Part shown: in pieces, positions 1-64,000 of the stretch | Numbering within the stretch: the stretch's first letter is position 1 | Layout of the letters: each line of letters begins with the position of its first letter | DNA from: Nitrospirota bacterium | GTDB taxonomy: Bacteria > Nitrospirota > Thermodesulfovibrionia > Thermodesulfovibrionales > JdFR-88 | DNA: 64,000 nucleotides | Direction of reading: 5' to 3' | NCBI GenBank assembly: GCA_021789935.1 | Contig: JAJYIR010000007.1 | Location: 11,050 to 75,049, forward strand | Made by a program: the position numbers and the translations under genes | The notes under the pieces: generated by a model | What the model was told of the DNA's origin: nothing | What the model saw: the letters and a program-made list of their open reading frames with translations, nothing else | The model's database searches: none

Positions 1-1
1 C

Positions 2-310
2 GATAAGGGCTACTTCAAAAATGAGGCCGGCGAGGGAAGATTCATCGCCCTCTGGCCGAGGGCCAACGGGATACTTGATCCCCTGTTGTACAAAAGAAAC
101 AGAAGGATAACCGTGGCCGGAACACTGGCCGGAACCAAAAGCGGGAAAATAGGCTCCGCAAACTATGTGTTCCCGGTTATAGACGTGCAGCAGATATTCC
201 TTTGGAAAGAAACATATTATTATCCTCCTTCCTACTATTACTATCCGTATTACCCGTATGATTACTGGTATCCCTACGGCCCCTATCCGGGTTTTGGTGT
301 CTATTGGTGA
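2..310 (+). CDS. Slp-like outer-membrane lipoprotein paralog, 3' part (5' end outside window), with Tyr/Pro-rich C-terminal tail
   Basis: The frame is open from the window edge to TGA 308-310. ...EGRFIALWPRANGILDPLLYKRNRRITVAGTLAGTKSGKIGSANYVFPVIDVQQIFLW aligns colinearly with the next gene. The tail is KETYYYPPSYYYYPYYPYDYWYPYGPYPGFGVYW. Confidence 0.6.
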   Translation, partial: DKGYFKNEAGEGRFIALWPRANGILDPLLYKRNRRITVAGTLAGTKSGKIGSANYVFPVIDVQQIFLWKETYYYPPSYYYYPYYPYDYWYPYGPYPGFGVYW

Positions 311-981
311 TGCCAGGTATGTGCCGCTTTTTATTTTTTGTTTTTTTTCCAAAAAGGGCCTTCCCGGCTGTTTGGCTGTTTCTTCCTTTGGCGCTTGCTG
401 CCTCCTGCGCCGTAAGCCCCATAAAGAGCGTTTATCTTGAGCATGGAATAAGAGATGTCTCGATACCGGCGATACAGGAAAACCAGAACCTGTACAAGGG
501 GAGGCTTTTCCTGCTGGGAGGCATAATACTGAACACCCAGGTCACGGATGAGGGCTCTCTGGTGTATGCCATATATGTGCCTGTAGACTCGGAAGGGACT
601 CCGATGCCGTTGCAGGCGGCGGGCGGCAGGTACATAGCCCTGTGGCCAAAGTCTTACGGTACGCTGGAGCCGTCGATATACAAGAAAAACCTGGAAATAA
701 CGGTGGCAGGCGAATTCGTGGGCCTTCGCAAAGGCAAGCTGGACAAGGCCGATTATGACTACCCGGTGTTCAGGATAGAGCAGATATACCTTTGGCATGG
801 AGAGCAGTATGCGCCCGCCTACTATTACCCGTATTACTATTATGCGCCCTACTATTCGTATCCTTACAATTACCCCTATTACAACTATCCATATTATTAC
901 AACTCTCCGTATTACAGATACTATAATTATCCGTACAACAGGCCGTATTACCGTCCCGGGCCATATTACTGGCGCCGCTGA
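310..981 (+). CDS. Slp-family outer-membrane lipoprotein with about 60-aa Tyr/Pro/Asn C-terminal tail
   Basis: Signal peptide plus lipobox (LPLALAAS-C). The core GGRYIALWPKSYGTLEPSIYKKNLEITVAGEFVG...YDYPVFRIEQIYLW resembles Slp/YeaY as I recall it. The ATG at 310 overlaps the upstream stop (TGATG); TTG 304 and GTG 307 are alternative starts. Confidence 0.65.
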   Translation: MPGMCRFLFFVFFPKRAFPAVWLFLPLALAASCAVSPIKSVYLEHGIRDVSIPAIQENQNLYKGRLFLLGGIILNTQVTDEGSLVYAIYVPVDSEGTPMPLQAAGGRYIALWPKSYGTLEPSIYKKNLEITVAGEFVGLRKGKLDKADYDYPVFRIEQIYLWHGEQYAPAYYYPYYYYAPYYSYPYNYPYYNYPYYYNSPYYRYYNYPYNRPYYRPGPYYWRR

Positions 982-1010
982 GCGGGAGTTTTTTTCAGGA
1001 AACCGCCGCC

Positions 1011-1040
1011 TTGACAACCCCCGGGCCAACTTCTTATACT
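1011..1040 (+). promoter_or_regulatory. sigma-70-like promoter candidate upstream of ABC ATPase genes
   Basis: TTGACA (1011-1016), then 17-18 nt, then TATACT (1035-1040). It lies about 120 nt upstream of ATG 1161. Confidence 0.4.
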
Positions 1041-1103
1041 CAATCCTGGTATGCATTCACCGCTTAGAGGCCTCTATGCCTTTTCAGAAGCTCCAAACCA
1101 AAG

Positions 1104-1132
1104 ATCCGGAAGGACGCATTCATCCGGAAGGA
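1104..1132 (+). repeat. Direct repeat ATCCGGAAGGA x2 (18-bp period) in the oppD-like leader
   Basis: Identical 11-mers at 1104-1114 and 1122-1132, read directly from the sequence. Confidence 0.6.
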
Positions 1133-1160
1133 TACATTTAGCCCAGGGACAACATTCAAA

Positions 1161-2153
1161 ATGTCCGCCGGCATGACCGCTCCGCTTCTTGAGATCAAGG
1201 ACCTGGACATCTTCTTTGCCCGTGCGAAGGGCGGGGTGAAGGTGGTAAACAAGTTGGCCTTTTCCATCCAGCGGGGCAGCATATTCGGCCTGGCCGGCGA
1301 GTCCGGTTCCGGCAAATCCCTTACCGCTTTATCCATCATGGGGATTTTGCCAAACGGTGCCAGGGCCGAAGGGAGCATAGAATTCAAAGGCAGCGGGATA
1401 CTGGGCCTGCCGTCTGAAAAAATGCGCTCCATAAGAGGGAAAGAGATATCAATGGTGTTTCAGGAGCCCATGACATCCCTGAACCCTGTGCTCAAGATCG
1501 GCTACCAGGTAAGAGAGGCCCTGCTGGCCCACCTGCCTATATCGAAAAAAGAGGCGCAGACCCGCGCCGTCCAATTGCTGCGCTCCGTGATGATCCCGGC
1601 GCCGGAGCAAAGGATAAACGATTACCCGCACCAGCTTTCGGGCGGGATGAGACAGCGCGTGATGATTGCCATGGCAATCGCCTGCAACCCGTCCCTGCTG
1701 ATAGCGGACGAGCCCACGACCGCCCTGGACGTGACCATAGAGGCCCAGATACTTGAGCTGATAGACACGCTGAGGGCCGAAAGGGACATGTCTGTTTTGC
1801 TCATAACCCATGACCTTGGCGCGATAGCCCGGCATGCCCGGACGGTAGGCGTAATGTATGCGGGCCGGATTGTGGAGCTTGCTCCCGTGGGGGAGATCTT
1901 CTCCGGGCCGAAGCATCCGTACACGATAGGCCTTCTTGAATCGATACCCTTCAAGAACAAAAGGGGGATGCCTCTGAAACCGATTCCCGGAAGCGTTCCG
2001 CCCCCCTGGGGGCTTCCGCCTGGATGCAAATTCTCCGACAGGTGCTCCTTCAAGATTCCGCCCTGCCAGCAGGCCGAACCGGAGTTCGAAGAGATCACTC
2101 CCGGACATTTCTCCAGATGCATTCGCGCAAGGGAGATGAAATGGACCCTTTGA
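1161..2153 (+). CDS. Oligopeptide/dipeptide-type ABC transporter ATP-binding protein (OppD/DppD-like)
   Basis: Walker A GESGSGKS, signature LSGGMRQR, Walker [14 protein letters not shown]-terminal oligopeptide-ABC extension with Cys motif [15 protein letters not shown]. Confidence 0.93.
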
Positions 2154-3142
2154 TAAAGGCACAGGACCTGAGAAAGTTCTTTCCGTTCAGGAAAGGGCTC
2201 TTCGGCAGGGAGATGGTGCTTAAGGCTGTGGACGGGGTGAGCCTGGAGGTGGCCGAAAACAGGGTGCTTGGCGTAGTGGGAGAAAGCGGCTCAGGGAAGT
2301 CCACCCTTGCCCGCATGGTCACCGCGCTTGACAGGCCTACCTCGGGTGACGTCCTTTTTCGCGGCAAGAGCGTTTTCTCCATGGACCGCCATGAGCTTAA
2401 GCAGTTCAGGCGGGCAGTGCAGATAATCTTCCAGGACCCTTTTGCCTCCCTTAACCCGCGGGCCACTGTTTTTGACACCATAGCCGAACCCATAAGGATA
2501 CACCGGCTGGCGGAGAAAAAGGACATCGAGCAGAAGGTGGCCGGGCTTTTGAAGGACGTGGGGCTGGGCATGGAGATACTGCGCCGCTATCCGCACGAGT
2601 TCAGCGGAGGCCAGAGGCAAAGGATATGCATAGCGAGGGCACTTGCCGTTTCGCCCCGGCTCATCGTGGCGGACGAGCCGCTTTCAGCCCTGGACGTAAG
2701 CATCCAGGCGCAGATACTGAATATACTCTCCGATCTGAAAAAACGCGATCGGATATCCTTTTTGTTCATAAGCCATGACCTGAGAGTGGTGGAATACCTG
2801 AGCGACGAGGTGGCCGTGATGTACCTGGGGAAGGTCGTGGAGCGCTCCGGGGCTGAGGGGCTTTTTGAAAAACCGCTTCATCCCTATACCGTAGGGCTCT
2901 TCGCATCGGTCCCGGCCATAAAGGCCAGGGAGATGGGGGCGCCTTTTGACGAAAAGATGGAGGAAAAAGTGGAGAAGGCGGCCCCGAAAGGAGATATCCC
3001 AAGCCCCATAGACATCCCGCCCGGCTGTCCGTTCCACCCAAGGTGCCCAAAGAGGTTTTCACCCTGCGACAAGGCCATCCCCCAGCTTATGGAACCCGCC
3101 GGTCAGCCCGGCAGGCTGGTAGCCTGCCATCTCTGGAACTAA
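2141..3142 (+). CDS. Oligopeptide/dipeptide-type ABC transporter ATP-binding protein (OppF/DppF-like)
   Basis: [29 protein letters not shown] and the C-terminal [15 protein letters not shown]. The start is set at ATG 2141 ([10 protein letters not shown]...), overlapping the upstream stop by 13 nt. The track ORF start at 2024 lies inside the previous gene. Confidence 0.93.
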
Positions 3143-3145
3143 ACC

Positions 3146-3344
3146 TAGTGTCCTGTCCCGTAAATAGCTTTACATAACAGCTTTCAAGTAAGGTTTAGAA
3201 ACATAAGCATCTCTAAGGTCGTCATGCCCGAGTGTCTTAATCGGGCATCCATTTTGACGTTTTTGTAAATTGGATTCCCGCCTGCGCGGGAATGACGGCC
3301 CAAAACATTCCTGAGCCAAATGTAAAGAAGTGTTAGGGACACTA
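3146..3344 (+). mobile_element. MITE-like hairpin-rich repeat, copy A
   Basis: About 90% identical by eye to 51051-51312. The ends TAGTGTCCTGTCCC ... GGGACACTA are imperfect terminal inverted repeats. Internal hairpins are ATGCCCG-N11-CGGGCAT and ATTCCCGC-CTGC-GCGGGAAT. No ORF. Confidence 0.7.
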
Positions 3345-3406
3345 CAGCTTGCCGCCTCTGGATTCGTACTGACGGCCTGGGCCCTTAATGTCCGGCCGCT
3401 GACGGT

Positions 3407-3907
3407 TTACCTGAGTATCTCTTTTATATCATGCTCAATGGAGGCGGGGTCCGGCGGGCCTATGTATTTTTTCACTATCAGGCCGTTGCTGTCTATGAGG
3501 AAGGTAACCGGAATCGGCATCACGCCGTAGAGGGTGTGCACGGCCGAACGGGAATCTATCAGCACGGGATAATCCACGGGGTGTGTGGCCTCGAAGTTTT
3601 TCACTTCGATTGCGGTGTCCTTGGTTATCCCGAAGACCCTCAATCCCCGCATCTCATATTTTTTATAAAGCCCGTTGAGCAAGTTGATCTCGCCCACACA
3701 GGGAGGGCACCAGGTCGCCCAGAAATTGAGGACCACAACATTGCCGCTTAGCCCCACTCCGGAATAGACCTTTCCGTTCGTGCCGCTCAATGAAAATTCG
3801 GGGGCCGCCGCGCCCACCTGAAGGGCTCGCGCGCTTTGCGGAACCGCGCCCACCAGAAGCAGAAGGGCCAGCGGCAAAAAAACGGAAAAAACAAAAATCT
3901 TTCCCAT
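3407..3907 (-). CDS. TlpA/ResA-like periplasmic thiol:disulfide oxidoreductase (thioredoxin fold)
   Basis: N-terminal signal peptide, the WATWCPPC active-site motif, and AhpC/TSA-like length. Confidence 0.85.
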   Translation of the reverse strand: MGKIFVFSVFLPLALLLLVGAVPQSARALQVGAAAPEFSLSGTNGKVYSGVGLSGNVVVLNFWATWCPPCVGEINLLNGLYKKYEMRGLRVFGITKDTAIEVKNFEATHPVDYPVLIDSRSAVHTLYGVMPIPVTFLIDSNGLIVKKYIGPPDPASIEHDIKEILR

Positions 3908-3989
3908 GAGGCAATTATATCAGAGAAAACCCCGGAAAACGGCGCAAAATACGCCTGAAAATTTCCTTTTTCCCGCCTGATGATTTTTC

Positions 3990-4019
3990 TTGACAACTTT
4001 TGCATTTTTGATGTAATTT
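3990..4019 (+). promoter_or_regulatory. sigma-70-like promoter candidate for speH
   Basis: TTGACA 3990-3995, followed by TGTAAT/TAATTT at 16-18 nt spacing. RBS GAAGGGGGG lies before TTG 4078. Confidence 0.4.
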
Positions 4020-4077
4020 AACTGCTTGAGTCAAGGGCGGTAAGCCCTTAATTTACCGTTAGAAGGGGGGTAGAGAA

Positions 4078-4494
4078 TTGCATGCCTTAGGAACCCATCT
4101 TTTAGTGGATTTAAGGGATTGCAACATCGAGGCAATCAGGGATCTGGAGTATGTAAAGGATTCGCTGGTACAGGCCGCGAAAGCGGCGTCGGCAACAATA
4201 GTGGATGTCTCCTTCCATGAGTTCAACCCGTTTGGAATAAGCGGAATGGTTGTTATAGCGGAATCTCATCTGAGCATTCACACCTGGCCCGAATACGGCT
4301 ATGCAGCGGTTGACATCTTCACTTGCGGGGACCTCATAAAACCTGAAACCGCAGCCTCTTATCTGATAGAGCGGTTCGGCAGTCTAAACCCATCGGTGGT
4401 GGAGATGAAAAGGGGCATAATTTCTCCCTTTGACAAGAAGCTGCCCCACAAAGTTACCCAGGAAATGGATAGCGAGCAAGTCCCGCAGGGTTAG
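4078..4494 (+). CDS. speH: S-adenosylmethionine decarboxylase proenzyme (small pyruvoyl type)
   Basis: GTHLLVDL...AESHLSIHTWPEYGYAAVDIFTCG, including the self-cleavage ES motif. TTG start with a strong RBS. Confidence 0.9.
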   Translation: MHALGTHLLVDLRDCNIEAIRDLEYVKDSLVQAAKAASATIVDVSFHEFNPFGISGMVVIAESHLSIHTWPEYGYAAVDIFTCGDLIKPETAASYLIERFGSLNPSVVEMKRGIISPFDKKLPHKVTQEMDSEQVPQG

Positions 4495-4570
4495 CGAGCG
4501 GCTACTATCAAATCAGAAGACCCTGCATTCGATTCCCGAAGGGAATAAAATAGAAAGCCTGTCATAGAAT

Positions 4571-4597
4571 AAAAAGGCCGGCGGTACCTGGCCGGCC
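4571..4597 (-). terminator. Rho-independent terminator candidate downstream of pgk
   Basis: On the minus strand, GGCCGGC-N8-GCCGGCC is followed by TTTTTATTCT. It sits in the convergent speH/pgk gap. Confidence 0.5.
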
Positions 4598-4739
4598 AAA
4601 CCAAAGCGGGAGGGAAACGAAGAACCTCGCGCGCGGGATTTTTATTTCTGCTTTGCGCCCCCTCGCCGTTAAGAGGAAAAACAAGAGGGAAAAACTTTCT
4701 TTCTTACAGGCAGGGGGCATATATGGTATTTTTTCCTTT

Positions 4740-5957
4740 TTAATTCCTGTCCTTGAGCGCCGCTATGCCGGGCAGTTCCTTCCCCTCCAGAAGCTGAAGA
4801 GATGCGCCTCCGCCTGTAGAGATGAAGGAGATCGAATCCGAAACCCCCGCCCTGCTTACGGCGAGGTCCGTGTCCCCCCCGCCCACTATGGTGAGCGCGT
4901 AGGCATCGGCCACGGCGTGGGCTATCGAAAAGGTGCCGCGGCTGAAGGCGTCCATTTCGAACACACCCATAGGGCCGTTCCAGATAACGGTCTTCGCGTT
5001 GGCGAGGGCCTCTGAAAAGAGTTTTACCGAGGCGGGCCCGATGTCCAGGGCCTTCCAGCCCCTGGGTATCTCCTGCGTGGTGACGAGCTTTGTTTCGGCT
5101 TGGGGCTCCATGCTCTGGGCAACCACGCAGTCGACGGGCAGATAGAACCTGACATTGTTTTTTACAAGGCTCAACCTTATCTTTTCGGCAAGCTCAAGCA
5201 TCTCGTTTTCAACCAGGGAATCGCCTACTTCATACCCCATGGCTTTTATGAAGGTAAAGGCCATGCCGCCGCCGACGATGACCTTGTCCACCTTGTCTAT
5301 GAGGTTTTCGAGGACCCCTATCTTGCCGGACACCTTGGCCCCGCCAAGTATGGCCGTGAAGGGCCGGACGGGATTGCTCACCACCCCCTGCAGGTAACCC
5401 ACTTCTTTTCTCAACAGGAAACCCGCGACGGCGGGAATGAACCTGGGGATGCCCACGATGGAGGCGTGGTTCCTGTGGGCGGCCCCGAAGGCGTCGTTCA
5501 CGTATATTTCCGCCAGGGAGGCCAGCTCCTGCGCAAACTTCTCATCGTTTGCCTGCTCGCCGGAGTCGAACCTCAGGTTCTCCACAAGCAGCACGTCGCC
5601 AGGCCGCATTTTGGTTATCGTGTCCTTGACGGTTTTGCCGTGTATTTCCGGGCTGAACAGGACCTCCTTGTTCAGGAGGCGCTGAAGCCTCCTTGCGACG
5701 GGGGCCAGGCTCCATTTTGGTTCCGGCTTGCCCTGAGGTCTTCCCATATGGGAGGCGAGGATTACCTTTGCCCCTTCATCTATCGCGTAGTTTATGGTGG
5801 GAAGGGCGGAACGTATCCTCCGGTCATCGGTTATCATCATGTTTTCATCCAGGGGCACGTTGAAATCCACACGGATGAATACGCGCTTGCCCTTAATCTC
5901 GATGTCCTCTATCGTGAGCTTTCCGAAATCGCCTTGTCCAAATGCCCCCCTTGCCAT
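4740..5957 (-). CDS. pgk: Phosphoglycerate kinase
   Basis: KRVFIRVDFNVPL, the ILASHMGRP-type motif, and STGGGASL near the C-terminus. The start is set at ATG 5957, 4 nt after the gap stop. The track ORF start at 6029 overlaps gap. Confidence 0.95.
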   Translation of the reverse strand: MARGAFGQGDFGKLTIEDIEIKGKRVFIRVDFNVPLDENMMITDDRRIRSALPTINYAIDEGAKVILASHMGRPQGKPEPKWSLAPVARRLQRLLNKEVLFSPEIHGKTVKDTITKMRPGDVLLVENLRFDSGEQANDEKFAQELASLAEIYVNDAFGAAHRNHASIVGIPRFIPAVAGFLLRKEVGYLQGVVSNPVRPFTAILGGAKVSGKIGVLENLIDKVDKVIVGGGMAFTFIKAMGYEVGDSLVENEMLELAEKIRLSLVKNNVRFYLPVDCVVAQSMEPQAETKLVTTQEIPRGWKALDIGPASVKLFSEALANAKTVIWNGPMGVFEMDAFSRGTFSIAHAVADAYALTIVGGGDTDLAVSRAGVSDSISFISTGGGASLQLLEGKELPGIAALKDRN

Positions 5958-5961
5958 GTCC

Positions 5962-6975
<1,014 letters not shown>

Positions 6976-7076
6976 TCAGCATTTTTAATTTAAATTAATT
7001 TTAAAATTTGGTCCGTTTTTTATTTTTATCTGAAAAAGAAAAACCGGGCTTCTTTGCACCATTGCCACTTTCTTTA

Positions 7077-8345
7077 TCATACGCGGCACATGACAAAGCC
7101 GGTCATTATCTTGGGGTAAAAATAAGTGGATTTTGGCGGCATCCGCTGCCCGGAAAGTGCCACATCCATTACCTCGTTGACGCTTGTGGGGTTCAGGAAG
7201 AAGGCGGCGTCCCATGAGCCGCTGTTCACAAGCTCAAGGACGCGCGAGGGGTCCATCTCATAGGCGATTTCCGTTGCATGCAGAAGTTCTTTGCCTCTTT
7301 TGTTCAGCACGAACTCATGCAGAATAACCACGTCCAGCTCACGGAGCGAGGGATGGAAGTCCCCCAGGTCCAAGCCGTCGTATATGGCAATAAAGCTTTT
7401 TCCCCCGGCATAAATGCCGAAGGTGTTTTTCATCCCCTTGATGTTTTTCAGGATGTCCGCGTCTGCCGGAAGCTCCCGCGTCTCGAAATGCTCCCCCATT
7501 GCGCCGGGTATGTCTTGTTTTTGGGCTGACGGGCCACCCAGCTTAAGAAGCCTGTGCGTGGGCAGTACGGTGAGGCCGCCGTCAGAGATGTTTGCAAGAA
7601 ACATCATCACATAGTTGAAGGGAGCGTCTTTTCCGCCGGGGGCGTCTCCCGGCTTTTCCCGCATCTGGCGCTGGTTTTCAAGTGCGGTCTCATAGCGGTG
7701 GTGGCCGTCGGCGATGAAGACAGGCTTGCCGCTCAAATCCTCCTGGAAGGCCGCTATGTCATCGGGTGAGTCTATTATCCAAAGCCGGTGTTTGAACCCG
7801 TCGGCGTCGGCGGCCTCCAGATACGGCGGGACGCTGCCTTCAGAGAACCTTTTAAGCACATCGGAGGCCCGGCTGTGCGTGTTTTCGTAAAAGGAAAAAA
7901 CAGGGCTTGTGTTCATGCCGGTGGCTTTTATAAGGTTCAGGCGGTCTGAACGCGCCTTCGAATGAGTGCACTCATGCGGATATATGCCCTGGCCCAGAGG
8001 CGTCAGCCTTACCATGGCGAAGACCCCCATCAGCCTCTTTTGCTTCCCTTTTGCCGAGTACCGGACCTCATAGGCATAAAGGCATGGGCGCTTTGTCTCT
8101 TTAAGGACGCCCTCCCTGAGCCACTCGTCTATCAGGGAAGCGGCGCGGGTATATTTGTTGCCGGTCTCATTGTCGCCAGGCTGGTCCTGCCCTGCGTCTA
8201 TATGGACGATGTTGAACGGGCTTTTTGCAAAAAGGGCCTGCTTTGCCGCCGGCGATATGACGTCGTAAGGAGGCGCCATAACTCCTGCGGCATCGATCTT
8301 TTGGGGATCGTAACAGATCCCCTTAAAAGGGATGATCTCTGCCAA
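7077..8345 (-). CDS. DUF1015 domain-containing protein
   Basis: IIPFKGICYD..., PHECTHSKARSDRLNLIKATGMNTSPVF and IADGHHRYETAL match my recollection of DUF1015. Confidence 0.8.
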   Translation of the reverse strand: MAEIIPFKGICYDPQKIDAAGVMAPPYDVISPAAKQALFAKSPFNIVHIDAGQDQPGDNETGNKYTRAASLIDEWLREGVLKETKRPCLYAYEVRYSAKGKQKRLMGVFAMVRLTPLGQGIYPHECTHSKARSDRLNLIKATGMNTSPVFSFYENTHSRASDVLKRFSEGSVPPYLEAADADGFKHRLWIIDSPDDIAAFQEDLSGKPVFIADGHHRYETALENQRQMREKPGDAPGGKDAPFNYVMMFLANISDGGLTVLPTHRLLKLGGPSAQKQDIPGAMGEHFETRELPADADILKNIKGMKNTFGIYAGGKSFIAIYDGLDLGDFHPSLRELDVVILHEFVLNKRGKELLHATEIAYEMDPSRVLELVNSGSWDAAFFLNPTSVNEVMDVALSGQRMPPKSTYFYPKIMTGFVMCRV

Positions 8346-8522
8346 AAGACAGCAATGCTCCTTTGGTTTTCTTTTTTTTCGAAGATTCCGCGCGGTTTTT
8401 TGGGACCGGAAGGAACCTTAATAATATAACAGTTTTAAATATTATCATTATACTCCGGTGTATTTCAATTGAAAGAGGGCAGATTAATACTGATTTTTCG
8501 CGCCTTGCCGGCCCGTTTTTCT

Positions 8523-9230
8523 TTATGGGACCGGGCGGGCATCCGCCATGCTTAGGGCTTCCACGCGGACCTTTGCGACCCCTTTCTTATAGAAGCCCAG
8601 TTTTTTTGCCGCCCCCATGCTCAAGTCTATTATCCTTTTTCCAGCCGACGGGTTACCCTTTGCGGGGAAGGGCCCCCGGTCGTTTACCCTTACGATTATC
8701 TGCCGCCCGTTTTCCAGGTTCGTCACCTTCGCATAGCAGGGCAGGGGAAGGTATTTGTGGGCGGCTGACAGCCAGTCCGGGTTGAAGACCTCTCCGTCTG
8801 CCGTCATCGCCCCCCTGTTCTGCCTTATCGTTTCATATCCGTACCAGGAGGCCATGCCCGTCTGCCTGTACGTCGCGGCCTTTTTTATGCTCATGGGTCG
8901 GTAAGTCCTGCCGTCCACGACATAGGGCTCCGTCCGGACCCTTCCAAGGCGAATGGCCTCCTTTGGAGGCAGGCCGCCAATGGATTTTATTTCGGAGTGG
9001 GTCAACGGCCATTCAAGCGGGGCCCTTACGACGTTGAAAGTGAATTTTCCCACCTTGTAAACCGCCACCACCGTTCCGGCCGCCACCTTGCAGCCTGTCT
9101 TCACGGTCCATATGCTTCCTTTGACGGCCGCCTTGGTTGCGTCATACGGGACTTCCGCGACGGCGCAGGCATTAAGCAGGACAATCAGAAACGAAAAAAT
9201 CAAAAAAATGTGTGCGTTCAGGTGCTTCAT
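8523..9230 (-). CDS. rlpA: Septal ring lytic transglycosylase RlpA family lipoprotein
   Basis: Lipobox LLNAC. DPBB domain: GMASWYGYE...TADGEVFNPDWLSAAHKYLPLPCYAKVTNLENGRQIIVRVNDRGPF. Confidence 0.88.
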   Translation of the reverse strand: MKHLNAHIFLIFSFLIVLLNACAVAEVPYDATKAAVKGSIWTVKTGCKVAAGTVVAVYKVGKFTFNVVRAPLEWPLTHSEIKSIGGLPPKEAIRLGRVRTEPYVVDGRTYRPMSIKKAATYRQTGMASWYGYETIRQNRGAMTADGEVFNPDWLSAAHKYLPLPCYAKVTNLENGRQIIVRVNDRGPFPAKGNPSAGKRIIDLSMGAAKKLGFYKKGVAKVRVEALSMADARPVP

Positions 9231-9373
9231 GTATTGCGTTTAATTTAGCATTTTTTCCTGGAAGAATCGGGGCAAAGGTGCCAAAAAAGGCATAAACCGT
9301 CCCGGCCGTGTTCCCGGTGGGGGTCTTCCGCCGCCCGGCGGCCTGCCGTTTACCCTGTGATATAATTTTTCCA

Positions 9374-9856
9374 ATGTATTTGGTAAGCGCCTGCCTTGCC
9401 GGTTTCAATACAAGATACGACGGTACGAACTGCTTGGACGAGCGGGTGAGGAAACTCGTTTTATCCGGACTGGCATTGCCCGTATGCCCCGAGCAGCTTG
9501 GCGGGCTTCCAACCCCAAGGCCCCCCATGGAGTTTTTCCCTCCATGCGGCGGCGCCTCCGTTCTGGATGGCATGGGCGGGGTTTTTTGCATGCCGCCCGG
9601 GAAGGCCGGCTTGCAGCAGGACCCGGAGGCGCTTAAAGACGCGCTTCTGCGAGGGGCGCGGGAGACGCTCCGGGTAGCCTTGGCCTATGGGATAAAAAAG
9701 GCCATTTTGAAGGACGGAAGCCCCTCATGCGGCACGGGCTATGTCCATTGCCGTGAGAGTGCCGGAGGGCGGAAGCAGCCCGGAAGGGGCGTAACCGCGG
9801 AGCTCCTTTGGCGGAAAGGCATAGAGGTGGCGGGCGTTGATTCCCTACAAGGATGA
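9374..9856 (+). CDS. DUF523 domain-containing protein (YbbK/TudS-like)
   Basis: YLVSACLAGFNTRYDG, PVCPEQLGGLPTPRPP and DGSPSCG. The start is set at ATG 9374. Confidence 0.8.
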   Translation: MYLVSACLAGFNTRYDGTNCLDERVRKLVLSGLALPVCPEQLGGLPTPRPPMEFFPPCGGASVLDGMGGVFCMPPGKAGLQQDPEALKDALLRGARETLRVALAYGIKKAILKDGSPSCGTGYVHCRESAGGRKQPGRGVTAELLWRKGIEVAGVDSLQG

Positions 9857-10514
9857 CAACCCTATATCCACAACCCCGTATGTGACGTATGCCATTATCG
9901 CGGCCAATTGCCTGGTCTTCATTTATGAGCTTTTTTACCCTGGCGGCCTCGAAAGGTTCGCCCTGAGATATGGCGCCATCCCGGCCAGTCTTACCGGCAT
10001 GGGGTCTTCCCAGCCGGTAAGCCCCTTCGTCTCCGTAGTCACCTCCATGTTCATCCACGGCGGGTTTTTGCATATCGCCGGCAATATGCTTTACCTGGGC
10101 ATCTTTGGCAACAACATAGAGGACAGGCTTGGGCACCTGAGGTTCATCGTCTTTTATCTTCTGTGCGGGATAGCGGCCGCATACTCCTTTGCCTTTACCG
10201 ATCCCGCCTCGATCATGCCGATGATAGGGGCCTCCGGCGCCATATCGGGGATCCTGGGCGCATATATCCTTCTTTTCCCGAGGACGCAGGTCTATACGAT
10301 CATCTTCCTTGGCATCTTTGTCCAGATCATTAAACTCCCGGCCCTCGTGGTGATAGGGTTCTGGGCTTTCATTCAGTTTTTAAACGGATTGTTTGGAAGC
10401 TTGACGCTGCGGAGCTCGGGGATTGCCTGGTTTGCCCACGTGGGCGGGTTCGTCTGCGGGCTTTTTTTAATTAAATTAATGTTGCCAAGGAGAGGAAAAG
10501 CGGGCTCCAGATAG
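9837..10514 (+). CDS. Rhomboid family intramembrane serine protease
   Basis: Typical MIPYKDDNP N-terminus, the GASGAISG catalytic Ser motif, AHVGGF His, and multiple TM segments. TTG start overlapping DUF523 by 20 nt. Confidence 0.88.
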   Translation: MIPYKDDNPISTTPYVTYAIIAANCLVFIYELFYPGGLERFALRYGAIPASLTGMGSSQPVSPFVSVVTSMFIHGGFLHIAGNMLYLGIFGNNIEDRLGHLRFIVFYLLCGIAAAYSFAFTDPASIMPMIGASGAISGILGAYILLFPRTQVYTIIFLGIFVQIIKLPALVVIGFWAFIQFLNGLFGSLTLRSSGIAWFAHVGGFVCGLFLIKLMLPRRGKAGSR

Positions 10515-10535
10515 GGGCGGGAGGTCTTTTATTTC

Positions 10536-11927
10536 TCAGGAAGGCCCTTTCTTTTTTACGCTCTCCTCTATCGATCTGACAATAACGACGCTTAGAACAA
10601 GCCAGGCGAAGCCTGCTGCATAACCGCCAAGAACGTTTGTAAGCCAGTGGGCGTCCCAGTATATCCTGCTTGCGCCAACCAGAAGCGTGAGGACGGCGGC
10701 AAGCGGCACGGCGGCCGCCCTGAAGAGCTTTTTGCTTTTCCTCCCCTTGACGCCCTCTTTTTTCCCGGCCGGGGAACCCTGCCAGCTTATGTAGGCCCAA
10801 AAGCCGAAGATGACCATGCTGCTGAACGCATGGCCGCTAGGGAACCTGAAGGTAAAACCCGGTCTGCGGTGTACGCCTATTTTTAAAAGGAACAAAAGGG
10901 GCTCGCCCCCGGCAACGGCCAGCAGATAGGCATAGATGTCCCACCAGTTTCTCCTCCAAAAGAGGAAAATGGCGAGGGCCGCCGCCGCGGCCATCAATGT
11001 GTAGAAATCCAGAATTGACGATGCAAGGGACATGGCTTTGGCAAAGCCCGGGCTCGCGATGCCGCCTATGAAGGCCGACGCCTTTATGTCCAGACGGTAA
11101 AGGAGACCTTTTTTCGTCTGGCTTTCGATTATCTCGCCAAAAGTATGGAAGGCCAGGAATATGGAAAACAGCGCCGCCGTAAGCCGGAGCCCCCACCACC
11201 TCCCCACATCCAGCCGCGCTTTCAAAAAAACCCATGTCATGGGCATCTGGGCCGAGAGGGTCTTGTCCAGCCAGCCAAGCCTCTCGATAATGAGGTGCTT
11301 TTTCCTGCTTAAAAGCCGCCAGGTAAAATACAGGGCGGCGGCTGTTATCAGAATAAGAAGGCCTGCCTCCCCAAGGTAATGTCTTATCTTCTCCCAGCTG
11401 TCGCCTACCAGATAGCCCACCGTCGAGTACCCTACCGCCCATACCAGACCTCCGGCGGCATTGAAAAAAAGGAATTTCAGGTAGCTCATCTTGGAGGTGC
11501 CGGCCACAAACGGGGACATTGCCCTGAGCCAGGCGGCGAACCGGCCTAAAAAAACGGTCTTCCCGCCATGGCTTTCAAAAAAACGTTCCGTCTCCGAAAT
11601 GTACGCTTTTTTCAAAAATAGCCTGCTGCCGTATTTAGCAATGAGCTTCTGCCCGAATTCCCGGCCTATGACATAGCCTGTCTGGTCACCGAGTATTGCG
11701 CCAAGCGCGGAGATCAAAAAGACAGTTTTAAGGTCCATCACTCCCTTGGAGGCCAGAAGCCCCGAAATAACCACGATGCTTTCCCCCGGAACGATGAAAC
11801 CAAAGAAAAGGGCGGTCTCCAGGAAGGTCATTAAAAAAAGGATGTAGTACCCCCCATGACTGAAATAAGGGGAGATAATTTTCAGTAGGCCCGCCATCTG
11901 ACTATTTCTATACCAGAGATTTACCAT
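10536..11927 (-). CDS. DedA (SNARE-associated) family membrane domain fused to a C-terminal PAP2 phosphatase domain
   Basis: N-terminal half: FLETALFFGFIVPGESIVV...GDQTGYVIGREFG...FLGRFAAWLRAMSPFVAG (DedA). C-terminal half: KIGVHRRP, FPSGHA, SRIYWDAHWLTN (PAP2 motifs C1-C3). The start is uncertain: TTG 11999, ATG 11927 or ATG 11897. Confidence 0.8.
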   Translation of the reverse strand: MVNLWYRNSQMAGLLKIISPYFSHGGYYILFLMTFLETALFFGFIVPGESIVVISGLLASKGVMDLKTVFLISALGAILGDQTGYVIGREFGQKLIAKYGSRLFLKKAYISETERFFESHGGKTVFLGRFAAWLRAMSPFVAGTSKMSYLKFLFFNAAGGLVWAVGYSTVGYLVGDSWEKIRHYLGEAGLLILITAAALYFTWRLLSRKKHLIIERLGWLDKTLSAQMPMTWVFLKARLDVGRWWGLRLTAALFSIFLAFHTFGEIIESQTKKGLLYRLDIKASAFIGGIASPGFAKAMSLASSILDFYTLMAAAAALAIFLFWRRNWWDIYAYLLAVAGGEPLLFLLKIGVHRRPGFTFRFPSGHAFSSMVIFGFWAYISWQGSPAGKKEGVKGRKSKKLFRAAAVPLAAVLTLLVGASRIYWDAHWLTNVLGGYAAGFAWLVLSVVIVRSIEESVKKKGPS

Positions 11928-12048
11928 GGTTGTCAAAAAATATTCACCCTCGACGGGCTTCGGAAGAGATTTTCTTTGATAATAGTAAAGAAACAGCAAA
12001 AAAATGGATTATTTCCCGTTAAACTCCAAAAACGGCTGTTTTTATCTC

Positions 12049-12077
12049 TTGCCTGAACCCCTATATTGTTATATATT
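12049..12077 (+). promoter_or_regulatory. sigma-70-type promoter of groESL
   Basis: TTGCCT (12049-12054), 17 nt, TATATT (12072-12077), immediately followed by CIRCE. Confidence 0.6.
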
Positions 12078-12079
12078 TT

Positions 12080-12106
12080 TTAGCACTCACTAAATATGAG
12101 TGCTAA
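12080..12106 (+). promoter_or_regulatory. CIRCE operator (HrcA binding site)
   Basis: Perfect TTAGCACTC-N9-GAGTGCTAA, located 56 nt upstream of groES. Confidence 0.95.
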
Positions 12107-12161
12107 CAAGGAATGAAGGTGTTGATTTTTTTAAAACAACCAGGAAAGGAGAGAAAAACGC

Positions 12162-12425
12162 ATGAAATTCAAGCCTTTGAAGGACAGGGTGTTCGTAAGC
12201 TATGCCGAGGAGGAGGAAAAGACCAAGGGCGGCCTCTATGTGCCTGACACGGCGAAGGAGAAGCCGCAGAAGGGCAAGGTCGAGGCGGTAGGGTCCGAGG
12301 TGAAGGAGATAAAGGTAGGGGATTCGGTGCTCTTTGACAAGTATTCGGGTTCCAAGGTGAAGATGGACGACAAGGAGTATCTCATCATCAAGGAAGAGGA
12401 CGTGCTCGGAATAGTCGAGGGGTAA
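12162..12425 (+). CDS. groES: Co-chaperonin GroES
   Basis: [12 protein letters not shown]...[22 protein letters not shown]. It lies upstream of groEL. Confidence 0.97.
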
Positions 12426-12482
12426 GGTTGCGGGAAAGCAAAAGCAAAAAGCAAAAAATAAAAAAGAAGATTTAAAACATAA

Positions 12483-14135
<1,653 letters not shown>

Positions 14136-14177
14136 GAAAGACCTCGCTGGCGGCAAGTATCAAGCCGCAAGGCACAA

Positions 14178-14222
14178 GGGAAAGGGGAGAGGCCGGCAAG
14201 GCCACTCCCCTTTCCCTTTTTA
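14178..14222 (+). terminator. Rho-independent terminator of groESL
   Basis: GGGAAAGGGGAG ... CTCCCCTTTCCC (12-bp stem) followed by TTTTT. Confidence 0.8.
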
Positions 14223-14306
14223 TCGAAAGCCGATAATCGAAAACTGCCGCGGCAGATAAAAGGCTTTCCCCATTTATGTTAAATTCCTATATTCAGCGGA
14301 CGGCAA

Positions 14307-15392
14307 ATGAAAAAGATACTCGTTGCGGATGACAGTTCAGTTTTTTGCACTTTAATTCATGCACAGTTGACAGATGTCGGCTACAAGGTCAGGACTGCCA
14401 TGGATGGCGCTTCTGCTGTTTCCAATGCCATCAGGTTTCAGCCCGATCTGATTTTGCTTGATATTGAGATGCCCGATGTCAGCGGCATCGAGGCGTTGAG
14501 CAAAATACGCGATTACGAGAGCATGAAGCGCACTCCCATTATCATGATCTCGTCCCACAGAGAAAAAGACACGGTTTTACGTGCGATCAAGAAGGGAGCC
14601 AATGATTATATTGTAAAGCCCTTCCATGTGGGCGTGCTCCTTGCCAAAGTTTCAGGCTGGATAAATGCAACGCTTGATGAACAATGGAAATTTTTGCCCT
14701 CCCGGCAACAATCCGCCCTGCACCTTCTGAAAGAGGCCATGGATGCCGCTTTTGACTCCGCCACGAAAGGCGGGGGATTGTCCTATCAAAGGCTGAAAAA
14801 TGCCTGCCAAGCCGTGGTAAAAACAATAGGGGAGGATGGTTTCGGCGGGGTCCTCAGATCGGTGGAAGACTACAACAACACGCTGCTTCTGCATTCTCTG
14901 GTAGTGTCCGCATATATGTATCTGTTCTCCGTTTTCAAGAATTTTAACGAGGAGGAATGTTTGTTAAATGCTCTGGGCGGGCTGCTGCACGATATAGGAA
15001 GCACAAAGATACCGGATGAGATACTGTTTAAGCCGGCGAAACTCGATTCCGGAGAATTTGATAAGGTGAAGATGCATGTGACATACGGAATGGACATCTT
15101 GAAAAACACCGAGGCCGTTGACCAGACGGTAAAGGACATATGCTGGGGCCATCACGAAAAAATGGATGGCACCGGGTATCCCAGGGGCATTAAAGCGGAG
15201 GAAATATCTGTCAGCAGCCGCATGACCGCCATAATTGAGGCGTATGCAACGCTTACGATAAAAGATGTTTGCGGCAATGTGCATGAGAAAAAAGACGCCT
15301 TGCTCAGGCTAAGGACACCTGAGGGGCATCTGGACCTGCAAATATTAAAAGAATTTGAAGATGCCGTACTGCGCGGCTTTCATCGCACCTAG
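14307..15392 (+). CDS. Response regulator receiver domain fused to HD-GYP domain (c-di-GMP phosphodiesterase type)
   Basis: REC: KILVADD...DLILLDIEMPD...K. HD-GYP: LLHDIGSTKIP, HHEKMDGTGYPRG. Confidence 0.88.
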   Translation: MKKILVADDSSVFCTLIHAQLTDVGYKVRTAMDGASAVSNAIRFQPDLILLDIEMPDVSGIEALSKIRDYESMKRTPIIMISSHREKDTVLRAIKKGANDYIVKPFHVGVLLAKVSGWINATLDEQWKFLPSRQQSALHLLKEAMDAAFDSATKGGGLSYQRLKNACQAVVKTIGEDGFGGVLRSVEDYNNTLLLHSLVVSAYMYLFSVFKNFNEEECLLNALGGLLHDIGSTKIPDEILFKPAKLDSGEFDKVKMHVTYGMDILKNTEAVDQTVKDICWGHHEKMDGTGYPRGIKAEEISVSSRMTAIIEAYATLTIKDVCGNVHEKKDALLRLRTPEGHLDLQILKEFEDAVLRGFHRT

Positions 15393-15586
15393 TGTAGTGC
15401 GGCCTAAATCTCTTTACTCATGTTTTTTTATCATTCCAACTTGTCTGGAATCTTTCCGGAAGGGATTGCGCCCGTTTTTTTATTTATTAGATAAAATTCT
15501 GGCCGCAATGACGGATATTTAAGCCCTTTTGCCGGGATTTTGCCATTCCCGCATTTATGTAAAGAAGCGTTGATCGCACTACACCA
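15390..15586 (+). mobile_element. MITE-like repeat, divergent copy B
   Basis: Ends TAGTGTAGTGCG ... CGCACTACACCA (11/12 inverted repeat). Sub-terminal blocks are shared with copies A and C (CTAAAT..CTTTAC at the 5' end; ATGTAAAGAAG.GTT at the 3' end). The first 3 nt are the TAG stop of the HD-GYP gene. Confidence 0.55.
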
Positions 15587-15602
15587 GCCTTTTTTCCGTT
15601 CC

Positions 15603-15633
15603 ATAAAGAAGGGGCTTCGGATGAAGCCCCTTC
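15603..15633 (-). terminator. Rho-independent terminator candidate downstream of htrA
   Basis: GAAGGGGCTTC-GGAT-GAAGCCCCTTC (11-bp stem), followed on the minus strand by TTTAT. Confidence 0.6.
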
Positions 15634-15653
15634 TTCCCTTATATGTCCACTTT

Positions 15654-17111
15654 CTACTGCATGGAAACCGGCACATAGAAGACCGTGCCGTGTCTCCACA
15701 CGAGAAGAAGCACGCTTTGGCCCTTTCTTATCTTGCCTGCCTCGCTGAGATAGTCCTTCACGTTTTTGATCTTGACGTGGTCTATCTCCATTATGACGTC
15801 TCCGGCAGAAAGCACGCCATTGGCGGGGCTTTCCTCCGCCACCCTGCTGACAACCACTCCCTTGACTCTTGCGGGGAGGCTGAGCTCGTTTCTCAGCGAG
15901 GGCGTGATGTCCTGCACGTCGACCCCGCTCAGCGCGTTTTGGAGGGCCGGTGTTTCGGCCTTGGCCGTTTCTCTTGGCTGCTCCAGTATCTTTACGGTAA
16001 GCGTGACCTGCTTGCCTGCCCTTATCACCGTTATGGGCACCGCGGCGCCGGGGGCGGTATTGGCAACCATGTTCCTGAGGTGGTTGGGATCGGTGACTTT
16101 CTTGCCGTTATACTTCACTATGAAGTCGCCGCGCTCCATGCCGGCCTTCTGGGCAGGGCTGCCCTCGACAAAATCAGAGACCAGGGCGCCTTGCTTGCTT
16201 TTGAGTCCGAACTGCTTCTGAAGCTCGGTGTTCACGGGCTGTATCCAGACCCCAAGCCATCCGCGTATGACACGGCCTGTCTTTATAAGTTCGTTCATGA
16301 CCACCTTGGCCATGTCGCTCGGGATTGCGAAGCCTATTCCTTCATACCCGCCCGTGGTGCTGAAAATGGCTGTGTTGATGCCCACCAGTTCACCCTTGGC
16401 GTTGACAAGGGCCCCCCCGGAGTTGCCAGGGTTTATGGCAGCGTCGGTCTGGATGAAGTCCTCATAAGCGGCTATGCCCACGTTTGCCCTGCCCACTGCG
16501 CTCACTATGCCGGAGGTCACGGTTTGTGTGAGGCCGAACGGGCTGCCTATGGCAAGTACGGTGTCACCCGCCCTTAGCTTGTCCGAGTCTCCCCATCTTA
16601 TCGCGGGCAGCCCGGTGGCTTGTATCTTGACCACGGCCAGGTCCGTCTTGGCATCCGAGCCGATGACCTTGCCCTTGTACGTGTTCTGGTTGATGGTGAC
16701 GGTTATCTTCTGTGCGCCTTTCACGACATGGTTATTGGTGAGTATTATGCCGTTAGGGTCCACAATGACGCCGGAGCCCAGGCTCATCTGCTTTTGCTCC
16801 CGGGGCTGCTGGAGCTGATTGCCAAAAAATTGCTTGAAAAAAGGATCATTGAAAAAAGGGTTCTGAAACCCCTTCGTCTTGACTACGCTCACGGTGGATA
16901 TGTTCACTATCGAGGGTTTAACAGCCGCCGCCAGATCCGCCATGGCGTCGCTTACCTGGGTCAGGGTTTGCACCGCCTTGTCCGGCACCTTGTATTCCTG
17001 ACTGTATCCGTTCGTGTTGATGCCAAGCGTGGAAGATAAAACTAGACCCGCAATCAGACCCATGATGATCAAACTGGTGGCTGCAATAATATATTTCGTC
17101 TTGGATTTCAC
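15654..17111 (-). CDS. HtrA/DegP/DegQ family periplasmic serine protease with two PDZ domains
   Basis: N-terminal TM/signal sequence, TNNHVV (His), GNSGGALV (Ser), and two PDZ-like C-terminal repeats. Confidence 0.93.
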   Translation of the reverse strand: MKSKTKYIIAATSLIIMGLIAGLVLSSTLGINTNGYSQEYKVPDKAVQTLTQVSDAMADLAAAVKPSIVNISTVSVVKTKGFQNPFFNDPFFKQFFGNQLQQPREQKQMSLGSGVIVDPNGIILTNNHVVKGAQKITVTINQNTYKGKVIGSDAKTDLAVVKIQATGLPAIRWGDSDKLRAGDTVLAIGSPFGLTQTVTSGIVSAVGRANVGIAAYEDFIQTDAAINPGNSGGALVNAKGELVGINTAIFSTTGGYEGIGFAIPSDMAKVVMNELIKTGRVIRGWLGVWIQPVNTELQKQFGLKSKQGALVSDFVEGSPAQKAGMERGDFIVKYNGKKVTDPNHLRNMVANTAPGAAVPITVIRAGKQVTLTVKILEQPRETAKAETPALQNALSGVDVQDITPSLRNELSLPARVKGVVVSRVAEESPANGVLSAGDVIMEIDHVKIKNVKDYLSEAGKIRKGQSVLLLVWRHGTVFYVPVSMQ

Positions 17112-17217
17112 CGCTGATGCCCTCCTAGTTTTTTAAGGATTTTGATTTTTTCCAGATTGATGATTTTTTTCTGTGACCAGTTAATCTTATCAAAGGTAAA
17201 ACATAAATATGAATATT

Positions 17218-18318
17218 CTATGAAGAGACGTAGTCGTTCACCCTATCAGGGTCAAAAGCCGGGGAACCGAGCACCCCGTGGATGAACCGGAAGATGAGGC
17301 CGCGCCCCTCATTTCCAAGCCGGGGATAGAACGCCGGGTTTGCGACCACCACCGCCCTGAAGGCGAAAAAAGGCGCAACCACGCCTAAAACGGCCTCGTC
17401 CCCGGTAAGCCTGATGTATTTTTTAAAAAACATTTTCAGCCCCTCAAGACAGGCCCCCTGCACCTTCCCGTGCCGCTGGACGGAATAGAAAATAAAATTT
17501 ATCGCCAGGGCGGCAAGGTCGTCGGCGGCCTCGCCCCAGGGACCGCGGCTCCTGTCCAGAAGCGTAAGCTCAAGGCGGTTTTTTCCCCTTTTGGGCTTAT
17601 CCCGGGCGGGCCGCTCGTGGAACCAGATGTTGCCGGGGTGGAAGTCCCCGTGGATGCGGCAGAGCCTCCGGTAAAAAAGCCCGCCCTTAAGCCTGGCTCG
17701 CCAGTCTATGCATTTTTTCTCTATTTCGGCCATTTGGACATGCGTTATCACGCCCCTGGGGTAGGCATCGAATACCCCCATCAGACATTCTCCGTGCCCT
17801 ATGATGTCCCGAAGCTTCCTCAGGTAGAGGGCCCTTGAGGTCTTCCTGAGCGAATGGACCTCCGTCAGATAGGAGGCCATGCGGTTTATTTTTAAACGGT
17901 CGCCGGGCCCCAGGGCTTCCATTCCCACAAGCCGCTCCAGGTCCTCAAAATAGCTTTGCCCGGCAGCCTTCTTCATAAGCAGGTAGTATTCCTTTCCTCC
18001 GCCTATGGACTGAAGTGACCCTCCTGGCCTCAGGCCAACGACGTCCAGGGCCTCTATATGGTTTGGAAGGGAGTTATAGGAGTCCAGCGCCAGAAGGAAC
18101 AGGCCTGCCCGGTCGGAAGGATAGTCGTGCCCCAGCCCGGAGGGCCTTACGGATTTTATGACGAACTCCTCCGTGCCCCGGACGCCTCTCGCACGGATAA
18201 GCCAGCCCTCGCCATGCACCCCCCTGCCAAGGGGTCTCATTTCAAGGACCTCTTCCATTCCGAAGGCCTTTAGGTATGTTTGAAGGGCGCTTCGTTTTAT
18301 TTTTTGGGCCCTCTCCAT
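17218..18318 (-). CDS. Phosphotransferase (APH/choline kinase-like) family protein
   Basis: The HGDFHPGNIWF catalytic loop followed by LLDRS, plus a kinase-like N-lobe (FVIKSVRP). Confidence 0.65.
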   Translation of the reverse strand: MERAQKIKRSALQTYLKAFGMEEVLEMRPLGRGVHGEGWLIRARGVRGTEEFVIKSVRPSGLGHDYPSDRAGLFLLALDSYNSLPNHIEALDVVGLRPGGSLQSIGGGKEYYLLMKKAAGQSYFEDLERLVGMEALGPGDRLKINRMASYLTEVHSLRKTSRALYLRKLRDIIGHGECLMGVFDAYPRGVITHVQMAEIEKKCIDWRARLKGGLFYRRLCRIHGDFHPGNIWFHERPARDKPKRGKNRLELTLLDRSRGPWGEAADDLAALAINFIFYSVQRHGKVQGACLEGLKMFFKKYIRLTGDEAVLGVVAPFFAFRAVVVANPAFYPRLGNEGRGLIFRFIHGVLGSPAFDPDRVNDYVSS

Positions 18319-18401
18319 ACCCCATTATACAGAGACCGGAGGCAGGAGACGAGAAAAAAATAAAAATACGCTGACGGGGATTTTTTGATTTTTATTCCGG
18401 C

Positions 18402-18833
18402 TCAGGCGCCGGCTATGTAATCCTTCAGATGGTGTATCTCTGCCTTGAGCTTCCCGATGTGCGCCTGAATGACATCCCTTGCCGAAAGCATCCCAATCAG
18501 GACGCCATCATCGGTTACCGGCAGGTGCCTTATGTTCTCCTGGATCATGACCGCCATTGTCGTGTGCAGGTCCTCGGCCGCTTCGGCCACTATGAGGTCC
18601 CGCGTCATTGCCTGCCTCAGGCTGATGCCCCGAAAGCTCCTTCCCCCGGAAGCCACATAGCATTTGATCACATCCCTCTCCGTAAATATTCCAACCGGGG
18701 TGCCCTCCTCGGTCACAACAAGGGAGCTTATCTTCCTGGCGTTCATGGATTTTACAGCGTCGTCCACCGATGCGCTGACATCCATCGAAATGATCCCCTG
18801 CCCTTTTGATTTCAGAAGGTCCCGAACTTTCAT
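18402..18833 (-). CDS. CBS domain pair protein
   Basis: Two CBS repeats (SSLVVTEEGTPVGIFTERDV; RHLPVTDDGVLIGMLSARDV). ATG 18833 is preceded by GGAGGGAAAG. Confidence 0.85.
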   Translation of the reverse strand: MKVRDLLKSKGQGIISMDVSASVDDAVKSMNARKISSLVVTEEGTPVGIFTERDVIKCYVASGGRSFRGISLRQAMTRDLIVAEAAEDLHTTMAVMIQENIRHLPVTDDGVLIGMLSARDVIQAHIGKLKAEIHHLKDYIAGA

Positions 18834-19113
18834 ACTTTCCCTCCGTACAGAAATCTGGATCAAAAAATCACAAAAAGACAGCCAGCCCTTCCTCAGGAAC
18901 GGTGTCCCAATCGTATATTAATCTACACGCCGGGCGGAACCAGAATCAAGTCAAATTTATTAATGGTCCCATTTTGCCCTCCGGTAGCCCTTTGTCGCGC
19001 CGTTCATCTATAATAAAGAAAGCTGAAAAGCGGAAGAAGCAGAAAAGCAAAGAACTCAAAAAGCTGGAAGCAAAAGGCAATAAATATTTTTTGCCGTATG
19101 TGCAGGACTGGAA

Positions 19114-19821
19114 ATGAAAACGCCCTCCTTGTATTTCACCCCGTTTGAATCTCTGAAGGATTTCAAGATCACCCCCAAGGGCGAAAAACGCGACGAGGGG
19201 GGGAAGAGGAAAGGCCTGCCGGTTTGCGATAAGCCGTTGCTGGAAAAGGAAAAAACGGAGCGTGAGATCTTCCTGGAGGCCATGGCCGGCGTAAGGGAGA
19301 TAAAGGAGTTCAGCGGGGCAATCACCGGCGGCGGTGCGCCAGGGCGGAAGCTGCCACAGGGGCCGCGGGAGCGCAGGGAGGATTGCAGCGGGGACCCAGT
19401 GGCTTTCCCTAGGGAACTCGTATCCGGCAAAAAGAAGATTGTTTTGGAGCAAACAGGCGAATATATGGAATGGACCAGCCCGGGCGCGGGCCCTGACATT
19501 GCCAGGCGTCTGCACAGGGGAGAGTTTGCCGTGAGGGAATATATCGACCTTCACGGTATGAGCAGGGAGGAAGCTCTGGATGCCCTGCACATATTTTTCA
19601 GGGAGGCCGTCAGAAAAAAAGCCTCTTGTGTAAAGGTGATCCACGGCAGAGGGCTCCGTTCGCCTGGCGGGCCGGTGCTTAAGCAGGAGCTGAGCAAATG
19701 GCTGCAGGGGCCGTTCCGGAAAAACATCCTGGCATACGCCTCGGCCAGGGCTTGTGACGGAGGCCTCGGGGCAACTTATGTGGTACTGAGGCAGACAGGC
19801 GGTACGAAACGCTTTACCTGA
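19114..19821 (+). CDS. Smr domain protein (SmrB/MutS2 C-terminal type)
   Basis: IDLHGMSREEALDALHIFFREA...VKVIHGRGLRSPGGPVLK. Confidence 0.8.
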   Translation: MKTPSLYFTPFESLKDFKITPKGEKRDEGGKRKGLPVCDKPLLEKEKTEREIFLEAMAGVREIKEFSGAITGGGAPGRKLPQGPRERREDCSGDPVAFPRELVSGKKKIVLEQTGEYMEWTSPGAGPDIARRLHRGEFAVREYIDLHGMSREEALDALHIFFREAVRKKASCVKVIHGRGLRSPGGPVLKQELSKWLQGPFRKNILAYASARACDGGLGATYVVLRQTGGTKRFT

Positions 19822-19958
19822 CAGGATGAATAATCATGAGCGCCCGGCTGAAGCGGCCATTTCCAGGCGGGGAAAAGCGTTCCTTCTCATCCACCTTTTA
19901 CCCGCCTATTGAAAAAAATTCGCAGCCGGCCGGAAAAAGCGAGGCGGGAAGCGGTTTT

Positions 19959-20585
19959 TTAAACGGATTCCCCCGCCTCCGGGGCCGGATGCTGCTGATC
20001 GTGATTATTGTTCACAACGAAGTGAGTGTGGACGCTTGGGCGCATGAAATGTTTTTTGGTGTAGTAGGAAAGGAGGCTCCGTACGAGTTTTTCCGGGTCC
20101 TCATCATGAAAAACCTTTGAGCCCGTCTTCTTTTTTATGACCCTCAGAATATATTTGATCTCCGAGGTTATGCCGCCTGTGCCAAGCACCACCCCAATAA
20201 GCTTGCCCTCGTCATAGGCTATTGAGAACTCCCCAAGGGTGCCCGACCGGCCGCCGATTATCACCACAATGTCGGAGGTCCTTATATTCACCACCTCGCG
20301 TCCCATAAGCCCGCTTCCCGTATATATGAGAAGGTCGTGGTGCTCTACCGGCGAGTTGTACCGGTGCACATGCTCCCATTCGCTTAATGCCGGGGAGATG
20401 CCAACCACCATCCCGCCCGCATCCTTTGCCCCCCTGGCCGCATCAAGGGGCAGGCCGGGGCAGGCCCCGGTGATGGTTATGCAGCCGTTTTGCGCGATTG
20501 AGCGGCCAAGCCTGTAGGCGATATCCAGATACTTCGCGGATATGTCTCCGGAAGCCGAACCCATTACCCCGATCTTCATTTGCAT
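19959..20585 (-). CDS. LOG/SLOG-superfamily protein (TIGR00725-like)
   Basis: MKIGVMGSASG...GGMVVGISP...VVIIGGRSGTLGEFSIA (PGGxGTxxE-like motif). Confidence 0.6.
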   Translation of the reverse strand: MQMKIGVMGSASGDISAKYLDIAYRLGRSIAQNGCITITGACPGLPLDAARGAKDAGGMVVGISPALSEWEHVHRYNSPVEHHDLLIYTGSGLMGREVVNIRTSDIVVIIGGRSGTLGEFSIAYDEGKLIGVVLGTGGITSEIKYILRVIKKKTGSKVFHDEDPEKLVRSLLSYYTKKHFMRPSVHTHFVVNNNHDQQHPAPEAGESV

Positions 20586-20695
20586 GGAAAAAATCTCCCC
20601 GGTTTTTTTCTTTTTATTAAAAAAAGTTTTTCGTTCCCTATGATATCTTATTGCGTTCCCGTTTTGGAATGCACACGGCGGCTTTGAAAACAGGG

Positions 20696-20740
20696 GAAGG
20701 CCCGCCTGCGGAAAAGGGAACCCCCCCGCGGCGGGCCTTC
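20696..20740 (-). terminator. Terminator-like hairpin downstream of pal
   Basis: GAAGGCCCGCC ... GGCGGGCCTTC (11-bp stem). The minus-strand trailing sequence is CCCTGTTTTC. Confidence 0.45.
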
Positions 20741-20769
20741 AATCAGAGACCGGAACGGTTTTCCAGTTC

Positions 20770-21318
20770 TTAATAGGAGAGGTGGTCGCTCCTGTTCATA
20801 GCCCAGCACTTCTCATTGTGCTCGGTGCAGAGGGGCTTGTCTTTGCCGTAACTGACGGTTGAAAGCCTGCCAGCCGCCACCCCGAGTGCCATGAGGTAAT
20901 TCTTAGCTGCATTGGCCCTTTTGTCGCCCAGGGCCAGGTTGTATTCCTCCGTGCCGCGTTCGTCGCAGCGGCCCTCGATCAACACCTTCACATTCGGGTT
21001 TTTCAGAAGAAGGTCCGAAAGCTTATGGAGCTTGTCTTTTGCGTCTTTGTCCAGGCTGTACTTGTCAAAATCAAAATGGATATCGCCGATCTTCTTCTCC
21101 GCCGTGGCGAGGGCCGTTGTCTCTTCCTTGGCCTCGTTCTTTTTCGCGTTGATATTTTCCTTGCCCGCGGTATTCAGATTTTTCTCCGCGGTTGCCTTTT
21201 TCACGGTTTTTTGAGGAGCTGCCGCCTGTGACACCTGCTCAGGGTTCTGCTTCACGGCATGCGAGCATCCGGCCGCAATGAACCCAAGCGCCGCTAACAC
21301 TAAAATCGCCTTTTTCAT
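20770..21318 (-). CDS. pal: Peptidoglycan-associated lipoprotein Pal (OmpA-family C-terminal domain)
   Basis: Lipobox IAAGC. IHFDFDKYSL...LIEGRCDERGTEEYNLALGDKRANAAKNYL. Confidence 0.92.
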   Translation of the reverse strand: MKKAILVLAALGFIAAGCSHAVKQNPEQVSQAAAPQKTVKKATAEKNLNTAGKENINAKKNEAKEETTALATAEKKIGDIHFDFDKYSLDKDAKDKLHKLSDLLLKNPNVKVLIEGRCDERGTEEYNLALGDKRANAAKNYLMALGVAAGRLSTVSYGKDKPLCTEHNEKCWAMNRSDHLSY

Positions 21319-21394
21319 TTCGTCTCCTTTTTGTTTTTAACTTTTAATAAAATAACATGCAGCGCAAAAAATAAAAATACCTCTCCGGAAAGGA

Positions 21395-21808
21395 TCAGGG
21401 CAGGGGCGGGGAATGGGTTAGATTGATGGACCATAGGCACCGGCGGATGTTTTTTATGTTCCGGCGCAGGCTTATTTTTTTAATTGTAAAAGACGGCAAG
21501 CGGAAAACCGTGTTGCCCGCCGCGGGGCCGCCTTCAAACGCAGGGGCGTTGAACGTATTGTCTTCCTTATTGGCCTGTTGCGTATGGTGAAGTACTTTGA
21601 CGCCCCGGCTTTTTTTCTTGGTGAGACATCCGCTGAAAAAGAACTCGCAAAAAAATATGTTCGGGCCGTCTTTCAAATATTGCAAGCCGGAAGAAGCGGA
21701 TGCCCTCCCCGCAAATACGGGAGATATGGCATAGGCCATCCACAGGGACACAAATATAAAAATGAGCCTTTTGTTCAGGCCAAGCCTTTTGCCGGGGTGC
21801 GAAATCAT
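21395..21808 (-). CDS. Hypothetical small secreted protein (weak call)
   Basis: This is the only sizeable ORF in a 650-bp gap. A signal-peptide-like segment KRLIFIFVSLWMAYAISPVFA follows ATG 21808. I recognise no family motif. Confidence 0.25.
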   Translation of the reverse strand: MISHPGKRLGLNKRLIFIFVSLWMAYAISPVFAGRASASSGLQYLKDGPNIFFCEFFFSGCLTKKKSRGVKVLHHTQQANKEDNTFNAPAFEGGPAAGNTVFRLPSFTIKKISLRRNIKNIRRCLWSINLTHSPPLP

Positions 21809-21975
21809 TTTTTTTAAAACAGCCATCAGAATATAAAAAAGCTGGTCAGAAGAGTAAAACAAATCGGGCCAGCCCCTGTCAAGGGGCACAAAGGACGGCG
21901 CTCTGCCAGTGGCAGCATTTTCATCCTTAAAGCCGGTACGGCCCCTTATTTTTTATAGCTATTAATACAAATATT

Positions 21976-22314
21976 TTAGTCCGGGGGGCCGTACTCGAAG
22001 ATGTCCATTTCTTCTCCCAGGTTTGGCAGGCCGGCCAGCTTCCAGGCGGTGGCCGGATCGATGAAATTCTCCGTTATGCAGTCCTTAGGCTGACCCACAT
22101 TTTTGCATACGGCGCGAATTATCGGGAAAAACTTGTAGCGGACGTAATAATCCCGCATGAACCTGAGGGCATCGAGCATTCCGGGGGCAAACTCCTTGAT
22201 CCCCTCTTTTCTGGCCAAAGCGGCGGCGACTGCCTCGTTCCAGTCCTCGTAATTTACCAGAAACCCGTCCGCATCCACACTTATTCGCTTACCATCGACA
22301 TCCAGTTCTGGCAT
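21976..22314 (-). CDS. TusE/DsrC-family protein lacking the C-terminal Cys arm
   Basis: MPELDVDGKRISVDADGFLVNYEDWNEAVAAALARKEGI...LDALRFMRDYYVRYKFFPIIRAV is DsrC/TusE-like. RBS AAGGAGGAAA precedes ATG 22314. The protein ends ...LAGLPNLGEEMDIFEYGPPD instead of ...PKPTGCV. Confidence 0.8.
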   Translation of the reverse strand: MPELDVDGKRISVDADGFLVNYEDWNEAVAAALARKEGIKEFAPGMLDALRFMRDYYVRYKFFPIIRAVCKNVGQPKDCITENFIDPATAWKLAGLPNLGEEMDIFEYGPPD

Positions 22315-22482
22315 ATTCGTTTTCCTCCTTGGCCCCCCTTTTTCACTCCTGGTCCATTTTATCACCTTTTGCCGGGAGTGGACATTATTTGCTTTTGGTG
22401 GTATCAGTTTCTTAAAAGCGGCGATTTTCCCGGGAAAACCGGATAAAAAAATCAAAAAATAAAATACCCCATTTCTGACGAT

Positions 22483-23418
22483 ATGCCCAGAAAGAAAATA
22501 GAGAAAGTGCCCGGGTCCGCATCCGCCCGGCTGCAGGGAGCGGACCGGGCCGGGTTCGGGCGGCTCCTTAATTTTATTTTCCGGGTTGCCACCGGGTTCA
22601 GGCGAAACCAGGGCCTCCTTCTTGGAGGGGCCGTTGCTTACTATACCCTGCTTTCCATTGTGCCCATGTCGATCCTGGCCCTTATAGGGTTGTCTCACAT
22701 TGTCGGGAAACAGCAGTTATACCGGACCCTCTCCACATTTCTTGATATGCTTATCCCCGGATACGCTGCCACTCTGACCGGGGAGGTGCGCGTATTTGTG
22801 GCACATGGCAAGGCCGTTAGCCTGGTGGGGCTTATCATAATGCTTTTTTTCAGTTCGGTGGCCTTTACGGTACTTGAAAACGCGATGTCCGTGATCTTCT
22901 TCCACCGCGTGGGGACCAGGCGGCGTCATTTCATGGTCTCGGCGGTCATGCCGTATGTGTACATATTTTTTCTGGGCCTCGGGGTGATAATCGTTTCTTT
23001 CATCGCCGGGGCGATACAGGCGCTGCAAAGCAGGCACCCTGTTGTAATGGCCTGGGGCCTGCGTTTAGGCGGGGTGTATGCGGTAGCGCTTTACGCCCTT
23101 GGCGTTACCGGAGAGATATTCATGCTGACCTCCGTCTATCTGGTTATGCCCGTGGGCAGGATGACGCTTCGCCATGCCGTCATCGGGGGAATAACGGCGA
23201 CGGTCCTATGGGAGGCGACCCGCCGCCTCCTTATCTGGTATTATTCAACCCTTTCCATGGTAAACCTTATATACGGTTCGTTCGCGACTGCGGTGGTGGC
23301 CCTGCTTGGCATAGAGGCGGCCTCGCTGATCCTGCTGCTGGGGGCCCAGGTGATAGCCGAGCTGGAAAGGGAAAAACACGGTACCGCGGAGGGCGCGGGC
23401 CCGGGTTTTGAGACTTGA
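22483..23418 (+). CDS. YihY/BrkB (virulence factor BrkB) family membrane protein
   Basis: GLLLGGAVAYYTLLSIVPMSILAL, multiple TM segments, and C-terminal YGSFATAVVALL. Confidence 0.8.
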   Translation: MPRKKIEKVPGSASARLQGADRAGFGRLLNFIFRVATGFRRNQGLLLGGAVAYYTLLSIVPMSILALIGLSHIVGKQQLYRTLSTFLDMLIPGYAATLTGEVRVFVAHGKAVSLVGLIIMLFFSSVAFTVLENAMSVIFFHRVGTRRRHFMVSAVMPYVYIFFLGLGVIIVSFIAGAIQALQSRHPVVMAWGLRLGGVYAVALYALGVTGEIFMLTSVYLVMPVGRMTLRHAVIGGITATVLWEATRRLLIWYYSTLSMVNLIYGSFATAVVALLGIEAASLILLLGAQVIAELEREKHGTAEGAGPGFET

Positions 23419-23459
23419 AAAAATCGGAAAAATCGAAAGTAAAATCCCCCGGCAGACTG

Positions 23460-24305
23460 TTAAAACATCTTCTCCAGGAGCCCTTCGAGCTGTTCCAGGC
23501 TATAGTACTCTATGTGGAGCATGCCGCCTTTTTTGCCCTTGTGCTTCACACGCACCTTCGTGCCAAGGGATTTTGAGAGCCTGTCTTCCAGGTCCGCGAT
23601 GTTAGGGTCCGCCAGCTGGGGTTTTTTGCCAGCGTTTTTGCCTGCAAGGGAGTGGTTTTTTTCTTTTCCGCCCTTGAGAAGCCGCTCCAGTTCCCGCACG
23701 GAAAGCCCCTCGTCAGCGGCCTTGGCCGCTATCCCGGACTGTTGAGATTGAGAATCAATGCCCAGAATCACCTTGGCATGCCCCATCGAAAGCTTGCCGT
23801 CCGCAACAAGCGTTCGCACCTCCTCGGGCAGTTTGAGCAGACGAAGGTGGTTCGTGATGGTGGTGCGCTCCATTCCCAGCCTTCCCGAGAGGGCCTCGTG
23901 CGTGAGGGAGAACTCCTTCTGCAGTCTTTCAAGCGCCTCGGCCGTCTCGACCGGATTTAAGTCCTCGCGCTGCAGGTTTTCTATTAGAGCTATCTCAAGG
24001 GAGTCCTCCTTGGCAGCCTTTTTAAGTATCGCGGGCACGCGCTTTAAACCGGCCAGCCTCGCGGCGCGAAGCCTCCGCTCCCCTGCGATGAGCCTGAAGT
24101 TCCCATCACCGCTGGCGCATACGATCAGGGGCTGCAGTACCCCTTTTTCCTTTATTGAGGCCGCAAGCTCCTTCAGCCCCTCTTCGGAAAACCTCTTCCT
24201 TGGCTGGTCCGCCCATGCGGCGACCCGCTCTATCTCGATTTCAATGGCCTCCATGCCCGATTTGGGCAGGAGCGCCTCAATTCCCCGTCCGAGTGCAGTT
24301 TTCAT
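23460..24305 (-). CDS. parB: Chromosome partitioning protein ParB/Spo0J
   Basis: LGRGIEALLP, PLIV...FRLIAGERRLRAARLAG, and the helix-turn-helix FSLTHEALSGRLGMERTTITNHLRLL. ATG 24305 overlaps the parA 3' end. Confidence 0.95.
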   Translation of the reverse strand: MKTALGRGIEALLPKSGMEAIEIEIERVAAWADQPRKRFSEEGLKELAASIKEKGVLQPLIVCASGDGNFRLIAGERRLRAARLAGLKRVPAILKKAAKEDSLEIALIENLQREDLNPVETAEALERLQKEFSLTHEALSGRLGMERTTITNHLRLLKLPEEVRTLVADGKLSMGHAKVILGIDSQSQQSGIAAKAADEGLSVRELERLLKGGKEKNHSLAGKNAGKKPQLADPNIADLEDRLSKSLGTKVRVKHKGKKGGMLHIEYYSLEQLEGLLEKMF

Positions 24306-25056
24306 TTCTTGAAAAAAACTCCTTTGCAAGTGCAAGATAGCTCTGAGCCCCTTTTGACCGGGCGTCGTACATGATGGCAGGCTTGCCGTGGCTCGGGGCC
24401 TCGGCCAGGGCGATGTTACGGGGGATGACCGTTGAGTAGACCTTCCCTTTGAAATGCTCCCTCAGGTCTGCCTCAACCTGTCTTGTAAGCGTATTTCTTG
24501 GGTCGTACATGGTTAAAAGCACGCCACCCAGTTCAAGCGAGGGGTTGTAAGACCCGCGGACAAGGGACAACGTGTGGGAGAGCATCCCCAGGCCTTCCAG
24601 CGAATAATATTCGCATTGCACGGGCACAAGTACGGACTGAGCGGCCACCAGGGCATTGAGCGTGAGGAGCCCCAGTGAGGGCGGGCAGTCTATTATGATA
24701 TACCGGAACCGGTTCCTGACCGTGGAGAGGGCATCAGCAAGGATGCGTTGCGCCCCATCGCGTCCCGCAAGCTCTATCTCTGCCCCGAGCAGATCTACTG
24801 TGGAGGATACAACCCATAGCCTGTCATGGGCGGCGGGCTTTATGACCCCTTCCATGCTTTGCCTGCCGGAAAAAACGTCATAAAGGCCGGGAGGCTCTTT
24901 TTGAATCCCCAGCCCGCTGGTCGAATTCCCCTGCGGGTCGGCATCCACAAGAAGGATGTCCGCCCCGGCAAGCGCCATGGAGGCCGCCAGGTTGACGGCG
25001 GTGGTTGTCTTGCCCACTCCGCCTTTCTGGTTCACTATGGCTATGATATTATCCAT
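24277..25056 (-). CDS. parA: Chromosome partitioning ATPase ParA/Soj
   Basis: Deviant Walker A: IAIVNQKGGVGKTTTAVNLA. Confidence 0.95.
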   Translation of the reverse strand: MDNIIAIVNQKGGVGKTTTAVNLAASMALAGADILLVDADPQGNSTSGLGIQKEPPGLYDVFSGRQSMEGVIKPAAHDRLWVVSSTVDLLGAEIELAGRDGAQRILADALSTVRNRFRYIIIDCPPSLGLLTLNALVAAQSVLVPVQCEYYSLEGLGMLSHTLSLVRGSYNPSLELGGVLLTMYDPRNTLTRQVEADLREHFKGKVYSTVIPRNIALAEAPSHGKPAIMYDARSKGAQSYLALAKEFFSRNENCTRTGN

Positions 25057-25262
25057 GATTGTTTTTTTCTCCGCAGGAAACCGGTAAAGTAAAAATATCC
25101 CCCCAAAAAATCGTGGTGCGCTATTTTAGCATGGGGCTGACGAATGAAGATAGACAAACAAAGCAAATGCCGCAAAGCGGCGCGGCGCCCGTCGCTCTGC
25201 TTATTTAGTTAAAGTAAATAAAATTAACACTTTAACCGGTCTTTTTGCTAAAATGTGCCGGT

Positions 25263-25940
25263 ATGAAAAAAATTCTCATCGCCGATGGTCTTGACCCTTT
25301 CATCCGGGAAGAAAAGACCATTCTGGACCGGGATGATTTCGAGATATTCACCGCAAAATCCGGCCTGGACGCCCTTGAAGTCCACCTCGCAAATAAAATG
25401 GACCTTATTCTTGCGGACCTGAACATTCCCGATATGCCCGGGGACGAATTGGCAATGGAGATACGGAAAAAGCCTAGTTTAAAACACGTCTCCATCATAA
25501 TGATAACCAGCCTGAAGAAGGCGGACCTTGAAAGGTGCGTGACCTGCGGGGCCAATGATTACATAACGCGCCCCATAGACTCCAGGAAACTTCTGGAGAA
25601 GGTCGCATGGCTCATAGACGTGCGCGAGAGAAGGGACCTTAGGGTTTTGATAAAGGCGCGGGTGGTTGGCGCTTTCGGCCGGGAGCCTTTCTTCGGCACC
25701 ACTCACAATATAAGTGTTTCGGGCCTGCTGCTTGAGACTGAAAAGATCCTTGCCAGGGGGGATGAGATATCAAGCTCTTTTTTCATACCCGACCTGGAAA
25801 GGATTTCAGCCAGGGGCCTTGTAGTCCGCATTGCCAGGCAGGAGAGGCTGTTCCGTTACGGCATCAGGTTTTTGGACCTTTCGGAGAGGGACAAGGCAAT
25901 AATAGATGAGTACATTTCAAGGTGCGCCGCTACTTCCTGA
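25263..25940 (+). CDS. Response regulator receiver domain fused to PilZ domain
   Basis: REC: KILIADG...DLILADLNIPDMPG...K. PilZ: RERRDLR ... NISVSGLLLE (RxxxR and D/NxSxxG). Confidence 0.82.
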   Translation: MKKILIADGLDPFIREEKTILDRDDFEIFTAKSGLDALEVHLANKMDLILADLNIPDMPGDELAMEIRKKPSLKHVSIIMITSLKKADLERCVTCGANDYITRPIDSRKLLEKVAWLIDVRERRDLRVLIKARVVGAFGREPFFGTTHNISVSGLLLETEKILARGDEISSSFFIPDLERISARGLVVRIARQERLFRYGIRFLDLSERDKAIIDEYISRCAATS

Positions 25941-25955
25941 CCGGCCCTGACGGAT

Positions 25956-25971
25956 TGTTCCACGTGGAACA
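25956..25971. other. parS centromere-like site candidate
   Basis: TGTTCCACGTGGAACA is a perfect 16-bp palindrome, 20 bp when extended (ATTGTTCCACGTGGAACAAT). It is a symmetric variant of the consensus TGTTNCACGTGAAACA and lies 0.9 kb from parA. Confidence 0.7.
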
Positions 25972-25982
25972 ATGGCAATTTT

Positions 25983-26780
25983 TCACCTGTAGACTTCCCG
26001 CAAGATATCAGCCCATATATATATCGCCGATGCGGAAATGACCGCGGCAAGGAGCCATCTCAGGAATTTCGTATTGGCCTTTCTGCCTGCTTTCCCCCCG
26101 AGGTATGCCATTGGGATGGCCCCGGCCAGGAGGGCGGCCGCCAGATCGAACCGGACCTGTCCGGTCGCTATCTTCCCGGTTATCCCTGCGGTCGCCGAAA
26201 AAAGGCCTATGGCGAGCATGCTGCCCAGGGCCACCCTCAACGGGATCTTGAGGACATAAAGCATAATCGGGATTATGATGAATGCGCCGGCCTGCCCAAC
26301 CATGCCCAGCAGGAAGCCTGTTGCGGCCCCGCAAAGGATGGCAAGGGGGGAATTGAAATCCACATGTTCCCCTGAAAGGTCGTCATTTGCGTAGCTGCGG
26401 GGGATGAGCATCATTATGGCGGCGAAGAGGGCCAGAACGCCGTATATCACAAGAAGCGGCCCGTCACTCATCCGCTTTGAAAACAGGGAGCCTGCCAGCG
26501 ACGAGCAAAAGAGGGCAAGCCCCAGTGAAATAACAAGGCCTTTGCTTATAAGCCGCTCTCTCCTGTAAAAAAAAGTGGCCGTGAGCGTCGCAAAAAAACC
26601 CTGGGTCATGGTAAGGCCGGTTATGCCCTTGACCCCCAAGGGCGGGAGTCCGAAAAGGGCCGGCACATAGAGGAGGAGCGGGAACATAATGATCCCGCCC
26701 CCTATGCCCAGCATCCCTGAAAGAAAGCCCCCAAGCCCTCCTGCGGCAATCAAAAAGAGGTAAAGCGAAATGGGCGTCAT
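25983..26780 (-). CDS. TauE/SafE family anion permease
   Basis: A roughly 265-aa polytopic protein with GGxxGxxGxGGG-type repeats (GGLGGFLSGMLGIGGGIIM; GAATGFLLGMVGQAGAFIIIP). Its ATG overlaps the selD stop (ATGA). Confidence 0.8.
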   Translation of the reverse strand: MTPISLYLFLIAAGGLGGFLSGMLGIGGGIIMFPLLLYVPALFGLPPLGVKGITGLTMTQGFFATLTATFFYRRERLISKGLVISLGLALFCSSLAGSLFSKRMSDGPLLVIYGVLALFAAIMMLIPRSYANDDLSGEHVDFNSPLAILCGAATGFLLGMVGQAGAFIIIPIMLYVLKIPLRVALGSMLAIGLFSATAGITGKIATGQVRFDLAAALLAGAIPMAYLGGKAGRKANTKFLRWLLAAVISASAIYIWADILREVYR

Positions 26781-27847
26781 GCCTCTACACTTATCCTGCC
26801 TTCGGCAATAAGCGCCCCTTCGGTAACATCACCAATATGGGCCGCCAGGATGCCTTCCTCCTCAATAAGCCGCGAAAGCCTTTCCAGGTTCTCCCGGGGG
26901 ACAAATATCAGAAGTCCGCCCGATGTCTGGGCGTCGTTAAGCAGTATCTTGTGCACTTCGCTCACATTCCCCGCCCATTTTACGAAAGGTCCATAGTTTT
27001 TGAGATTGGCAATCGTTCCGCCAGGGACCACATTTTGTGCCGTAAGCTTTTCGGCGTCAGTGAAAAAAGGTACGCGTGAAGCAAAAATGTTTGCCTTCAC
27101 GCGGCTTGCCGAAAGCACCTCATTCAGGTGCCCCAGCAGCCCAAAACCCGTGACATCGGTTGCGGTGCTGACCCCCACCTGCACCATTATCTCGCCTGCC
27201 CGCCTGTTAAGCGCGGCCATAGACCTCGTGAACTCCGCTATCGCGTCCTCGCCCACGCGCCCGGCCTTGATGCCGGTAGAGATTATCCCTGTTCCTATGG
27301 GTTTCGTAAGGACTATGGCATCACCCGGACGGGCTTTCGCATTATCAAGGATATTATCCGGGTGGATGAGGCCCATGACCATAAAGCCGAATTTGGGCTC
27401 TTTGTCCTTAATGGTGTGCCCGCCGATTATGGGCACCCCCGCCTCAGCCATCTTGTCTATTCCCCCCTGGATAATCTGTTTCAGGACAGGGAAAAAATCC
27501 GGGTCTTCGGGAAACATGGCCACGTTAAGGCTCACCACGGGTCTTCCGCCCATGGCGTAGACATCCGAAAGCGAGTTTGCGGCAGCTATGGCCCCGAACA
27601 TGTAGGGGTCGTCAACTATCGGGGTAAAGAAATCAACCGTCAGCACGGCCGCCGTGTCGCCGTTAATCCTGTATACGCCGGCGTCATCCGCATTTGAAGA
27701 GCCTACAAGGACATTGGGGTCCATTATAGGCGGCAGCTGCCCCAGCACCTGGGACAGGTCCTTAGGACTGAATTTTGCCGCTCACCCGGAACAGCTTGAC
27801 ATCTCCGTGAGCTTAAAGGTTTTTTCTTTTTTCCCTTTAATATCCAT
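26777..27847 (-). CDS. selD: Selenide, water dikinase (selenophosphate synthetase) with in-frame UGA selenocysteine codon at 27782-27784
   Basis: Track ORFs 26777..27748 and 27782..28027 are in the same frame, separated only by TGA. The joined N-terminus MDIKGKKEKTFKLTEMSSCSG-U-AAKFSPKDL matches E. coli ...SHGAGCGCKISPKVL, with U at Cys17 and K at +3. Downstream: DDAGVY, VDFFTPIVDDPY, SDVYAMGG, TDVTGFGLLGH, DAQTSGGLL. RBS GGGGTGGAG. Confidence 0.88.
27730..27781 (-). other. Candidate bacterial SECIS structure immediately 3' of the selD UGA
   Basis: mRNA: UGA-[GCGGCA]-N20-[GUCCCAG-GUG-CUGGGGC]-AGC-[UGCCGC]. The lower 6-bp helix starts at the first nt after UGA. The upper 7-bp helix has a GUG loop. 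Folded by eye only. Confidence 0.4.
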
Positions 27848-27908
27848 TAGCTCCACCCCTTTCATATTTTTGAGATGATTTCCGGACGTTTTATTTGTTT
27901 TCCGCCAT

Positions 27909-28250
27909 TTATCTTTTTCTTTCTCCGGGATACTTCCCTTTTCTGGTAACAGGACAGCACGCGGGTGCGGGCAGAGGGGAATCGTACTTTTTCTCCAGTA
28001 TTTCAAGCAGGTCTGGAATGAAGGCATCCACGAGGAAGTAACATCTCAGTCGGCCGTCCACGTAGTAGTCGATTATTCCCCTGTTTCGCAGCGCCGCCAG
28101 GTGCTGGGAAACGTTGGGCTGATTGATGCCTAAAAATTCGCTAAAATCGCTCACACATTTTACGCCCTTGGAGAGCTCTCCCAGTATCTTTACCCGGGCA
28201 GGATGGGCCACGGCCTTCAAAAGCTCTACCTTGTCCATTAATTCGTCCAT
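27909..28250 (-). CDS. ArsR/SmtB family transcriptional regulator
   Basis: LKAVAHPARVKILGEL...CVSDFSEFLGINQPNVSQHLAALR (winged helix-turn-helix). The C-terminal tail has a vicinal Cys pair, PAPACCP. Confidence 0.88.
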   Translation of the reverse strand: MDELMDKVELLKAVAHPARVKILGELSKGVKCVSDFSEFLGINQPNVSQHLAALRNRGIIDYYVDGRLRCYFLVDAFIPDLLEILEKKYDSPLPAPACCPVTRKGKYPGERKR

Positions 28251-28341
28251 TCTGCCGGGCCTTCCTTTCCAGAATTATATGCAAACATTAGCATGTTGGA
28301 ATGTATATGTCAAATAAAAAAAGGAAAAGGGAAAAAGCGTT

Positions 28342-29700
28342 TCAGTCTCCTGCCCCTCTCGGAATATCGATGCCATAGGATTTTATTTTTCTGTGAAGGT
28401 TGGAACGTTCAACCCCGAGCAATTCCGCGGTCTTTGAAATGTTCCAGTGGTTTTCCGAGAGTTTTTTAGCCAGGAAATCGCGTTCGAAGGCGTCCTTTGC
28501 CTCTTTCAGCCCCTCGTATTCAAAATAATCTTCCGCCCTCAGGTCTTGATTCAGAAATAGCAGGTCTTTTTCCTCGATGCTTTCGGCGGTATTCATGATG
28601 ACCAGCCGCTCCACCGTGTTTTTGAGCTCCCTCACGTTGCCGGGCCATGAATAGGCGGAAAGCCGCTTTACCGCCTCCGGGGTTATCCGCTTGGGAGAGC
28701 GGCCGTATTCGGCCGCCAGCGCCTTGAGAAAATGGTCTATAAGGGCCGGGATGTCCTCCTTGCGGTTCCTGAGCGGAGGCACAGATATGGGGATGACATT
28801 CAGCCTGTAGTAGAGGTCCTCGCGAAAATTTCCGCTTTTAACCTCCCTGGCAAGGTCCTTGTTGGTGGCCGCGATAAGCTTTACATCCACCTTGATGTTT
28901 TTGGCCCCGCCCACATGCTGGAACTCCTGTGTTTCAATGGCCCTCAGCACCTTGGCCTGTGTGGGCAGGCTCATATCGCCAACCTCATCCAGAAACAGGC
29001 TCCCGCCATCCGCAAGCTCGAACTTGCCTTTCCTGTTTTCCTGCGCCCCGGTAAAAGAGCCTTTCTCATGCCCGAAAAGCTCGCTTTCTATAAGCTCCTG
29101 GGGGATGGCGGCGCAGTTGACCTCCACAAAGGGCATGCTCCTCCTCGCTGAAAGTTCGTGCAGCTGCCTGGCCACAAGCTCCTTGCCGGCTCCCGATTCC
29201 CCGGTGATGAGGACCTTGCCAAAACCCTTTGCGGCAAGCTCTATCTGTTCCCTCAGGCCCCTGATAGCGGGGGAGTCCCCGATGATGGCCAGCTTACCCC
29301 TTACCGACTCCTTTAAAAACCTGTTTTCCTTTTCAAGGCGTGACCTTTCAAGCCCCTGGCGCACGGTGAGAATGACCCGTTCCATTGACAGCGGCTTATC
29401 CATAAAGTCATAGGCCCCCATTTTGGTCGCCTTGACGGCGAGCTCCGTGGTGCCGTGGCCGGTAATCATAATCACCGGAAGGTCTTCCCTCTGCGCCTTT
29501 ATTCGTTTCAGGGTCTCCATGCCGTCGATACCCGGCAGCCAGATATCCAGAAGCACCAGATCGGGGGGCCTTTTTTTAACCGCCTCCACCGCCTCTTCCC
29601 CGGAGGAGGTCATGTCCACCTCGTGGCCTTCATCGGAAAGTATGTCGGCCAGGCTCTGCCTTATGTTTGCCTCATCATCCACTATGAGGACCCTGGGCAT
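28342..29700 (-). CDS. Sigma-54-dependent response regulator (NtrC/NtrX-type: REC-AAA+-Fis HTH)
   Basis: REC DLVLLDIWLPG, Walker A GESGAGKE, the GAFTGA variant GSFTGA, and a C-terminal HTH. The ATG overlaps the kinase stop (TGATG). Confidence 0.93.
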   Translation of the reverse strand: MPRVLIVDDEANIRQSLADILSDEGHEVDMTSSGEEAVEAVKKRPPDLVLLDIWLPGIDGMETLKRIKAQREDLPVIMITGHGTTELAVKATKMGAYDFMDKPLSMERVILTVRQGLERSRLEKENRFLKESVRGKLAIIGDSPAIRGLREQIELAAKGFGKVLITGESGAGKELVARQLHELSARRSMPFVEVNCAAIPQELIESELFGHEKGSFTGAQENRKGKFELADGGSLFLDEVGDMSLPTQAKVLRAIETQEFQHVGGAKNIKVDVKLIAATNKDLAREVKSGNFREDLYYRLNVIPISVPPLRNRKEDIPALIDHFLKALAAEYGRSPKRITPEAVKRLSAYSWPGNVRELKNTVERLVIMNTAESIEEKDLLFLNQDLRAEDYFEYEGLKEAKDAFERDFLAKKLSENHWNISKTAELLGVERSNLHRKIKSYGIDIPRGAGD

Positions 29701-31757
29701 CAAGCGAGTCTCCTTTCATAAAGCGGCAGCTCTATAATGAATGAGCTTCCGTGAGGGCTGTTTCTGTTTTCGCTTATGCGTATGTATCCGTTATGCTCGG
29801 AGACGATTTTGTGGACTATCGCAAGGCCAAGACCGGTCCCGTGTTTCTTCGTGGAAAAATACGGCTGAAAAAGCTTCTCCCTGACTTCCGGCGGGATCCC
29901 CGGACCATTATCGGAAATCTCCACGAACAACTTGTTTGCTTCGGCATCGGCAAATATTTTAACCGAAACAATCCCGGAATCTCCCATGGCCTCCCTGGCG
30001 TTGTCTATTATATTTACGAGCACGCGCCTGAACTGCTCCGGGTCAAGATCGACGGCCGGAAGTCCGGCGGCCGAGTCGATCATGATAATGAAGTCCTTGT
30101 ACACGCGGTAGAGGTTTTTTACCTCTTCCACCAGGCCAGGTAGGTCGGTGCGTTTTTTTTTGATATCCGGCATCCTGCCAAGCCTTGAAAACTCATCCAC
30201 AAGCAAGCGCAGGCTTTCGACCTCCGTTATTATCGTCTTTGTGGACCTCTCGAACACAACCGGGAAGTCTCCATGGCCTTCCGACCACTTCTTCATCATC
30301 CGTTCGGTGGAGAGCTTGATAGGGGTAAGCGGGTTTTTAATCTCATGGGCTATCCTTCTTGCCACTTCCTGCCAGGCAAGTACCCTCTGCGCCCGGACCA
30401 TCTCGGTTAAATCGTCAAAAACGACCAGAAGCCCCAGTTGCCGTTCCTTTGCATCCCGCAGGCCGGAGATGAAGACCCTGAGCAGGGCCTTTTCCCCCTT
30501 CTGACCGAGGCCGGCCCAGAGCTCCTGCTCCAGGAAATTTATCGTGCGCACGTTGATGCCTTTAATCAGGGCTTTAAGCTCCCCGGATTTGATATGCGAA
30601 AGGACCGCCTCGTATGGTTTCCCGATCACCTCCGCGGCTCTTATGCCAAGAATCTCGCAGGCCCTGGGGTTGATTGTAAGCACATCCCCCTCCGGTGAAA
30701 GCGAGATGACACCGGAACGGATATTGTCCAGTATGCCTTCCATGCATAGCCTTCTTCTGTCGGACTCCAGGTAAGCATTCTCAAGCGACTTCTTGCCTTC
30801 CTTAAGCTCAGCCACCATCCGGTTGAAGGACTCTATCAAAAGCCCCATCTCATCGGAACCTCTGGGGGGCACCCTCAAGTCCAGGTTTCCGCGTGCCACC
30901 TCCCCGGTGGCCGCGGCCAGGTCTCTGACCGGGCCGGTGATCCCCCTGGCCAGCCTGAGCGATGCCAGCAGAGCGGTAAGCATGATGGTAAGAGCGATAA
31001 AGCCAAGCACCAGATAGAAATTAGTCCGGATGGGCGTGCGCCACCCCTCAAGCGTTATGAGGCTTTCGTTTGCCTGTTTTATGTTTTCTATGTAAGAGGT
31101 GAGCTTGGGCGGCAAGGTGGTGCTTGCCACGATTACCCCGCCCGAAGGCCGTGGCACGATCCCCCTTACCATGTCCCCGCCGGCAGCCGACAGCACCTCC
31201 GCCCCTTTTTCCCCCCTGAAGGCCGACTGCATGGCGGGGGTGGCGTCCGAAGGCAGGCCCGGCACGTAAGTTATCCGGTAGGGGCCGATTGCCCTCAAAC
31301 TTCCGCTTTGAAGGGCGCTGGCGGCGGCATCAAGGGCCCCGTCCTTTTCCTGCTGGTAAATGGAGCGTGCCATGGCAAGAGAGGAGACAAGGGGGTCCCT
31401 GAACTGGGTATTGAATATCTTGTCCATATAATTGGTCGCAAGGCCGCTTGCCACCGCGTAGACCATTATGGTGGGGGTTATGCTCAGGAACGTGAACAGA
31501 AGCAGTATCTTCGCCCTGAACTTAAAGCCTATGACCCTTCTTTTAACTCCCAGGTAAAGTTCTATGAACCCCTTGCCTACCAGGTAGATAAGCGCAAGAA
31601 GCACAAAAAGGTTCAGATTGAAGATAAGCAGGTAAAGCAGGGTCTCCGGAAACTCGCCAACCTTTAGGAATCTTGCCTCGAAAGGCAAAAAAATCCCCAG
31701 AAGCACAAGGGCCGCCGCAAGGACATAGAGCACCTTTAATTTCATGCCCTTTTTCAT
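29700..31757 (-). CDS. NtrY-like sensor histidine kinase (TM-HAMP-PAS-HisKA-HATPase)
   Basis: H-box IAHEIKNPLTPI, N/G boxes NAREAM...DNGPGI...GTGLGLAIV, and N-terminal TM helices. ATG 31757 was chosen as the start; TTG 31775 is an alternative. Confidence 0.9.
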   Translation of the reverse strand: MKKGMKLKVLYVLAAALVLLGIFLPFEARFLKVGEFPETLLYLLIFNLNLFVLLALIYLVGKGFIELYLGVKRRVIGFKFRAKILLLFTFLSITPTIMVYAVASGLATNYMDKIFNTQFRDPLVSSLAMARSIYQQEKDGALDAAASALQSGSLRAIGPYRITYVPGLPSDATPAMQSAFRGEKGAEVLSAAGGDMVRGIVPRPSGGVIVASTTLPPKLTSYIENIKQANESLITLEGWRTPIRTNFYLVLGFIALTIMLTALLASLRLARGITGPVRDLAAATGEVARGNLDLRVPPRGSDEMGLLIESFNRMVAELKEGKKSLENAYLESDRRRLCMEGILDNIRSGVISLSPEGDVLTINPRACEILGIRAAEVIGKPYEAVLSHIKSGELKALIKGINVRTINFLEQELWAGLGQKGEKALLRVFISGLRDAKERQLGLLVVFDDLTEMVRAQRVLAWQEVARRIAHEIKNPLTPIKLSTERMMKKWSEGHGDFPVVFERSTKTIITEVESLRLLVDEFSRLGRMPDIKKKRTDLPGLVEEVKNLYRVYKDFIIMIDSAAGLPAVDLDPEQFRRVLVNIIDNAREAMGDSGIVSVKIFADAEANKLFVEISDNGPGIPPEVREKLFQPYFSTKKHGTGLGLAIVHKIVSEHNGYIRISENRNSPHGSSFIIELPLYERRLA

Positions 31758-31758
31758 T

Positions 31759-32337
31759 TCAGGGTTTGTCTCCAAGGGTGATCATGGGGGAATCCTCATA
31801 CACGGAAAAATCTTTGTCCCTTATGAAAAAAAACATCTGGGCAAGCAGCGGAGGCAGGTTTCTCAACTTGGATTCTGCCGTGACCCTTATAAAATATCTC
31901 CCCTTTGTCAGTTCATTGAGGTTGGACAGTTTTACGCCGCCCAGGACCAGAGAATTTTTGATAAGGTCGTCACAGCTTCCGTATCTTGTTTCCTCGTCCG
32001 CCCCTCTTTCCAGCGTGGTCATCATGTACTCGCCTTTCACGCTGTCGCAGCTTAGGTATCTTTCTATCCTTACCCCCTTGATGTACTCGTCCGGCCAGCT
32101 TGACCAATGCCTGAAGAGATCGACATAGAAGACGAGGTCCTTCTGTATGCCCGCCTGAAGGTCCTTTATAACGGAGGGGTCCATGACCAGCCTCGCGGAG
32201 ACAAATACGCTGTCCCCCTTCATGGAGACCGAAAGGGAATTTATCTGGGCTGCCCGTGCATCAAGCGGCAGGAAAAGAAAAAGGACAATTGCCAGGGACA
32301 AAAGCAAAATGGCCTTTTTAAAAAAGAAAAAGCGCAT
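31759..32337 (-). CDS. DUF4390-like periplasmic protein preceding NtrY/NtrX
   Basis: Signal peptide MRFFFFKKAILLLSLAIVLFLFLPLDARA. The gene order DUF4390-ntrY-ntrX is the arrangement I recall from other bacteria. The family call is from memory of context, not from a motif. Confidence 0.55.
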   Translation of the reverse strand: MRFFFFKKAILLLSLAIVLFLFLPLDARAAQINSLSVSMKGDSVFVSARLVMDPSVIKDLQAGIQKDLVFYVDLFRHWSSWPDEYIKGVRIERYLSCDSVKGEYMMTTLERGADEETRYGSCDDLIKNSLVLGGVKLSNLNELTKGRYFIRVTAESKLRNLPPLLAQMFFFIRDKDFSVYEDSPMITLGDKP

Positions 32338-32521
32338 TTTCAGATATAAAAGCCTTTCAAAACGAACTCTGGACAATTTTTTGATTATACCATGTAATTC
32401 ATGGGTTTTTTGATTCGCCGGGCGGGGCCGATGATGCGGGCCCCGCCGCTCCCGCCTCCTTCAGCAGGCAGACATGATCTATATCATAGGAATGCCTCGC
32501 GGGGTCAGGTAAAGTGATGTC

Positions 32522-33145
32522 ATGAGCGAAAACGGGAAAGAGAAAATAACCGCCGCGGACCTGAGGAGCGCCCTCAGGCAGATGGGCGCATATGTGGACG
32601 TCACGGAAGACGACCTCATGAAGATATACGCGCTTGCGCTTGAACACGCGAAAAAGGAGGCCGGGAAAAAGGTCCTGGTCAAAGACGTAATGACGAGGGA
32701 AGTCATAACTGTGGATGGCGGTGCGACCATATCCCGGATGTCTGGCCTGATGTATCAGCACAGGATAAGCGGCCTGCCCGTGGTGGATGCAGACGGCAGG
32801 GTGGAGGGTATCGTTACGGAGGCGGACCTCATCGCCGGGGTCTGCATAGAAAGGGGACACCCCTTCAGAAAGACCTTGAAGCATCTTTTCGGCGAATCCG
32901 TGACGGCTGACGGACCAGATGGATGCGCGGGCGATACGGCAAAAGACCTTATGAACCCAAAGGTGATTACCGCGGACCCGGATGACGAGATAGGCAAGGT
33001 GGCCGCCATCATGAACGAAAAAAAGATAAAGAGGCTGCCCGTTGTGCAGGCGGACGGCAAACTTATAGGCATCATAGCAAGGGCGGATATTGTGAAGGTC
33101 CATATAACCGGGTGGGACCGCCCGGCTGGGAGGGGTTGCGAATGA
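32522..33145 (+). CDS. CBS domain pair protein
   Basis: Two CBS repeats (VMTREVITV...ISGLPVVDADGRVEGIVTEADL; LMNPKVITA...IKRLPVVQADGKLIGIIARADI). Confidence 0.85.
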   Translation: MSENGKEKITAADLRSALRQMGAYVDVTEDDLMKIYALALEHAKKEAGKKVLVKDVMTREVITVDGGATISRMSGLMYQHRISGLPVVDADGRVEGIVTEADLIAGVCIERGHPFRKTLKHLFGESVTADGPDGCAGDTAKDLMNPKVITADPDDEIGKVAAIMNEKKIKRLPVVQADGKLIGIIARADIVKVHITGWDRPAGRGCE

Positions 33146-33684
33146 CAAAGGCATATTTCGCGAAGATGAAAGGCGGGGCGAAGAGCCCTCCGGGTGTGGG
33201 CCTGCCGGAGGTGTTCTGGTCTCTCGCGGGTTCAGCCCTCGGGATAGGGATCTGCGGATATCTTTCCTCCAGGTACTTTGCCCCAAGGGACCTGACCCTC
33301 ATAATCGGCTCTTTCGGCGCCTCCGCCGTGCTCGTTTACGCAGCCATAAACAGTCCGCTGGCCCAGCCAAGAAACCTTATAGGCGGCCATATAATCAGCG
33401 GCATCGTGGGCGTTGCCTGCTGGAAATTCTTCGGTCATAACGTGTGGTTTGCGGGGGCCCTGGCCGTTTCGTTTGCCATCTCAGCCATGCTCATTACCAA
33501 AACGCTCCATCCCCCGGGCGGCGCCACGGCCCTCATAGCGGTAATCGGGGGAGTAAAGGTGCACAGGCTTGGCTTTCTGTATGCCTTCGTCCCCGCGGGG
33601 CTTGGCGCCCTTGTTCTCCTGCTGGTGGCGCTGATCGTTAACAATATGGCCTCGGGCAGGAGATATCCCGAATACTGGCTGTAA
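33142..33684 (+). CDS. HPP family membrane protein
   Basis: The HPPGGATAL signature and 4-5 TM segments. The ATG overlaps the CBS gene stop (ATGA). Confidence 0.85.
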   Translation: MTKAYFAKMKGGAKSPPGVGLPEVFWSLAGSALGIGICGYLSSRYFAPRDLTLIIGSFGASAVLVYAAINSPLAQPRNLIGGHIISGIVGVACWKFFGHNVWFAGALAVSFAISAMLITKTLHPPGGATALIAVIGGVKVHRLGFLYAFVPAGLGALVLLLVALIVNNMASGRRYPEYWL

Positions 33685-33781
33685 AGACAGGACCCTCCGC
33701 GCAAAAAAACAAAAAAATCCTTTTTTGCTTTTTTGCCCCGCATTTCCAGAAATTCGATAAAAATTCTAAAATAAGACAGGC

Positions 33782-35092
33782 ATGGAAAAGGACAGGGAGA
33801 ACGTGGAGCGTCTTACTGAGGAGCTTGCCAGCGCCCGGGAAAGGATCGCCGAACTGGAAGGCGCCGTTAAAAAATGCGCGGTCGTGGAAGAAACCCTGTC
33901 ACAGTCAAACGAGATACTTCGCACCCTCATAGAGGCGTCCCCCGCCGCCATCATGAACCTGGATGCCCATGGCAATGTCCGTATGTGGAACAAGGCGGCT
34001 GAACTCATCTTCGGATGGAAGGCCCAGGAGGCGATCGGCCGCTTTAACCCAATCGTCCCGGATGAGTTCAGGGATGAATTCGCCAAAATAAGGGGCCTGG
34101 CGATGAAGGGGCCGATAACGGGCCTTGAAATAAGACGCCAAAAAAAAGACGGCTCGCCCATAGATCTGAGTCTCTCAACGGCGGCCATTTTTGATTCCCG
34201 CGGAAACATAACAGGCTACATAGGCATGTTCCTGGATATAACCGCCCGCAAGAATGCCGAAGAGGAGCTTGAAAGTGCCCGTGTCCATCTTGAAGAGCTT
34301 GTTCGTGAACGCACTATCGAACTGCAAGAGGCAAACGAGAAGCTGAAAAAATACTCGGAAGAGCTTGAAAGCAGCAACCGCGGCCTGGAGCAGTTTGCCT
34401 ACATGGCCTCACACGACCTTCAGGAGCCCCTGCTTGCCATTGCAGCCAATCTGAAACTGTTTCACAGGCGCCTGCGCGGGCAGTTGGATGAGGAGGCGGA
34501 AACATTCCTGGCGGACGCCGTGAAAAGCACAATAAGGATGCAAAACTTCATAAGAGGCCTGCTCACATACGCGAGGACGGGGACCATGGAAATCAAGCTC
34601 GAAAAAACAGACAGTTCCCTTGCCCTTAATTCCGCGCTTGCCAGCCTTGCAAACCAGATAAAGGAAAGCGGGGCGGTCATAACCCATGATCCGTTGCCCG
34701 TCCTTTACACGGACCCGTCGCAGCTGCCGCACATCTTTCAAAACCTGATCGGCAATGCTATAAAATTCCGCGGCGCCCAGCCGCCGCGCGTACACGTTTC
34801 AGCAGAAAGGCGGCCCCGCCCCGTTGCGGGAGGGGAGATTTTTTGGCTCTTTTCCGTCCGGGACAATGGCATAGGCATCCCCCCCGGGGCAAAAGAAGGG
34901 ATTTTCGACATATTCCACCGCATTAAAAGCGGCGGGAAAAAGAAAAAATACCCCGGAGCAGGCATCGGCCTTGCGACCTGCAAGAGGATAATCGAGCGCC
35001 TGGGCGGACACATCTGGGTGGAATCGGAGGAGGGCCGCGGCTCCGTCTTCTATTTCCGGCTGCCCGCCGGCCCTGGAAAAAGCGGCGCTTGA
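33782..35092 (+). CDS. PAS domain-containing sensor histidine kinase (cytoplasmic)
   Basis: Coiled-coil N-terminus, PAS (IFGWKAQEAIG...DGSPIDL), H-box ASHDLQEPL, and HATPase (GNAIKF...DNGIGI...GAGIGLATC). Confidence 0.9.
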   Translation: MEKDRENVERLTEELASARERIAELEGAVKKCAVVEETLSQSNEILRTLIEASPAAIMNLDAHGNVRMWNKAAELIFGWKAQEAIGRFNPIVPDEFRDEFAKIRGLAMKGPITGLEIRRQKKDGSPIDLSLSTAAIFDSRGNITGYIGMFLDITARKNAEEELESARVHLEELVRERTIELQEANEKLKKYSEELESSNRGLEQFAYMASHDLQEPLLAIAANLKLFHRRLRGQLDEEAETFLADAVKSTIRMQNFIRGLLTYARTGTMEIKLEKTDSSLALNSALASLANQIKESGAVITHDPLPVLYTDPSQLPHIFQNLIGNAIKFRGAQPPRVHVSAERRPRPVAGGEIFWLFSVRDNGIGIPPGAKEGIFDIFHRIKSGGKKKKYPGAGIGLATCKRIIERLGGHIWVESEEGRGSVFYFRLPAGPGKSGA

Positions 35093-35218
35093 AAAATAAA
35101 AATACTTGAAATGCGCCAAAAAAATGCGAAACTAAGGTAAAGAAGTTTTTATTTTTTTGTCTTCCCTTGCAGTGTCAATAATTCAAAGAAAGCCCCAAAC
35201 CAAAAATCAGGAGAGTCC

Positions 35219-35545
35219 ATGGAAGATAGAAGAAGTAATCCAAGGACATGTCTGGCCATCCCGTTAAAGTGCCTGTGCCGGCTTAAGGAAGACGAGGACC
35301 TTAGTATGTCGGTAGACGGCGTCACCGCGGACATGAGCGACACGGGACTGCGCTTTTATACTGAAAAGAACTTAAGCGACTGCTCCAGGATAGAGATACG
35401 CTCCGGGAGCTGGAGCGGCGTAAAGAAAGGCAAGATAATGTGGCAGGCCATCCTTACGGACATGGGCATCTACCAGGTGGGGGTATCTCTGCAGCATGAG
35501 GACCTGGAGTATGCGGACCGCCTGAAGCCGGTAAAGACCTTCTGA
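35219..35545 (+). CDS. PilZ domain protein
   Basis: RRSNPR (RxxxR) and DMSDTGLRF (DxSxxG). 108 aa. Confidence 0.75.
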   Translation: MEDRRSNPRTCLAIPLKCLCRLKEDEDLSMSVDGVTADMSDTGLRFYTEKNLSDCSRIEIRSGSWSGVKKGKIMWQAILTDMGIYQVGVSLQHEDLEYADRLKPVKTF

Positions 35546-35563
35546 TTCCGTTTTTTAATTAAC

Positions 35564-36004
35564 TTACAGGCTTTTTATCAGATACACCAGAAGGAGTATC
35601 CCGGTTGTCAGGACAAAGGCGGTCAGCGCGGCATCCAGGGCCGCCTTCGGGTGATATCTCTGCTCATCTAGCTCCTTTCCCACTTCCCTGTATCTTATGA
35701 AGGCGAAGACGGCAAGCAGGATGCCAAAAACCACAAACACTATTCCAAGGGCGGCGGAATATCCGGGGGTACGGAAAGTGCTAATCGCCTTGCCTGCCTC
35801 CGCGCCCGACGGCTTGCCGGCGGCTTTTAATCCGATCTTTTCCAGCAGAACAAGCTTTTGAATGAAGAAGGCAAACCGCTCGAGAACGAAGCCGAATGCC
35901 ATAATCCCTATGCTGGTCCTTATCCAGGCCAGAAAGGTGCGCTCGTTGGCCAGGTGTTCCCGGCTGTGGTCCTGCCGGTTTTTTTCAGTGCCGCTTTCGT
36001 TCAT
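35564..36004 (-). CDS. DUF202 (YidH) family membrane protein
   Basis: LANERTFLAWIRTSIGIMAFGFVLERF plus two further TM segments. Confidence 0.8.
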   Translation of the reverse strand: MNESGTEKNRQDHSREHLANERTFLAWIRTSIGIMAFGFVLERFAFFIQKLVLLEKIGLKAAGKPSGAEAGKAISTFRTPGYSAALGIVFVVFGILLAVFAFIRYREVGKELDEQRYHPKAALDAALTAFVLTTGILLLVYLIKSL

Positions 36005-36009
36005 TTTCT

Positions 36010-36903
36010 TTACTTTTCTGTTTTTATTGTTTCTGTTTTTGTTTTTGCCTGAGACAAAGATAAAGAACCTATAAAATCCTTAAGCGCGTCCTCCCATTCC
36101 CTGGGCCTTATGCCTCTCACGCTTTCAAGCGGGGACCAAAGGGGCCTTCTCGCTTTTGTCTTATAAGCGGTATGGGGGACGGGGGTGATATCGGCCTTAA
36201 GGCCTGCCATCGCCGCTATCTTCACCGCAAACTCATACCAGCTGCAAACCCCTCCGTTAGAGGCGTGATAGAGGCCGAAGGGCCGCTCCTCGGTTATGAG
36301 CCGCCAAATCTCTTTTGCCGCGTCGGCGGCGTTTGTGGGCGACATGTGTATGTCGTCCACTATTGTCATGGGTTCGCCATTTCCGGCCTTATTGAGTATG
36401 GTGTAGACGAAGTTTCCGCCCTTGCCGCTTGCCCCCGCCCTGCCGTACAAGCCTGCCAAGCGCACTATGTAATGGCTGCCCGTAAAATTTTCCGCATAAA
36501 GCTCCCCGGCGTACTTCGATATCCCGTAGGTGCTTAGGGGATTGGGAGTATCGTCTTCGTTGTAGGGGGAGGGTTTTTTGCTTCCGTCGAATACGTAATC
36601 CGTGCTGATGTGCACAAGGACGGCCCCGGTTTTCCTGGCCGCCAAGGCAAGGTTTTTAACCCCCAGGGCGTTCACCCTGAAGGCCGCCTCCGCGTCGTCC
36701 TCCGCATCGTCCACCCTCACGTAGGCTGCAGTGTTTATTATCACATCCGGGTGCAGCCCGGTTAAAAAGGTTTTTGTTTCCTCCGGGCGGGTGATATCCA
36801 GCGTCTCCCTGGCAAGCGGGACCAGCTCAACTTCTCCGGGTTTGGCGGCCACTATCTCCGTGCCCAACTGTCCCCCCGGGCCGATAAGGGCAACCTTCAG
36901 CAT
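36010..36903 (-). CDS. rfbD: dTDP-4-dehydrorhamnose reductase
   Basis: GPGGQLG Rossmann motif, TDYVFDG, YGISKYAGE (YxxxK). Located in an operon with rfbABC. Confidence 0.92.
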   Translation of the reverse strand: MLKVALIGPGGQLGTEIVAAKPGEVELVPLARETLDITRPEETKTFLTGLHPDVIINTAAYVRVDDAEDDAEAAFRVNALGVKNLALAARKTGAVLVHISTDYVFDGSKKPSPYNEDDTPNPLSTYGISKYAGELYAENFTGSHYIVRLAGLYGRAGASGKGGNFVYTILNKAGNGEPMTIVDDIHMSPTNAADAAKEIWRLITEERPFGLYHASNGGVCSWYEFAVKIAAMAGLKADITPVPHTAYKTKARRPLWSPLESVRGIRPREWEDALKDFIGSLSLSQAKTKTETIKTEK

Positions 36904-37943
36904 CAGGAGAAGCTACTAAAACCTTTTCTGGTCTTCATCTCTTCAAAACGCCCCCTGAGCTGTTCCGTAAAGGCCTTTGCCTCCGCCTCCTTTTTAAAAA
37001 GCCAGTCACTCATCTGGCGGTACCATTGCACGGTGCGCTCGATCCCCTCTTCAAAACGGACGCGCGGTTTCCAGCCGGTCTCCTTCTCTATCTTGCAGGT
37101 GTCCACGGCGTACCTGAAATCATGCCCGGGCCTGTCCGCAACAAAGGTTATAAGCTCCTCTCCCTTGCCGAGAAGCCGGAGGATGGCAGATATCACGTCC
37201 CTGTTCATCTTCTCTTCGTTGCTGCCGATGTTGTAGGTTTCCCCCTGTCTTCCCGCCTCCAGGACGCTCATGACTGCCTCTGCGCAGTCCTCCACGAAAA
37301 GCCAGGTCCTTATGTTCTCTCCCTTCCCGTACATCGGGATTTTTTCGCCCCGGAGGGCTTTCGCTATCACCAGAGGGATCAGCTTTTCCGGGTACTGCCA
37401 GGGGCCGTAGTTGTTCGAGGGTCTGATGGTGGTTACCGGAAGCCCGTAGGTCTTCCGGAAGGCCCGCACGAACATGTCGGCAGAGGCCTTGCTTGCGGAA
37501 TAAGGGGAGTTTGGAAGCAGGCAGCCTGTCTCCCGGAACTTTTCCTCCCCGGCTGAAAGCTCCCCGTATACCTCATCCGTGGATATGTGTATGAACTTTT
37601 CAATCCTGTGCTCAAGCGCCAGCTCCAGCAGGTTTTCCGTGCCTATGACGTTTGCCCTTATGAAAGATGCGGGGTCAAGTATGCTTCTGTCCACATGGGT
37701 CTCGGCGGCAAAATGGACGATGGCCTGCGGTTTTTCGGCGCTGAATATCTCAGCAAGGCGAGTCTTGTCCGCGATGTCCGCCTGGTGGAAAGTTATTTTT
37801 TCATTGATCTGCTCCAGCCTCTCCAGGTCCCCGGCATAACTCAGGGCGTCTATGCAGACAGGGTTAAAAGCTCCCTTACGGACGGCAAGGCGGGTAAAGG
37901 CGCTCCCTATGAACCCGGCCGCGCCAGTCACTATCACCTTCAT
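36903..37943 (-). CDS. rfbB: dTDP-glucose 4,6-dehydratase
   Basis: VTGAAGFIGS, HISTDEVYG, PYSASKASADM, and DRPGHDFRYAVD. Confidence 0.95.
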   Translation of the reverse strand: MKVIVTGAAGFIGSAFTRLAVRKGAFNPVCIDALSYAGDLERLEQINEKITFHQADIADKTRLAEIFSAEKPQAIVHFAAETHVDRSILDPASFIRANVIGTENLLELALEHRIEKFIHISTDEVYGELSAGEEKFRETGCLLPNSPYSASKASADMFVRAFRKTYGLPVTTIRPSNNYGPWQYPEKLIPLVIAKALRGEKIPMYGKGENIRTWLFVEDCAEAVMSVLEAGRQGETYNIGSNEEKMNRDVISAILRLLGKGEELITFVADRPGHDFRYAVDTCKIEKETGWKPRVRFEEGIERTVQWYRQMSDWLFKKEAEAKAFTEQLRGRFEEMKTRKGFSSFS

Positions 37944-37965
37944 AGAATTTCTCCCACTATTGTCT

Positions 37966-38538
37966 TCACCGGGCTTTTCCCCCTCCGTAGATGAAATTGT
38001 TCCGGGCCTCTTTCAAAGAGGGCAGATGAGCGTCTTTGTCCGAGACAACCGGGTTTTCCAAAGGCCATTTTACTGAAATGTCCGGATCGTTCCAGATTAT
38101 GCCCCCATCGTGCTCGGGGGAGTACTCATCCGTGGCGGAATAAAGGACGTCCGTGTCATCTTCGAGGGTGGCAAACCCGTGGGCGAAACCGGGAGGGACC
38201 CATAGCATGAACATATTGCCGCCGGAAAGCTCAGCGCCCACCCATTTGCCGAAATAAGGCGAACCCTTCCTGATGTCGACGGCCACGTCGAATATCGCTC
38301 CCCTGGACACCCTTACAAGCTTCCCCTGCGCCCTGGGGTCCAACTGGTAATGCAGTCCCCTTAAAATTCCCCTCCTGCTCCTTGAGTGGTTGGCCTGGGT
38401 TAAATCCAGGTCTATGCCCGCGTTCAGGAACTCCGAGCGCTTGTAGGTCTCAAGAAAAAACCCCCGTTCGTCTCCGAATACGCGTGGCTGTATCAGGACA
38501 ACATCGGGAATGTCCAGTTTTTTAAAGGTAAACGGCAT
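37966..38538 (-). CDS. rfbC: dTDP-4-dehydrorhamnose 3,5-epimerase
   Basis: FGDERGFF, RGLHYQ, QGKLVRVSRGAIFDVAVDIR, and PPGFAHGF. ATG 38538 was chosen as the start. Confidence 0.95.
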   Translation of the reverse strand: MPFTFKKLDIPDVVLIQPRVFGDERGFFLETYKRSEFLNAGIDLDLTQANHSRSRRGILRGLHYQLDPRAQGKLVRVSRGAIFDVAVDIRKGSPYFGKWVGAELSGGNMFMLWVPPGFAHGFATLEDDTDVLYSATDEYSPEHDGGIIWNDPDISVKWPLENPVVSDKDAHLPSLKEARNNFIYGGGKAR

Positions 38539-38653
38539 GAAAGGCCCCGTCTTTTCCACATTTCATGCGTTGATTATACCCGAATTTTATTTAAAAAAAT
38601 ATTGTGGCTCTCATGTTTTCAAAGAGGTTTTTAATTCAGGAGGGGGAGGGGGG

Positions 38654-39559
38654 TCAGGCCATCAGGCCCTTTTGCGCGGCCTCATCACCTTTTGCCGCCT
38701 TGATGAGGTATTTCCCGTACTCGGTTTTTTTAAGGGTATCGGCCATTTCAAGCAGGGCCTCTTTCGTTATCCAGCCTTTGGAGAAGGCGATCTCCTCTAT
38801 GCAGCCCACCATGTAGCCGGTCCTGGTCTCTATGGTGGCTATGAACTTGCTTGCCTCAAGGAAAGAGTCATGGGTGCCGGCGTCAAACCAGGCAAAACCC
38901 CTGCCGATAGGGCTCACATGAAGAGAGCCCTTTTGCAGATATTCCTCGTTTACGCTCGTTATCTCAAGTTCGCCGCGCGCGGAGGGTTTTACCCCCTGCG
39001 CTATTGCGGAACAATTTTTATCGAAGAAATAAAGGCCGGTCACGGCCCAGTTGGATTTCGGTTTTTTGGGCTTCTCCTCAACCGAGATGGCCACCCCTTT
39101 TGAATCGAACTCCACTATGCCGTATCTTTCCGGGTCCTGCACGTTGGAGGCGAACACATAGGCCCCGCCCTCTTTTTTCATCCCGCGCACGGTCTCTTTC
39201 AGAAGGGCGGGTAGTCCGTGGCCAAAGAAGATGTTGTCGCCGAGTATCAGGCAGACATCCTGCCCCTTAATGAACTCTTTTCCTATAAGAAGGGCCTCGG
39301 CAAGGCCGTTTGGCTTTTCCTGGACTGCATAGGAGAACTTCAGGCCCAGGCGCTCTCCTGTGCCGAATATGCCTTTAAAACTCTCTATGTCCCTTGGGCC
39401 GGTTATAAGGAGAATGTCCTTTATGCCCGCAAGCATCAGGATGGAGAGGGGGTAGTAGATCATGGGCTTGTTGTAGACGGGAAGCAGGTGCTTGTTCAGG
39501 CATATCGTGGCGGGGTAAAGCCTTGTCGCGCTGCCCCCCGCAAGTATTATCCCCTTCAT
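38654..39559 (-). CDS. rfbA: Glucose-1-phosphate thymidylyltransferase
   Basis: [32 protein letters not shown], and LGDNIFFG. Confidence 0.96.
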
Positions 39560-39709
39560 GGGTGATATTTTACACGGGCCATGGCTTTTTGTTCAATTGC
39601 CGGTTGCTTTTAATCGGCTTCTGGTGGAGGCCCAGCGGAAGGCAACCCGGACGTTGTAGAATCCCGGGGGTTGGTTAAGAAAGTTCCCTCTAAGCTATAA
39701 TCAATCATC

Positions 39710-41284
39710 ATGCCCAAAGGGCTTACCCCTCATCTTAAAACCGCCGTAAAGGGCAGCACGCTTGTCCTCGCCTCTGCCATTGGGAGCAACCTGCTCTGGT
39801 TTTTCATAAAGGTCCTCATAGTAAGGAACACCACCACTGCCGAGTTCGGCATTTACACACTGGTGCTAACAGTCGTAAGCATTCTTACCGCGGTTGCTCC
39901 CCTGGGTATACCGTCAGGGGTTACCAGGTTCGTCTCCATTTACCAGGGGGAGGGTAAAGTGGAAGAGGCGGACGGCATGTCAAGGGCGGGCGTGCAGATG
40001 ATGCTGGTGCTGGGGCTTGCGGCCTTCGTTTTTTTATATTTCCTGGCCGGCCCCATAGCTAGGGACTTTTTTTACACGCCCGGGCTTGCGGGACCCCTCA
40101 GGACAGTTTCTGTCGTGGTCCCCATCATGTTATATGCGAGTGCCGTGGCCAGTGTGCTGATCGGCCGTGGCCTGATCGGGCAAAAGTTTTTGGGCGACCT
40201 TCTGAGCCCTGTCTTATATGCGGGCCTGCTGGGTGCGGCAATTTTTCTTCAGATGCGCCTCACGGGCATACTGCATGCGTATGTAATTTCCAGCATACTG
40301 GTATATGGGCTTGTGGCGGCCTACGGGTTCTGGAAGCTGGGGGGCGCGCCGCTTTTGCCTAAACGCGGGCAGAGGCACTGGGAGCTTCTGAAGTTCTCCA
40401 CCCCGCTGACGATCTCGACTATAACGTCCCTGGTCCTCGTGTGGGCGGACACGCTTATGATAGGCAGGTACATAAACGCGCAGGCTGTGGGCACCTACGG
40501 GGTAAGCGTTTCCATGGTAAAGCTTCTCCTTTTCCCTCTTTCCGCGCTTAGTTTTGTCTTTCTGCCCATAGCGGGAGAGATATTTGCCAAAAAGCAGATG
40601 GGGGAGCTCCACAGGACTTACCAGGTGCTCACCAAGTGGGTCTTTGCTGCCACCCTGCCAATATTCTTCGTCCTCTTTTTTTTCCCGCAGATGAGCATAA
40701 CCGCCCTTTTCGGGTCGCGCTTCCCGGAAGCCGCACTGCCCCTCAGGCTCCTGGCCCTGGGCTTCATGATGCACACCTTCTTCGGCACAAACGGGATGCT
40801 CTTAGTGGTGATGGGCTTTCCGAAAACTATCATGAAGATATCCGTGGCGGCGGCGGCAGTGAACATTGCCCTGAACTATATCTTTTTAAAAAGCATGGGC
40901 ATGGGGATTGCCGGGGGGGCGCTGGCGACTATGATCTCCTATATCCTTATCAATATCATGTATTCGGTAAAGCTTTACCAGCACAGCCGGATGCACCCCT
41001 TTTCGGCCTCCTATCTTAAACCCGTTGCCGGGGCCGCAATATCGGGGCTTCTCATATACGTTGTCGCAAAGAGCCTGCCTCTTTCCCTCTGGATGCTTCC
41101 GGTCTACTTCGTGCTTTTTACCGCGGGCTATGTAGCGAGCCTCCTTCTGTCAAGGAGCATCGAGGAGGAGGACCTTTTTCTTCTGGAGCGGGTGCTTAAC
41201 AGGCTGGGAGCCAGGCCTGCGCCTGTATTGGCGTTTCTGGAGCGGTTCGCGCCAAAAATTGCAAAACCCGGCGTCGATGTGTGA
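39710..41284 (+). CDS. Wzx-type oligosaccharide flippase (MOP/polysaccharide biosynthesis protein family)
   Basis: A 524-aa polytopic protein (about 12-14 TM segments) with the typical N-terminal KGSTLVLASAIGSNLLWF. Glycan cluster context. Confidence 0.8.
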   Translation: MPKGLTPHLKTAVKGSTLVLASAIGSNLLWFFIKVLIVRNTTTAEFGIYTLVLTVVSILTAVAPLGIPSGVTRFVSIYQGEGKVEEADGMSRAGVQMMLVLGLAAFVFLYFLAGPIARDFFYTPGLAGPLRTVSVVVPIMLYASAVASVLIGRGLIGQKFLGDLLSPVLYAGLLGAAIFLQMRLTGILHAYVISSILVYGLVAAYGFWKLGGAPLLPKRGQRHWELLKFSTPLTISTITSLVLVWADTLMIGRYINAQAVGTYGVSVSMVKLLLFPLSALSFVFLPIAGEIFAKKQMGELHRTYQVLTKWVFAATLPIFFVLFFFPQMSITALFGSRFPEAALPLRLLALGFMMHTFFGTNGMLLVVMGFPKTIMKISVAAAAVNIALNYIFLKSMGMGIAGGALATMISYILINIMYSVKLYQHSRMHPFSASYLKPVAGAAISGLLIYVVAKSLPLSLWMLPVYFVLFTAGYVASLLLSRSIEEEDLFLLERVLNRLGARPAPVLAFLERFAPKIAKPGVDV

Positions 41285-41344
41285 TAATTTTCAATAAATC
41301 AAAACACTATGTTGCGACTTTGGATGAAAACCTCCAGGATATAA

Positions 41345-42016
41345 ATGATCAAAAATTATAAAGACAACCGGCTCTATAAATTCCTGTTGAAATGGCGGAT
41401 TAAGTACGAGCAGTTAAAGACCATTAAGGAATGGGGGAAAAATGGCAGACCCGTTCCGCCGCCGCACATTATAAAACAAAGGAACCTCATCCGCTATGCG
41501 GAAAAATATCAGTTGAAAATATTAGTTGAAACTGGAACTTATCGTGGCGATATGATCGAAGCCATGAAAGGCCATTTTGCCCATATTTATTCCATTGAAT
41601 TAGAAAAAGTTCTCTATGACAGGGCCAGGGAACGCTTTAAAAAGGAGAGCCATATAGAATTGATCCATGGTGACAGCGGAAGAGAACTCGGGAAGGTGAT
41701 AAACAAATTAAATCATCCCGCTCTGTTTTGGCTTGACGGCCACTACTCGGGCGGGGAGACAGCCATGGGAGAGAAAGAGACACCTATCTACGAGGAATTG
41801 CGCCACGTCCTTGCCGATTGCAGAAGCTATGTAATCATAATTGACGACGCTCGTCTCTTTGGAAGTGACCCCGCTTATCCGTCTTTGCCGGAACTTGAAG
41901 GTTTCATCAGGGCGATGAGACCGGAAATGAAAATATCTGTCGCTGACGACTCCATAAGGGTAGAACCTAACGGTCTTGCCGGTCCGGCAAGACCGGAGTA
42001 TATTCAAAAATTGTGA
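41345..42016 (+). CDS. Putative SAM-dependent methyltransferase-fold protein
   Basis: The motif-I-like KILVETGTYRGD, then IYSIE and LFWLDGHYSGGET. The family is recognised only loosely. AT-rich gene. Confidence 0.5.
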   Translation: MIKNYKDNRLYKFLLKWRIKYEQLKTIKEWGKNGRPVPPPHIIKQRNLIRYAEKYQLKILVETGTYRGDMIEAMKGHFAHIYSIELEKVLYDRARERFKKESHIELIHGDSGRELGKVINKLNHPALFWLDGHYSGGETAMGEKETPIYEELRHVLADCRSYVIIIDDARLFGSDPAYPSLPELEGFIRAMRPEMKISVADDSIRVEPNGLAGPARPEYIQKL

Positions 42017-42048
42017 ACCAGATCTAATTTTCCCGAAAGTTCAAGGTG

Positions 42049-42834
42049 ATGGACACTATGAATTTTGTTAGAAGGCTGGCAAATAAGTTGTCTGCTTTTC
42101 TTGGCTGGATTGAAATAAGGCCCCGGCGCACTTTTACAGCCCTCGCCGCGTTTAAACACTACCTGACCGATCTTAACGAATTTTCATCAAGAACAAACTG
42201 GAAGGTTTTAAAATATCCTTGCTTGTTTGATCTCAACCAGGAAGCCGGTTCTTGCGGCGAGTATTTTTTTCAGGATATTTATGTTGCAAAACGCATAATC
42301 GAACAAAACCCCGGGCGCCACATAGATGTGGGGTCGCGTGTGGATGGATTTATCGCGCACCTTGCGTGTGTTCGAAGGGTTGAGGTTTTGGATATCCGTC
42401 CCATGATTTCAACGGTTAATGAAATAGATTTTCACCAAGCCGATATAACGGGTATAAGCGCCGATTGGTTTGATGCGGCCGACTGCCTGAGCTGCCTTCA
42501 TGCTCTTGAACATTTTGGGCTTAACAGGTACGGGGACGGCATAGATCCGGATGGATGGAAGGCCGGTTTTCAAAATTTGCAAAAAATTTTAAAAAAAGGC
42601 GGGGTTTTGTGGCTGTCGGTCCCGGTTGGTAAGCAGCGGGTGGAGTTTAATGCGCACCGTGTATTTGACCCGCAGACAATTTATAACTTCGCTTCAGGTT
42701 TGGGACTGGCCCTGCAAGAGTTTGCTTATCTGGATAAAGGCAAAATCACTGTATCGTCCGACCATGAAAATGATTTCCGCCGCCTGGCCAATGCAAATTA
42801 CAATTTGGGTATTTTTAAATTTACCAAAGGGTAG
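42049..42834 (+). CDS. DUF268-like SAM-dependent methyltransferase-fold protein
   Basis: HIDVGSRVDGFIAHLA..., LSCLHALEHFGLNRYGDGIDPDGW, and VLWLSVPVG. Confidence 0.6.
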   Translation: MDTMNFVRRLANKLSAFLGWIEIRPRRTFTALAAFKHYLTDLNEFSSRTNWKVLKYPCLFDLNQEAGSCGEYFFQDIYVAKRIIEQNPGRHIDVGSRVDGFIAHLACVRRVEVLDIRPMISTVNEIDFHQADITGISADWFDAADCLSCLHALEHFGLNRYGDGIDPDGWKAGFQNLQKILKKGGVLWLSVPVGKQRVEFNAHRVFDPQTIYNFASGLGLALQEFAYLDKGKITVSSDHENDFRRLANANYNLGIFKFTKG

Positions 42835-42849
42835 ATTTATATAATTTCC

Positions 42850-43710
42850 ATGATAATTTTTTTCGAGAGCGGACGGCTGGGCAATCAACTTTTTCAGTAT
42901 TGCGCCCTTAAGAGATTCCAGAAAAAGGGCGCCATTTTTCTTGTCGGGATGCGGTCTTTAAAAGACACGTTCCAAGGTATCGAGGTTGCGGGCGGCACAA
43001 GGCTGGCATACGGCATAGAACGGATCGTTCGCCGGCTGGGGACCGGGCCGTTTGACACACTCGCAAGAAAATTGCGGTTGATCGGCTATATTAAAGAGCA
43101 CAGAACGCCGAATGGCTCCGAATTCAGGATAAATAATGGACTCCTTAAAAATATCCATTATTGCGGCGTATCATATTTCCATGCGGAAAACATGGTTGAT
43201 CATTCTATTGCCTCGAAACTGGAGCTGAAAACGGAGTTGCTGGAATATGCATCGAAAATCTTCAAAAAATTCCCCCGCGACAGGACAGAAACCTTTTTCG
43301 TTCATGTGCGAAGGGGTGATTACACGCATTGGCCCTCCCCTGACGCGCCCGCAGTTTTGCCGTTAAGGTGGTATCGGCAGCAAATGGAGACGATCAGGTC
43401 CAGATGTGTAAAACCGTTTTTCCTGGTAGTTTCGGATGACGGCCCTTATGCCGCCGAGATGTTCGGCAACAACCCGGACGTATTCGTATCCCACGAAAGC
43501 GAAGCTGTTGATTTGGCCCTGATGTCCTTGTGCAGCGGCGGTGGGGTCCTTTCCGCCAGTTCTTTTTCCTGGTGGGCCGCCTATTTTGCTCGCAGGGCAA
43601 ACAACGATGCGTTTTTCATAGCGCCATTGTATTGGATAGGGCACCCATCGGGGAGCTGGTTCCCGGAGGGCATCGAAACAAGCTGGTTGAATTATGCAGC
43701 TGTCGAGTGA
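42850..43710 (+). CDS. Alpha-1,2-fucosyltransferase (glycosyltransferase family 11)
   Basis: GRLGNQLFQY at the N-terminus and the HVRRGDY motif. The GDP-fucose genes gmd and fcl are in the same cluster. Confidence 0.82.
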   Translation: MIIFFESGRLGNQLFQYCALKRFQKKGAIFLVGMRSLKDTFQGIEVAGGTRLAYGIERIVRRLGTGPFDTLARKLRLIGYIKEHRTPNGSEFRINNGLLKNIHYCGVSYFHAENMVDHSIASKLELKTELLEYASKIFKKFPRDRTETFFVHVRRGDYTHWPSPDAPAVLPLRWYRQQMETIRSRCVKPFFLVVSDDGPYAAEMFGNNPDVFVSHESEAVDLALMSLCSGGGVLSASSFSWWAAYFARRANNDAFFIAPLYWIGHPSGSWFPEGIETSWLNYAAVE

Positions 43711-43808
43711 TTATTAGAACGATTACTTTTGAAACCCGCGAACCCCGGCGCCGATGTGTGACAAGGGATACGGCGGGCAATTATTGCGGAGTCAATGACG
43801 TGCGCGCT

Positions 43809-44591
43809 TTACGTTTTTTTCCGGCAAAAGAAAACCTTTCGATAATTCGTAGCCAACGGATGTTTTGAAAGCCTTGGCGGAAACAGCACATGTTTGCTTC
43901 TTATGTCCCGGGTAAAATCGGACTCGTTGACGGCAGTCACGGAAAAGCCTTTTCTTTCGACAATTTCTGAAAAATCATCCCCAAATATCCTCAGATGATC
44001 GTACTGCCCGAAATGCTTTGTCCTGTCTTCAGGCGTAATAATAGCCGGATCCTCATAGGTCACCGGAAGACTGTCTTTCTGCGGCACAGTAAAGATCGCA
44101 ACACCCTCTGGAGATAAAATCCTGCGAATTTCATCGAGGGCCTTTTGGTAGTCCGGCACATGCTCAAGTACATCGAAAGCAATTGCGATATTAAAGCTTT
44201 CATTTTTTACGGACGGCATATCGGACATATCCAGCTTGAGGTCGCAGTCTTGCCGGAAATAATCGGCCGTTACATAGTGTGCGGCCTTTTTCCGAATATT
44301 TGAACTGACTATATCTTCCGGTGCGAAATGCAGGATATTCCTGCCATGGATAAGCCTGTCAAAGGACAGGCCCTCAATGTTCTGCAGGGCCGCAAAAAAT
44401 AACCTTTGCCGTATGCCGGAACCGCACCCCGGGCAGTTTACCTGGTAGTGCCATGTATCACTTGTAAAGTGGCGCCCTTTCCACCCGCAAATATTACACT
44501 GGACATTCCTGGGAAAAGACAGGAAAACCAGCCTGGAGCCATCGATTATTTTCCATGCGAAACGCCGCGCGGTCTTGCCTGGCAAAGACAA
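43809..44591 (-). CDS. Class I SAM-dependent methyltransferase with N-terminal Cys4 zinc-ribbon
   Basis: CNICGW...CPGCGS, then ILHFAPE, and FDVLEHVPDYQKALDEIRRILSPEGVAIFTVP. Confidence 0.75.
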   Translation of the reverse strand: MSLPGKTARRFAWKIIDGSRLVFLSFPRNVQCNICGWKGRHFTSDTWHYQVNCPGCGSGIRQRLFFAALQNIEGLSFDRLIHGRNILHFAPEDIVSSNIRKKAAHYVTADYFRQDCDLKLDMSDMPSVKNESFNIAIAFDVLEHVPDYQKALDEIRRILSPEGVAIFTVPQKDSLPVTYEDPAIITPEDRTKHFGQYDHLRIFGDDFSEIVERKGFSVTAVNESDFTRDIRSKHVLFPPRLSKHPLATNYRKVFFCRKKT

Positions 44592-44826
44592 ATCTTCCCC
44601 CCTCCTTTAGCTTTAAACGAATCAGATGAATTTCCGTTTGGCCAACTTTCAAAGCTTAATATAGCACAACGGCAAAAAAAAGCATCGAGGAAGAGGACCA
44701 TTTCCTTCTTGGACGGTTCGCACCTAAAATTGCCAAATCCAGCGCTGATACGTGAAAATCCGGGGTTGTGTGGCAAGCGTAAACTGTTTACTGCCGTAAC
44801 AAAAAAGCATTAGCGCCGGGGCCGCG

Positions 44827-45642
44827 TCACGGCAGGATCAGCAGACGCGCCGAGGGACCGCGGAGCCGGCCGGGCAACCCTTCAATCACCGGGAAAAAGA
44901 ACTTCGATCGCCGCTCTATTTTACGGGCTGCGGCCGCTGAAACCGGCCCAACCTTTTCATAGGCCCGGCCATAAGCCACTTTTTCCCCTGGCAGCAGATT
45001 CATGGCCCGCATTGCTTTGTCCCACGACCATCGGAAGTGAAATGTAGATGGCAGATGGCAGCGGATGACGGGCCAAAAGCAATTGGCAATCACAAATTGG
45101 CCACCCACGCGTAAATGCCTGGCTGCATGTTCCGCCAGCAAAAGCGGATCTAAAACGTGCTCAAACACATCTGTGGCCACCAAAATATCATATTCCCCAG
45201 TGAACTCTGGGATGAAGCGTACATTCTTAGTTTTTGCGGTTAGTGAGACAGCCATATTATGAGGGTGGGGCTCTACGATATGCACTTCGGTCTCAGGACA
45301 GCATTCACCTATCATTCGTGACAGTGTACCGTAGCCCCCGCCGAAATCGGCAATGCGGCGAGGTTTACTCCGGGCGACATATGCGCTGAACTCCTGCCGG
45401 TTTTTCAGGGATTCGGTATGCTGTTCTATAAATAGGCCATTTAGCAGCCACACAGGATGTGAATAAAATTTGTTAATGCGCTCATCCACAATTTCCGGAT
45501 CACAACCGCATTCAATCCAGGCCTCATCCATCAAGGCCCACATGCGCTTTAGATCCGGAGCTTCCCGGTTATCCAGCACCCTTTCGAAATACGACCGCTC
45601 TGCGATGGAAAGATCACAGCTTATATTCATAAAAAATATCAT
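44827..45642 (-). CDS. Class I SAM-dependent methyltransferase
   Basis: IADFGGGYGTLS (motif I) and ATDVFEHVLDPLLLAEHAARHLRVGGQFVI. ATG 45630 is an alternative start. Confidence 0.72.
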   Translation of the reverse strand: MIFFMNISCDLSIAERSYFERVLDNREAPDLKRMWALMDEAWIECGCDPEIVDERINKFYSHPVWLLNGLFIEQHTESLKNRQEFSAYVARSKPRRIADFGGGYGTLSRMIGECCPETEVHIVEPHPHNMAVSLTAKTKNVRFIPEFTGEYDILVATDVFEHVLDPLLLAEHAARHLRVGGQFVIANCFWPVIRCHLPSTFHFRWSWDKAMRAMNLLPGEKVAYGRAYEKVGPVSAAAARKIERRSKFFFPVIEGLPGRLRGPSARLLILP

Positions 45643-45740
45643 CCGTGCAGGGTGCGCTTATATGTGCAACTATGACTAAGTCTATGAGACTGGTTTTTAC
45701 CAGCGCTTTTTTTTGCCTCATTGAATTTCCTCTTTATCCT

Positions 45741-46556
45741 TCAGAACTCCTTCGGGACGCCAGGATAGAAGATTCTCCTGTAAAGCTTTGCGATGAAGCT
45801 AAAACCTGTCTTTCTCAGGAAAAGCCCGGCTTTTTGCTCAAAAGGGATGAAAGATATCCTGTACAGATAGCCTCCGTAAACGCCTAACCTGTTATAGCCA
45901 TAATGCAGAGCGAGCCGCTTTTTTTCTCTCACACATTCATTTTGCTGCCGGTAGCTGAGCCCCCCCAGCCTCATTGCCGCAATAACGCGGTTGATATAAT
46001 GGAACTTCACTCCGTTTTTGATGTACCTCAGAAAAAGGTCATGGTCCATGGCAATGCGGTATGAGAGGTCAAAGACTCCGTGCCTGTCATAGATGGCCTT
46101 TCTCACAAACACTGTGGAGTGCAACACCGGTATCTCCCAGGCGGAGCTCGCGGGATTTTTTGGCGGGCTCACTATATAGGACGCTCCACCATCCACGTTC
46201 AGCATCCTGAGGTCGCCGTGCACCACGCCGATCCCGGGGGCCTCCGCAAAAGCCTTTACGGCGGCACTTATGGCCCCCGGCTCATAATAATCGTCGGAAT
46301 GTATTATGCCAACTATCTCTCCTGAAGCCATCCGGATGCCCTTGTTCATGGCATCGGCAATGCCCTTGTCCGGTTCTGATACCCACTTGGCTATTTTTTT
46401 TTCGTATTTTTTGATTATATCCAGGGTGCCATCGGTTGAGCCGCCGTCCACAATGATATATTCAATGTCCGGATAGTCCTGGCCAATTACGCTCTGGATT
46501 GTCTGCTCCAGATGTTTTTCGCTGTTGAAGGTAATGGTTATTATGGAGACGAGCAT
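45741..46556 (-). CDS. Glycosyltransferase family 2
   Basis: VSIITITFNSEKHLEQTIQSVIGQDYPDIEYIIVDGGSTDGT and HSDDYY (the DxD region). Confidence 0.9.
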   Translation of the reverse strand: MLVSIITITFNSEKHLEQTIQSVIGQDYPDIEYIIVDGGSTDGTLDIIKKYEKKIAKWVSEPDKGIADAMNKGIRMASGEIVGIIHSDDYYEPGAISAAVKAFAEAPGIGVVHGDLRMLNVDGGASYIVSPPKNPASSAWEIPVLHSTVFVRKAIYDRHGVFDLSYRIAMDHDLFLRYIKNGVKFHYINRVIAAMRLGGLSYRQQNECVREKKRLALHYGYNRLGVYGGYLYRISFIPFEQKAGLFLRKTGFSFIAKLYRRIFYPGVPKEF

Positions 46557-46562
46557 TGAATA

Positions 46563-47849
46563 TTATACTTTACGGTTTGGGCGATCACTCGTGATCGATT
46601 CGTATAACGTAAGGTAGCTCTTAGCCAGCACATCCATGGAGTAATCCTCAAGGGCTTTTTCCCTGGCGGCCTCTCCGAGGGCCTGCCTGCGCCGCTCGTC
46701 TTCGAGGACCCACTTTATGCCTTGGGCGAGGTCTTCGGAGTCCATATATTTTGCCAGAAAGCCGTTTTTCATGTGTTCCACCATATCGGGAACTCCGCCT
46801 ACGTCAAAGGCCGCCACGGGGGTGCCGCAGGCCATGGACTCCATTATCGTATTGGGCAGGTTATCCCCAAGGCTGGGGAGAACGAAAACGTCCGCACAAC
46901 TGTAAAGGACAGACATGGAAACCTCGTCCGAAAGGGCCCCGGCAAATACGGTTTCGAATGGAAACCTTTCGTTTCCTTTCGAATGGCCGGCCCCGAAAAT
47001 CAAAAGCATATAATCCTTTTGGCCTGAAGCAATTTCCTTTAAACGATTGATTGCCTCAAACAGGTAACGGAAACCTTTTCTCTTGTCGCTTGTGCCCCCG
47101 GCCGCTCCGAAGAGAATTATTTTTTTATCTTCTGGAAAATTGAAAACAGACCTCGCGGTGTTCTTTTCGGCGGGCTTGAACACGCCGGTATCCAAGCCGT
47201 TCGGGATGATTTGCACGGGGCGCCCTGATAAAAGCGCGCTGTCCTTAACGCGGTTGCCCAGCCAGCCCGACGGGGTAACTATGTGAAGATTTAAATCCGC
47301 ATACGCCCTTTTTTTCCGTCTGAAAACCTTTGCGGAAAGGTCTCCGGCTCTGGAGGAGCCGAGCTGCGGGCAGGCGCCGCATGCCGCCTTGTACTTCCCG
47401 CACTCACCGGCATAGTGGCAGCCACCAGTGAAGGCCCACATGTCATGAAGGGTCCAGACCACCGGCTTGCCTAGCTTGGCGAGGGAGGCGATATTGCCTA
47501 TGGACATGAAGCCGCCAGTGGTCCAGTGCAGATTGATGATGTCCGAGTTTTTCAACAGCGGGAAATTCATGCGCCTTCGAGCCCATGCCGGATGAAAAAG
47601 CGGTTCCTTGCGGGCATAGAACTTCAGGGGCAGTCTGTCCAGGTGGCCGGAATTTCTCGCTGCAAACATTCCTTTAAGGCTCTCTGGCCCGTGCACAGAG
47701 GGATCATCGCACGTCTTCATGTCCACGACCATCGCCGATTGTGCTCCGGCCTTGTTTAGCGCCATATGCAGGCGGAAAGCCGCTATTGCGGCCCCGCCCA
47801 GCTTGTCATATTTACTAAGGTGAGTTATATTCATGACCTGTTCCGGCAT
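46563..47849 (-). CDS. Glycosyltransferase family 4 (GT-B, GT1/GT4 type)
   Basis: C-terminal motif VLPSLGDNLPNTIMESMACGTPVAAFDVGGVPDMV (EX7E-type). ATG 47834 is an alternative start. Confidence 0.85.
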   Translation of the reverse strand: MPEQVMNITHLSKYDKLGGAAIAAFRLHMALNKAGAQSAMVVDMKTCDDPSVHGPESLKGMFAARNSGHLDRLPLKFYARKEPLFHPAWARRRMNFPLLKNSDIINLHWTTGGFMSIGNIASLAKLGKPVVWTLHDMWAFTGGCHYAGECGKYKAACGACPQLGSSRAGDLSAKVFRRKKRAYADLNLHIVTPSGWLGNRVKDSALLSGRPVQIIPNGLDTGVFKPAEKNTARSVFNFPEDKKIILFGAAGGTSDKRKGFRYLFEAINRLKEIASGQKDYMLLIFGAGHSKGNERFPFETVFAGALSDEVSMSVLYSCADVFVLPSLGDNLPNTIMESMACGTPVAAFDVGGVPDMVEHMKNGFLAKYMDSEDLAQGIKWVLEDERRRQALGEAAREKALEDYSMDVLAKSYLTLYESITSDRPNRKV

Positions 47850-47901
47850 GCTGAATTAATATATCCCAATCGTTACTTAATTATTACTTATGTCGGCAAA
47901 G

Positions 47902-48834
47902 TCATTTAATCCCGATTTTAACCAGGAAATTATACAAAATGCCTTTTAACTCCGAGGTAAATGTAGTATTTGGAAAAAGGTTTCTTTCAGTAAAAGTGTC
48001 AGCCTCTGAATCTCGCAGCAGAAAAGGCGGATGAATCAGCGGGAATTCCATGGGTTCGGTTTTCATGGCGGAAAATATGTTTTCCCCCTTCGTGTTAGTC
48101 GCGTATTCACCGAACCCAATATTGGATACTAGGTTTACGTTCGGCAAAATGGTTAAAGCCCCGTGCTGCCAGCAAGTAAAAGTCCACCTGTAATCCCAAT
48201 GGTTTCTTTTCCCTGTGTATATATCATTAAAAATTCCTGACCAATAACGGACTGCGCGCTTATCATCGAGGAAATCATGCAACCATCCGCCATCCCTGAT
48301 TTCCGGCCATGCTTTCATGCCTGCATCATAATTTTTCCAGGCGCGCCTCCATGTAGCCCAGCCCCATATATGGGTGTACCTGGAAAAATAATAACTGTAC
48401 GCGGTCCTTTTTCTGCCGAACCGGAAATTATCCCCGCTGAGCATGGCAACGCGCTCATCATCCCTGTATCGTTCCAGCAGTTCCTCACAGAAGCGGAAGA
48501 AGGTGGGGTGGGGGAAGCAGTCGTCCTCAAGAATGATTGCCTCTTCTACTTGATTAAAAACCCAGTCCAGCCCGCTTGGGAACCGGCGCGGGCCGCCTAT
48601 ATTCACGTCGGAAAAATTGGTCAGCACCTCGCAGTCCCAATCTACCCGGGTGATTATCGCACGTGCGGCGGCGCAGGCTTGGGCCTCACCCGGCTTGTCT
48701 TCCCTGGGGCCGTCGGCCACTACAAACAGCTTTGGAGGTTTTGCCTTAGCTATTTCAAGAAAGACCTTTTCGGTCGTATCAGGCCGCTTGAAAATAAAAA
48801 AGGCTACCGGGGTTTTGAGCTTCCAGTCACTCAT
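47902..48834 (-). CDS. GT-A fold glycosyltransferase (GT2-like, HlpA-like family)
   Basis: VAFFIFKRPDTTEKVF...LFVVADGPR...AIILEDDCFPHPTFF resembles sequences annotated as GT2-like / hemolytic protein HlpA-like. This is from memory. Confidence 0.6.
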   Translation of the reverse strand: MSDWKLKTPVAFFIFKRPDTTEKVFLEIAKAKPPKLFVVADGPREDKPGEAQACAAARAIITRVDWDCEVLTNFSDVNIGGPRRFPSGLDWVFNQVEEAIILEDDCFPHPTFFRFCEELLERYRDDERVAMLSGDNFRFGRKRTAYSYYFSRYTHIWGWATWRRAWKNYDAGMKAWPEIRDGGWLHDFLDDKRAVRYWSGIFNDIYTGKRNHWDYRWTFTCWQHGALTILPNVNLVSNIGFGEYATNTKGENIFSAMKTEPMEFPLIHPPFLLRDSEADTFTERNLFPNTTFTSELKGILYNFLVKIGIK

Positions 48835-48981
48835 CTTGTAGCCCTGCTGTAATAGTGCAGCCCTTGAATATCAAAATATTAGTCTTTTTCGCCAGAAGCC
48901 AATAACCTTTTTAGCCCTGAATCCTTTATAAAAAGAAGCATACCTTTGTTTCTGTAGAGTATATAATTCAAAGGGATTCTG

Positions 48982-49677
48982 TTATGGTTTAATCCCTCCT
49001 ATCGGGGAAATAGCATCAGAAAGCCTTTTGAACTTAAAATCCTTGAAAAACAGAGAGGTGCATAATGTATACGCGTTTATGGGACTGAAACCGCAAAAAT
49101 CCACCTGGTTAAAACCAGCCTCTCTCAACATCCTGCAAGACTCGGCGTTCCAGTCCGAATTGTCAAGGATGATCAGACTATTTTCTTTAAGGAATCCTGG
49201 GGCCAGCCTTGCACAATTTTCTCTGCCATAGCCCATATATCCGTCGATTACTATTACATCAAACTTTTTGCCCTGGTTAGAAATAGCATTTGTATATTCT
49301 TTGTCTTCAGCAAGAATGAGCTTCGAATTTGCCGGTTTGTTTTTACTTATCTTCTCAAACCATTCGCGGTTATGTTCCACGCTTGTAACATCCTTGCTTC
49401 TACCCGCCCAGAAAAGTGTCGAATTTCCCGACCCCCACTCAAAAACAGTCTTATCTGAATAATCGAATTGCTTGATATACTCAATGGCGGGATATGTATA
49501 CCAAGGTACCGGATTGCCGGCTTCATCAATTGAGGAATTTTTTCTTACGCTATTATATTGGCCGTAGTTTCTAGCCAGTATCTCAAAATTTCGCCACTGC
49601 ACCCCATAGCGCTTCGGAACGATTCCCCAAAAAATTGTCCATAACTGGTTTTTCACTGTATTAAATTTCTTGTTCAT
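48982..49677 (-). CDS. Hypothetical protein with Rossmann/methyltransferase-like motif
   Basis: VFEWGSGNSTLFW (motif-I-like) and VIVIDG. A strongly AT-rich gene (about 33% GC in hand-counted lines). Confidence 0.4.
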   Translation of the reverse strand: MNKKFNTVKNQLWTIFWGIVPKRYGVQWRNFEILARNYGQYNSVRKNSSIDEAGNPVPWYTYPAIEYIKQFDYSDKTVFEWGSGNSTLFWAGRSKDVTSVEHNREWFEKISKNKPANSKLILAEDKEYTNAISNQGKKFDVIVIDGYMGYGRENCARLAPGFLKENSLIILDNSDWNAESCRMLREAGFNQVDFCGFSPINAYTLCTSLFFKDFKFKRLSDAISPIGGIKP

Positions 49678-49770
49678 CCGGGTTGCTCTTCCTTCATCGT
49701 ACGAGTAGCCCGGTTATCCTGGGATTAATTTTCAAGGGCGACAAGGCAGTTATCATTTTCTGTATGGCCC

Positions 49771-50955
49771 TCATATCTCCAGTTTTATTTCCGCGCACCA
49801 CTTGGACCTGCACTTTATCTTTGACACGTCGCAGCGGTCCTTGTACTTCTTTGCGATGTCCATAACCTCTTCCATCAGGCCCGCGCTCAGCGTTATGGGG
49901 GACAGGCCGAGTTTTAAAAACTCCTCATTGGAAACCCTCAGCTCGTTTTCGGGGGCCTCGCGCCTCGGATTGGGAAGGTAATCGATCCCCGCACCCGTCA
50001 TCTTGGATACCGTTTCCGCAAGCCATTTTACCGTATGGGTTTCCGTGGCCTGGTTGAATATTTTTACTTTTTTGCCTTTGTCCGGCGGGTTCTCGATGGC
50101 CAGCCTTATGCATCTTACGGTATCGCGGATGTGTATGAAGGCCCTCGTCTGCCCGCCCTTGCCGTGGACAGTGAGGGGGTGCCCTATGGCGGCCTGCATC
50201 AGGAAGCGGTTAAGCACGGTGCCGTAGTCCCCGTCGTAGTCGAACCTGTTTATCAGCCTTTCATCCAGGAGAGTTTCTTCCGTATTGGTGCCCCAGACGA
50301 TGCCCTGGTGAAGGTCCGTTATCCTCAGCTTGTCGTTCTTGTTGTAATAATAGAACATGAGGGCGTCCATGGTTTTTGTCATGTGGTAGACGCTGCCCGG
50401 GTCTGCCGGGTAGAGGATCTCAATGTCCTTGTTTGTGCCGTCCACGTCCACATTGACCTTCAGATACCCTTCCGGTATCTTCATGCCGGCAGTGCCGTAC
50501 CCGTACACGCCCATCGTGCCCAGGTGCACCATATGGATGTCCAGCCCGGACTCCACTATGGCGCAAAGTATGTTGTGCGTGGCATTTGTGTTGTTGTTCA
50601 CCGTGTACCGCTTGTGAAAGGCGGTTTTCATCGAATAAGGCGCGGCCCTCTGCTCCGCGAAATGCACGACCGCCCTCGGCTTTACTTCCTCCAGGAGCTT
50701 CAGAAGCCTGAAGTAATTAAGCGATACATCAAAATTATGGAATTTGATCACGTTGCCGGTGTTTTCCCCCCAGACCTCGAGGCGGGTCCCCATCGGCCGG
50801 ATGGGGGTGAGGGAAAAAGCCTCCAGCTCGTTGTCGATATTTCTGCGGCTCAGGTTGTCGACTATCGTCACATCATAGCCGTGTTTCGATAAGAACAGCG
50901 CGGTGGGCCATCCGCAGAACCCGTCCCCGCCGAATATGATGATGCTCTTGTTCAA
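49771..50955 (-). CDS. sqdB: UDP-sulfoquinovose synthase homolog (SQD1/SqdB/Agl3-type extended SDR)
   Basis: Colinear with plant SQD1 as I recall it. Here versus SQD1: GGDGFCGWPTALFLSKHGY vs GGDGYCGWATALHLSKKNY; VHFAEQRAAPYSM vs VHFGEQRSAPYSM; LGTMGVYG vs LGTMGEYG; SVYHMTK vs SFYHLSK; LNRFLMQAAIGHPLTVHGKGGQTRAFIHIRDTV vs [33 protein letters not shown]. Confidence 0.85.
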   Translation of the reverse strand: MNKSIIIFGGDGFCGWPTALFLSKHGYDVTIVDNLSRRNIDNELEAFSLTPIRPMGTRLEVWGENTGNVIKFHNFDVSLNYFRLLKLLEEVKPRAVVHFAEQRAAPYSMKTAFHKRYTVNNNTNATHNILCAIVESGLDIHMVHLGTMGVYGYGTAGMKIPEGYLKVNVDVDGTNKDIEILYPADPGSVYHMTKTMDALMFYYYNKNDKLRITDLHQGIVWGTNTEETLLDERLINRFDYDGDYGTVLNRFLMQAAIGHPLTVHGKGGQTRAFIHIRDTVRCIRLAIENPPDKGKKVKIFNQATETHTVKWLAETVSKMTGAGIDYLPNPRREAPENELRVSNEEFLKLGLSPITLSAGLMEEVMDIAKKYKDRCDVSKIKCRSKWCAEIKLEI

Positions 50956-51050
50956 GACATTCTCCTGATTATGCTTTCAATCAGCAAAGCAAGCTTTTTC
51001 AACTCCTTATATTAACAAAATAATGAGTGAAATTTCATGTTCAGGACACT

Positions 51051-51312
51051 AAGTGTCCTGTCCCGTAAATAGCTTTACATAACAGCTTTCACGTAAGGTT
51101 TAGAAACTTGGGCATCTCTAAGGTCGTCATGCCCGGGTGTCTTAATCGGGCATCCATTTTGACGTGTTTAACAATTGGATTCCCGCCTGCGCGGGAATGA
51201 CGGTCCTGTCGCTTGCGTATGTCGCTCTATGCAATTGGATTCCCGCCTGCGCGGGAATGACGGCCCAAAACATTCCCGATCCAAATGTAAAGAACCGTTA
51301 GGGACAGGACAC
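51051..51312 (+). mobile_element. MITE-like hairpin-rich repeat, copy C (with extra 60-bp internal module)
   Basis: Same orientation as copy A and near-identical to it. Ends GTGTCCTGTCCC (51053-51064) and GGGACAGGACAC (51301-51312) form a perfect 12-bp TIR. It lies between the sqdB homolog and a GT2 gene. Confidence 0.72.
51172..51263 (+). repeat. Two identical 32-bp palindrome-containing repeats separated by a 28-bp unique spacer
   Basis: CAATTGGATTCCCGCCTGCGCGGGAATGACGG occurs at 51172-51203 and 51232-51263. The spacer is TCCTGTCGCTTGCGTATGTCGCTCTATG. Copy A has a single unit. Confidence 0.85.
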
Positions 51313-51435
51313 CAGTCTGGCACCCTGCAAGCAAGACAAAAAACCGGCCGGGGTGCCGCAGCTTGAATTTGCCCGCCGCGATGCTGTTTTTTTCGCCTTC
51401 CGGTAATGATAAGCAAAGGATAGTTATAATAGAAA

Positions 51436-52230
51436 ATGAGCGTTAAACCGCTGGTTTCAATAATCAGCATCACCTATAACAGCGAAAAATTTTTGAGAGG
51501 CACCATCGAAAGCGTCCTGGGGCAGGACTATCCGCGAATCGAATACATCATTATAGACGGGGGCTCAAAAGACAGTACCCTTAAGATTGTCGAAGAGTAC
51601 AAGGGCAGGATAGCTAAAATCATTTCGGAGCCCGACAGGGGCATATCCGACGCCATGAACAAGGGCATAAGGCTCAGCACGGGAGAAATTATAGGCATCA
51701 TACATTCCGATGATTATTATGCCGGCAGCTCCGTGGTAAGCAGGGTGGTTAAGGCCTTCGAGGGCTCCCCGGATGTAAAAGTCACTTACGGCATCCAGGA
51801 TTTCGTGGCCCCGGACACGGGGGCCGTCCTGCTTAGCTGGGGAAGAGGCTCGGAGCCGGCAGAGATCAGGAAGAGGATGTATCTCCCCCACCCTACCGTC
51901 TTTTGCAGAAGAGAAGTCTATGAAAAGGCCGGGCTCTTCAGGGAGGACTACAGATACGCGATGGATTACGAATGGGCGATGAGGGTTACAAGATTTACAA
52001 GGCCCTATTTTATAAATCATAAACTTGCCGTAATGAGGGACATGGGGTCGAGCGGTAAAAATTACCGGATAGCGCTGTCCGAGGGGGCCCGCGCGCTGAG
52101 GGAAAACGGATACTATTTTGATTACTTGCTGACCCTCGGCAGAAACCTGGTAAAAATCGTGATGATAGAACTCGGTTTGAAGGACCTGCTTTATAAGCTC
52201 TGGGCCAAAAACGTCTCCAAGCCCTCTTAG
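51436..52230 (+). CDS. Glycosyltransferase family 2 (paralog of 45741-46556)
   Basis: VSIISITYNSEKFLRGTIESVLGQDYPRIEYIIIDGGSKDST...GIIHSDDYY. Confidence 0.9.
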   Translation: MSVKPLVSIISITYNSEKFLRGTIESVLGQDYPRIEYIIIDGGSKDSTLKIVEEYKGRIAKIISEPDRGISDAMNKGIRLSTGEIIGIIHSDDYYAGSSVVSRVVKAFEGSPDVKVTYGIQDFVAPDTGAVLLSWGRGSEPAEIRKRMYLPHPTVFCRREVYEKAGLFREDYRYAMDYEWAMRVTRFTRPYFINHKLAVMRDMGSSGKNYRIALSEGARALRENGYYFDYLLTLGRNLVKIVMIELGLKDLLYKLWAKNVSKPS

Positions 52231-52337
52231 GACCAAGCGTTTTTGACTATTTTTGAGTTATAATAAGGCTAATTAAAATGGAAAAGGCCAAAAAAGCCAA
52301 AAATCCTCATAGATATGGCCAAAGAATTTAAAATCCA

Positions 52338-53423
52338 ATGAAAACGGCTCTTATCACAGGAATAACTGGCCAGGACGGGGCGTATCTGGCCGATTTCCTT
52401 CTTGATAAAGGTTACCTGGTGCATGGCGTCAAGCGCAGGTCGTCTTTGTTCAATACGGGCAGGATAGACCACCTTTACCAGGACCCGCACGAGAAAGACG
52501 TCCGGTTCAAGCTCCACTATGGAGACCTTACCGATGCGGCGAACCTTATCCGGATAGTGCAGGAGACCCAGCCCGACGAGATATACAATCTGGCGGCCCA
52601 GAGCCATGTACAAGTCTCCTTTGAGACCCCGGAGTATACCGCCAACGCGGACGGGCTCGGCACCCTGCGGCTCCTAGAGGCCATGAAGGTGCTGGGGCTT
52701 GGCAATAAGACGCGGTTTTACCAGGCATCCACCTCCGAGCTTTACGGGAAGGTCCGGGAAACGCCGCAGACTGAAAACACCCCCTTCTACCCCCGAAGCC
52801 CATACGCGGTGGCGAAGCTTTATTCCTACTGGATCACGGTGAATTACCGGGAGGCCTTCGGCTACTTCGCCTGTAACGGGATACTTTTTAATCACGAATC
52901 CCCTGTGAGGGGCGAGACGTTTGTCACAAGGAAGATAACGCGGGCAGTGGCCCGGATAAAGCTGGGACTGCAGAAGAAATTATATCTTGGCAATCTCAAC
53001 TCAAAAAGAGATTGGGGACACGCCAAAGATTATGTCCGGGCGCAATGGCTTATAGTGCAGCAGGAGGTACCGGAAGATTTTGTCATTGCCACCGGACAAC
53101 AGCACTCGATCCGGGAGTTCGTAACGGAAGCGTTTCAGCAGGTGGGAATCGGGCTGGAATGGAAAGGGACGGGGCTTGACGAAAAAGGGACCGCCTCTGA
53201 AACCGGCGAGGTCCTGGTTGAAGTGGACAAAAGATACTTCCGTCCTACCGAAGTGGAGACGCTCCTTGGGGACGCAACCAAGGCAAGGGAGAAACTGGGC
53301 TGGACCCCAACGGTTACTTTCAGGGAGCTTGTTGCCGAGATGGTGAGGGAAGACCTCAAGGAAGCCGAACGCGATCAATTGTGCGAAAAAAACGGTTTCA
53401 AGACCATGAAGTATTTCGAGTAA
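52338..53423 (+). CDS. gmd: GDP-mannose 4,6-dehydratase
   Basis: [48 protein letters not shown], and NHESPVRG. Confidence 0.97.
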
Positions 53424-53431
53424 AATACTGA

Positions 53432-54367
53432 ATGGACAAGTCCTCCAGGATCTACATCGCCGGCCACCGCGGCCTGGTAGGTTCGGCCCTTCTGAGAAAG
53501 CTCCGGTCTGAAAGATATGAAAACCTGGTCCTGCGCACAAGCGGCGAGCTGGACCTGAGAGAACAAGCCGCGGTCCGGGAGTTCTTCCGCACCGAAAGAC
53601 CGGAATATGTGTTCCTTGCGGCCGCCAGAGTGGGCGGCATTCACGCCAATAATTCCTTTCCGGCCCAGTTCATATATGAAAACCTCATGATAGAGGCAAA
53701 TATCATTCACTCGAGTTATCTTTCGGGAGTGAAAAAACTCCTGTTCCTGGGGAGCTCATGCATTTATCCTAAATTCGCCCCTCAGCCTATAAAGGAGAAC
53801 AGCCTTCTGGAGGGGAAACTGGAACCTACAAATCAGGCCTATGCCATAGCGAAGATAGCGGGGATCGAGATGTGCCGCTCATATAACACGCAGTATGGGA
53901 CCGGCTATATATCCTTAATGCCCACGAACCTTTACGGGCCGGAGGATAATTTTGATCTGGAAAATGCGCATGTCCTTCCTGCCCTTATAAGGAAATTCGT
54001 TGAGGCCGGACGGGAGAACAGGCCTGATGTCACCGTATGGGGGACGGGCTCCCCGATGCGTGAATTCCTCTATGTGGACGACCTGGCGGACGCTTCCCTT
54101 TTTCTTATGAAAAATTATTCCGGGTCCGGCCCGGTCAATATCGGCACCGGACGGGACATCTCGATCCGGGATCTGGCCTTGATGGTCAAAAAGATCACCG
54201 GCTTCCAGGGAGGGATAGTTTTTGACAACTCAAAACCGGATGGCACGCCGAGAAAGCTCCTGGATGTCTCTCTGCTGAACTCCATGGGCTGGCAAGCCAT
54301 GACCGGACTTGAAGAAGGCATCAGGCTTACTTACGAGTGGTACATGCAAAACCGCCCAGGAAAATAA
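53432..54367 (+). CDS. fcl: GDP-L-fucose synthase
   Basis: [35 protein letters not shown], and YAIAKIAG. Confidence 0.95.
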
Positions 54368-54459
54368 TTTGCTTCTCCCCGTGATTTTAAGGATTCCCGC
54401 ATGCGTGCAGGCGTTTTCCCTTTGTGAAAATAAAAATATCAAAATGGGCGGCATATAAG

Positions 54460-55335
54460 ATGCCTGTAGTCTCCGTAATAATACCTACCTGCAACAGGCC
54501 GGAGAGCCTGAAGGTGGCAATAAAAAGCGTGCTGGTGCAAACCTTCGGAGACCTGGAGCTGATAGTAGTAAATGACTGCGGCGAAAATGATTTAGGCGCA
54601 TTGATATCCGGGATGAACGACAACAGGATAAAGTACCTGGCACATGAGACAAACAGAGGCCCTTCAGCCGCCAGGAACACGGGCATTAAGGCCGCCAGGG
54701 GCAAGTACATAGCCTGCCTGGATGACGATGACATCTATTACCCCGGCCATCTTCAAACCCTGGTGGATTTCCTGGAAACCTCTGAATACAAGATTGCCTA
54801 CGCGGATACGTTCCGTACGCTTCAGGTCCTGGAAAAAGGGGCCTGCGTGACAAAGAGGAAAGATCTTTTTTCATTCGATTATGATCCGGACCGGATTCTC
54901 ATTGATAATTTAATGCCTCCGGTTTGTTTACTGTACGAAAAATCCATTTTGGAGGAAACAGGCCTTTTTGACGAATCCATCCGTTTCGGCGAGGACTGGG
55001 ATTTTTGTATAAGAATGTCGCTGAAATATCCTTTTGGGCATGTAAGGGAAGTTACTTCGGAATACCGCTGGAGGCTGGATGGCTCAAATGCTACCAGCTC
55101 CGGGCAGATGGGATTTGTAGAGGCCAGGGAAAGGATTTATAAAAAATACGAATCCGTTGCCGCCGGCAGACCCGGAATTCTGGAAATGCAGAGAAAAACC
55201 CTCAAGAGCGAGCGCAGGCAGGCCGAAAAGGGAAACTGGGCCAAAAAAGAAAAACTTAAGGTCTACGTAATAAAAATAATCGGACTTAGAGGTCTTGATA
55301 TTTTGTACAGGCTTAAACTGAAACTTCTTGGCTGA
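54460..55335 (+). CDS. Glycosyltransferase family 2
   Basis: VSVIIPTCNRPESLKVAIKSVLVQTF...ELIVVNDCG and the LDDDD (DxD) motif. ATG 54460 was chosen over GTG 54424. Confidence 0.88.
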   Translation: MPVVSVIIPTCNRPESLKVAIKSVLVQTFGDLELIVVNDCGENDLGALISGMNDNRIKYLAHETNRGPSAARNTGIKAARGKYIACLDDDDIYYPGHLQTLVDFLETSEYKIAYADTFRTLQVLEKGACVTKRKDLFSFDYDPDRILIDNLMPPVCLLYEKSILEETGLFDESIRFGEDWDFCIRMSLKYPFGHVREVTSEYRWRLDGSNATSSGQMGFVEARERIYKKYESVAAGRPGILEMQRKTLKSERRQAEKGNWAKKEKLKVYVIKIIGLRGLDILYRLKLKLLG

Positions 55336-55514
55336 AAGCCGGACCGGCCTTTCTTACCTTCCTCCTCTGGAAATCATCGGCCGTGCCTTGCCGGAGGCAG
55401 GCGGCGGCGAGGATCGGGGCAAGCCCGCAAACCGCCCGTCCATTTTATTATATATCGCATTGAAATACATCAATTAAAAGCATATAATAAAAGCATACAT
55501 TGGAGGTGACAAAA

Positions 55515-55754
55515 GTGCGTGCAACATTGAACATACCCGATGATCTGATAAAGGAAGTGCAGAAGGTCTCCGGCGAGAAGTCAAAGACCAGGGCGGTGAC
55601 CATTGCCATGAAAGAGTATATAAAGCAGCAGAAACTTAAAGAGATACTTCGTCTTAGAGGGAAGACCGGCTTTGCCTTTGACTGGGAAGAAGAGGAGAAA
55701 AAAGAAATGAAGGCGCAAGCCGGAAGGGAACGGGCAATTGGGAAAAGAAAATAA
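55515..55754 (+). CDS. vapB: Type II antitoxin, VapB-like (DUF2191-like)
   Basis: RATLNIPDDLIKEVQKVSGEKSKTRAVTIAMKEYIK. GTG 55515 is preceded by GGAGGTGA. It overlaps the PIN gene. Confidence 0.75.
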   Translation: MRATLNIPDDLIKEVQKVSGEKSKTRAVTIAMKEYIKQQKLKEILRLRGKTGFAFDWEEEEKKEMKAQAGRERAIGKRK

Positions 55755-56133
55755 AAACGTCCTTGTCGATACCAGCGCCTGGATCGAGTTCTTCAGGGAC
55801 ACCCCCGGCACGGCGGATACGGTCTCAAAAATCATAGAAAACGGCCGGGCATGTATCTGCGGAGTGATATATTTCGAGCTCTTACAGGGCATAAGGACCG
55901 GCGAGGACCCGGGGCGTTTAATAGAGCTTCTTGCGGCGCTCAACTTCGTTGAAACCACGGCAGACATATGGATAAAGGCCGGCAATATCTCCGCCGCGCT
56001 GAGGAAGCAGGGGACAACTTTGCCCATGTCCGATCTGCTCATAGGCGCCACAGCGATCGAGCGCGGTCTTTCTGTGCTTACTTATGACGAGCATTTCTCA
56101 AGCATTCCAGGGCTCAACCTATACCGCCAATAA
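55738..56133 (+). CDS. vapC: PIN domain toxin VapC
   Basis: VLVDTSAWIEFF (first acidic residue), ELLQG, and DLLIGATAIERGLSVLTYDEHF. TTG start. Confidence 0.85.
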   Translation: MGKENKNVLVDTSAWIEFFRDTPGTADTVSKIIENGRACICGVIYFELLQGIRTGEDPGRLIELLAALNFVETTADIWIKAGNISAALRKQGTTLPMSDLLIGATAIERGLSVLTYDEHFSSIPGLNLYRQ

Positions 56134-56225
56134 ATCCCTTTTTCGCCATAATTGCCATTATTTTTATTTTTCGGGGGTTTGGGGCATAGCCCCAAAATAA
56201 AGGGCGGGCGGGAAAAAATCTTTTT

Positions 56226-56567
56226 TTACCCCGGCGGCCAGTGCATGCGCCTGCCGCCAAGCACATGCAGGTGCATGTGGTACACGCTCTGCCCCGCTTC
56301 CGGGTTGGTGTTCATCACCAGCCGGAACCCGCGGCCCGCGATTTTTTTGTCTTCCGCAATGCGGCCAGCCACCCTGTAGAGATGCCCGATAAGGGCCTCG
56401 TCCCCGTCTTTCAGATCAAGAGTGGTGGGGATGTGCTTCCTGGGAATCACCAGGAAATGGACGGGGGCCTGGGGGGCGATGTCCTCGAATGCCACGCACT
56501 CATCGTCCTCGTAAATCAGCTTTGCCGGTGTCTGTTTTAAGGCTATCCGGCAGAACAGGCAGTCCAT
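56226..56567 (-). CDS. HIT family (histidine triad nucleotide-binding) protein
   Basis: CLFCRI and the histidine triad HMHLHVLGG. Confidence 0.92.
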   Translation of the reverse strand: MDCLFCRIALKQTPAKLIYEDDECVAFEDIAPQAPVHFLVIPRKHIPTTLDLKDGDEALIGHLYRVAGRIAEDKKIAGRGFRLVMNTNPEAGQSVYHMHLHVLGGRRMHWPPG

Positions 56568-56890
56568 TATATCTTTCTGAAAAAACAGGTCCTCTCGCCG
56601 GTATGGCAGGCCCCGGCCCCGGCCTGCTTCACCTTTACCAGCAGAGTGTCCGCGTCGCAGTCGTAAAGCACCTCTTTTACCTGCTGGGTGCAGCCGGAGG
56701 TCTCGCCCTTCTTCCAGTATTTCTGCCTGGAGCGGCTCCAGAAATGGGTGTACCCGCTTTCAAGCGTCATCTTCAGGGATTCGCTGTTCATCCAGGCCAT
56801 CATGAGCACCTCGCCGGTGTCCGCCTCCTGCACTATGGCGGGAATCAGGCCTTTTTCATCATATTTAAGCTCCGGAATGTTATCGTTCAT
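56567..56890 (-). CDS. hisI: Phosphoribosyl-AMP cyclohydrolase (stand-alone HisI)
   Basis: [50 protein letters not shown], and [10 protein letters not shown]. Confidence 0.93.
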
Positions 56891-57369
56891 AGTTTGTAGC
56901 CTATCTTTCTTAAAAAATCCTTTCTGTTTGTCTTGTCTTCAGCGGTTTCAATCCCTTTTGGGGCGTTGCCGTCTATAACGCCAAGTACGCCCGCGCCCTG
57001 CGCCGTCCTGGCCGCTACCACCTCCACCGGGTTTGCCGTGGCGCAAAAGATGTTGCACACCTCCGGGCATTCCTTGATACGGTTAAGGACGTTTACGGGG
57101 AAGGCGTCCTTCAGGATGATGCAGAAGACATGCCCCGCCCCGATGGCCTGAAGGTTTTTTACGCAGGCATCCATCAACGGCTGGTCGTTTCCTTCCTTCC
57201 GTATGAGGCACGGCCCGGAGGCCTCGGTGAAGGCAACCCCGAACCTGGCTTGCGGAACGGAAGTGACGATGGCCTCATAAAGGTCCTCGGCGGTCTTTAT
57301 GAAATGGGTCTGGCCCAGGATGAGGTTCGTCCCCTCCGGAATCTCCATGGGCACTGTCATTATTTCCAT
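56887..57369 (-). CDS. Adenosine-specific kinase family protein (PF04008-like)
   Basis: [21 protein letters not shown]...[11 protein letters not shown]...[20 protein letters not shown]...[10 protein letters not shown]...GVLGVIDG...[12 protein letters not shown]. This matches the mostly archaeal family as I recall it. Confidence 0.72.
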
Positions 57370-57479
57370 GCGAAATTATAGCACAGGGGATAAGGGTTCC
57401 CGCCCGCCCACCCCTTTTTAGCTCGGGACTTCACCCCCAATCCCCCCTTTACGGCAAAAAATTAAAGTCACTGATAAAT

Positions 57480-57620
57480 GGATGGAAGAGGGCCGTGGGC
57501 ATTTGAGCGGATTTTTTTGCCGGTAACGCGGCCAAGGACGGCCGCATAGGCAAAAGCCTCGGAGCCGAACAGGACGTTCGGCGAGAATGATGCGAAAATG
57601 CTTATGGCCCTCTTCCATCC
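57480..57620 (+). ncRNA. Candidate structured RNA / inverted-repeat element in the GH57 upstream region
   Basis: A perfect 15-bp closing helix, GGATGGAAGAGGGCC (57480-57494) with GGCCCTCTTCCATCC (57606-57620). It encloses two hairpins: GCGGCC-AAGGAC-GGCCGC (57528-57545) and CTCG-GAG-CCGAAC-AGGAC-GTTCGG-CGAG (57558-57585). The strand is inferred only from the GGA loops. Confidence 0.35.
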
Positions 57621-57770
57621 CCCTGATGATTGATGGGCCTCCAATTTTGTACTATGATTTTTAGAAGCGCAGGACGTTTTCCCTTTCCACCAAAGACCAA
57701 GCAATTAAAAAAACACTTTTTCCCAAAGCAAAAAACAAAGCACTTTCTATCAAAGGAGGACCACGGAAAA

Positions 57771-58973
57771 ATGGCGGAAGTTTATCATGCCCTTGGTCTT
57801 AACATGCACCAGCCCCCGGGAAACCTGCTTGCCCTCCACAATTCGCAGGAGAGGTGGGAGGCAAGGCAGATCCTCTGGTGCTACGACAGGCCCACCCGCA
57901 TGCTGGAAGGTTACGAGGACGTTGCCCGGCCCCACATGAGTTTCTCCGGCACGCTTTTAAAACAGCTGGAAGACCCTGCCATCCGGGAGACCTTCCAGGA
58001 TGTGGTGGACGTGGAGGACTTCCTTTCCCGCTACAGGCGCTCGCAATGCATAGAGTTCCTGGGGACTGGCCTCTACCACCCGGTCTACCCGCTTATACCT
58101 CCTGCAGACTGGGACACCCAGACCGCATGGTGGAAGGGCCTGGGGTGGAACCTGCTGGGCAGGGCCTGGTTTCAGCTTCAGGGTTTTTGGGCCCCGGAGA
58201 TGGGGTTTTGCATGGAGATGATACCCATGCTTAAAAGAAACGGTTACAGGTACGTGATAATCGATTCCATCTATATAAAGCCCAGGCGCCAGATGCGCTG
58301 GGAAGAGCAGCGTTACCGCCCGTATCTTGCCCGCTGGGGCGGCGAGGAGATTGTGGTTATACCGCGGGACAGGGAGCTTTCAAACGCGCAGGAATCCGGC
58401 CTGGACCCCGGATGGTTCCAGCACGAGGTCTACGAAAGGACAAAGCACTGCGATTTCCCCGCCCTGGTCACCACATGGACGGATGGGGAAAACGGAGGCT
58501 GGTTCCGCACCGTCCATGTGGATAGCGGTTTTTGGGGGCATTTCTACAGGCCCATACTGGACAGGTACAGGGCCGGGACCCTGGGCTTTACCCCCATACA
58601 TATAAACCGTTACCTGGACATGTTCCCGCCCTCCGAGGAGGTGGACATCTATCCCGGCGCGTGGAACACCGGGCACCACTGGGGAGGGGATTTCGGCCAG
58701 TGGACCGGTTCCCTGCTCCAGAAACGCGGGCTTGAGGAGCTGGGCAGGGCAAGCGCATATTACCGGCAGGTAAAACAGACCTTCGACCAGAGGGGCCATA
58801 CGGCGGGAAACCCGGAAGAGGTGCGCCACCTTATAACGTCGGCCTACGACCACATACTGAAGGCGGAGACAAGCTGTAACTTCTACTGGGGAAGCTGCTG
58901 GGTAAACCGCTCGTTTGACGGCATTGACCAGGCCTACCGGCTTCTGGATGCGGCCCGCTCCCTGATGCCCTGA
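57771..58973 (+). CDS. Glycoside hydrolase family 57 protein
   Basis: LNMHQPPGN, GFWAPEMGF (nucleophile region), WTDGENGGWF, and CNFYWGS. ATG 57771 is preceded by AAAGGAGGA. Confidence 0.8.
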   Translation: MAEVYHALGLNMHQPPGNLLALHNSQERWEARQILWCYDRPTRMLEGYEDVARPHMSFSGTLLKQLEDPAIRETFQDVVDVEDFLSRYRRSQCIEFLGTGLYHPVYPLIPPADWDTQTAWWKGLGWNLLGRAWFQLQGFWAPEMGFCMEMIPMLKRNGYRYVIIDSIYIKPRRQMRWEEQRYRPYLARWGGEEIVVIPRDRELSNAQESGLDPGWFQHEVYERTKHCDFPALVTTWTDGENGGWFRTVHVDSGFWGHFYRPILDRYRAGTLGFTPIHINRYLDMFPPSEEVDIYPGAWNTGHHWGGDFGQWTGSLLQKRGLEELGRASAYYRQVKQTFDQRGHTAGNPEEVRHLITSAYDHILKAETSCNFYWGSCWVNRSFDGIDQAYRLLDAARSLMP

Positions 58974-59319
58974 ATTGTGCCGGAAGCGCAAATTTCACGG
59001 GCAGCCTAAAAATGGCCGGCCCTTTGGGCATCCATTTTAAATTTAAAATCACCTTTAAGGCCGGGCTAAAGTTTTTAATGAATTGTGCCGAATAGAAACA
59101 TGAAGCCTCTTAGGATGTCTCCCTCCCCCAAAGGCGGCCGCCAACGCGGCCGCCTTTGCCCCTTCCTCCCCACCAAACCAAAAGCCCTTCTGTCCATCAA
59201 AAGAAGTTAAAACCGTTTCGGGCACTGAAGACAAAAAAACCCCTTGGCCTGCCCGCCTGAAAGTCATTTTCCCAGTTCGTAATGTTAGGATATATAATGG
59301 CTTTGTTAAAGGATATGTA

Positions 59320-59727
59320 ATGGAATGGACGGAAGACCTTGCCACCGGAAATGAAACCATAGACACCCAGCATAAGGAGCTTTTCCGCAGGATCAACGAC
59401 CTTGTTCTGGCCGTGCATCAGAGCGTCTGCAAATACAAGATAAGCGATGTGATAAAGTTCCTGGAGGACTATATCTCCTTCCATTTCGGTGAAGAAGAGG
59501 GCCTGATGCTGGGGCGTTCCTACCCGGGCTATAAAGCGCACAAGGCGCAGCACGAAAAGTTCAAAAGAAATTTTGTAAGGCTCAAAAAGGACCTTATTAA
59601 GCTCGACGGCGGCAAAAAACCCGGCTCCTACGGCCTTTCCGTCCGCACCAATCAGATTGTGGTGGACTGGATTGTGGAGCACATCGCCAGGGTGGACAGG
59701 CTTTTCGGAGAGTTCCTTCGAGGTTAA
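59320..59727 (+). CDS. Bacteriohemerythrin
   Basis: W...TGNETIDTQHKELF, HFGEEE, YKAHKAQHEKF, and WIVEHIARVD (His/Glu/Asp diiron ligands). Confidence 0.9.
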   Translation: MEWTEDLATGNETIDTQHKELFRRINDLVLAVHQSVCKYKISDVIKFLEDYISFHFGEEEGLMLGRSYPGYKAHKAQHEKFKRNFVRLKKDLIKLDGGKKPGSYGLSVRTNQIVVDWIVEHIARVDRLFGEFLRG

Positions 59728-59894
59728 TCTTAAAAAATTCCGTAAAGCCCTTCCCTGCGGAGATTTCAACCCCTGGCAAAAAACCTGCGCGGCCATATTG
59801 CACCCCTCCTTTTTTGCGTAATTTGACAATTTTGTAAGACAATTTGGTAAATGTAAACATTTTTGTCATAAATAACGTAAATTATTTCACTTAA

Positions 59895-60320
<426 letters not shown>

Positions 60321-60322
60321 CG

Positions 60323-61693
60323 GTGAGGCAGATAGTCAGATCCGTTTCGATTGTACTTGTTGCGGCCGCTCTTTTCGTATTTGCGTCCTCCATCGCGTCG
60401 CTTGCGGACCAGGGGGTAAACAACGCGCCCGCGGTCGCGGCCGCAGCGGCCCCGGCGGCCTCCCCCTCGCCTATAGACTCCGGAGATACCGCATGGCTCC
60501 TTATTTCCTCGGCTCTTGTGCTGATAATGACTCCGGCCCTCGGGTTTTTCTATGGTGGCATGGTGCGCAAGAAAAACGTGCTTGGCACCATCATGCACAG
60601 CTTCTGGGCCATATGCATAGTGAGCATAGTGTGGGTGCTATGGACATATTCCATGGCCTTCGGCCCGAGCATTCACGGGATAATAGGCAACCTGAGCTGG
60701 TTCGGGCTGAGGGGGGTCGGGCAGGGCCCGTCGCCGATAGGCTCTCCCAAGGTGCCGCACCTGGCCTTCATGGCCTTCCAGATGATGTTTGCCATCATAA
60801 CCCCGGCGCTCATAACCGGCGCGTTCGCCGAGAGGATGAAGTTTTCCGCCTACACGATTTTCATTGTCCTCTGGGCCACTTTCGTATATGCGCCCATCGC
60901 CCATTGGGTATGGAACCCTGACGGATGGCTTTCAAAGCTTGGCGCGCTTGACTTCGCGGGCGGAACGGTCGTCCATATCAACGCCGGCATAGCGGCGCTC
61001 GTCGCGGCCATGGTCATAGGGAAGAGAAAGGGGTACCTGGAGGTCCCGATGATGCCGAACAACATCGGCTATACCGTGCTTGGCGCATCGCTTCTATGGT
61101 TCGGCTGGTTCGGGTTCAATGCGGGCAGCGCCATAACATCCGGCGGGCTGGCCGCACTGGCCTTCGTTACCACCAACACCGCAACCGCCGCGGCGGCGCT
61201 TGGGTGGTCCTTCACGGAATGGGCGCACAAGGGCAGGCCAACCGTCCTTGGCGCGGCCTCCGGCGCTGTTGCGGGCCTTGTCGCGATAACCCCGGCGGCG
61301 GGTTTCGTGACCCCCATGGGGGCCATAGCAATAGGTGTTGTGGCAGGCATGATCTGTTATACCGCCGTGAACATGAGGCCGAAGCTGGGCTATGACGACT
61401 CCCTGGACGTAGTGGGCGTGCACGGATTGGGCGGTTTCTGGGGCGCAATCGCAACCGGAATCTTCGCGTCGCCCGCCGTCAACCCGGCGGGAAGGGGGCT
61501 GCTTTATGGCAATCCCCACCAGGTCATCATCCAGTTCCTGGCCTGCGGCGTCACGCTTGCATGGTCCGGAGTGGGCACGTACATCATTCTTAAAGTGGTG
61601 GACGCCGTCGTGGGGTTGAGGGTTTCCGAGGATGAGGAAGAGCTGGGTCTTGACCTCTCGCAGCACGACGAAACCGGCTACAATCTCTATTAG
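60323..61693 (+). CDS. amtB: Ammonium transporter
   Basis: DSGDTAWLLISSALVLIMTPALGFFYGGMVR, DFAGGTVVHINAG, and VGVHGLGGFWG. GTG start 3 nt after glnK. Confidence 0.96.
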   Translation: MRQIVRSVSIVLVAAALFVFASSIASLADQGVNNAPAVAAAAAPAASPSPIDSGDTAWLLISSALVLIMTPALGFFYGGMVRKKNVLGTIMHSFWAICIVSIVWVLWTYSMAFGPSIHGIIGNLSWFGLRGVGQGPSPIGSPKVPHLAFMAFQMMFAIITPALITGAFAERMKFSAYTIFIVLWATFVYAPIAHWVWNPDGWLSKLGALDFAGGTVVHINAGIAALVAAMVIGKRKGYLEVPMMPNNIGYTVLGASLLWFGWFGFNAGSAITSGGLAALAFVTTNTATAAAALGWSFTEWAHKGRPTVLGAASGAVAGLVAITPAAGFVTPMGAIAIGVVAGMICYTAVNMRPKLGYDDSLDVVGVHGLGGFWGAIATGIFASPAVNPAGRGLLYGNPHQVIIQFLACGVTLAWSGVGTYIILKVVDAVVGLRVSEDEEELGLDLSQHDETGYNLY

Positions 61694-61762
61694 GGGGGCT
61701 TTTTTAAAGGTTTTTTCCGAGAAGCTTTTTAAAGGGGCTGTTTCAGGGCACGCATTTCAGCA

Positions 61763-61798
61763 GGGGGCCGCTGCCATTCAAGACAGCGGCCCCCTTTT
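61763..61798 (+). terminator. Rho-independent terminator of glnK-amtB
   Basis: GGGGGCCGCTG-N10-CAGCGGCCCCC (11-bp stem) followed by TTTT. Confidence 0.75.
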
Positions 61799-61805
61799 GA
61801 TCTCT

Positions 61806-62192
61806 CTAAAGGTCTTCCACCGCTTTTTTGAGCTTGCTTTGCACCTCGAAGGCCAAAGGCATGAGGGTGGGGTTTTCGACTGCCTGCATCGAAGCCACCG
61901 GGTCTATGGCGGCCACTTCCACGTCCCCGGCGCTATGTTCCTGCACTATGACGCTGCAGGGAAGCATCGTGCCTATCTTGTCTTCGGCCTGCAGGGCCTT
62001 GTAGGCGTAATGGGGATTGCACGCCCCAAGTATCCTGTATTTCCTGAACTCCACGCCGATCTTTTCCTTAAGTGCCTTGTGCACGTCTATCTCCGTCAGT
62101 ACGCCGAAACCCTCCTTCTTTAACGATGCGATCGTCTTCTCCACGGCTTCCTCAAAGGGCATATTCAAATGCTTGCTGAAATAATAGCTCAT
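61806..62192 (-). CDS. DUF302 domain-containing protein
   Basis: FEEAVEKTIASLKKEGFGVLTEIDV...YRILGACNP...MLPCSVIVQE. Confidence 0.82.
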   Translation of the reverse strand: MSYYFSKHLNMPFEEAVEKTIASLKKEGFGVLTEIDVHKALKEKIGVEFRKYRILGACNPHYAYKALQAEDKIGTMLPCSVIVQEHSAGDVEVAAIDPVASMQAVENPTLMPLAFEVQSKLKKAVEDL

Positions 62193-62266
62193 CTTGCGAG
62201 TCTCCTTTCGTCAGAAAAAAATTTTTCTACTATCTAATCTATTGCCAAAAGGAAAAAGAGTCAAAT

Positions 62267-63541
62267 TCAGAACGGGTTGTTTAATATCCGCCATATCCTC
62301 CTGAGCACGGGAGGGTGCGAATAATAGAGCGTTACGAAAAGGGGGTGGGGCGGATGCGGGTTAGACAGGTTTTCCTTTGACAGCTTCACGAGGGCGCGGG
62401 CCATCGCCCGGGGGTCTGCCGTAAGGCTGCATGAAAAGGCGTCCGCCTCATCTTCATGCCGCCTTGAAAGGCGGTTCATGAACGCCCGTAACGGCAGTGA
62501 TATGATGCCCGCTATAAAGCCAAGGAGCGCCAGTTTTGCAAAAACCGTATCTTTGCTTATACCGAACACCGAGGAGAGCGCCCCGCCTTTAACAAGATGA
62601 TAAGCCGCCCACAGGCCGGCGAAAGTCAGCGCCTCCAGCAGGACCATCATCCTGAGCAGATGCTTTTTCTTCCAGTGGCCGATCTCATGCGCTATCACCG
62701 CAAGGGTCTCCTGCTCTTCCATGCCTTCAAGAAGGGTGTCAAAAAGGACGATCCTTTTCGTCTTCCCAAGGCCTGTAAAATAGGCATTGCTGTGCGTGCT
62801 GCGCTTTGAGGCGTCCACCTTCAATATGCGTCCCGCCTTTATCCCGGCCCGCTCCGCCAGCCGGATGACCTTTTCCTTAAGCTTTTCATCATCGAGGGGG
62901 ACAAACTTGTTAAAAAGCGGCTCTATAAACCTTGGAGATATGTACATCATCAAGACGCTGAACGCAAGCAGGAACACCCACACCCATAACCACCAGTGCG
63001 CGGGGCTCCGGCTGATCAGCCAAAATCCCGCAAAAGCCAGCACGGACACCGCTGCCGTGGAGATAAGGGCCGACTTCAGGAAATCGGATATCCAGAGCCT
63101 GGCGGTCATCGTGTTGAACCCGTACTTGTTTTCTATTTTGAAGGTGTTGTACAGGCTGAAGGGCACTCCAAGCAGTTCGCCCGCATAGAAAAGAATAAGA
63201 AAAAACAGCCAGCCCGAGACAGTGAAGGGGAGCCTTAAGGAGACGATCCAGGAATTAAGGACATTCAGAAGCCCGCCAAAGATGAAGAGGACCACCCCGA
63301 TGTTTCCGGCAACCCCCGAGACAAAGCCGAAACGGGTCTTCACGGCCTCGTAGTCTGCCGCCTTTGCAATGAGGTTTTCATCCATTTGCCCCCTGAACTC
63401 CGGCGGCACCTCGCGCCCGGCCTTCCCCAGGTATCTGAGGTTCAGGTATTGTACGAGATACTCAAAACCCTCGGTTGCGGCATAAAGGGCAAGGAAGACT
63501 GCGGCGTATGCTGTCAAGCGGGGTCTCCGTTCCATGGACAT
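62267..63541 (-). CDS. M48 family metallopeptidase (Ste24/HtpX-like, CAAX prenyl protease 1 architecture)
   Basis: HEIGHWKKKH zinc motif, N-terminal multi-TM region, and downstream EDEAD. Confidence 0.88.
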   Translation of the reverse strand: MSMERRPRLTAYAAVFLALYAATEGFEYLVQYLNLRYLGKAGREVPPEFRGQMDENLIAKAADYEAVKTRFGFVSGVAGNIGVVLFIFGGLLNVLNSWIVSLRLPFTVSGWLFFLILFYAGELLGVPFSLYNTFKIENKYGFNTMTARLWISDFLKSALISTAAVSVLAFAGFWLISRSPAHWWLWVWVFLLAFSVLMMYISPRFIEPLFNKFVPLDDEKLKEKVIRLAERAGIKAGRILKVDASKRSTHSNAYFTGLGKTKRIVLFDTLLEGMEEQETLAVIAHEIGHWKKKHLLRMMVLLEALTFAGLWAAYHLVKGGALSSVFGISKDTVFAKLALLGFIAGIISLPLRAFMNRLSRRHEDEADAFSCSLTADPRAMARALVKLSKENLSNPHPPHPLFVTLYYSHPPVLRRIWRILNNPF

Positions 63542-63826
63542 GGACTATCCATGCGTTTTAAAACATATTTTACTGTTACCGATGAGGGTCCATTAAGGGG
63601 GGTGGGGGCCTTTACGCTTCCGCCGCCCAGCCAGGAGTAATGACGCTCATGCGGCCCTCTCCGGGACCGTGGACAGCCCCGCAGGGCCATGACTAACGCC
63701 ACGGCGAAGACCACCGCCGCCAGGAGCAGTGCTTTCGCTTTACCCATCCGGGCGGGCTTGCGCCCTGTTTTTTTCCCTTTGGCCCGTTTTTTTCTCATAA
63801 GAATTTTTTCCCTGTTCCCCTTCTTT

Positions 63827-64000
63827 TTAATTCCGGGCCCTGTTTCCGGAACGGCCCGGCTTGATCAGTCCGGACTGGAATAAAAAGCCTGCGGCGGCAA
63901 TGAGAACGAACAGGATGGGGGAAAACCGCCTGCCTCCAATGTGGAGGGCCTGGAGGACCAGGTCCGCCCCGATAAGCGATGAAAGCACGATCAATGCAAA
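63827..64000 (-). CDS. C-terminal fragment of a hydrophobic (membrane) protein, 5' end outside window
   Basis: The frame is open from the window edge to TAA 63827-63829. Translation: FALIVLSSLIGADLVLQALHIGGRRFSPILFVLIAAAGFLFQSG... No family recognised. Confidence 0.3.
   Translation of the reverse strand, partial: FALIVLSSLIGADLVLQALHIGGRRFSPILFVLIAAAGFLFQSGLIKPGRSGNRARN

Follow-up and report, generated by a model that had tools for sequence, protein, structure and literature searches.

The window, by which we mean the whole 64-kb stretch of DNA analysed here, opens on a tandem pair of genes in a Nitrospirota genome. The two genes encode members of the Slp family of outer-membrane lipoproteins, each with a predicted lipobox signal peptide, a predicted OB-fold core, and an aromatic/proline tail. 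Gene 1 is represented by its 3′ part and gene 2 is complete. The features at the locus, all on the + strand, are as follows.

2..310, + strand: gene 1, 3′ part (last 102 codons and stop), from the translation in frame 2 and the Pfam Slp match
2..205 and 206..307, + strand: gene 1 core (to 205) and its Tyr/Pro/Trp tail (206-307), from the translation and tail composition
308..312, + strand: TGATG, in which the gene 1 stop and the gene 2 ATG share one base, from the sequence
310..981, + strand: gene 2, complete Slp-family lipoprotein of 223 aa, from the ORF, the Pfam Slp match, and an identical protein on six contigs
310..408, + strand: gene 2 signal peptide and lipobox, MPGMCRFLFFVFFPKRAFPAVWLFLPLALAAS/C, with Cys33 at 406-408, read from the sequence
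328..355, + strand: poly-T tract (328-350) and deletion junction (354/355), from DNA alignment with L014 and L015
451..795, + strand: gene 2 core (residues ~48-162), a predicted OB-fold beta-barrel with the conserved IYLW at its end, from AF2 and Foldseek
796..978, + strand: gene 2 tail, 61 residues of Tyr/Pro/Asn/Arg character, from residue counts, pLDDT, and ortholog composition
851..916, + strand: imperfect in-frame tandem repeats within the gene 2 tail, from Tandem Repeats Finder (TRF)
951..994, + strand: stem-loop followed by T7, 3′ of the gene 2 stop, a possible weak intrinsic terminator, from folding

At full length gene 1 codes for 183 aa, the entire gene with its missing 5′ part having been read from L001:9051-9602. 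A sigma70-like promoter match lies upstream of it and is the only element that bears on the induction by carbon starvation, stationary phase, or acid stress expected of Slp proteins. An earlier note on this DNA had described the two genes as Slp-like paralogs, and the profile check upholds this: the gathering threshold of Pfam Slp (PF03843) is 22.5 bits, a value well exceeded by gene 2 at 90.9 bits (E 6.7e-26) and by the gene 1 fragment at 78.7 bits (E 3.9e-22). The paralogs are 46% identical to each other. PF03843 is carried by all 27 of the closest database homologs, and the NCBI name for the gene 2 ortholog P0004 is “Slp family lipoprotein”. Besides Slp, neither window protein has another Pfam domain, and SPOR (PF05036) is absent from both. 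The NCBIfam model TIGR00752 gives 67.7 bits for gene 2 and 49.1 bits for the partial gene 1, both under its curated cut-off of 88.45 bits; the predicted products are diverged from the proteobacterial seed of that model. The pair thus belongs to a known family, as new members that are extreme in tyrosine.

The tails are what sets the pair apart in degree. By script, the gene 2 tail holds 29 Tyr, 11 Pro, 5 Asn, and 5 Arg in 61 residues, so the 29 Tyr and 11 Pro that had been counted by hand are exact, and the gene 1 tail holds 15 Tyr and 7 Pro in 34 residues. A share of 48% Tyr across the 61 residues predicted for gene 2 cannot be chance. Within this tail, a period-18 unit, TATTACAACTATCCATAT, encodes YYNYPY at 877-914, and periods of 15 and 33 were found by TRF too. 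In frame 2, the last residues of gene 1 are KETYYYPPSYYYYPYYPYDYWYPYGPYPGFGVYW, with GFGVYW at the very C-terminus. An aromatic last residue occurs in 50 of the 143 relatives described below and a basic one in as many, and we found no support for an aromatic C-terminus as an OMP-like beta-signal or a PDZ ligand, basic ends being equally common. The stem-loop at 951-994 folds at -14.8 kcal/mol, yet its z-score against shuffles is -0.03 and the terminator scan missed it.

Both proteins begin with predicted lipoprotein signal peptides. By inspection, that of gene 1 is canonical, with the lipobox LLAAC (...LLLAA/C). In gene 2, likewise by inspection, the lipobox reads ...LALAAS/C; alignments show that at least 90% of homologs keep Cys33, and helix 15-32 of the AF2 model corresponds to the signal peptide. 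The +2 residue is Ala in both proteins; a residue other than Asp there would mean sorting to the outer and not the inner membrane by the E. coli rule, which may not apply in Nitrospirota. The earlier note had also called the genes translationally coupled. While the TGATG is indeed present in the window, the arrangement is not conserved: gene 1 and gene 2 are separated by 16 nt in L008, by 34 nt in L009, and by 55 nt in the strain variants L014 and L015, and coupling is therefore not a conserved property of the pair. DNA alignment places 92 extra bases of these two variants between window positions 354 and 355, and by this alignment the window allele is the deletion form. In the longer variants (P0177, P0179), gene 2 starts at an ATG of its own, and its signal n-region, MRKKEKNKKK…, is rich in Lys, as in the orthologs. 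In the window, ~15 first codons of gene 2 are deletion-derived and yield an odd N-terminus, MPGMCRFLFFVFFPKR, in which the poly-T tract is read as Phe, so that the TGATG overlap and this N-terminus both follow from the strain-specific 92-bp deletion. In the long strain variant, RNA pairing of the poly-T tract with the A-rich insert into a hairpin scored no better than shuffles. The window allele of gene 2 has an unusual, deletion-derived predicted signal peptide, which we counted against the tether explanation given below.

It had been suggested that more paralogs may lie upstream. On contigs that extend the window, what precedes it is the remainder of gene 1 and, beyond that, a CitMHS transporter, which makes exactly two paralogs, and no further Slp copy or Tyr-rich stretch was found in any frame of the 64 kb. 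The order CitMHS-Slp-Slp-two ABC ATPases is syntenic in related Nitrospirota MAGs (L008, L009, L012, L014, and L015), followed farther downstream, where contigs reach, by a thioredoxin-like protein, AdoMet decarboxylase, and PGK. Across these syntenic loci each paralog keeps its own style of tail: in gene 1 orthologs the tail includes Trp and most often closes with …YW, and in gene 2 orthologs it includes Asn and Arg, with …RR as the most frequent ending. A close relative, L011, has a single slp gene, of the gene 2 type only. A single-protein scan of species genomes returned two relatives only, the gene neighbourhoods of distant relatives had nothing in common that points to function, and an Rfam scan of the window gave no matches.

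How unusual the tails are depends on the rest of the family. We compared the core only (window 409-795) with 1.84 billion representative proteins, so that the tail could not bias the matches, and obtained 965 relatives at E ≤ 1e-3. Tail statistics were taken from 143 relatives among the matches listed whose core reaches the conserved C-terminal W. Every one of the 143 has a post-core tail, with a minimum of 12 aa, a median of 39, and a range of 12-250 aa. Tails are at least 25% aromatic in 93 of the 143, and YYY, PYY, or YYP occurs in 68; many of the remaining tails have an aromatic/proline start and then an acidic or Gly-rich extension. For example, the Slp of Fontimonas (Gammaproteobacteria) has the tail PYPYYYYYPYYYYP, that of E. 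coli Slp contains …VWHLREVVNTTYNLWDYGYGAFWPEPGWGAPYY…, and the tails of both Slp and YeaY are rich in W, Y, G, and P. The Pfam Slp model itself covers 24-27 residues of both window tails, to profile position 152 of 153. The earlier note had held that Slp proteins normally end where the core ends, which these 143 tails and those of E. coli Slp and YeaY contradict, and had not recognised the combination of an Slp core with a Tyr tail, which turns out to be the family norm, only its degree being unusual. The highest tail Tyr content among the 143 representatives is 44%, and none has 29 Tyr or 47.5% Tyr; such values occur only in this clade (29/61 in the window, 29/59 in L008, and 31/67 in L012). 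At the level of predicted proteins, then, our survey shows the aromatic/proline tail to be a hallmark of the Slp family and no add-on, with this Nitrospirota lineage as its Tyr extreme (43-52%). A protein search with the tail alone, meant to reveal other families with such a tail, yielded no scorable candidates, probably owing to the filtering of low-complexity sequence. In the searchable literature we found nothing on Slp tails, an OB-fold Slp, or Tyr-rich periplasmic tails.

Structure prediction separates core from tail. The gene 2 core reaches pLDDT >90 in AF2 with alignments of 27 or 150 sequences, and in the PDB its Foldseek matches are OB folds only, among them SSB, Rim1, PriB, and the anticodon-binding domains of Asp-, Lys-, and Asn-tRNA synthetases. 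A sequence search found no solved structure for the Slp family. Over most of the tail (about residues 166-213) pLDDT is <50 with shallow and deep alignments alike. The tail is probably disordered; the low pLDDT may instead reflect the difficulty that AlphaFold has with low complexity.

Clues to what the tail does come from relatives that have exchanged it. In five of them (P0032, P0033, P0036, P0059, and P0072), an acidic linker of ~100-190 aa and a C-terminal SPOR match take the place of the aromatic tail. The SPOR match passes the Pfam cut-off (21 bits) in four and scores 17.1 bits in P0059; the extension starts after the same conserved W, and core identity is 44-50% in four and 34% in P0059. 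SPOR is a peptidoglycan-binding domain that acts in the periplasm, and so the C-terminus of these relatives should face the cell wall. The fusions inform the likely orientation of the C-terminus, not the chemistry of the tail. The argument from this swap is guilt by domain replacement, drawn from five fairly close relatives with one below the SPOR cut-off.

We counted in the same direction that about seven other relatives have short hydrophobic tails of a Gly-zipper-like kind.

A further clue is physicochemical. By summed Wimley-White interfacial free energy, the gene 2 tail comes to -14.4 kcal/mol and the gene 1 tail to -11.2 kcal/mol, compared with a family median of -2.2 and with +1.4 kcal/mol for the whole E. 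coli Slp tail; given the latter two values, membrane partitioning is not obviously family-wide. In coarse-grained simulations, E. coli Slp and YeaY are among the lipoproteins with a reproducible membrane interface (PMC7139219). In the literature, Slp has been linked to acid and metabolite stress (PMC7231039).

From these clues we propose that the tail may serve as a periplasm-facing, intrinsically disordered, “sticky” tether. Through its tyrosines, the OB domain would be kept attached to the interfacial zone of the outer-membrane inner leaflet and/or to peptidoglycan glycan strands, and the tether could thereby help the envelope to cohere under stress, a role already proposed for E. coli Slp. 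The distinct tail styles of the two paralogs would then probably mean divided labour or joint action. The main rivals to a tether are protein-protein association and surface exposure.

In the first of these, the tails would act as aromatic “stickers” that join the paralogs into homo- or hetero-oligomers or bind an outer-membrane protein; the outcome, on the inner side of the outer membrane, would be a higher-order assembly or condensate, with neither lipid nor peptidoglycan as the ligand. Tyr/Arg-rich low-complexity regions drive multivalent association, and the conserved tandem pair has complementary styles (Trp/hydrophobic vs. Asn/Arg) between which cation-pi contacts are possible. OB folds, to go by the nature of the Foldseek matches, commonly oligomerise. 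Moreover, some relatives (about seven) end in short, Gly-zipper-like hydrophobic tails, e.g., GIGIGIVGTF, and tails of this kind serve self-assembly in other small outer-membrane lipoproteins. However, only one slp gene is present in most relatives, and likewise in L011, which rules out hetero-pairing as a general mechanism, and we regard this association as an unlikely account of the tails.

The second rival, which takes up roles that the earlier note had suggested, places the tails on the cell surface as adhesive or matrix fibres, dityrosine substrates, or metal/mineral binders. Phase separation had been suggested in that note as well. The extreme Tyr content would suit such roles, and so would the tails of P0119, P0078, and P0143, which are extended with Gly/His- or acid-rich segments resembling metal- or matrix-binding ones. 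In E. coli O157:H7, Slp is a reported adhesin with adherence via host pIgR (PMC6561548, PMC13193606). Direct pIgR binding, if it occurs, would put part of Slp on the surface, and we counted this against a periplasmic tether; the evidence for pIgR consists of pull-downs from whole-cell lysates and of docking, and not of topology mapping (PMC6561548, PMC13193606). The relatives with a C-terminal SPOR put the end of the protein in the periplasm, which argues somewhat against exposure, and no signature of a lipoprotein surface-export route was found. Dityrosine proteins are recognised by an extracellular location together with an oxidative partner, and no peroxidase, laccase, or secretion partner was found among the called genes of the syntenic loci or the 20 long window ORFs scanned, where the sole redox neighbour is the thioredoxin-like AhpC/TSA protein. 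Taken together, we judge surface exposure to be distinctly improbable.

A further reading is that only the OB core matters and that the tail, of low complexity and neutral in function, drifts and lengthens through replication slippage. Length is certainly very variable, from 12 to 250 aa in the family and at 33, 46, 59, 61, and 67 aa in gene 2 orthologs, and the tail lacks a confident AF2 structure. It is also the fastest-changing part between strains: between the window and L014, a comparison within a 90%-identity cluster, 7 of 183 bases differ in the tail and 1 of 381 in the core (Fisher p=0.002), and the strain variant P0177 (L015) is shorter by 18 nt (6 aa) within the part of the tail that carries the repeats, an indel as long as the period-18 repeat (YYNYPY). 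Tail length may thus change when short in-frame repeats, this 18-nt unit among them, slip or are duplicated. What is retained, however, is frame and composition. The gene 2 ortholog tails are 43-52% Tyr even though four-fold degenerate core sites differ at 38-60% between orthologs, that is, across saturated synonymous divergence. A single transversion would turn any of the Tyr codons into a stop, and the Tyr tracts are open in all five orthologs, for which the neutral probability is 4e-5 to 1e-10. Identical tail residues also show synonymous codon changes, with 23 of 47 using different codons between the window and L012, and the aromatic/proline character is common to Nitrospirota through Gammaproteobacteria. 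These comparisons of coding sequence show that purifying selection maintains the composition of the tail and its open frame, while its exact sequence and length change quickly, and a neutral tail is accordingly very hard to sustain.

That the tails are a frameshift or mis-assembly artefact in a low-complexity region, a concern raised by several frames being open across the region and by an antisense ORF (331-1056, 241 aa) that exceeds gene 2 in length, has next to no probability, because six contigs from six sample/run accessions (ENA/NCBI and Logan records) all carry the exact 223-aa protein with identical tail DNA, the tails of five out of five gene 2 orthologs stay in frame at differing lengths with the stop directly after the Tyr tract, and the antisense ORF is without a family match. 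The other frames are open because Tyr codons are of low complexity and stop-free on the reverse strand. As a gene in its own right, the antisense ORF was rejected: it has no Pfam match, and it is the sense frame that runs on from the Slp core and that the orthologs retain.

The explanation we prefer overall, with moderate confidence, is a pair of Slp lipoproteins whose selected, family-type tails act as a periplasm-facing tether. A bolder version would make the Slp tail an autonomous, disordered “tyrosine velcro”, a hitherto unrecognised envelope-binding module for peptidoglycan glycan strands and/or the outer-membrane interface that is functionally interchangeable with SPOR, and the tandem pair a two-part tether between outer membrane and wall, its reach tuned by repeat-driven length; this version is speculative, and we hold it doubtful. 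In the years since 1994, when the Slp family became known, no molecular function has to our knowledge been assigned to it, and the bolder version, if true, would give a first mechanistic handle on it. The family-level point, a selected aromatic/proline Slp tail that is sometimes swapped for SPOR, was not found in the searchable literature. The tail and its replacement by SPOR are a testable lead to Slp function, since slp and yeaY are tractable in E. coli, and the Nitrospirota tails, being nearly half Tyr, are the strongest natural reagents for binding tests.

Among known systems, the closest are E. coli Slp (b3506) and YeaY (b1806), together with the families PF03843 and TIGR00752. They have in common with the window pair a lipobox-Cys signal peptide and an overall length of ~180-220 aa. 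The core is homologous to that of E. coli Slp at 24% identity, with GG, GR(F/L), DP, TV.G, Y..P, and (V/L)W shared, and in Slp and YeaY likewise the core is followed by a tail of aromatic residues, Gly, and Pro. The differences are of degree and setting. Tail Tyr is 44-48% in the window pair and 11% in E. coli Slp; the gene 2 tail is longer than those of Slp and YeaY (61 aa), is without Gly or Trp, and has Asn and Arg; and the window pair falls below the TIGR00752 cut-off (67.7 and 49.1 vs. 88.45 bits). The tandem pair also lies beside a CitMHS transporter, with no acid-fitness island, unlike in E. coli.

Two other groups of proteins resemble the tails in part. Tyr-rich, dityrosine-linked proteins include CotC and CotU of the Bacillus spore coat, plant extensins, and resilin. 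Like the tails of genes 1 and 2, these are very high in Tyr, of short low-complexity sequence, and associated with the cell envelope; unlike them, they are extracellular or on the spore surface, have other motifs, and need oxidising enzymes; for the window pair no such location is indicated, nor is such a partner among the syntenic genes and window ORFs scanned. The Pro-rich rods of TonB and TolA and the linkers of LpoA and LpoB are disordered periplasmic tethers, likewise extended, Pro-punctuated segments on membrane-anchored envelope proteins, and the 61-residue gene 2 tail, if extended, could reach the peptidoglycan layer. Those rods and linkers are charged or polar (Glu/Lys/Pro, Ser/Gln) and are joined to a folded end domain, whereas the gene 2 tail is nearly half Tyr and is itself the terminus.

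Among strains of the same species, the tail of gene 2, the second of the tandem Slp-family lipoprotein genes (window 310-981), is a hot spot of variation. When the window is compared with two same-species strain variants (L014 and L015), 7 of 183 nucleotides differ from L014 in the tail (796-978) versus 1 of 381 in the core (p=0.002), and relative to L015 the tail also carries an 18-nt in-frame indel whose length is that of the internal repeat period. Slippage, gene conversion or diversifying selection could be the source of this variation.

A 92-bp insertion/deletion polymorphism was also observed at the junction of gene 1 and gene 2 (window 328-355 compared with L014:1440-1560 and with L015). 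The long allele has a separate ATG and a Lys-rich signal n-region, while in the window, which carries the deletion allele, a short upstream ORF is joined via a poly-T tract to the hydrophobic region of the signal peptide. Each allele is present in several samples.

Two sigma70-like promoter matches flank the Slp pair, and a long ORF lies antisense to gene 2:

L001:9017-9044 (contig with the full gene 1), ~250 bases before the start of the window: near-consensus TTGACT-16-TATAAT, 11/12
Window 1011-1040, after gene 2 and ahead of the oligopeptide-type ABC ATPase genes that follow it: TTGACA-18-TATACT, 11/12
Window 331-1056, minus strand: antisense ORF (241 aa) that exceeds the true gene 2 in length

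Because only 6 nt separate the end of the upstream -10 box from the gene 1 ATG, transcription of the pair may yield a leaderless mRNA, and the match ahead of the ABC ATPase genes suggests that the pair forms its own transcription unit. The antisense ORF had no family match and could mislead gene callers.

Elsewhere in the window, we recorded the following:

12516-14156, minus strand: long ORF of 546 aa, without a Pfam match at E ≤ 1e-4
17218-18318, minus strand: long ORF of 366 aa, without a Pfam match at E ≤ 1e-4
~36000-51000: polysaccharide biosynthesis cluster (dehydratases/epimerases, Wzx-like flippase, group 1 glycosyltransferases)

Both ORFs sit amid envelope-related genes (RlpA-like DPBB, rhomboid, DegP/HtrA-type protease, VTT/PAP2 membrane protein), and the polysaccharide cluster appears unrelated to the Slp pair.

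Some Slp relatives show other C-termini. In five metagenomic ones (P0032, P0033, P0036, P0059 and P0072, the match of P0059 being under the Pfam cut-off), a long acidic linker followed by a C-terminal match to the peptidoglycan-binding SPOR domain takes the place of the aromatic tail, an architecture of which we found no description in the searchable literature. In another relative, P0149, the core runs on into a segment of an Rce1-like CPBP intramembrane protease; this is probably not a real architecture but the product of a fused gene call or a frameshift. Finally, P0133, P0164, P0145, P0113, P0151, P0176 and P0081 end in short Gly-zipper-like tails that are not aromatic or proline-based (e.g., PIGIGIGIVGTF and RFGVGVGVGRGW), and their motif resembles those by which other small outer-membrane lipoproteins insert into the membrane.

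Follow-up and report, generated by a model that had tools for sequence, protein, structure and literature searches.

A selD gene from an uncultured Nitrospirota lineage very probably encodes its catalytic residue as selenocysteine at an in-frame UGA

The selD gene in the 64-kb stretch of DNA analysed here (the window) very probably encodes a functional selenophosphate synthetase (SelD; selenide, water dikinase) in which the catalytic residue of the N-terminal loop is selenocysteine (Sec), specified by an in-frame UGA; judging from sequence comparison, we put the probability of this reading at roughly 0.9. SelD is often itself a selenoprotein. That the present gene belongs to this class had been proposed in a sequence-only reading of the window, and the comparative evidence agrees: the UGA falls on the column of the catalytic Cys, TGA occupies that column in every ortholog in which it could be counted, a SECIS-like hairpin follows and there is no sign of decay. 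The features of the locus are collected in Table 1.

Table 1 Coordinates of the features of the selD locus in the window
Feature	Position	Strand	Remarks
ArsR/SmtB-family regulator gene	27909..28250	-	NF033788, 69.1 bits (cutoff 55); PF01022 present
Shine–Dalgarno-like GGGGTGGAG	27851..27859	-	Upstream of ATG 27847; read from sequence
Full-length selD CDS	26777..27847	-	356 codons including predicted Sec22; ATG 27847-27845; stop TGA 26779-26777
In-frame UGA, predicted Sec codon, residue 22	27782..27784	-	Aligned to SelD Cys; TGA in 79/79 orthologous loci
Whole structure proposed in the sequence-only reading	27730..27781	-	Outer stem GCGGCA 27776-27781 / UGCCGC 27730-27735
Small 5′ hairpin GUCC-UAA-GGAC	27758..27768	-	Between UGA and candidate SECIS core
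Candidate SECIS core, 9-bp hairpin CUGUCCCAG-GUG-CUGGGGCAG	27737..27757	-	Loop GUG 27746-27748, 33 nt after UGA
TauE/SafE-family membrane protein gene	25983..26780	-	PF01925, 135.3 bits (cutoff 32.6)
Palindromic hairpin	25954..25973		Between convergent tauE and PilZ-response-regulator genes; terminator-like match, + strand

Conceptual translation of the whole gene gave 356 codons in which the only internal stop is the TGA at residue 22. The two minus-strand open reading frames into which the gene had been divided, 26777..27748 and 27782..28027, lie in the same frame, and nothing but this TGA separates them, as had been claimed. Read-through from the upstream ATG yields MDIKGKKEKTFKLTEMSSCSG-U-AAKFSPKDLSQVLGQLPPIMDPNVLVG..., identical to the product given earlier, and the element read as its ribosome-binding site, GGGGTGGAG, was found just 5′ of the start. 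The MDI... start is common to the window gene and its closest orthologs, L001 and L002. These three proteins also carry a 6–8-residue insertion after MDI (MDIKGKKEKTF...), which gives them a longer N terminus than most of the clade; because of this insertion, the predicted Sec is residue 22 here as against approximately residue 14 elsewhere. In the absence of recoding, translation of selD would yield a peptide of only 21 residues.

Family searches and alignments were run with the U of the selD product replaced by C. The protein scored 362.3 bits against the TIGR00476 selD equivalog model (cutoff 125) and 327.9 bits against the NF002098 SelD equivalog model (cutoff 299), and it contains both AIR-synthase-related domains, PF00586 in the N-terminal part (98.6 bits) and PF02769 in the C-terminal part (68 bits), which bears out its assignment to the SelD family. 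The best matches in the PDB were SelD of Aquifex aeolicus (2yye; E = 2e-73) and SelD of Escherichia coli (3u0o; E = 8e-64), and the conserved Asp/Asn motifs of the ATP/metal site, DDAGVY, DFFTPIVDDP, NSLSDVYAMGG and TDVTGFGLLGH, are present and aligned to the same motifs of both structures. SCSG-U-AAK of the window protein aligns with SSGCAAK in 2yye and with GAGCGCK in 3u0o; this places the UGA at the Cys17 site of E. coli SelD with a Lys three residues further on, exactly where the sequence-only reading had put it. Residues U22 and K25 are thereby aligned with Cys17 and Lys20 of the E. coli protein, which we take to be the numbering of its catalytic loop. The Cys-type enzyme of E. coli (3u0o) shares its fold family and all the aligned catalytic motifs with the window protein; it differs in that its Cys codon is UGC, with no recoding and no SECIS.

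Orthologs were sought in a single genome for each species; the scan gave 80 loci, 61–81% identical, every one of them in a metagenome-assembled genome (MAG) of the Nitrospirota/Thermodesulfovibrionales. One of the 80 breaks off inside the gene, leaving 79 in which the UGA column was counted. In all 79 the column holds TGA, directly before AAKFSP or ASKFSP; in all of them the peptide KLTxLSSC[AS]G precedes the TGA and an ATG lies about 13 codons 5′ of it. TGA is never replaced by UGY across the clade, which marks the clade as committed to the use of selenocysteine. A sense codon accompanied by frameshifts in the orthologs had been named in advance as the mark of a pseudogene; instead, the orthologs have the TGA and no frameshifts. 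The codons 5′ of the UGA vary synonymously (2.34 bits at Leu −9 and 1.9 bits at Ala −2), and we therefore conclude that the region upstream of the UGA is translated under purifying selection.

On the 3′ side of the UGA, synonymous variation collapses: Ser +7 is encoded by TCG in all 52 sequences that have it, Leu +9 by CTG in all 80 and Ser +10 by TCC in all 60. When the full-length gene was aligned by codons, the normalised synonymous entropy, a measure that assumes no RNA structure and was computed for those sequences with the most common amino acid at a site, was 0.23 for codons +4 to +15, as against 0.86 elsewhere in selD (Mann–Whitney p = 6e-9), and no 12-codon window of the gene has a lower value than the one that starts at codon +4. 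This collapse in synonymous entropy points to constraint at the nucleotide level from approximately nt +10 to nt +45 downstream of the UGA. Within the 45 nt that follow the codon, the RNA-level constraint is centred on a conserved hairpin with a GUG loop.

For the RNA, an alignment was built in which the surroundings of the UGA are represented by 84 nt for the window and by 78 nt for each of the 79 loci, and pairing in the hairpins and in the outer stem was counted across 77 distinct orthologs. The GUG-loop hairpin taken alone has a predicted folding energy of −13.6 kcal/mol (z = −3.2). It is 93.4% paired across the orthologs, the G and U of its loop are invariant in 80 of 80 sequences, and RNAalifold recovers it independently. 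It had been described as a 7-bp hairpin; in the window sequence it has 9 bp, and 7 bp are conserved in the consensus, in which respect the description holds. Compensatory changes occur at two pairs of the stem (U-G/G-U/A-U/C-G at one and C-G/U-A at the other), a modest level of covariation, seen in sequences that are related and in a hairpin that overlaps conserved codons. Part of this compensation comes from synonymous changes at the third position of a Gly codon, which track replacements in the opposing Ser, Ala, Ile or Leu codon. For the structure as a whole, both the covariation score and the paired fraction exceeded those of all 500 column shuffles.

The larger fold proposed in the sequence-only reading, in which an outer stem encloses two hairpins, fared unevenly. 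It is the minimum-free-energy (MFE) fold of the window sequence (27730-27784; −26.5 kcal/mol, z = −3.1), and to this extent the proposal stands. The outer stem GCGGCA/UGCCGC, considered as a conserved part of a SECIS, was rejected: it is only 56% paired across the orthologs, its two outermost pairs can be formed by 20 and 10 of the 77, respectively, and it is confined to the window sequence and a small number of near relatives. To judge from these pairing counts, it probably does not belong to the functional element. The small 5′ hairpin is 92.5% paired in the orthologs, without compensatory change, and the codons that it covers have near-zero synonymous variation; in a subgroup with the peptide ...SPAEL..., it is replaced by a differently registered hairpin, UUCAGC-CCU-GCUGAA. 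As an alternative for this region, RNAalifold offers a helix of GGNUGAG with UUCAG-CC, which pairs the UGA itself and is almost invariant in sequence.

The suggestion that the locus contains a plausible bacterial SECIS is upheld for the GUG-loop hairpin. The bSECISearch criteria, as quoted in a 2026 review (PMC13188914), are a loop of 3–9 nt, a stem of 4–16 bp, a G in the first two loop positions, a spacing of 16–37 nt from the UGA and an MFE of −7.5 kcal/mol or lower. The hairpin has a loop of 3 nt with G first and then U, a stem of 9 bp, a spacing of 33 nt and an MFE of −13.6 kcal/mol, and thus lies within all of these limits. It differs from the consensus bSECIS model in that its spacing is near the upper limit of 37 nt and in that a small conserved hairpin, or the UGA-pairing helix, fills the interval between the UGA and the hairpin. 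Rfam searches gave no family at gathering thresholds across the whole window and none at E ≤ 10 in 27650-27900. By analogy with the established bacterial mechanism, a complex of SelB, GTP and Sec-tRNASec would bind the hairpin 3′ of the UGA and would bring in Sec while the UGA occupies the A site. The ortholog set also constitutes a clean data set of 80 sequences for the study of coding-region SECIS elements.

The remaining machinery for Sec insertion was sought around the gene. No tRNA-Sec was detected in the 64-kb window by ARAGORN or Rfam (ARAGORN detected no tRNA there at all), the selA and selB models had no match among the window ORFs of at least 422 aa, and when the window was scanned for ORFs that one or two in-frame TGAs would link, no convincing further selenoprotein gene emerged. 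A search for tRNA-Sec near selD in 60 of the orthologous loci found a tRNA-Sec-like gene in L004 only (RF01852, 58 bits), 5 kb upstream of selD and with the anticodon GCA. selB–selC has been reported in groundwater Nitrospirae (PMC8124441), and every selC*-containing genome surveyed, Thermodesulfovibrio included, reportedly has a complete selA/B/C/D set (PMC5389517). From these reports, and from the retention of UGA with a SECIS-like hairpin across the clade, we infer that the source genome is probably competent to decode Sec.

Because selenophosphate, the product of SelD, is needed to make Sec-tRNASec, a SelD enzyme that contains Sec depends on its own pathway. The alternatives to Sec insertion are reading of the UGA wholly or partly as Cys and near-cognate read-through. 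Reading as Cys could be the work of a tRNACys that resembles tRNA-Sec, of the kind described by Mukai et al., and has the anticodon UCA; it would allow a first active SelD to be made before any selenophosphate exists. There is precedent for such decoding, in that Thermodesulfovibrio and Nitrospirae have selC* tRNACys species whose anticodon is GCA or UCA, one selC* tRNACys can translate the selD opal codon as Cys to give an active enzyme, and the opal codon of Desulfomonile tiedjei selD is functional as either Sec or Cys (PMC5389517). The tRNA-Sec-like gene near selD in L004 could be taken in the same sense, but its GCA anticodon reads UGY and not UGA, and the 64-kb window contains no tRNA-Sec-like tRNACys. 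Moreover, Sec insertion predicts both the conserved SelB-type hairpin, which plain suppression does not require, and the retention of TGA rather than TGY in all 79 orthologs. We consider decoding as Cys improbable, and favour Sec at residue 22.

Standard gene callers had been expected to truncate the gene, and the database models show that they do. Among the best 120 matches to SelD in the protein collection, all are 286–333 aa long, cover 81–92% of the query and start 3′ of the UGA. In a sample of 17 database models, the start is the equivalent of GTG 27748, giving proteins that begin MLGQLP...; other models start a few codons before that position, still 3′ of the UGA. The start chosen by the ORF lister is likewise GTG 27748, and with these models it could be read as evidence that the true product is a truncated protein of 323 residues, or that the gene is a pseudogene. 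Such a protein, however, would be without the loop with Sec/Cys and Lys, which in the structural alignments falls on the catalytic residues of SelD; the 13–21 codons 5′ of the UGA are conserved as protein yet synonymously variable, with the ATG kept in 79 loci; and GTG 27748, a Val codon, makes up the apical loop of the conserved hairpin. For a pseudogene, the absence of frameshifts and of other stops is also unexpected, and we give a truncated product or a pseudogene very little weight. An error of sequencing or assembly for TGC or TGT (Cys) would take only one base change but would have to recur identically in 79 independently assembled genomes or MAGs, which makes it the least credible explanation of all. 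Because the TGA, the upstream peptide and the ATG are kept in 79 loci and the upstream codons are synonymously variable, we regard three readings as excluded: that the gene is a pseudogene, that translation starts downstream of the UGA, and that the assembly is wrong at this point. The gene is, in our reading, real and complete yet systematically mis-annotated, and the main value of the finding is practical: where the metabolism of these Nitrospirota is reconstructed automatically, a truncated SelD without its catalytic loop would be listed.

Sec-containing SelD is already known, and the window gene adds an example from an uncultured Nitrospirota lineage; the understanding of selenoprotein synthesis is unchanged by it. 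Among prokaryotic SelD genes, 19% encode Sec, always at the same catalytic position (PMC4561486), and SelD is the second most widespread prokaryotic selenoprotein family (PMC13188914). The window gene resembles the other Sec-containing bacterial SelD genes in its family, in the catalytic position of the predicted Sec and in having a coding-region hairpin after the UGA; it differs from them in its lineage, an uncultured one in which even the nearest MAG orthologs of the genome collection are 61–81% identical, in an N terminus 6–8 residues longer than is usual in its clade and in its arsR–selD–tauE context.

In the window, arsR precedes selD on the same strand with a gap of 61 nt, and the ATG of tauE overlaps the selD stop (ATGA). 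Of the 73 orthologous loci with room for it, 52 have tauE as the next gene downstream of selD; arsR is the gene immediately upstream in 24 of 75 loci, and in others it is found no more than a few kb away. We conclude that selD is probably the middle gene of an arsR–selD–tauE operon, and the palindromic hairpin beyond tauE, as a pattern match, likely marks the end of the transcript. The ArsR protein ends in ...APACCPVTRKGKYPG, and a CCPVT tail was also seen upstream of selD in L015, L016, L022, L023, L037, L038, L061 and L069. Assignment of this regulator to the BigR sulfite-sensing repressors was rejected, as it scored 44.6 bits against NF040642 (cutoff 155) and passed only the generic NF033788 model.

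This arrangement raises the reasonable though tentative idea, to which we give a fairly low probability, that arsR–selD(Sec)–tauE of Thermodesulfovibrionia-like Nitrospirota is a dedicated selenium-handling module, in which the TauE/SafE permease would move selenium species, ArsR, with its conserved C-terminal CCPVT, would sense selenium or sulfur species, and permease output would be tied to Sec insertion. The last of these would follow from the overlap of the tauE start with the selD stop, which would couple TauE output to a Sec insertion 335 codons upstream. According to reviews, a high-affinity selenium transporter has yet to be identified. The literature searched on TauE/TSUP proteins with selD or selenite yielded no link between TauE and selD. 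A selD–TauE link outside the Nitrospirota was also considered and set aside, because the TauE homologues at E ≤ 1e-20 hardly extend beyond the lineage of the window and give no independent cross-phylum support.

The closest matches in the protein collection are 95% identical to the window SelD and 99% identical to its TauE.

In selD, the selenophosphate synthetase gene with an in-frame UGA as its predicted Sec codon, the GTG at which ORF finders, like many gene models in the databases, start the gene is the codon for Val34; in the RNA this codon makes up the apical loop (GUG) of the candidate SECIS hairpin. Around the Sec codon, RNAalifold suggests a possible, nearly invariant helix in which GGNUGAG, Sec codon included, would pair with UUCAG-CC. 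This helix and the small hairpin on the 5′ side of the candidate SECIS element are mutually exclusive. The helix shows no covariation, and one of its pairs is a G–G mismatch in the window's own sequence.

The arsR–selD–tauE arrangement looks like an operon, given a gap of 61 nt followed by an ATGA stop/start overlap, and of 73 orthologous loci, 52 conserve the selD–tauE adjacency (tauE encodes a TauE/SafE-family membrane protein). ArsR itself falls below the equivalog cutoffs for both BigR and TsoR; its C-terminal tail, ...CCPVT[KR]KGKYPG, is conserved. One genome, MAG MFD01872.bin.2.231, carries a selD(UGA)–tauE pair on each of two different contigs (loci L048 and L051), with identical SECIS regions and different sequence upstream of selD. 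This pair may represent a duplication, or redundancy in binning or assembly.

At the selD locus of a relative (L004), we found a tRNA-Sec-like gene that matches Rfam RF01852 with 58.1 bits (gathering score, 47) and has a GCA (Cys) anticodon, thereby resembling the selC* tRNACys species described by Mukai et al. (PMC5389517). Taken together, this gene and its neighbours look like a selenium island. Of the L004 genes beyond arsR, selD and tauE, none is present within the 64-kb window.

Features of the window and of the relative's locus L004
Feature	Position	Strand	Detail
GTG codon	27746-27748	-	
RNAalifold helix	27765-27787	-	
arsR-selD-tauE	25983-28250	-	
parB	within 23460-25056	-	ParB_N, HTH_ParB, ParB_C domains
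parA	within 23460-25056	-	AAA_31/CbiA
Overlapping ORF	12501..14135	+	~545 aa
Overlapping ORF	12516..14156	-	~545 aa; no NCBIfam match
Large ORF	7077-8345	-	422 aa; no NCBIfam match at threshold 1e-10
Large ORF	57630-58973	+	447 aa; no NCBIfam match at threshold 1e-5
tRNA-Sec-like gene	L004:946-1040	+	
Its neighbours	L004:16-5880		LysR regulator of selenium metabolism (NF040786, 305 bits); double-cubane reductase and its activase; YdjY-domain protein; tandem rhodaneses; arsR, selD(UGA), tauE

Elsewhere in the window, two ORFs on opposite strands overlap almost completely, and the window's strongest skews lie in their region (GC skew 0.117, AT skew 0.238; 12001-14000). Downstream of the selD cluster, at a distance of 1-3 kb, are the genes parB and parA; the chromosomal origin region may be close to the window.

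Follow-up and report, generated by a model that had tools for sequence, protein, structure and literature searches.

A selD-linked clade of TauE/SafE permeases and a four-cysteine ArsR-type regulator in a candidate operon for selenium acquisition and activation

For members of the TauE/SafE (TSUP) family of membrane proteins, transport of sulfite, sulfonates or sulfate is known or has been proposed (PMC5840216, PMC5823870). The family also includes importers, namely TsaS and CysZ of C. glutamicum (PMC5840216). For selenium, a role as transport or redox partner has been inferred by comparative genomics for YedE/YedF (PMC5322559), and two reviews, of 2022 and 2026, know of no specific transporter with high affinity for selenium in prokaryotes (PMC9312934, PMC13188914). 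Neither TauE nor ArsR is mentioned in the comparative genomics study of selenium genes (PMC5322559) or in the two reviews. A literature search for a link between this permease family (TauE, DUF81, TSUP, 'sulfite exporter') and selenium, selenophosphate or selD yielded no paper, and no curated model for such a link was found either. An earlier note on the DNA analyzed here knew of no established function for the trio of genes described below.

The analyzed stretch of 64,000 nucleotides (here referred to as the window) carries three genes on the minus strand. The first is arsR (27909..28250), encoding an ArsR/SmtB winged-helix repressor of 113 aa here named ArsR-CC. It is followed by a spacer of 61 nt (27848..27908) with the Shine-Dalgarno sequence of selD, GGGGTGGAG. 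The selD gene (26777..27847, 356 codons) encodes the Sec-containing form of selenide, water dikinase (selenophosphate synthetase). The third gene, tauE (25983..26780), encodes a TauE/SafE (TSUP) permease of 265 aa that belongs to a selD-linked clade and is here named TauE-Se. Its ATG overlaps the TGA stop of selD as GCATGACG (ATGA). The common strand, the 61-nt gap and the ATGA overlap, all stated in the earlier note, were thus found as described. The same compact trio arsR-selD-tauE was present in five further loci (L003, L007, L008, L010 and L098).

Within the window the immediate neighbours of selD in a domain search were ArsR, TauE, an RR-PilZ protein and an NtrC-type activator. Accessory genes known from related loci (DsrE, DsrH, SQR-like, TsoB-like, MMPL, VTT, DnaJ-like and methyltransferase genes) were not detected by tblastn of the window, which therefore carries only a minimal version of the cassette. 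Neither tRNA-Sec nor any other tRNA was found in the window. Between the convergent tauE and RR-PilZ genes a perfect palindrome, ATTGTTCCACGTGGAACAAT, is located (25954..25973). On the plus strand it resembles a terminator with a T-run in a terminator scan, and on the minus strand it forms a hairpin 10 nt past the tauE stop with no U-run. It is probably a shared terminator hairpin of both genes. From arsR to the end of tauE the terminator scan gave only ordinary intragenic background matches and the spacer itself contained no terminator.

A single sigma70-type promoter heads all three genes. Its -35 hexamer TTGACA (28308..28313, minus strand) and its -10 hexamer TAATGT (28290-28285, minus strand) were read from the sequence and are separated by a 17-nt spacer. 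A generic promoter scan omits this promoter because TAATGT fails the over-strict -10 rule of the scan. A 12-4-12 inverted repeat, ACATTCCAACAT-GCTA-ATGTTTGCATAT (28277..28304, minus strand), begins 3 nt downstream of the -35 hexamer and runs over the promoter spacer and across the -10 hexamer. We take this palindrome to be the putative binding site of an ArsR-family dimer, and its overlap with the promoter of arsR itself corresponds to the autorepression layout of ArsR/SmtB regulators, with binding predicted from the sequence. The operator consensus ATATKCAAAYAT-N4-ATRTTTGMATAT had one match in the window, with 2 mismatches, where 0.00 were expected (100 shuffles). No second operator matching the consensus was found in the arsR-selD gap or in the rest of the window. 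Since one promoter and one operator lie upstream of arsR and none in the 61-nt gap, the reading of the three genes as an operon holds.

In related loci the consensus was found exactly in 10 cases and with up to 4 mismatches in 59 loci. It is located just upstream of arsR-CC in all seven genome loci carrying it and in the sites inspected. Among the 83 ArsR-CC orthologues with a sufficiently long upstream region, most kept the layout TTGACA-palindrome-TAATAT there.

The selD product scored 362.3 bits with the equivalog model TIGR00476 (cut-off 125) and 327.9 bits with NF002098 (cut-off 299), and contained both the AIRS (PF00586) and the AIRS_C (PF02769) domain. An in-frame UGA (27782..27784, minus strand) encodes Sec22 within the motif SCSG-U-AAKF, read from the selD frame, so that the N-terminal glycine-rich loop of SelD, in which a Lys comes after the catalytic Sec or Cys (G-[UC]-x-x-K), is present as G-U-A-A-K. 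The gene thus encodes a Sec-containing selenophosphate synthetase. SECIS-like hairpins follow downstream of the UGA (27738..27768, minus strand), with a main stem at 27756-27738 and a GGU-containing apical loop. The region had a minimum free energy of -32 kcal/mol (z = -2.2), and compensatory changes were seen in 5 out of 12 pairs when 15 orthologues were folded to a consensus. At gathering thresholds no Rfam family matched the window, and hence no curated model of a bacterial SECIS or a riboswitch did.

The tauE product matched PF01925 with 135.3 bits (cut-off 32.6) over profile positions 1-236 of 237 and is a member of this family. The AlphaFold model was all-helical with helices over residues 4-264 (pLDDT 79.5, pTM 0.77), as is typical of a polytopic membrane protein, and the glycine-rich motifs G-I-G-G-G (25-29) and G-x-x-G-Q-x-G (159-165) are conserved. 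A signature of P40, T57, Q60, Q163, R182, S187, K203, T206 and Q208 characterizes the selD-linked clade; Q163 stands where Ile is usual in TauE. No Cys is conserved across the clade. The product was covered by no NCBIfam model, the sole match being a weak one to the C-terminus of MamO, and among the sequences in the PDB the TauE profile had no homologue. A comparison of the model with PDB entries by Foldseek returned nothing below E = 0.01, with BacA as top match (TM 0.36). By these searches the family has no solved structure.

The earlier note had proposed a gene-neighbourhood census of selD. Such a census was clearly positive for selD and TauE, mostly with Sec-type selD, and in at least seven phyla. 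In a sample of 81 TauE homologues from species-representative genomes, selD was adjacent on the same strand for 45 of the 57 in-clade TauE and for 0 of the 24 outside the clade (Fisher p = 5.4e-12); the loci often came from related Desulfobulbales or Thermodesulfovibrionales MAGs, so these counts lack phylogenetic independence. Other genomes share the adjacency: the selD-tauE pair occurred in 44 other species-representative genome loci. The gap between both genes had a median of 5 nt, was at most 20 nt in 32 of 43 cases and mostly did not exceed 10 nt. The readable selD genes adjoining the clade had UGA (Sec) in 40 of 44 cases and Cys in four Thiogranum genes.

The selD-linked TauE proteins form a distinct clade of TauE/TSUP permeases in many phyla. 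The clade was found in Nitrospirota, Desulfobacterota, Gammaproteobacteria (Thiogranum), Gemmatimonadota, Bacillota (Desulfosporosinus paludis), Acidobacteriota, Myxococcota and Geobacterales, i.e. in at least seven phyla, and the genes flanking it are unrelated. Mostly tauE is located directly downstream of selD and in a few cases upstream; in L017 and L023 the order is inverted and the genes are still adjacent. Twelve in-clade TauE genes had no adjacent selD. Three of these lie at contig ends (L025, L040, L044) and 9 were adequately flanked. Two loci (L016, L018) carried tandem in-clade TauE genes beside a LysR with no adjacent selD, and in two others (L002, L004) the in-clade TauE adjoins DsrE/DsrH/Pyr_redox_2 genes that are found inside the selD operon of L019 and L028. 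DsrE, SQR and rhodanese genes were all missing from most loci with the selD-tauE pair. In some loci the pair was accompanied by LysR_Sec_metab or a NifS-like gene.

The regulator of the cassette varies by lineage: some have a four-cysteine ArsR, others a fusion of ArsR and rhodanese, and still others the selenium-metabolism LysR that is already known. The fusions were found directly upstream of selD in L045 and L047. For 9 of the 10 divergent LysR proteins tested the best match was NF040786 (selenium metabolism-associated LysR), which scored above the curated cut-off in L052, L017 and L022. The LysR of L018 reached 204.7 bits (cut-off 250), and that of L016 gave nothing at a threshold of 1e-40. 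In these other lineages, the selenium-metabolism LysR or the ArsR-rhodanese fusion would do the job of ArsR-CC at the same cassette.

ArsR-CC carries the winged-helix HTH_5 domain of ArsR/SmtB metalloregulators (PF01022, 55.4 bits, cut-off 22) and was recognized by NF033788 (69.1 bits, cut-off 55). Its relatives in the PDB include CadC, SmtB, NmtR and BigR. The tail in the window, LPAPACCPVTRKGKYPGERKR, is conserved among orthologues as P-x-P-x-C-C-P-x-T-x-x-G-x-Y-P-G-x-R and contains the vicinal Cys pair (C98-C99) that had been pointed out before. Beyond this pair, C32 in alpha3 and C70 in the wing belong to the conserved set, and all four cysteines were kept in each of 88 orthologues. In the alignment, C32 corresponds to the first Cys of the CVC site in alpha3 of CadC and ArsR and is the only one kept there, since the site reads VKCVSDF instead of the canonical ELCVCDL.

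ArsR-CC lacks the three-Cys site ELCVCDL of the As(III)-sensing R773-type ArsR, and PRK10141 scored 28 bits (cut-off 97). BigR (NF040642) was the second-best NCBIfam match with 44.6 bits (cut-off 155). A BigR-like model with a Cys pair in alpha2 and at the C-terminus, in which C32 would equal Cys42 of BigR, was dropped because of the alignment of C32 with the alpha3 CVC position. In an alignment to 3pqj, the only visible Cys of BigR (LVCTL segment) faces a residue other than Cys in ArsR-CC and C32 in turn faces a non-Cys position of BigR. With TsoR (NF045707) the protein reached 36.2 bits (cut-off 115), so that this analogy concerns the role only.

ArsR-CC is limited to Thermodesulfovibrionales-like lineages. 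Of 64 informative metagenome loci, 54 had it at the head of an operon that includes selD or genes for selenoproteins (DsrE-Sec, TsoB-like). With selD near it in only 17 of the 64, it is not selD-specific; commoner operon contents are DsrE-Sec/TusBC-like, SQR-like and TsoB-like proteins. No TauE was found within 2-4 kb downstream of ArsR-selD in L085 and L097. One type of locus, here named architecture B, encodes a TsoB-like rhodanese/DsbD protein with a U-x4-U motif. Some ArsR-CC operons contain MMPL/RND-type transporters, with second copies of the operator upstream of them in L132 and L137. The earlier proposal of a selenium module made of all three genes was therefore borne out in part: the pairing of selD and TauE is upheld by the census, and the ArsR is lineage-restricted, not selD-specific and would also fit a sensor of sulfur or persulfide.

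On balance we consider it probable that arsR-selD-tauE is a single autoregulated operon for the acquisition and activation of selenium. The permease would carry a selenium anion across the membrane to SelD, most probably inward. The likeliest substrates would be hydrogen selenite, because it is isostructural with sulfite, the known type of substrate of the TauE family, and hydroselenide, because the host organisms live in sulfidic habitats. Translational coupling would lead to permease and SelD being made in fixed proportion, so that toxic selenide could be captured as selenophosphate as soon as it is available. ArsR-CC may repress the operon until the thiols of C32, C70 and C98-C99 react with selenium or a related reactive chalcogen species. 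Such a reaction, for instance the formation of a selenotrisulfide bridge, would release the DNA and so confine selenium use to times when selenium is present. In the work of Luebke et al. 2013, dithiol repressors are reportedly able to form selenotrisulfides with selenite. What the permease carries, which way it does so and what the sensor binds are our inferences.

A more far-reaching version is that the selD-linked TauE clade is a dedicated prokaryotic selenium uptake permease and that ArsR-CC is a direct selenium sensor acting through selenotrisulfide capture. We put this forward tentatively, as less likely than not. If so, the clade would be a non-homologous alternative to YedE in many anaerobes from Nitrospirota to Bacillota, and ArsR-CC would switch on selD, the permease, the DsrE-Sec/TusBC-like relay and the TsoB-like selenoproteins.

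Several points count against import. The characterised TauE and SafE are exporters. Transporters under ArsR control are classically exporters induced by their own substrate, and a micronutrient importer would more often be switched on when its substrate is scarce than when it is there. The permease could be an exporter or safety valve, co-expressed with SelD, that removes surplus selenide, selenite or a reactive by-product under abundant selenium, with the ArsR as a substrate-induced derepressor after the models of ArsR-ArsB or of BigR with a TauE-type sulfite exporter. Ligand derepression is the norm for ArsR/SmtB proteins, the MMPL/RND-type transporters with their second operators in L132 and L137 are in line with such a role, and in the BigR operon a thiol sensor of ArsR type goes together with a sulfite exporter related to TauE (PMC5823870). 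Nevertheless, we regard export as unlikely. The tight and coupled linkage to selD persists across phyla whatever the regulator, including pairs with LysR_Sec_metab or a NifS-like gene, and is better explained by supply to SelD than by disposal. Moreover, selenium is a trace nutrient in most habitats sampled, and the importers TsaS and CysZ show that the family is not confined to export (PMC5840216).

Secondly, the locus might primarily serve a response to sulfur (persulfide, sulfide or sulfite), in which ArsR-CC senses reactive sulfur like BigR or SqrR, TauE moves sulfite or thiosulfate and selD shares the regulation only to allow synthesis of those sulfur-relay enzymes of the regulon that contain Sec. 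The commonest targets of ArsR-CC are indeed sulfur-trafficking folds (DsrE/TusC/TusB/TusBCD-like, SQR-like flavoprotein, rhodanese/DsbD), so that the ligand could be a persulfide or sulfide and not selenium. The host organisms are anaerobes of the sulfur cycle, and BigR is the second-best NCBIfam match. However, the BigR cut-off was missed by far (44.6 vs 155 bits), C32 corresponds to the alpha3 CVC site and not to a BigR cysteine, and the sulfur-relay genes of the regulon themselves encode selenoproteins. The TauE clade follows selD and not sulfur-relay genes across phyla, and none of the 24 ordinary TauE was next to selD. We therefore rate a sulfur response as rather improbable.

Some ArsR proteins are known to bind As(III) through three thiolates, a vicinal Cys pair near the C-terminus among them; the Acidithiobacillus ArsR uses C95, C96 and C102 with such a pair. 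An ArsR sensing arsenite or antimonite through its vicinal pair, with neighbours only incidentally co-transcribed, would also be compatible with the position of C32 at the metalloid site of alpha3. It is very unlikely here, since the ELCVCDL site is reduced to VKCVSDF with a PRK10141 score far below the cut-off (28 vs 97 bits), no ars genes lie next to arsR in the window, and the conserved clusters downstream of ArsR-CC in 80 loci contained no arsB/acr3, arsC or arsM. That selD and tauE are adjacent by chance or by a lineage-inherited accident of no functional meaning is effectively refuted, even with many loci from related, non-independent Desulfobulbales or Thermodesulfovibrionales MAGs, because the pair recurs in at least seven phyla amid differing flanks and even where inverted (L017, L023), is specific to the clade (45/57 vs 0/24) and has short gaps, mostly of 10 nt or less.

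For the specific acquisition of selenium by bacteria, YedE so far is a prediction only. The clade described here, a second and unrelated group of permeases that stays with selD in many phyla, is a concrete and clonable candidate. Not described before, it could be the dedicated transporter of selenium which the reviews list as unidentified. The motif G-x-x-G-Q-G-G together with R182, K203 and Q208 would separate selenium-linked TauE from generic annotations as 'sulfite exporter'. ArsR-CC with its defined operator is a candidate selenium-responsive switch for bacteria and could serve as a biosensor part; the LysR-type HrsM/LysR_Se was the only regulator found to be described for a selenium-responsive role.

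Compared to known systems, TauE-Se shares with other TauE/SafE/TsaS proteins (PF01925, TC 2.A.102) the all-helical membrane protein of approximately 260 aa and the two glycine-rich motifs. It differs by its separate clade with a polar signature of its own and by a genomic tie to selD instead of taurine, sulfoacetate or sulfite metabolism. YedE/YedF (TIGR04112, TIGR03527) likewise is a membrane protein of a sulfur transporter superfamily beside selD with an inferred selenium role (PMC5322559). Yet YedE belongs to an unrelated fold and family, the 10-TM YeeE/YedE with conserved Cys, which the TauE-Se clade lacks, and neither YeeE/YedE (PF04143) nor a SirA-DsrE fusion (YedE/YedF) was among the 43 ORFs of the window scanned.

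The BigR operon of Xylella and Agrobacterium resembles the locus in a redox-Cys ArsR/SmtB regulator over its own -10 region and a TauE-family permease as last gene (PMC5823870). It has Blh, a sulfur dioxygenase, where the window has SelD, the cysteines of ArsR-CC are located at other positions, and the BigR-operon permease exports sulfite whereas for TauE-Se we favour import of selenium. In the Tso three selenoprotein operon (TsoR NF045707, TsoB NF045694) an ArsR/SmtB regulator also heads a selenoprotein operon (PMC13188914), but the window carries selD-tauE and no Tso genes; a literature search on TsoR returned nothing useful. Finally, LysR_Se/HrsM (NF040786) occupies the equivalent place in nine other loci of the pair, divergent and immediately upstream of selD-tauE (PMC5322559). 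It has a LysR effector domain and not a thiol switch, and it is absent from the window. Given this equivalent position, ArsR-CC is probably its functional counterpart in regulating the genes of selenium utilisation.

The three genes arsR, selD and tauE, described in the earlier note as a compact same-strand module, were confirmed and are located on the minus strand. The arsR gene (28250–27909) encodes 113 aa with matches to HTH_5 (55.4 bits) and NF033788 (69.1 bits). The gap of 61 nt to selD was found as described and contains a strong Shine-Dalgarno sequence. In selD (27847–26777; TIGR00476, 362 bits) the catalytic Sec/Cys codon (27784–27782) is an in-frame TGA within SCSG-U-AAKF. The start of tauE, which ends at 25983 and encodes a permease of 265 aa (PF01925, 135 bits), overlaps the selD stop in GCATGACG, again in agreement with the earlier claim. 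Since neither an operator nor a terminator-like site was found in the arsR-selD gap, the three genes most likely form one autorepressed transcript which terminates at a perfect 20-nt palindrome, ATTGTTCCACGTGGAACAAT (25954–25973). The palindrome is terminator-like on the plus strand and is most likely common to the operon end and the convergent gene on its other side, a response-regulator-PilZ fusion (25245–25940, plus strand). Alternatively, its CACGTG core could be a protein-binding site.

The PilZ fusion gene adjoins a parA-parB (soj/spo0J-like) pair just downstream of the operon (23460–25056, minus strand), which was identified from the translations alone by a KGGVGKTT Walker A motif and a ParB-type GERR motif. 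A replication origin may lie near these genes. Further along, an ORF of 240 aa (21976–22698, minus strand) showed a DsrC-like domain only at its C-terminus (residues 134–225, 60 bits), with a long extension on the N-terminal side. In its 5' part, the ORF overlaps the beginning of a BrkB/YihY-like ORF on the other strand (22483–23418), so translation may in fact start further downstream. The region immediately preceding arsR (28342–32376, minus strand) encodes a sigma54-dependent response regulator of the NtrC type, a 691-aa protein resembling a sensor histidine kinase in its translated sequence, and a DUF4390 protein, all in the orientation of arsR. With the stop of the NtrC-type regulator only 91 nt before arsR begins, transcription may to some extent read through into the selenium operon. 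There were no tRNA genes and no Rfam families in the 64-kb window, and the 43 window ORFs scanned with Pfam included no additional selenium genes (selA, selB, yedE, yedF). Protein homologues placed the host in Nitrospirota, in or near Thermodesulfovibrionales.

To determine how widely selD and tauE are linked, one genome per GTDB species was scanned with a permease alignment of 25 close homologues (A1). At least 80 loci were obtained and each was searched by tblastn with the SelD, ArsR and TauE of the window; many are MAG contigs, and the census counts are lower bounds. Among the matches listed, selD and the TauE gene were direct same-strand neighbours in 42 of 80 loci, and so they were in two of three contigs obtained by exact protein look-up. 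In a neighbour-joining tree of 81 full-length TauE proteins, likewise among the matches listed, one clade of 57 contained all 45 adjacent cases including the window, while none of the 24 proteins outside the clade had selD nearby (Fisher p = 5.4e-12, for loci that are not phylogenetically independent). The selD-tauE adjacency noted in this single genome therefore extends well beyond it and is specific for one clade; the selD-TauE link is strong. The clade ranges over Thermodesulfovibrionales, Desulfobulbales, other Desulfobacterota, Thiogranum (Gammaproteobacteria), Gemmatimonadales, Bacillota (Desulfosporosinus paludis), Thermoanaerobaculia, Polyangiaceae, Geobacterales (Geomesophilobacter sediminis) and others. 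Gene content on either side of the pair varies between these lineages, and at two loci (L017, L023) the gene order is inverted with selD and tauE still adjacent. The distance from selD stop to tauE start had a median of 5 nt and was 20 nt or less in 32 of 43 cases (among the matches listed).

Twelve members of the clade lacked an adjacent selD. In three of these the contig ends (L025, L040, L044). In L016 and L018, both from Rokubacteria, two in-clade TauE genes lie beside a LysR, which in L018 had the selenium-metabolism LysR as its best NCBIfam match and in L016 had no NCBIfam match at the 1e-40 threshold. In L002 and L004, TauE adjoins DsrE, DsrH and Pyr_redox_2 genes, which in L019 and L028 are part of the selD operon. 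Among the variable neighbours, a NifS-like class-V aminotransferase was found directly upstream of selD-tauE in Geomesophilobacter sediminis (L051:2639-3901). Two MAGs (L017:6899-8065, L023:6863-8029) carried thiI after tauE-selD, with a selenium LysR divergent upstream.

The partner selD genes had UGA at the catalytic codon in 40 of 44 readable cases among the matches listed, and Cys in four Thiogranum genes. A hairpin with a GGU-containing loop follows the UGA, and 5 of its 12 pairs showed compensatory changes. Judged by its sequence, the permease is a true member of the TauE/SafE family in a separate, unannotated clade, which no NCBIfam model covers and which has no solved relative in the PDB. 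The clade signature comprises P40, T57, Q60, A117, Q163, R182, S187, K203, T206 and Q208. Of these, Q163 is located in the second glycine-rich motif, G-M-V-G-Q-G-G, and is Ile in ordinary TauE.

Three types of regulators alternate at selD-tauE. The first is the ArsR of the window, here named ArsR-CC, which occurs in Thermodesulfovibrionales-like loci. The second, an ArsR-rhodanese fusion of 229–236 aa with the rhodanese loop CRGPYC, lies directly upstream of the pair in one acidobacterial and one deltaproteobacterial MAG (L045:3239-3928, L047:2968-3678) and is possibly an alternative chalcogen-sensing regulator. The third is a divergent LysR, present in nine pair loci among the matches listed, with NF040786 ('selenium metabolism-associated LysR family transcriptional regulator') as best NCBIfam match; the curated cut-off was exceeded in L052 (269.9), L017 (255.8) and L022 (262.6), the other LysR proteins being slightly under it. 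This family (LysR_Se/HrsM) has previously been linked to selA, selB and selD (PMC5322559). That unrelated regulators replace one another at this one pair of genes is an argument for regarding selD-tauE as a selenium unit, whatever its regulator.

A metagenome scan with the window ArsR yielded 80 loci of 65–74% identity. C32, C70, C98 and C99 as well as the tail P-x-P-x-C-C-P-x-T-x-x-G-x-Y-P-G-x-R were kept in 88/88 orthologues; in an alignment, C32 corresponds to the first Cys in the alpha3 site of CadC/ArsR. The window ArsR is a true ArsR/SmtB protein, though it misses the models for BigR, TsoR, CmtR and the classical ArsR. Upstream sequence was sufficient in 83 orthologues, and most of these shared a promoter layout, in which TTGACA is followed by a 12-4-12 palindrome with the consensus ATATKCAAAYAT-N4-ATRTTTGMATAT, extending into a TAATAT-like -10 hexamer. 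This putative operator is found at 28277–28304 with 2 mismatches, as the sole match in 64 kb (0.00 expected). The consensus was exact in 10 loci and present with at most 4 mismatches in 59. Seven genome loci carry it, each time just upstream of arsR-CC, and the sites inspected have the same position. Second copies with 3–4 mismatches were located in-operon before an MMPL transporter gene (L132:4321-4348, L137:8441-8468), an arrangement that suggests separate control of that gene.

The genes after ArsR-CC vary, and four architectures (A–D) were distinguished in the 80 metagenome loci. Architecture A begins with a DsrE-like gene, followed by TusC-like, DsrH/TusB-like, SQR-like flavoprotein (Pyr_redox_2), DrsE_2 and MMPL/HAE3 transporter genes; its first DsrE carried an in-frame TGA in the motif U-x-G-C in 33/33 loci. 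This gene set has the appearance of a TusBCD-like relay system containing Sec (examples are L084, L090, L111 and L143, there at L143:5382-5612 and downstream). Architecture B consists of DsrE108, a rhodanese/DsbD protein and a VTT/DedA protein. Here the rhodanese/DsbD gene has two in-frame TGA (FY-U-DGLT-U), and its halves match NF045694, the selenoprotein TsoB of the three selenoprotein operon, at 106 and 688 bits. TsoB-like genes with a DsrE-like gene before and VTT/DedA after were found at L126:1291-3027, L151:5950-7695 and L104:3540-5276; in L104 and L127, selD is convergent just downstream of the TsoB-like operon. The DsrE-Sec and TsoB-like selenoprotein families are both included in a 2026 review (PMC13188914). 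Architecture C comprises DsrE108, a second TauE, SelD and TauE, and architecture D, that of the window, SelD and TauE. In L005 (2814-3596), L087, L105, L124, L125, L144 and L147, selD is preceded by a second in-clade TauE paralogue (~42% identical to the permease of the window), which itself follows a DsrE-like gene. The order there is arsR-dsrE-tauE2-selD-tauE1, selD being flanked by two different permeases.

Where at least 600 nt were available downstream of arsR-CC, selD or a selenoprotein gene followed in 54 of 64 loci and selD itself in 17, which argues for ArsR-CC as a predicted regulator of selenium-dependent genes and not solely of selD. The interpretation in the earlier note is supported in part: this ArsR is linked to selenium, but it serves a wider range of targets and occurs in a single lineage.

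The permease would move a selenium anion, with hydrogen selenite, which is isostructural with sulfite, or, given the sulfidic habitats of the hosts, hydroselenide as candidate substrates. We lean towards import to feed SelD, because the sole constant partner is a selenide-consuming enzyme and the coupling is translational. The main rival, an exporter acting as safety valve, keeps a smaller share of probability: characterised TauE and SafE export, and transporters controlled by ArsR are usually induced exporters. Transport of sulfite, sulfonates and sulfate by members of the TSUP family goes in either direction (PMC5840216, PMC5823870). In the regulator, C32 may join the C98-C99 tail in a three-thiolate or selenotrisulfide site. 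The dithiol repressor CstR is reportedly a precedent for selenotrisulfide formation. That ArsR-CC instead senses persulfide, as the sulfur-relay folds of its regulon products would allow, has a low but appreciable probability. Against arsenite sensing, an unlikely reading, stand the absence of ars genes beside the regulator in the 80 metagenome loci and the degenerate ELCVCDL motif of the window ArsR.

In the literature we found no paper tying TauE, DUF81 or TSUP, or an ArsR, to selD, and according to reviews no specific selenium transporter is known (PMC9312934, PMC13188914). YedE, the selenium transporter proposed earlier, is alike in proposed role but unrelated to the permease. Among described systems, the BigR operon comes closest in layout, pairing a thiol switch of the ArsR type with a TauE-type exporter; LysR_Se/HrsM and TsoR, the ArsR-type regulator of the three selenoprotein operon, come closest in role.

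Follow-up and report, generated by a model that had tools for sequence, protein, structure and literature searches.

Predicted sulfonated sugar in the surface glycans of bacteria, from a sqdB-like gene that opens a polysaccharide operon

The window, i.e. the whole 64-kb stretch of Nitrospirota DNA that was analysed, carries a sqdB-like gene as the first gene of an operon for surface polysaccharide; from this position, and from the similar setting of its relatives, a sulfonated sugar is predicted for the surface glycans of bacteria. The encoded 394-aa SDR belongs to the SQD1/SqdB/Agl3 UDP-sulfoquinovose synthase family (extended SDR). As this membership came with intact residues, no lipid partners were found nearby and the polysaccharide context was conserved, the reading preferred here, at a probability of roughly 0.6, is that UDP-sulfoquinovose from a Rhodobacter-type SqdB feeds a surface glycan of this Nitrospirota. 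On genomic evidence, the initial annotation, which had proposed such a role, was upheld. A search of the literature turned up no bacterial glycan or polysaccharide reported to contain sulfoquinovose, and we know of no glycan-directed sulfoquinovosyltransferase from bacteria.

The sqdB-like gene (49771..50955, minus strand) is the first of a minus-strand operon and has a TTG start preceded by an AGGAGA Shine-Dalgarno sequence with 5-nt spacing; its closest homologs likewise encode proteins of 394 aa. The motifs on which an SQD1/SqdB-type enzyme had initially been proposed (GGDGFCGWPTAL, VHFAEQRAAPYSM, LGTMGVYG, SVYHMTK and LNRFLMQAAIGHPLTVHGKGGQTRAFIHIRDTV) were all present, and the homology was full-length, with PDB entry 1qrr (SQD1) matched over residues 3-386 (phmmer vs PDB, E=1.1e-93). 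The AF2 model of the protein (pLDDT 83.6, pTM 0.87) had SQD1 structures as its top three PDB matches in Foldseek (1i24, 1i2b and 1qrr; TM 0.89-0.90, E ~4e-39). The NAD-binding GxxGxxG motif occurs as GGDGFCG (residues 9-15), and T147, Y190 and K194 align with the SQD1 catalytic triad Thr145/Tyr182/Lys186. All nine SQD1 positions compared (H96, R101, T145, M146, G147, Y182, H183, K186 and Q209) were kept, giving the signature HRTMGYHKQ, which was the same in SQD1 and in the SqdB of Sinorhizobium meliloti and Loktanella and differed in the RmlB and GMD outgroups. The sequence [ST]MG...Yx3K is the fingerprint of UDP-sulfoquinovose synthases (PMC8987622). Residues essential in Agl3 (His95, Arg101, Met145, Tyr182 and Lys186) were also conserved, and the positions at which Ala mutants inactivate Agl3 (PMC4388408) are among those kept. 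With its catalytic and fingerprint residues intact, the protein is a genuine-looking UDP-sulfoquinovose synthase.

The likeness to plant SQD1 noted initially held for the motifs and the family, but not for SQD1 as the nearest relative. Global identity was 44% with Arabidopsis SQD1 and 44-47% across SQD1 and cyanobacterial SqdB, whereas it reached 61% with S. meliloti SqdB and 59-61% with the SqdB of sqdBD(C) operons. In a neighbour-joining tree with bootstrap, in which deep nodes were poorly supported and from which Agl3 was left out, the clade of the window protein was sister to the alphaproteobacterial SqdB of sqdBDC operons (bootstrap 77), and SQD1 and cyanobacterial SqdB formed a separate clade. 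The protein thus groups with SqdB, catalytic and fingerprint residues included, and not with non-SQD1 SDRs, an outcome that had been named beforehand as contrary evidence. From NF041015 scores only, we infer that Agl3 branches elsewhere in the family. The alphaproteobacterial SqdB (Rhodobacter sphaeroides, S. meliloti) share TMGVYG, PGSVYHMTK, TDLHQGIVWG and GGQTRAFI with the window protein and presumably catalyse the same reaction, which turns UDP-Glc plus sulfite into UDP-sulfoquinovose. SQD1 and cyanobacterial SqdB have the same fold and the same catalytic residues.

Downstream of the sqdB-like gene, the operon continues with genes for a methyltransferase-like protein, a GT-A resembling GT13, one GT4, one GT2 and a pair of methyltransferases, all on the minus strand. 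The second gene (48982..49677) encodes a 231-aa protein with a probable class-I methyltransferase-like fold, on weak signals (Pfam Methyltransf_24, E=0.0035, under the cutoff; PDB 3cvo, 'methyltransferase-like protein', E=0.1), and no homolog of it was found in the other nine genomic contexts. It is followed by a 310-aa HlpA-like GT-A glycosyltransferase (47902..48834) with an EDD motif and a GT13/GT16-like fold. This protein had no sequence match in Pfam, NCBIfam or PDB, and its homologs are named 'hemolytic protein HlpA-like / glycosyltransferase family 2' in their sources; its AF2 model matched POMGnT1, GnT-I and GnT-II in Foldseek (E 6e-11 to 6e-8). Next come a 428-aa GT4 glycosyltransferase whose N-terminal half is rich in Cys (46563..47849; Pfam Glycos_transf_1 and Glyco_transf_4), a 271-aa GT2 (45741..46556; PF00535, E=2e-28), and SAM-dependent methyltransferases of 271 aa (44827..45642; Methyltransf_23 and Methyltransf_12) and 260 aa (43809..44591; Methyltransf_23 and Methyltransf_11). 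The divergent intergenic (promoter) region between this operon and the GT2-gmd-fcl operon (50956..51435) contains a 25-nt palindromic repeat in two copies. In a promoter and terminator scan of the operon, the counts did not clearly exceed those of shuffled controls and none of the internal terminators was convincing, and Rfam had no match in the 35-58 kb part of the window.

The surroundings of the operon are those of a surface polysaccharide, as had been described initially. The dTDP-L-rhamnose pathway is encoded by rmlD, rmlB, rmlC and rmlA (36010..39559, minus strand; Pfam, with rmlB and rmlD passing NCBIfam equivalog cutoffs). On the plus strand are a Wzx-type (Polysacc_synt/MATE) flippase (39710..41284; PF01943 and PF13440), two methyltransferase-like genes (41345..42834; 223 aa with weak signals, and 262 aa with DUF268 / Methyltransf_23) and a GT11 of the fucosyltransferase family (42850..43710; PF01531, E=3e-17). 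Beyond the intergenic region, also on the plus strand, the GT2-gmd-fcl operon combines a GT2 (51436-52230) with GDP-L-fucose supply through gmd (52338-53423, passing NCBIfam TIGR01472) and fcl (53432-54367, 493.8 bits vs a cutoff of 500), after which comes a further GT2 (54424-55335). The 36-55.3 kb interval therefore holds wzx, GT11, three GT2s, GT4, GT-A, rmlABCD and gmd/fcl at a lowered GC content, i.e. the Wzx, several GTs and nucleotide-sugar genes that define a Wzx-dependent surface-polysaccharide cluster. As no Wzy polymerase, chain-length regulator or initiating phosphoglycosyltransferase was recognised in the 64-kb window, a polymer and a short oligosaccharide are both possible products; such genes were present in the clusters of relatives (L003, L088, L089, L095 and L096).

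The clade of the window protein (52-98% identity) spans Nitrospirota/Thermodesulfovibrionales, Desulfobacterota (cable bacteria among them) and numerous metagenomes from sediments, and the glycan rather than lipid setting extends to these relatives. All ten genomic contexts of the sqdB-type gene (the window and nine relatives) were polysaccharide clusters, carrying wza, wzc, wzy, wzx, Bac_transf, or wzm with wzt, and often sulfotransferases; polysaccharide markers also occurred in 31 of the 37 metagenomic sqdB loci of at least 6 kb. In the relatives, sqdB was often co-oriented with wzx, wzy, wzc, wzt or GT genes. The ortholog in L001, 92% identical, lies in a syntenic locus with the same flanks and different GTs, and the wzx genes of the two loci encode proteins of 61% identity. 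Since sqdB and rml are kept in this syntenic variable locus while the GTs are swapped, sqdB behaves as expected of a gene that supplies a glycan with a nucleotide sugar. A conserved SDR of roughly 307 aa adjoins sqdB in some loci, of the type seen in L089 at 11371-12294. A divergent paralog of the gene is carried by Agrobacterium/Rhizobium plasmid strains.

UDP-sulfoquinovose could instead be passed to diacylglycerol or another lipid by an SqdX-type transferase encoded elsewhere or by a GT4 of the cluster acting as a non-orthologous lipid glycosyltransferase, the polysaccharide setting being incidental. This is unlikely, although every characterised bacterial SqdB serves SQDG (PMC13436972, PMC11346425). 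SQD1 and cyanobacterial SqdB are paired with the GT4 SQDG synthase SqdX/SQD2, and SqdX was found directly downstream of sqdB in about 40 cyanobacterial loci; this linkage is not obligatory, some cyanobacteria having the two genes apart (PMC13436972), and the SqdX search of the source genome spans 64 kb. In the alphaproteobacterial system, sqdD (GT8) and sqdC come after sqdB, which together with SqdA lead to SQDG via sulfoquinovosyl glycerol (bioRxiv 10.1101/2022.08.18.504050), the function of the sqdBD(C) operon having been shown by genetics and heterologous expression (PMC11346425; bioRxiv 10.1101/2022.08.18.504050). As the nearest characterised relative of the window protein is a Rhodobacter/Sinorhizobium-type SqdB, the lipid partners to be excluded were SqdD, SqdC and SqdA besides SqdX; SqdD and SqdA have been reported only from Alphaproteobacteria (bioRxiv 10.1101/2022.08.18.504050), which argues against a lipid route in this host.

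The search for sqdX and sqdD proposed with the initial annotation was run on the 64-kb window and the loci of the relatives, and neither was found. An SqdX HMM built from 29 cyanobacterial sqdB-adjacent GT4s gave 563-793 bits for true SqdX (729-793 for SqdX and 563-570 for the acidobacterial proteins). Because SqdX/SQD2 are GT4 enzymes, the GT4 of the operon needed to be tested as SqdX; lipid glycosyltransferases are found among GT4 enzymes, and the GT4 of the window weakly matches glycolipid synthase models. It was the best-scoring ORF of the window, at 62 bits, and both it and the 379-aa GT4 beside the L001 ortholog (56 bits) were rejected as SqdX. With the same HMM, SqdX was not found in the 20-kb loci of the nine relatives or in 61 metagenomic loci (best score 120 bits). 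For SqdD and SqdC, queried with the S. meliloti and Loktanella proteins (tblastn/blastp), nothing better than E ~0.1 was obtained in the window and six relatives' loci, generic SDR likeness aside; neither appears in the 20-kb loci of the nine relatives, and the 61 metagenomic loci gave no match. The 231-aa and 310-aa operon proteins, also considered as SqdD/SqdC, showed no homology to them and are weakly methyltransferase-like and of GT-A fold, respectively. The absence of an SQDG-synthase context described initially was thus borne out for SqdX, SqdD and SqdC across the 64-kb window. In contrast to the alphaproteobacterial sqdBDC operons, the gene has polysaccharide neighbours and a non-phototrophic Nitrospirota host, and its consistent embedding among wzx, wzy, wzc, wzt and GT genes, as well as its retention beside rml, favours the glycan as destination.

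Another alternative concerns the chemistry, which may have diverged such that the enzyme stops at UDP-glucose-5,6-ene (as a 5,6-dehydratase), accepts another nucleotide sugar, or uses a nucleophile other than sulfite (e.g. sulfide or a thiol in a sulfidic cell) to give a different 6-modified sugar. Agl3 releases UDP-Glc-5,6-ene without sulfite (PMC4388408), and after TMG the window protein keeps Tyr but has Val (TMGVY) where SQD1 and Agl3 (Glu147) have Glu. Agl3 mutants at E147 and Y148 retain 12-15% activity, with 12% for E147A (PMC4388408). However, the same Val was found in the SqdB of S. meliloti and Loktanella, both from sqdBDC operons, and in 33 of the 74 family members sampled, so that Glu is no family-wide requirement and its replacement was rejected as a sign of lost function; moreover, S. 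meliloti sqdBDC yields sulfoquinovosyl glycerol in Escherichia coli (bioRxiv 10.1101/2022.08.18.504050). The NCBIfam model for UDP-sulfoquinovose synthase (NF041015) gave 332.5 bits, below the 575-bit equivalog cutoff and below the scores of SQD1-type enzymes. Scores under 575 were likewise obtained for validated SQD1 (484 bits), for cyanobacterial SqdB (467-475 bits) and for acidobacterial SqdB (493 bits); the function thus extends beyond what the cutoff admits, and failing the cutoff was discarded as evidence against a UDP-sulfoquinovose synthase. With the remaining active-site motifs nearly identical to those of alphaproteobacterial SqdB, besides the 59-61% overall identity, diverged chemistry appears improbable. 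An ordinary GalE/RmlB-like NDP-sugar epimerase or dehydratase with a superficial resemblance to SQD1, as the generic Pfam families (Epimerase and GDP_Man_Dehyd only) and the NCBI label of the relatives ('NAD-dependent epimerase/dehydratase family protein') might suggest, was refuted by the family scores (35-50 bits for the GalE and RmlB models vs 332), the PDB search (E=4e-12 for the next family), Foldseek (TM ~0.64 and E ~1e-18 for the next matches, other SDRs) and the signature, with TMG...YHxxK where RmlB has TDE and GMD has TSE.

For the preferred surface-glycan role, the following route is proposed. The NAD+-dependent SDR would oxidise UDP-glucose at C4, eliminate water to give the 4-keto-5,6-ene, then add sulfite at C6 and re-reduce C4, yielding UDP-6-sulfoquinovose; a dissimilatory sulfate reducer plausibly has sulfite in abundance. 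A co-transcribed GT would move sulfoquinovose to a lipid-linked oligosaccharide, which would also be given L-rhamnose and L-fucose and be O-methylated, and Wzx would flip the unit bearing it. On this reading SqdB would have been taken into a variable Wzx-dependent locus to supply a nucleotide sugar, and that locus could make an O-antigen, EPS, capsule or glycan; what we infer here is the enzyme product, which transferase uses it, the acceptor and the class of the finished glycan.

The GT13-like GT-A (47902-48834) and the Cys-rich GT4 (46563-47849) are the best candidate sulfoquinovosyltransferases, and would be concrete ones to have gained. Homologs of the former are found no more than about 100 bp from sqdB in L104, L113, L134 and L140, and those of the latter near sqdB in L090 (37%), L098 (71%), L109, L113, L140 and L129. 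A universal partner of sqdB was sought, and no GT family was common to all ten loci; a strict tie between the HlpA-like GT-A and sqdB was likewise rejected, since no SQD1-family gene lies within 8 kb of the homologs from Methanoperedens and Jettenia. For these two reasons the assignment stays at the level of candidates.

Among known systems, Agl3 of Sulfolobus acidocaldarius is the functional analogue, a UDP-sulfoquinovose synthase among glycosylation genes, feeding a lipid-linked glycan and not a sulfolipid (PMC4388408); it differs in being archaeal, with a dolichol-linked carrier and AglB-dependent protein N-glycosylation, whereas the machinery of the window is bacterial and Wzx-type. Like the nucleotide-sugar genes of O-antigens and capsules (rmlABCD, gmd/fcl), sqdB is kept in a locus of variable GTs and lowered GC with housekeeping flanks, and moves among Wzx/Wzy- and ABC-type clusters; unlike theirs, its sugar would be a C-sulfonated hexose.

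Sulfoquinovose is seen as a product of phototrophs (SQDG), with a small number of heterotroph lipids and the N-glycans of archaea as the only recognised exceptions (PMC9594981, PMC13436972). There is an even chance that the whole SqdB-type clade has been recruited into surface-polysaccharide loci, which would make C-sulfonated sugars regular components of bacterial O-antigens, EPS or capsules in anoxic habitats where sulfur is cycled. These would comprise sulfoquinovose and, beside the ~307-aa SDR, possibly an epimerised derivative, in glycans often O-sulfated as well. This would represent a new class of bacterial glycan, with a permanently anionic, sulfatase-resistant sugar new to bacterial envelopes and EPS, and would link dissimilatory sulfite directly to cell-surface chemistry. 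In dark anoxic sediments, home of sulfoglycolytic and sulfonate-respiring organisms, the sulfur cycle would also gain sulfoquinovose from a hitherto unrecognised source other than phototrophs, one fed directly by the dissimilatory sulfite pool.

The sulfur-metabolism hints of the initial annotation proved real as genes, but not as a link to the sqdB-like gene. The DsrC-like domain (21976-22698) and TauE/SafE (25983-26780) lie 23-28 kb from it, with parAB and two-component genes between, and add little as they are distant and unlinked. The host genome itself is Thermodesulfovibrionia / Ca. Sulfobium-like and resembles that of a sulfate reducer.

The sqdB-like gene (49771-50955, minus strand) encodes a 394-aa protein of the same length as its closest homologs, starting at a TTG codon preceded by an AGGAGA Shine-Dalgarno sequence with 5 nt spacing. 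The protein contained all the motifs on which the initial annotation had based its assignment to the SQD1/SqdB family, and aligned over the full length of Arabidopsis SQD1 (PDB 1qrr; E=1.1e-93; 44% global identity). Pfam detected the generic Epimerase and GDP_Man_Dehyd families and no others; among NCBIfam models, NF041015 (UDP-sulfoquinovose synthase) was by far the best (332 bits), followed by GalE and RmlB at 35-50 bits. This score is below the model cutoff (575 bits), which is uninformative because the validated SQD1 (484 bits) and cyanobacterial SqdBs with an adjacent sqdX (467-475 bits) are likewise below it. The SQD1 triad Thr145/Tyr182/Lys186 and the family fingerprint [ST]MG...Yx3K (PMC8987622), the Agl3 positions whose Ala mutants are inactive (His95, Arg101, Met145, Tyr182, Lys186; PMC4388408), His183 and Gln209 were all conserved. 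The single differing position, Val in place of Agl3 Glu147 (SQD1 Glu148), appears to be a lineage trait, as TMGVYG is also found in the SqdBs encoded by the sqdB-sqdD(-sqdC) operons of S. meliloti and Loktanella. The AlphaFold2 model (pLDDT 83.6, pTM 0.87) had three SQD1 crystal structures as top structural matches (TM 0.89-0.90, E ~4e-39), the remaining sugar SDRs reaching a TM of ~0.64 and an E of ~1e-18 or weaker. The protein is a new member of the known UDP-sulfoquinovose (UDP-SQ) synthase family, and very probably makes UDP-SQ. A 285-aa antisense ORF inside the gene (50035-50892, plus strand), recurring in the loci of relatives, was rejected as an artefact of opposite-strand codon usage.

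An exhaustive search retrieved 498 clusters (50% identity) at E<=1e-30. Full-length representatives were placed in a neighbour-joining tree (100 bootstraps) together with SQD1, cyanobacterial and acidobacterial SqdBs with adjacent SqdX, alphaproteobacterial SqdBs of sqdBDC operons, one haloarchaeal and one Agrobacterium plasmid member, Agl3 being left out. The phylogeny, which the initial annotation had called for, grouped the protein tightly with Nitrospirota and Desulfobacterota sequences in a clade with 100% support. The sister of this clade was the alphaproteobacterial SqdB (77% bootstrap, 59-61% identity), with the SQD1/cyanobacterial clade apart (44-47% identity) and deep nodes poorly supported. 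The family assignment stands, with the correction that the nearest known relative is the Rhodobacter-type SqdB and not plant SQD1. Alphaproteobacterial sqdB is experimentally anchored, since its deletion in R. sphaeroides abolished SQDG (PMC11346425) and expression of S. meliloti sqdBDC in E. coli yielded sulfoquinovosyl glycerol (bioRxiv 10.1101/2022.08.18.504050).

The gene heads a minus-strand series continued by a 231-aa protein with weak methyltransferase-fold signals and nothing stronger, a 310-aa protein (47902-48834), a 428-aa Cys-rich GT4, a GT2 and two methyltransferases. The surface-glycan setting initially described was recovered: the series is surrounded by rmlDBCA, a Wzx-type flippase, a GT11 and two methyltransferase-like genes, together with gmd, fcl and two further GT2s, one of them divergent. 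The GC content of the cluster is 0.47-0.515, versus 0.53-0.55 in the flanks. The 64-kb window showed no recognisable Wzy, chain-length regulator or initiating transferase. An exact 25-nt palindromic repeat, GTCATTCCCGCGCAGGCGGGAATCC, occurred three times on the minus strand (3272-3296, 51177-51201 and 51237-51261), against an expectation of 0 copies from shuffled sequence; two of the three, spaced 60 bp apart, are in the divergent promoter region that separates the sqdB-like operon from the GT2-gmd-fcl operon. The repeat could be either a REP-like element or an operator, and the ORF at 51168-51473 that it generates is spurious.

Because SqdX and SQD2 are GT4 enzymes, the GT4 of the operon had to be considered as a partner in sulfolipid (SQDG) synthesis. 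In species-representative genomes, about 40 cyanobacterial loci had a ~377-aa GT4 directly downstream of sqdB, and 29 of these GT4s were used to build a SqdX HMM. Training sequences scored 729-793 bits, other cyanobacterial SqdX 746-777 bits and acidobacterial sqdB-adjacent GT4s 563-570 bits. The window GT4 obtained 62 bits and the 379-aa GT4 neighbouring the ortholog with 92% identity (L001) 56 bits, unrelated GT4s ranging from 34 to 106 bits. SqdD and SqdC homologs, searched with S. meliloti and Loktanella queries, were absent from the window and from six relatives' loci; SqdD and SqdA are described from Alphaproteobacteria only (bioRxiv 10.1101/2022.08.18.504050). These results agree with the initial remark that no SQDG-synthase-like context is visible.

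The window sequence is identical to NCBI assembly GCA_027414815.1, and homologs of the protein at 72-98% identity were found in Nitrospiraceae, Ca. Sulfobium, Thermodesulfovibrionales, Deltaproteobacteria and Ca. Electrothrix MAGs. The L001 locus has the same flanks as the window (histidine kinases, DUF202, rmlDBCA, wzx) and different interior glycosyltransferases, sqdB being the sole interior gene in common, a pattern pointing to nucleotide-sugar supply in a variable surface-antigen locus. Each of the ten genomic contexts examined was a polysaccharide cluster, among them Wzx/Wzy-type clusters with Wza, Wzc, CpsB and Bac_transf (L003, L088, L089, L095, L096) and, in L090, an ABC-type cluster with Wzm and Wzt, which supports the earlier reading of sulfoquinovose as a glycan building block. 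A metagenome scan added 61 loci (52-88% identity), none with SqdD or SqdC and with a best SqdX-HMM score of 120; even with a small marker set, polysaccharide markers were present in 31 of the 37 loci of at least 6 kb. If UDP-SQ is made, it probably goes to a glycan, and the joint probability of synthesis and glycan destination is estimated at roughly 0.6. The archaeal N-glycosylation enzyme Agl3 is the analogue of such a system; the enzyme family is known, and the new element would be the supply of UDP-SQ to a bacterial glycan cluster of the Wzx type. No report of sulfoquinovose in a bacterial glycan was found in the full-text literature, whose incomplete coverage makes this absence of evidence, and reviews from 2022 and 2026 list SQDG and archaeal N-glycans and no others.

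Some relatives also carry sulfation genes: an APS kinase (L095, 9339-10004) overlaps the start of the sqdB-like gene, and PAPS-type sulfotransferase genes occur in L003, L005, L089, L090, L095 and L150, so that the glycans of these clusters may be both C-sulfonated and O-sulfated.

No glycosyltransferase family was constant beside sqdB across all loci compared. The 310-aa protein had no match in Pfam, NCBIfam or PDB sequence searches, and its family is annotated at source as "HlpA-like / GT2"; its AlphaFold2 model has a GT-A fold nearest to GT13/GT16 (POMGnT1, GnT-I and GnT-II, E 6e-11 to 6e-8). This GT-A and the Cys-rich GT4 recur together with sqdB in L098 (75% and 71% identity), L109, L113 and L140, and L090 has the GT4 without the GT-A (37% identity). 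In L104, L113, L134 and L140, the GT-A lies ~100 bp or less from sqdB. The two are candidate SQ-transferases, although the GT-A family is not SQ-specific, as homologs in Methanoperedens (AglB cluster) and Jettenia lack an SQD1-family neighbour. The homolog of Ca. Methanoperedens (L159, GCA_030069165.1; 68% identity), located in an archaeal AglB/STT3 N-glycosylation cluster, indicates that this unannotated family is common, at high identity, to bacterial polysaccharide and archaeal N-glycan loci.

In at least 13 loci, the direct neighbour of the sqdB-like gene is a conserved GalE/RmlB-like SDR of ~307 aa that is absent from the window (L089, 11371-12294; also L098, L099, L105, L109, L110, L111, L119, L129, L138, L144, L145, L147, L154). 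These proteins (41-65% identity) have no NCBIfam equivalog and lack the dehydratase D-E pair; they could modify UDP-SQ, e.g. as a 4-epimerase.

The sulfur-related genes initially linked to the locus exist and have no bearing on it, as 23-28 kb of sequence, including unrelated genes, separate sqdB from TauE/SafE and the DsrC-like gene. TauE/SafE (25983-26780) and an AIRS/SelD-like gene (26777-27748) overlap each other, and immediately upstream of them is an ArsR-family regulator (27909-28250), all on the minus strand; the group (25983-28250) has the appearance of a small sulfur, selenium or anion-export operon with no relation to the glycan cluster. In the 240-aa DsrC-like ORF (21976-22698, minus strand), the domain covers the C-terminal 100 residues only and the N-terminal 130 residues have no match, reflecting either a true start further downstream or a fusion. 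Sulfite handling by such organisms is plausible.

Many Acidobacteriota MAGs possessed an SQD1-type sqdB, 67-71% identical to plant SQD1 and as near to it as cyanobacterial SqdB (L010, L012-L015, L018-L020, L022, L026, L039, L046, L049, L051, L057, L060, L063, L065, L066, L068-L070, L073, L075, L076, L078, L080-L082, L084). In L078 and L080, a SqdX-like GT4 (563-570 bits on the cyanobacterial SqdX HMM) lies immediately downstream, and these sequences suggest that soil Acidobacteria synthesise SQDG. A divergent SQD1-family gene (406 aa, signature HRSIGYHKQ, ~40% identity) was found on the Agrobacterium sp. S7/73 plasmid NZ_CP072139.1 (L093, 6001-7221), and the same type on Rhizobium and A. tumefaciens plasmids H2-H7. 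Surrounded on these plasmids by four glycosyltransferases and three methyltransferases, it is another non-lipid, glycan-type context, in cultured bacteria.
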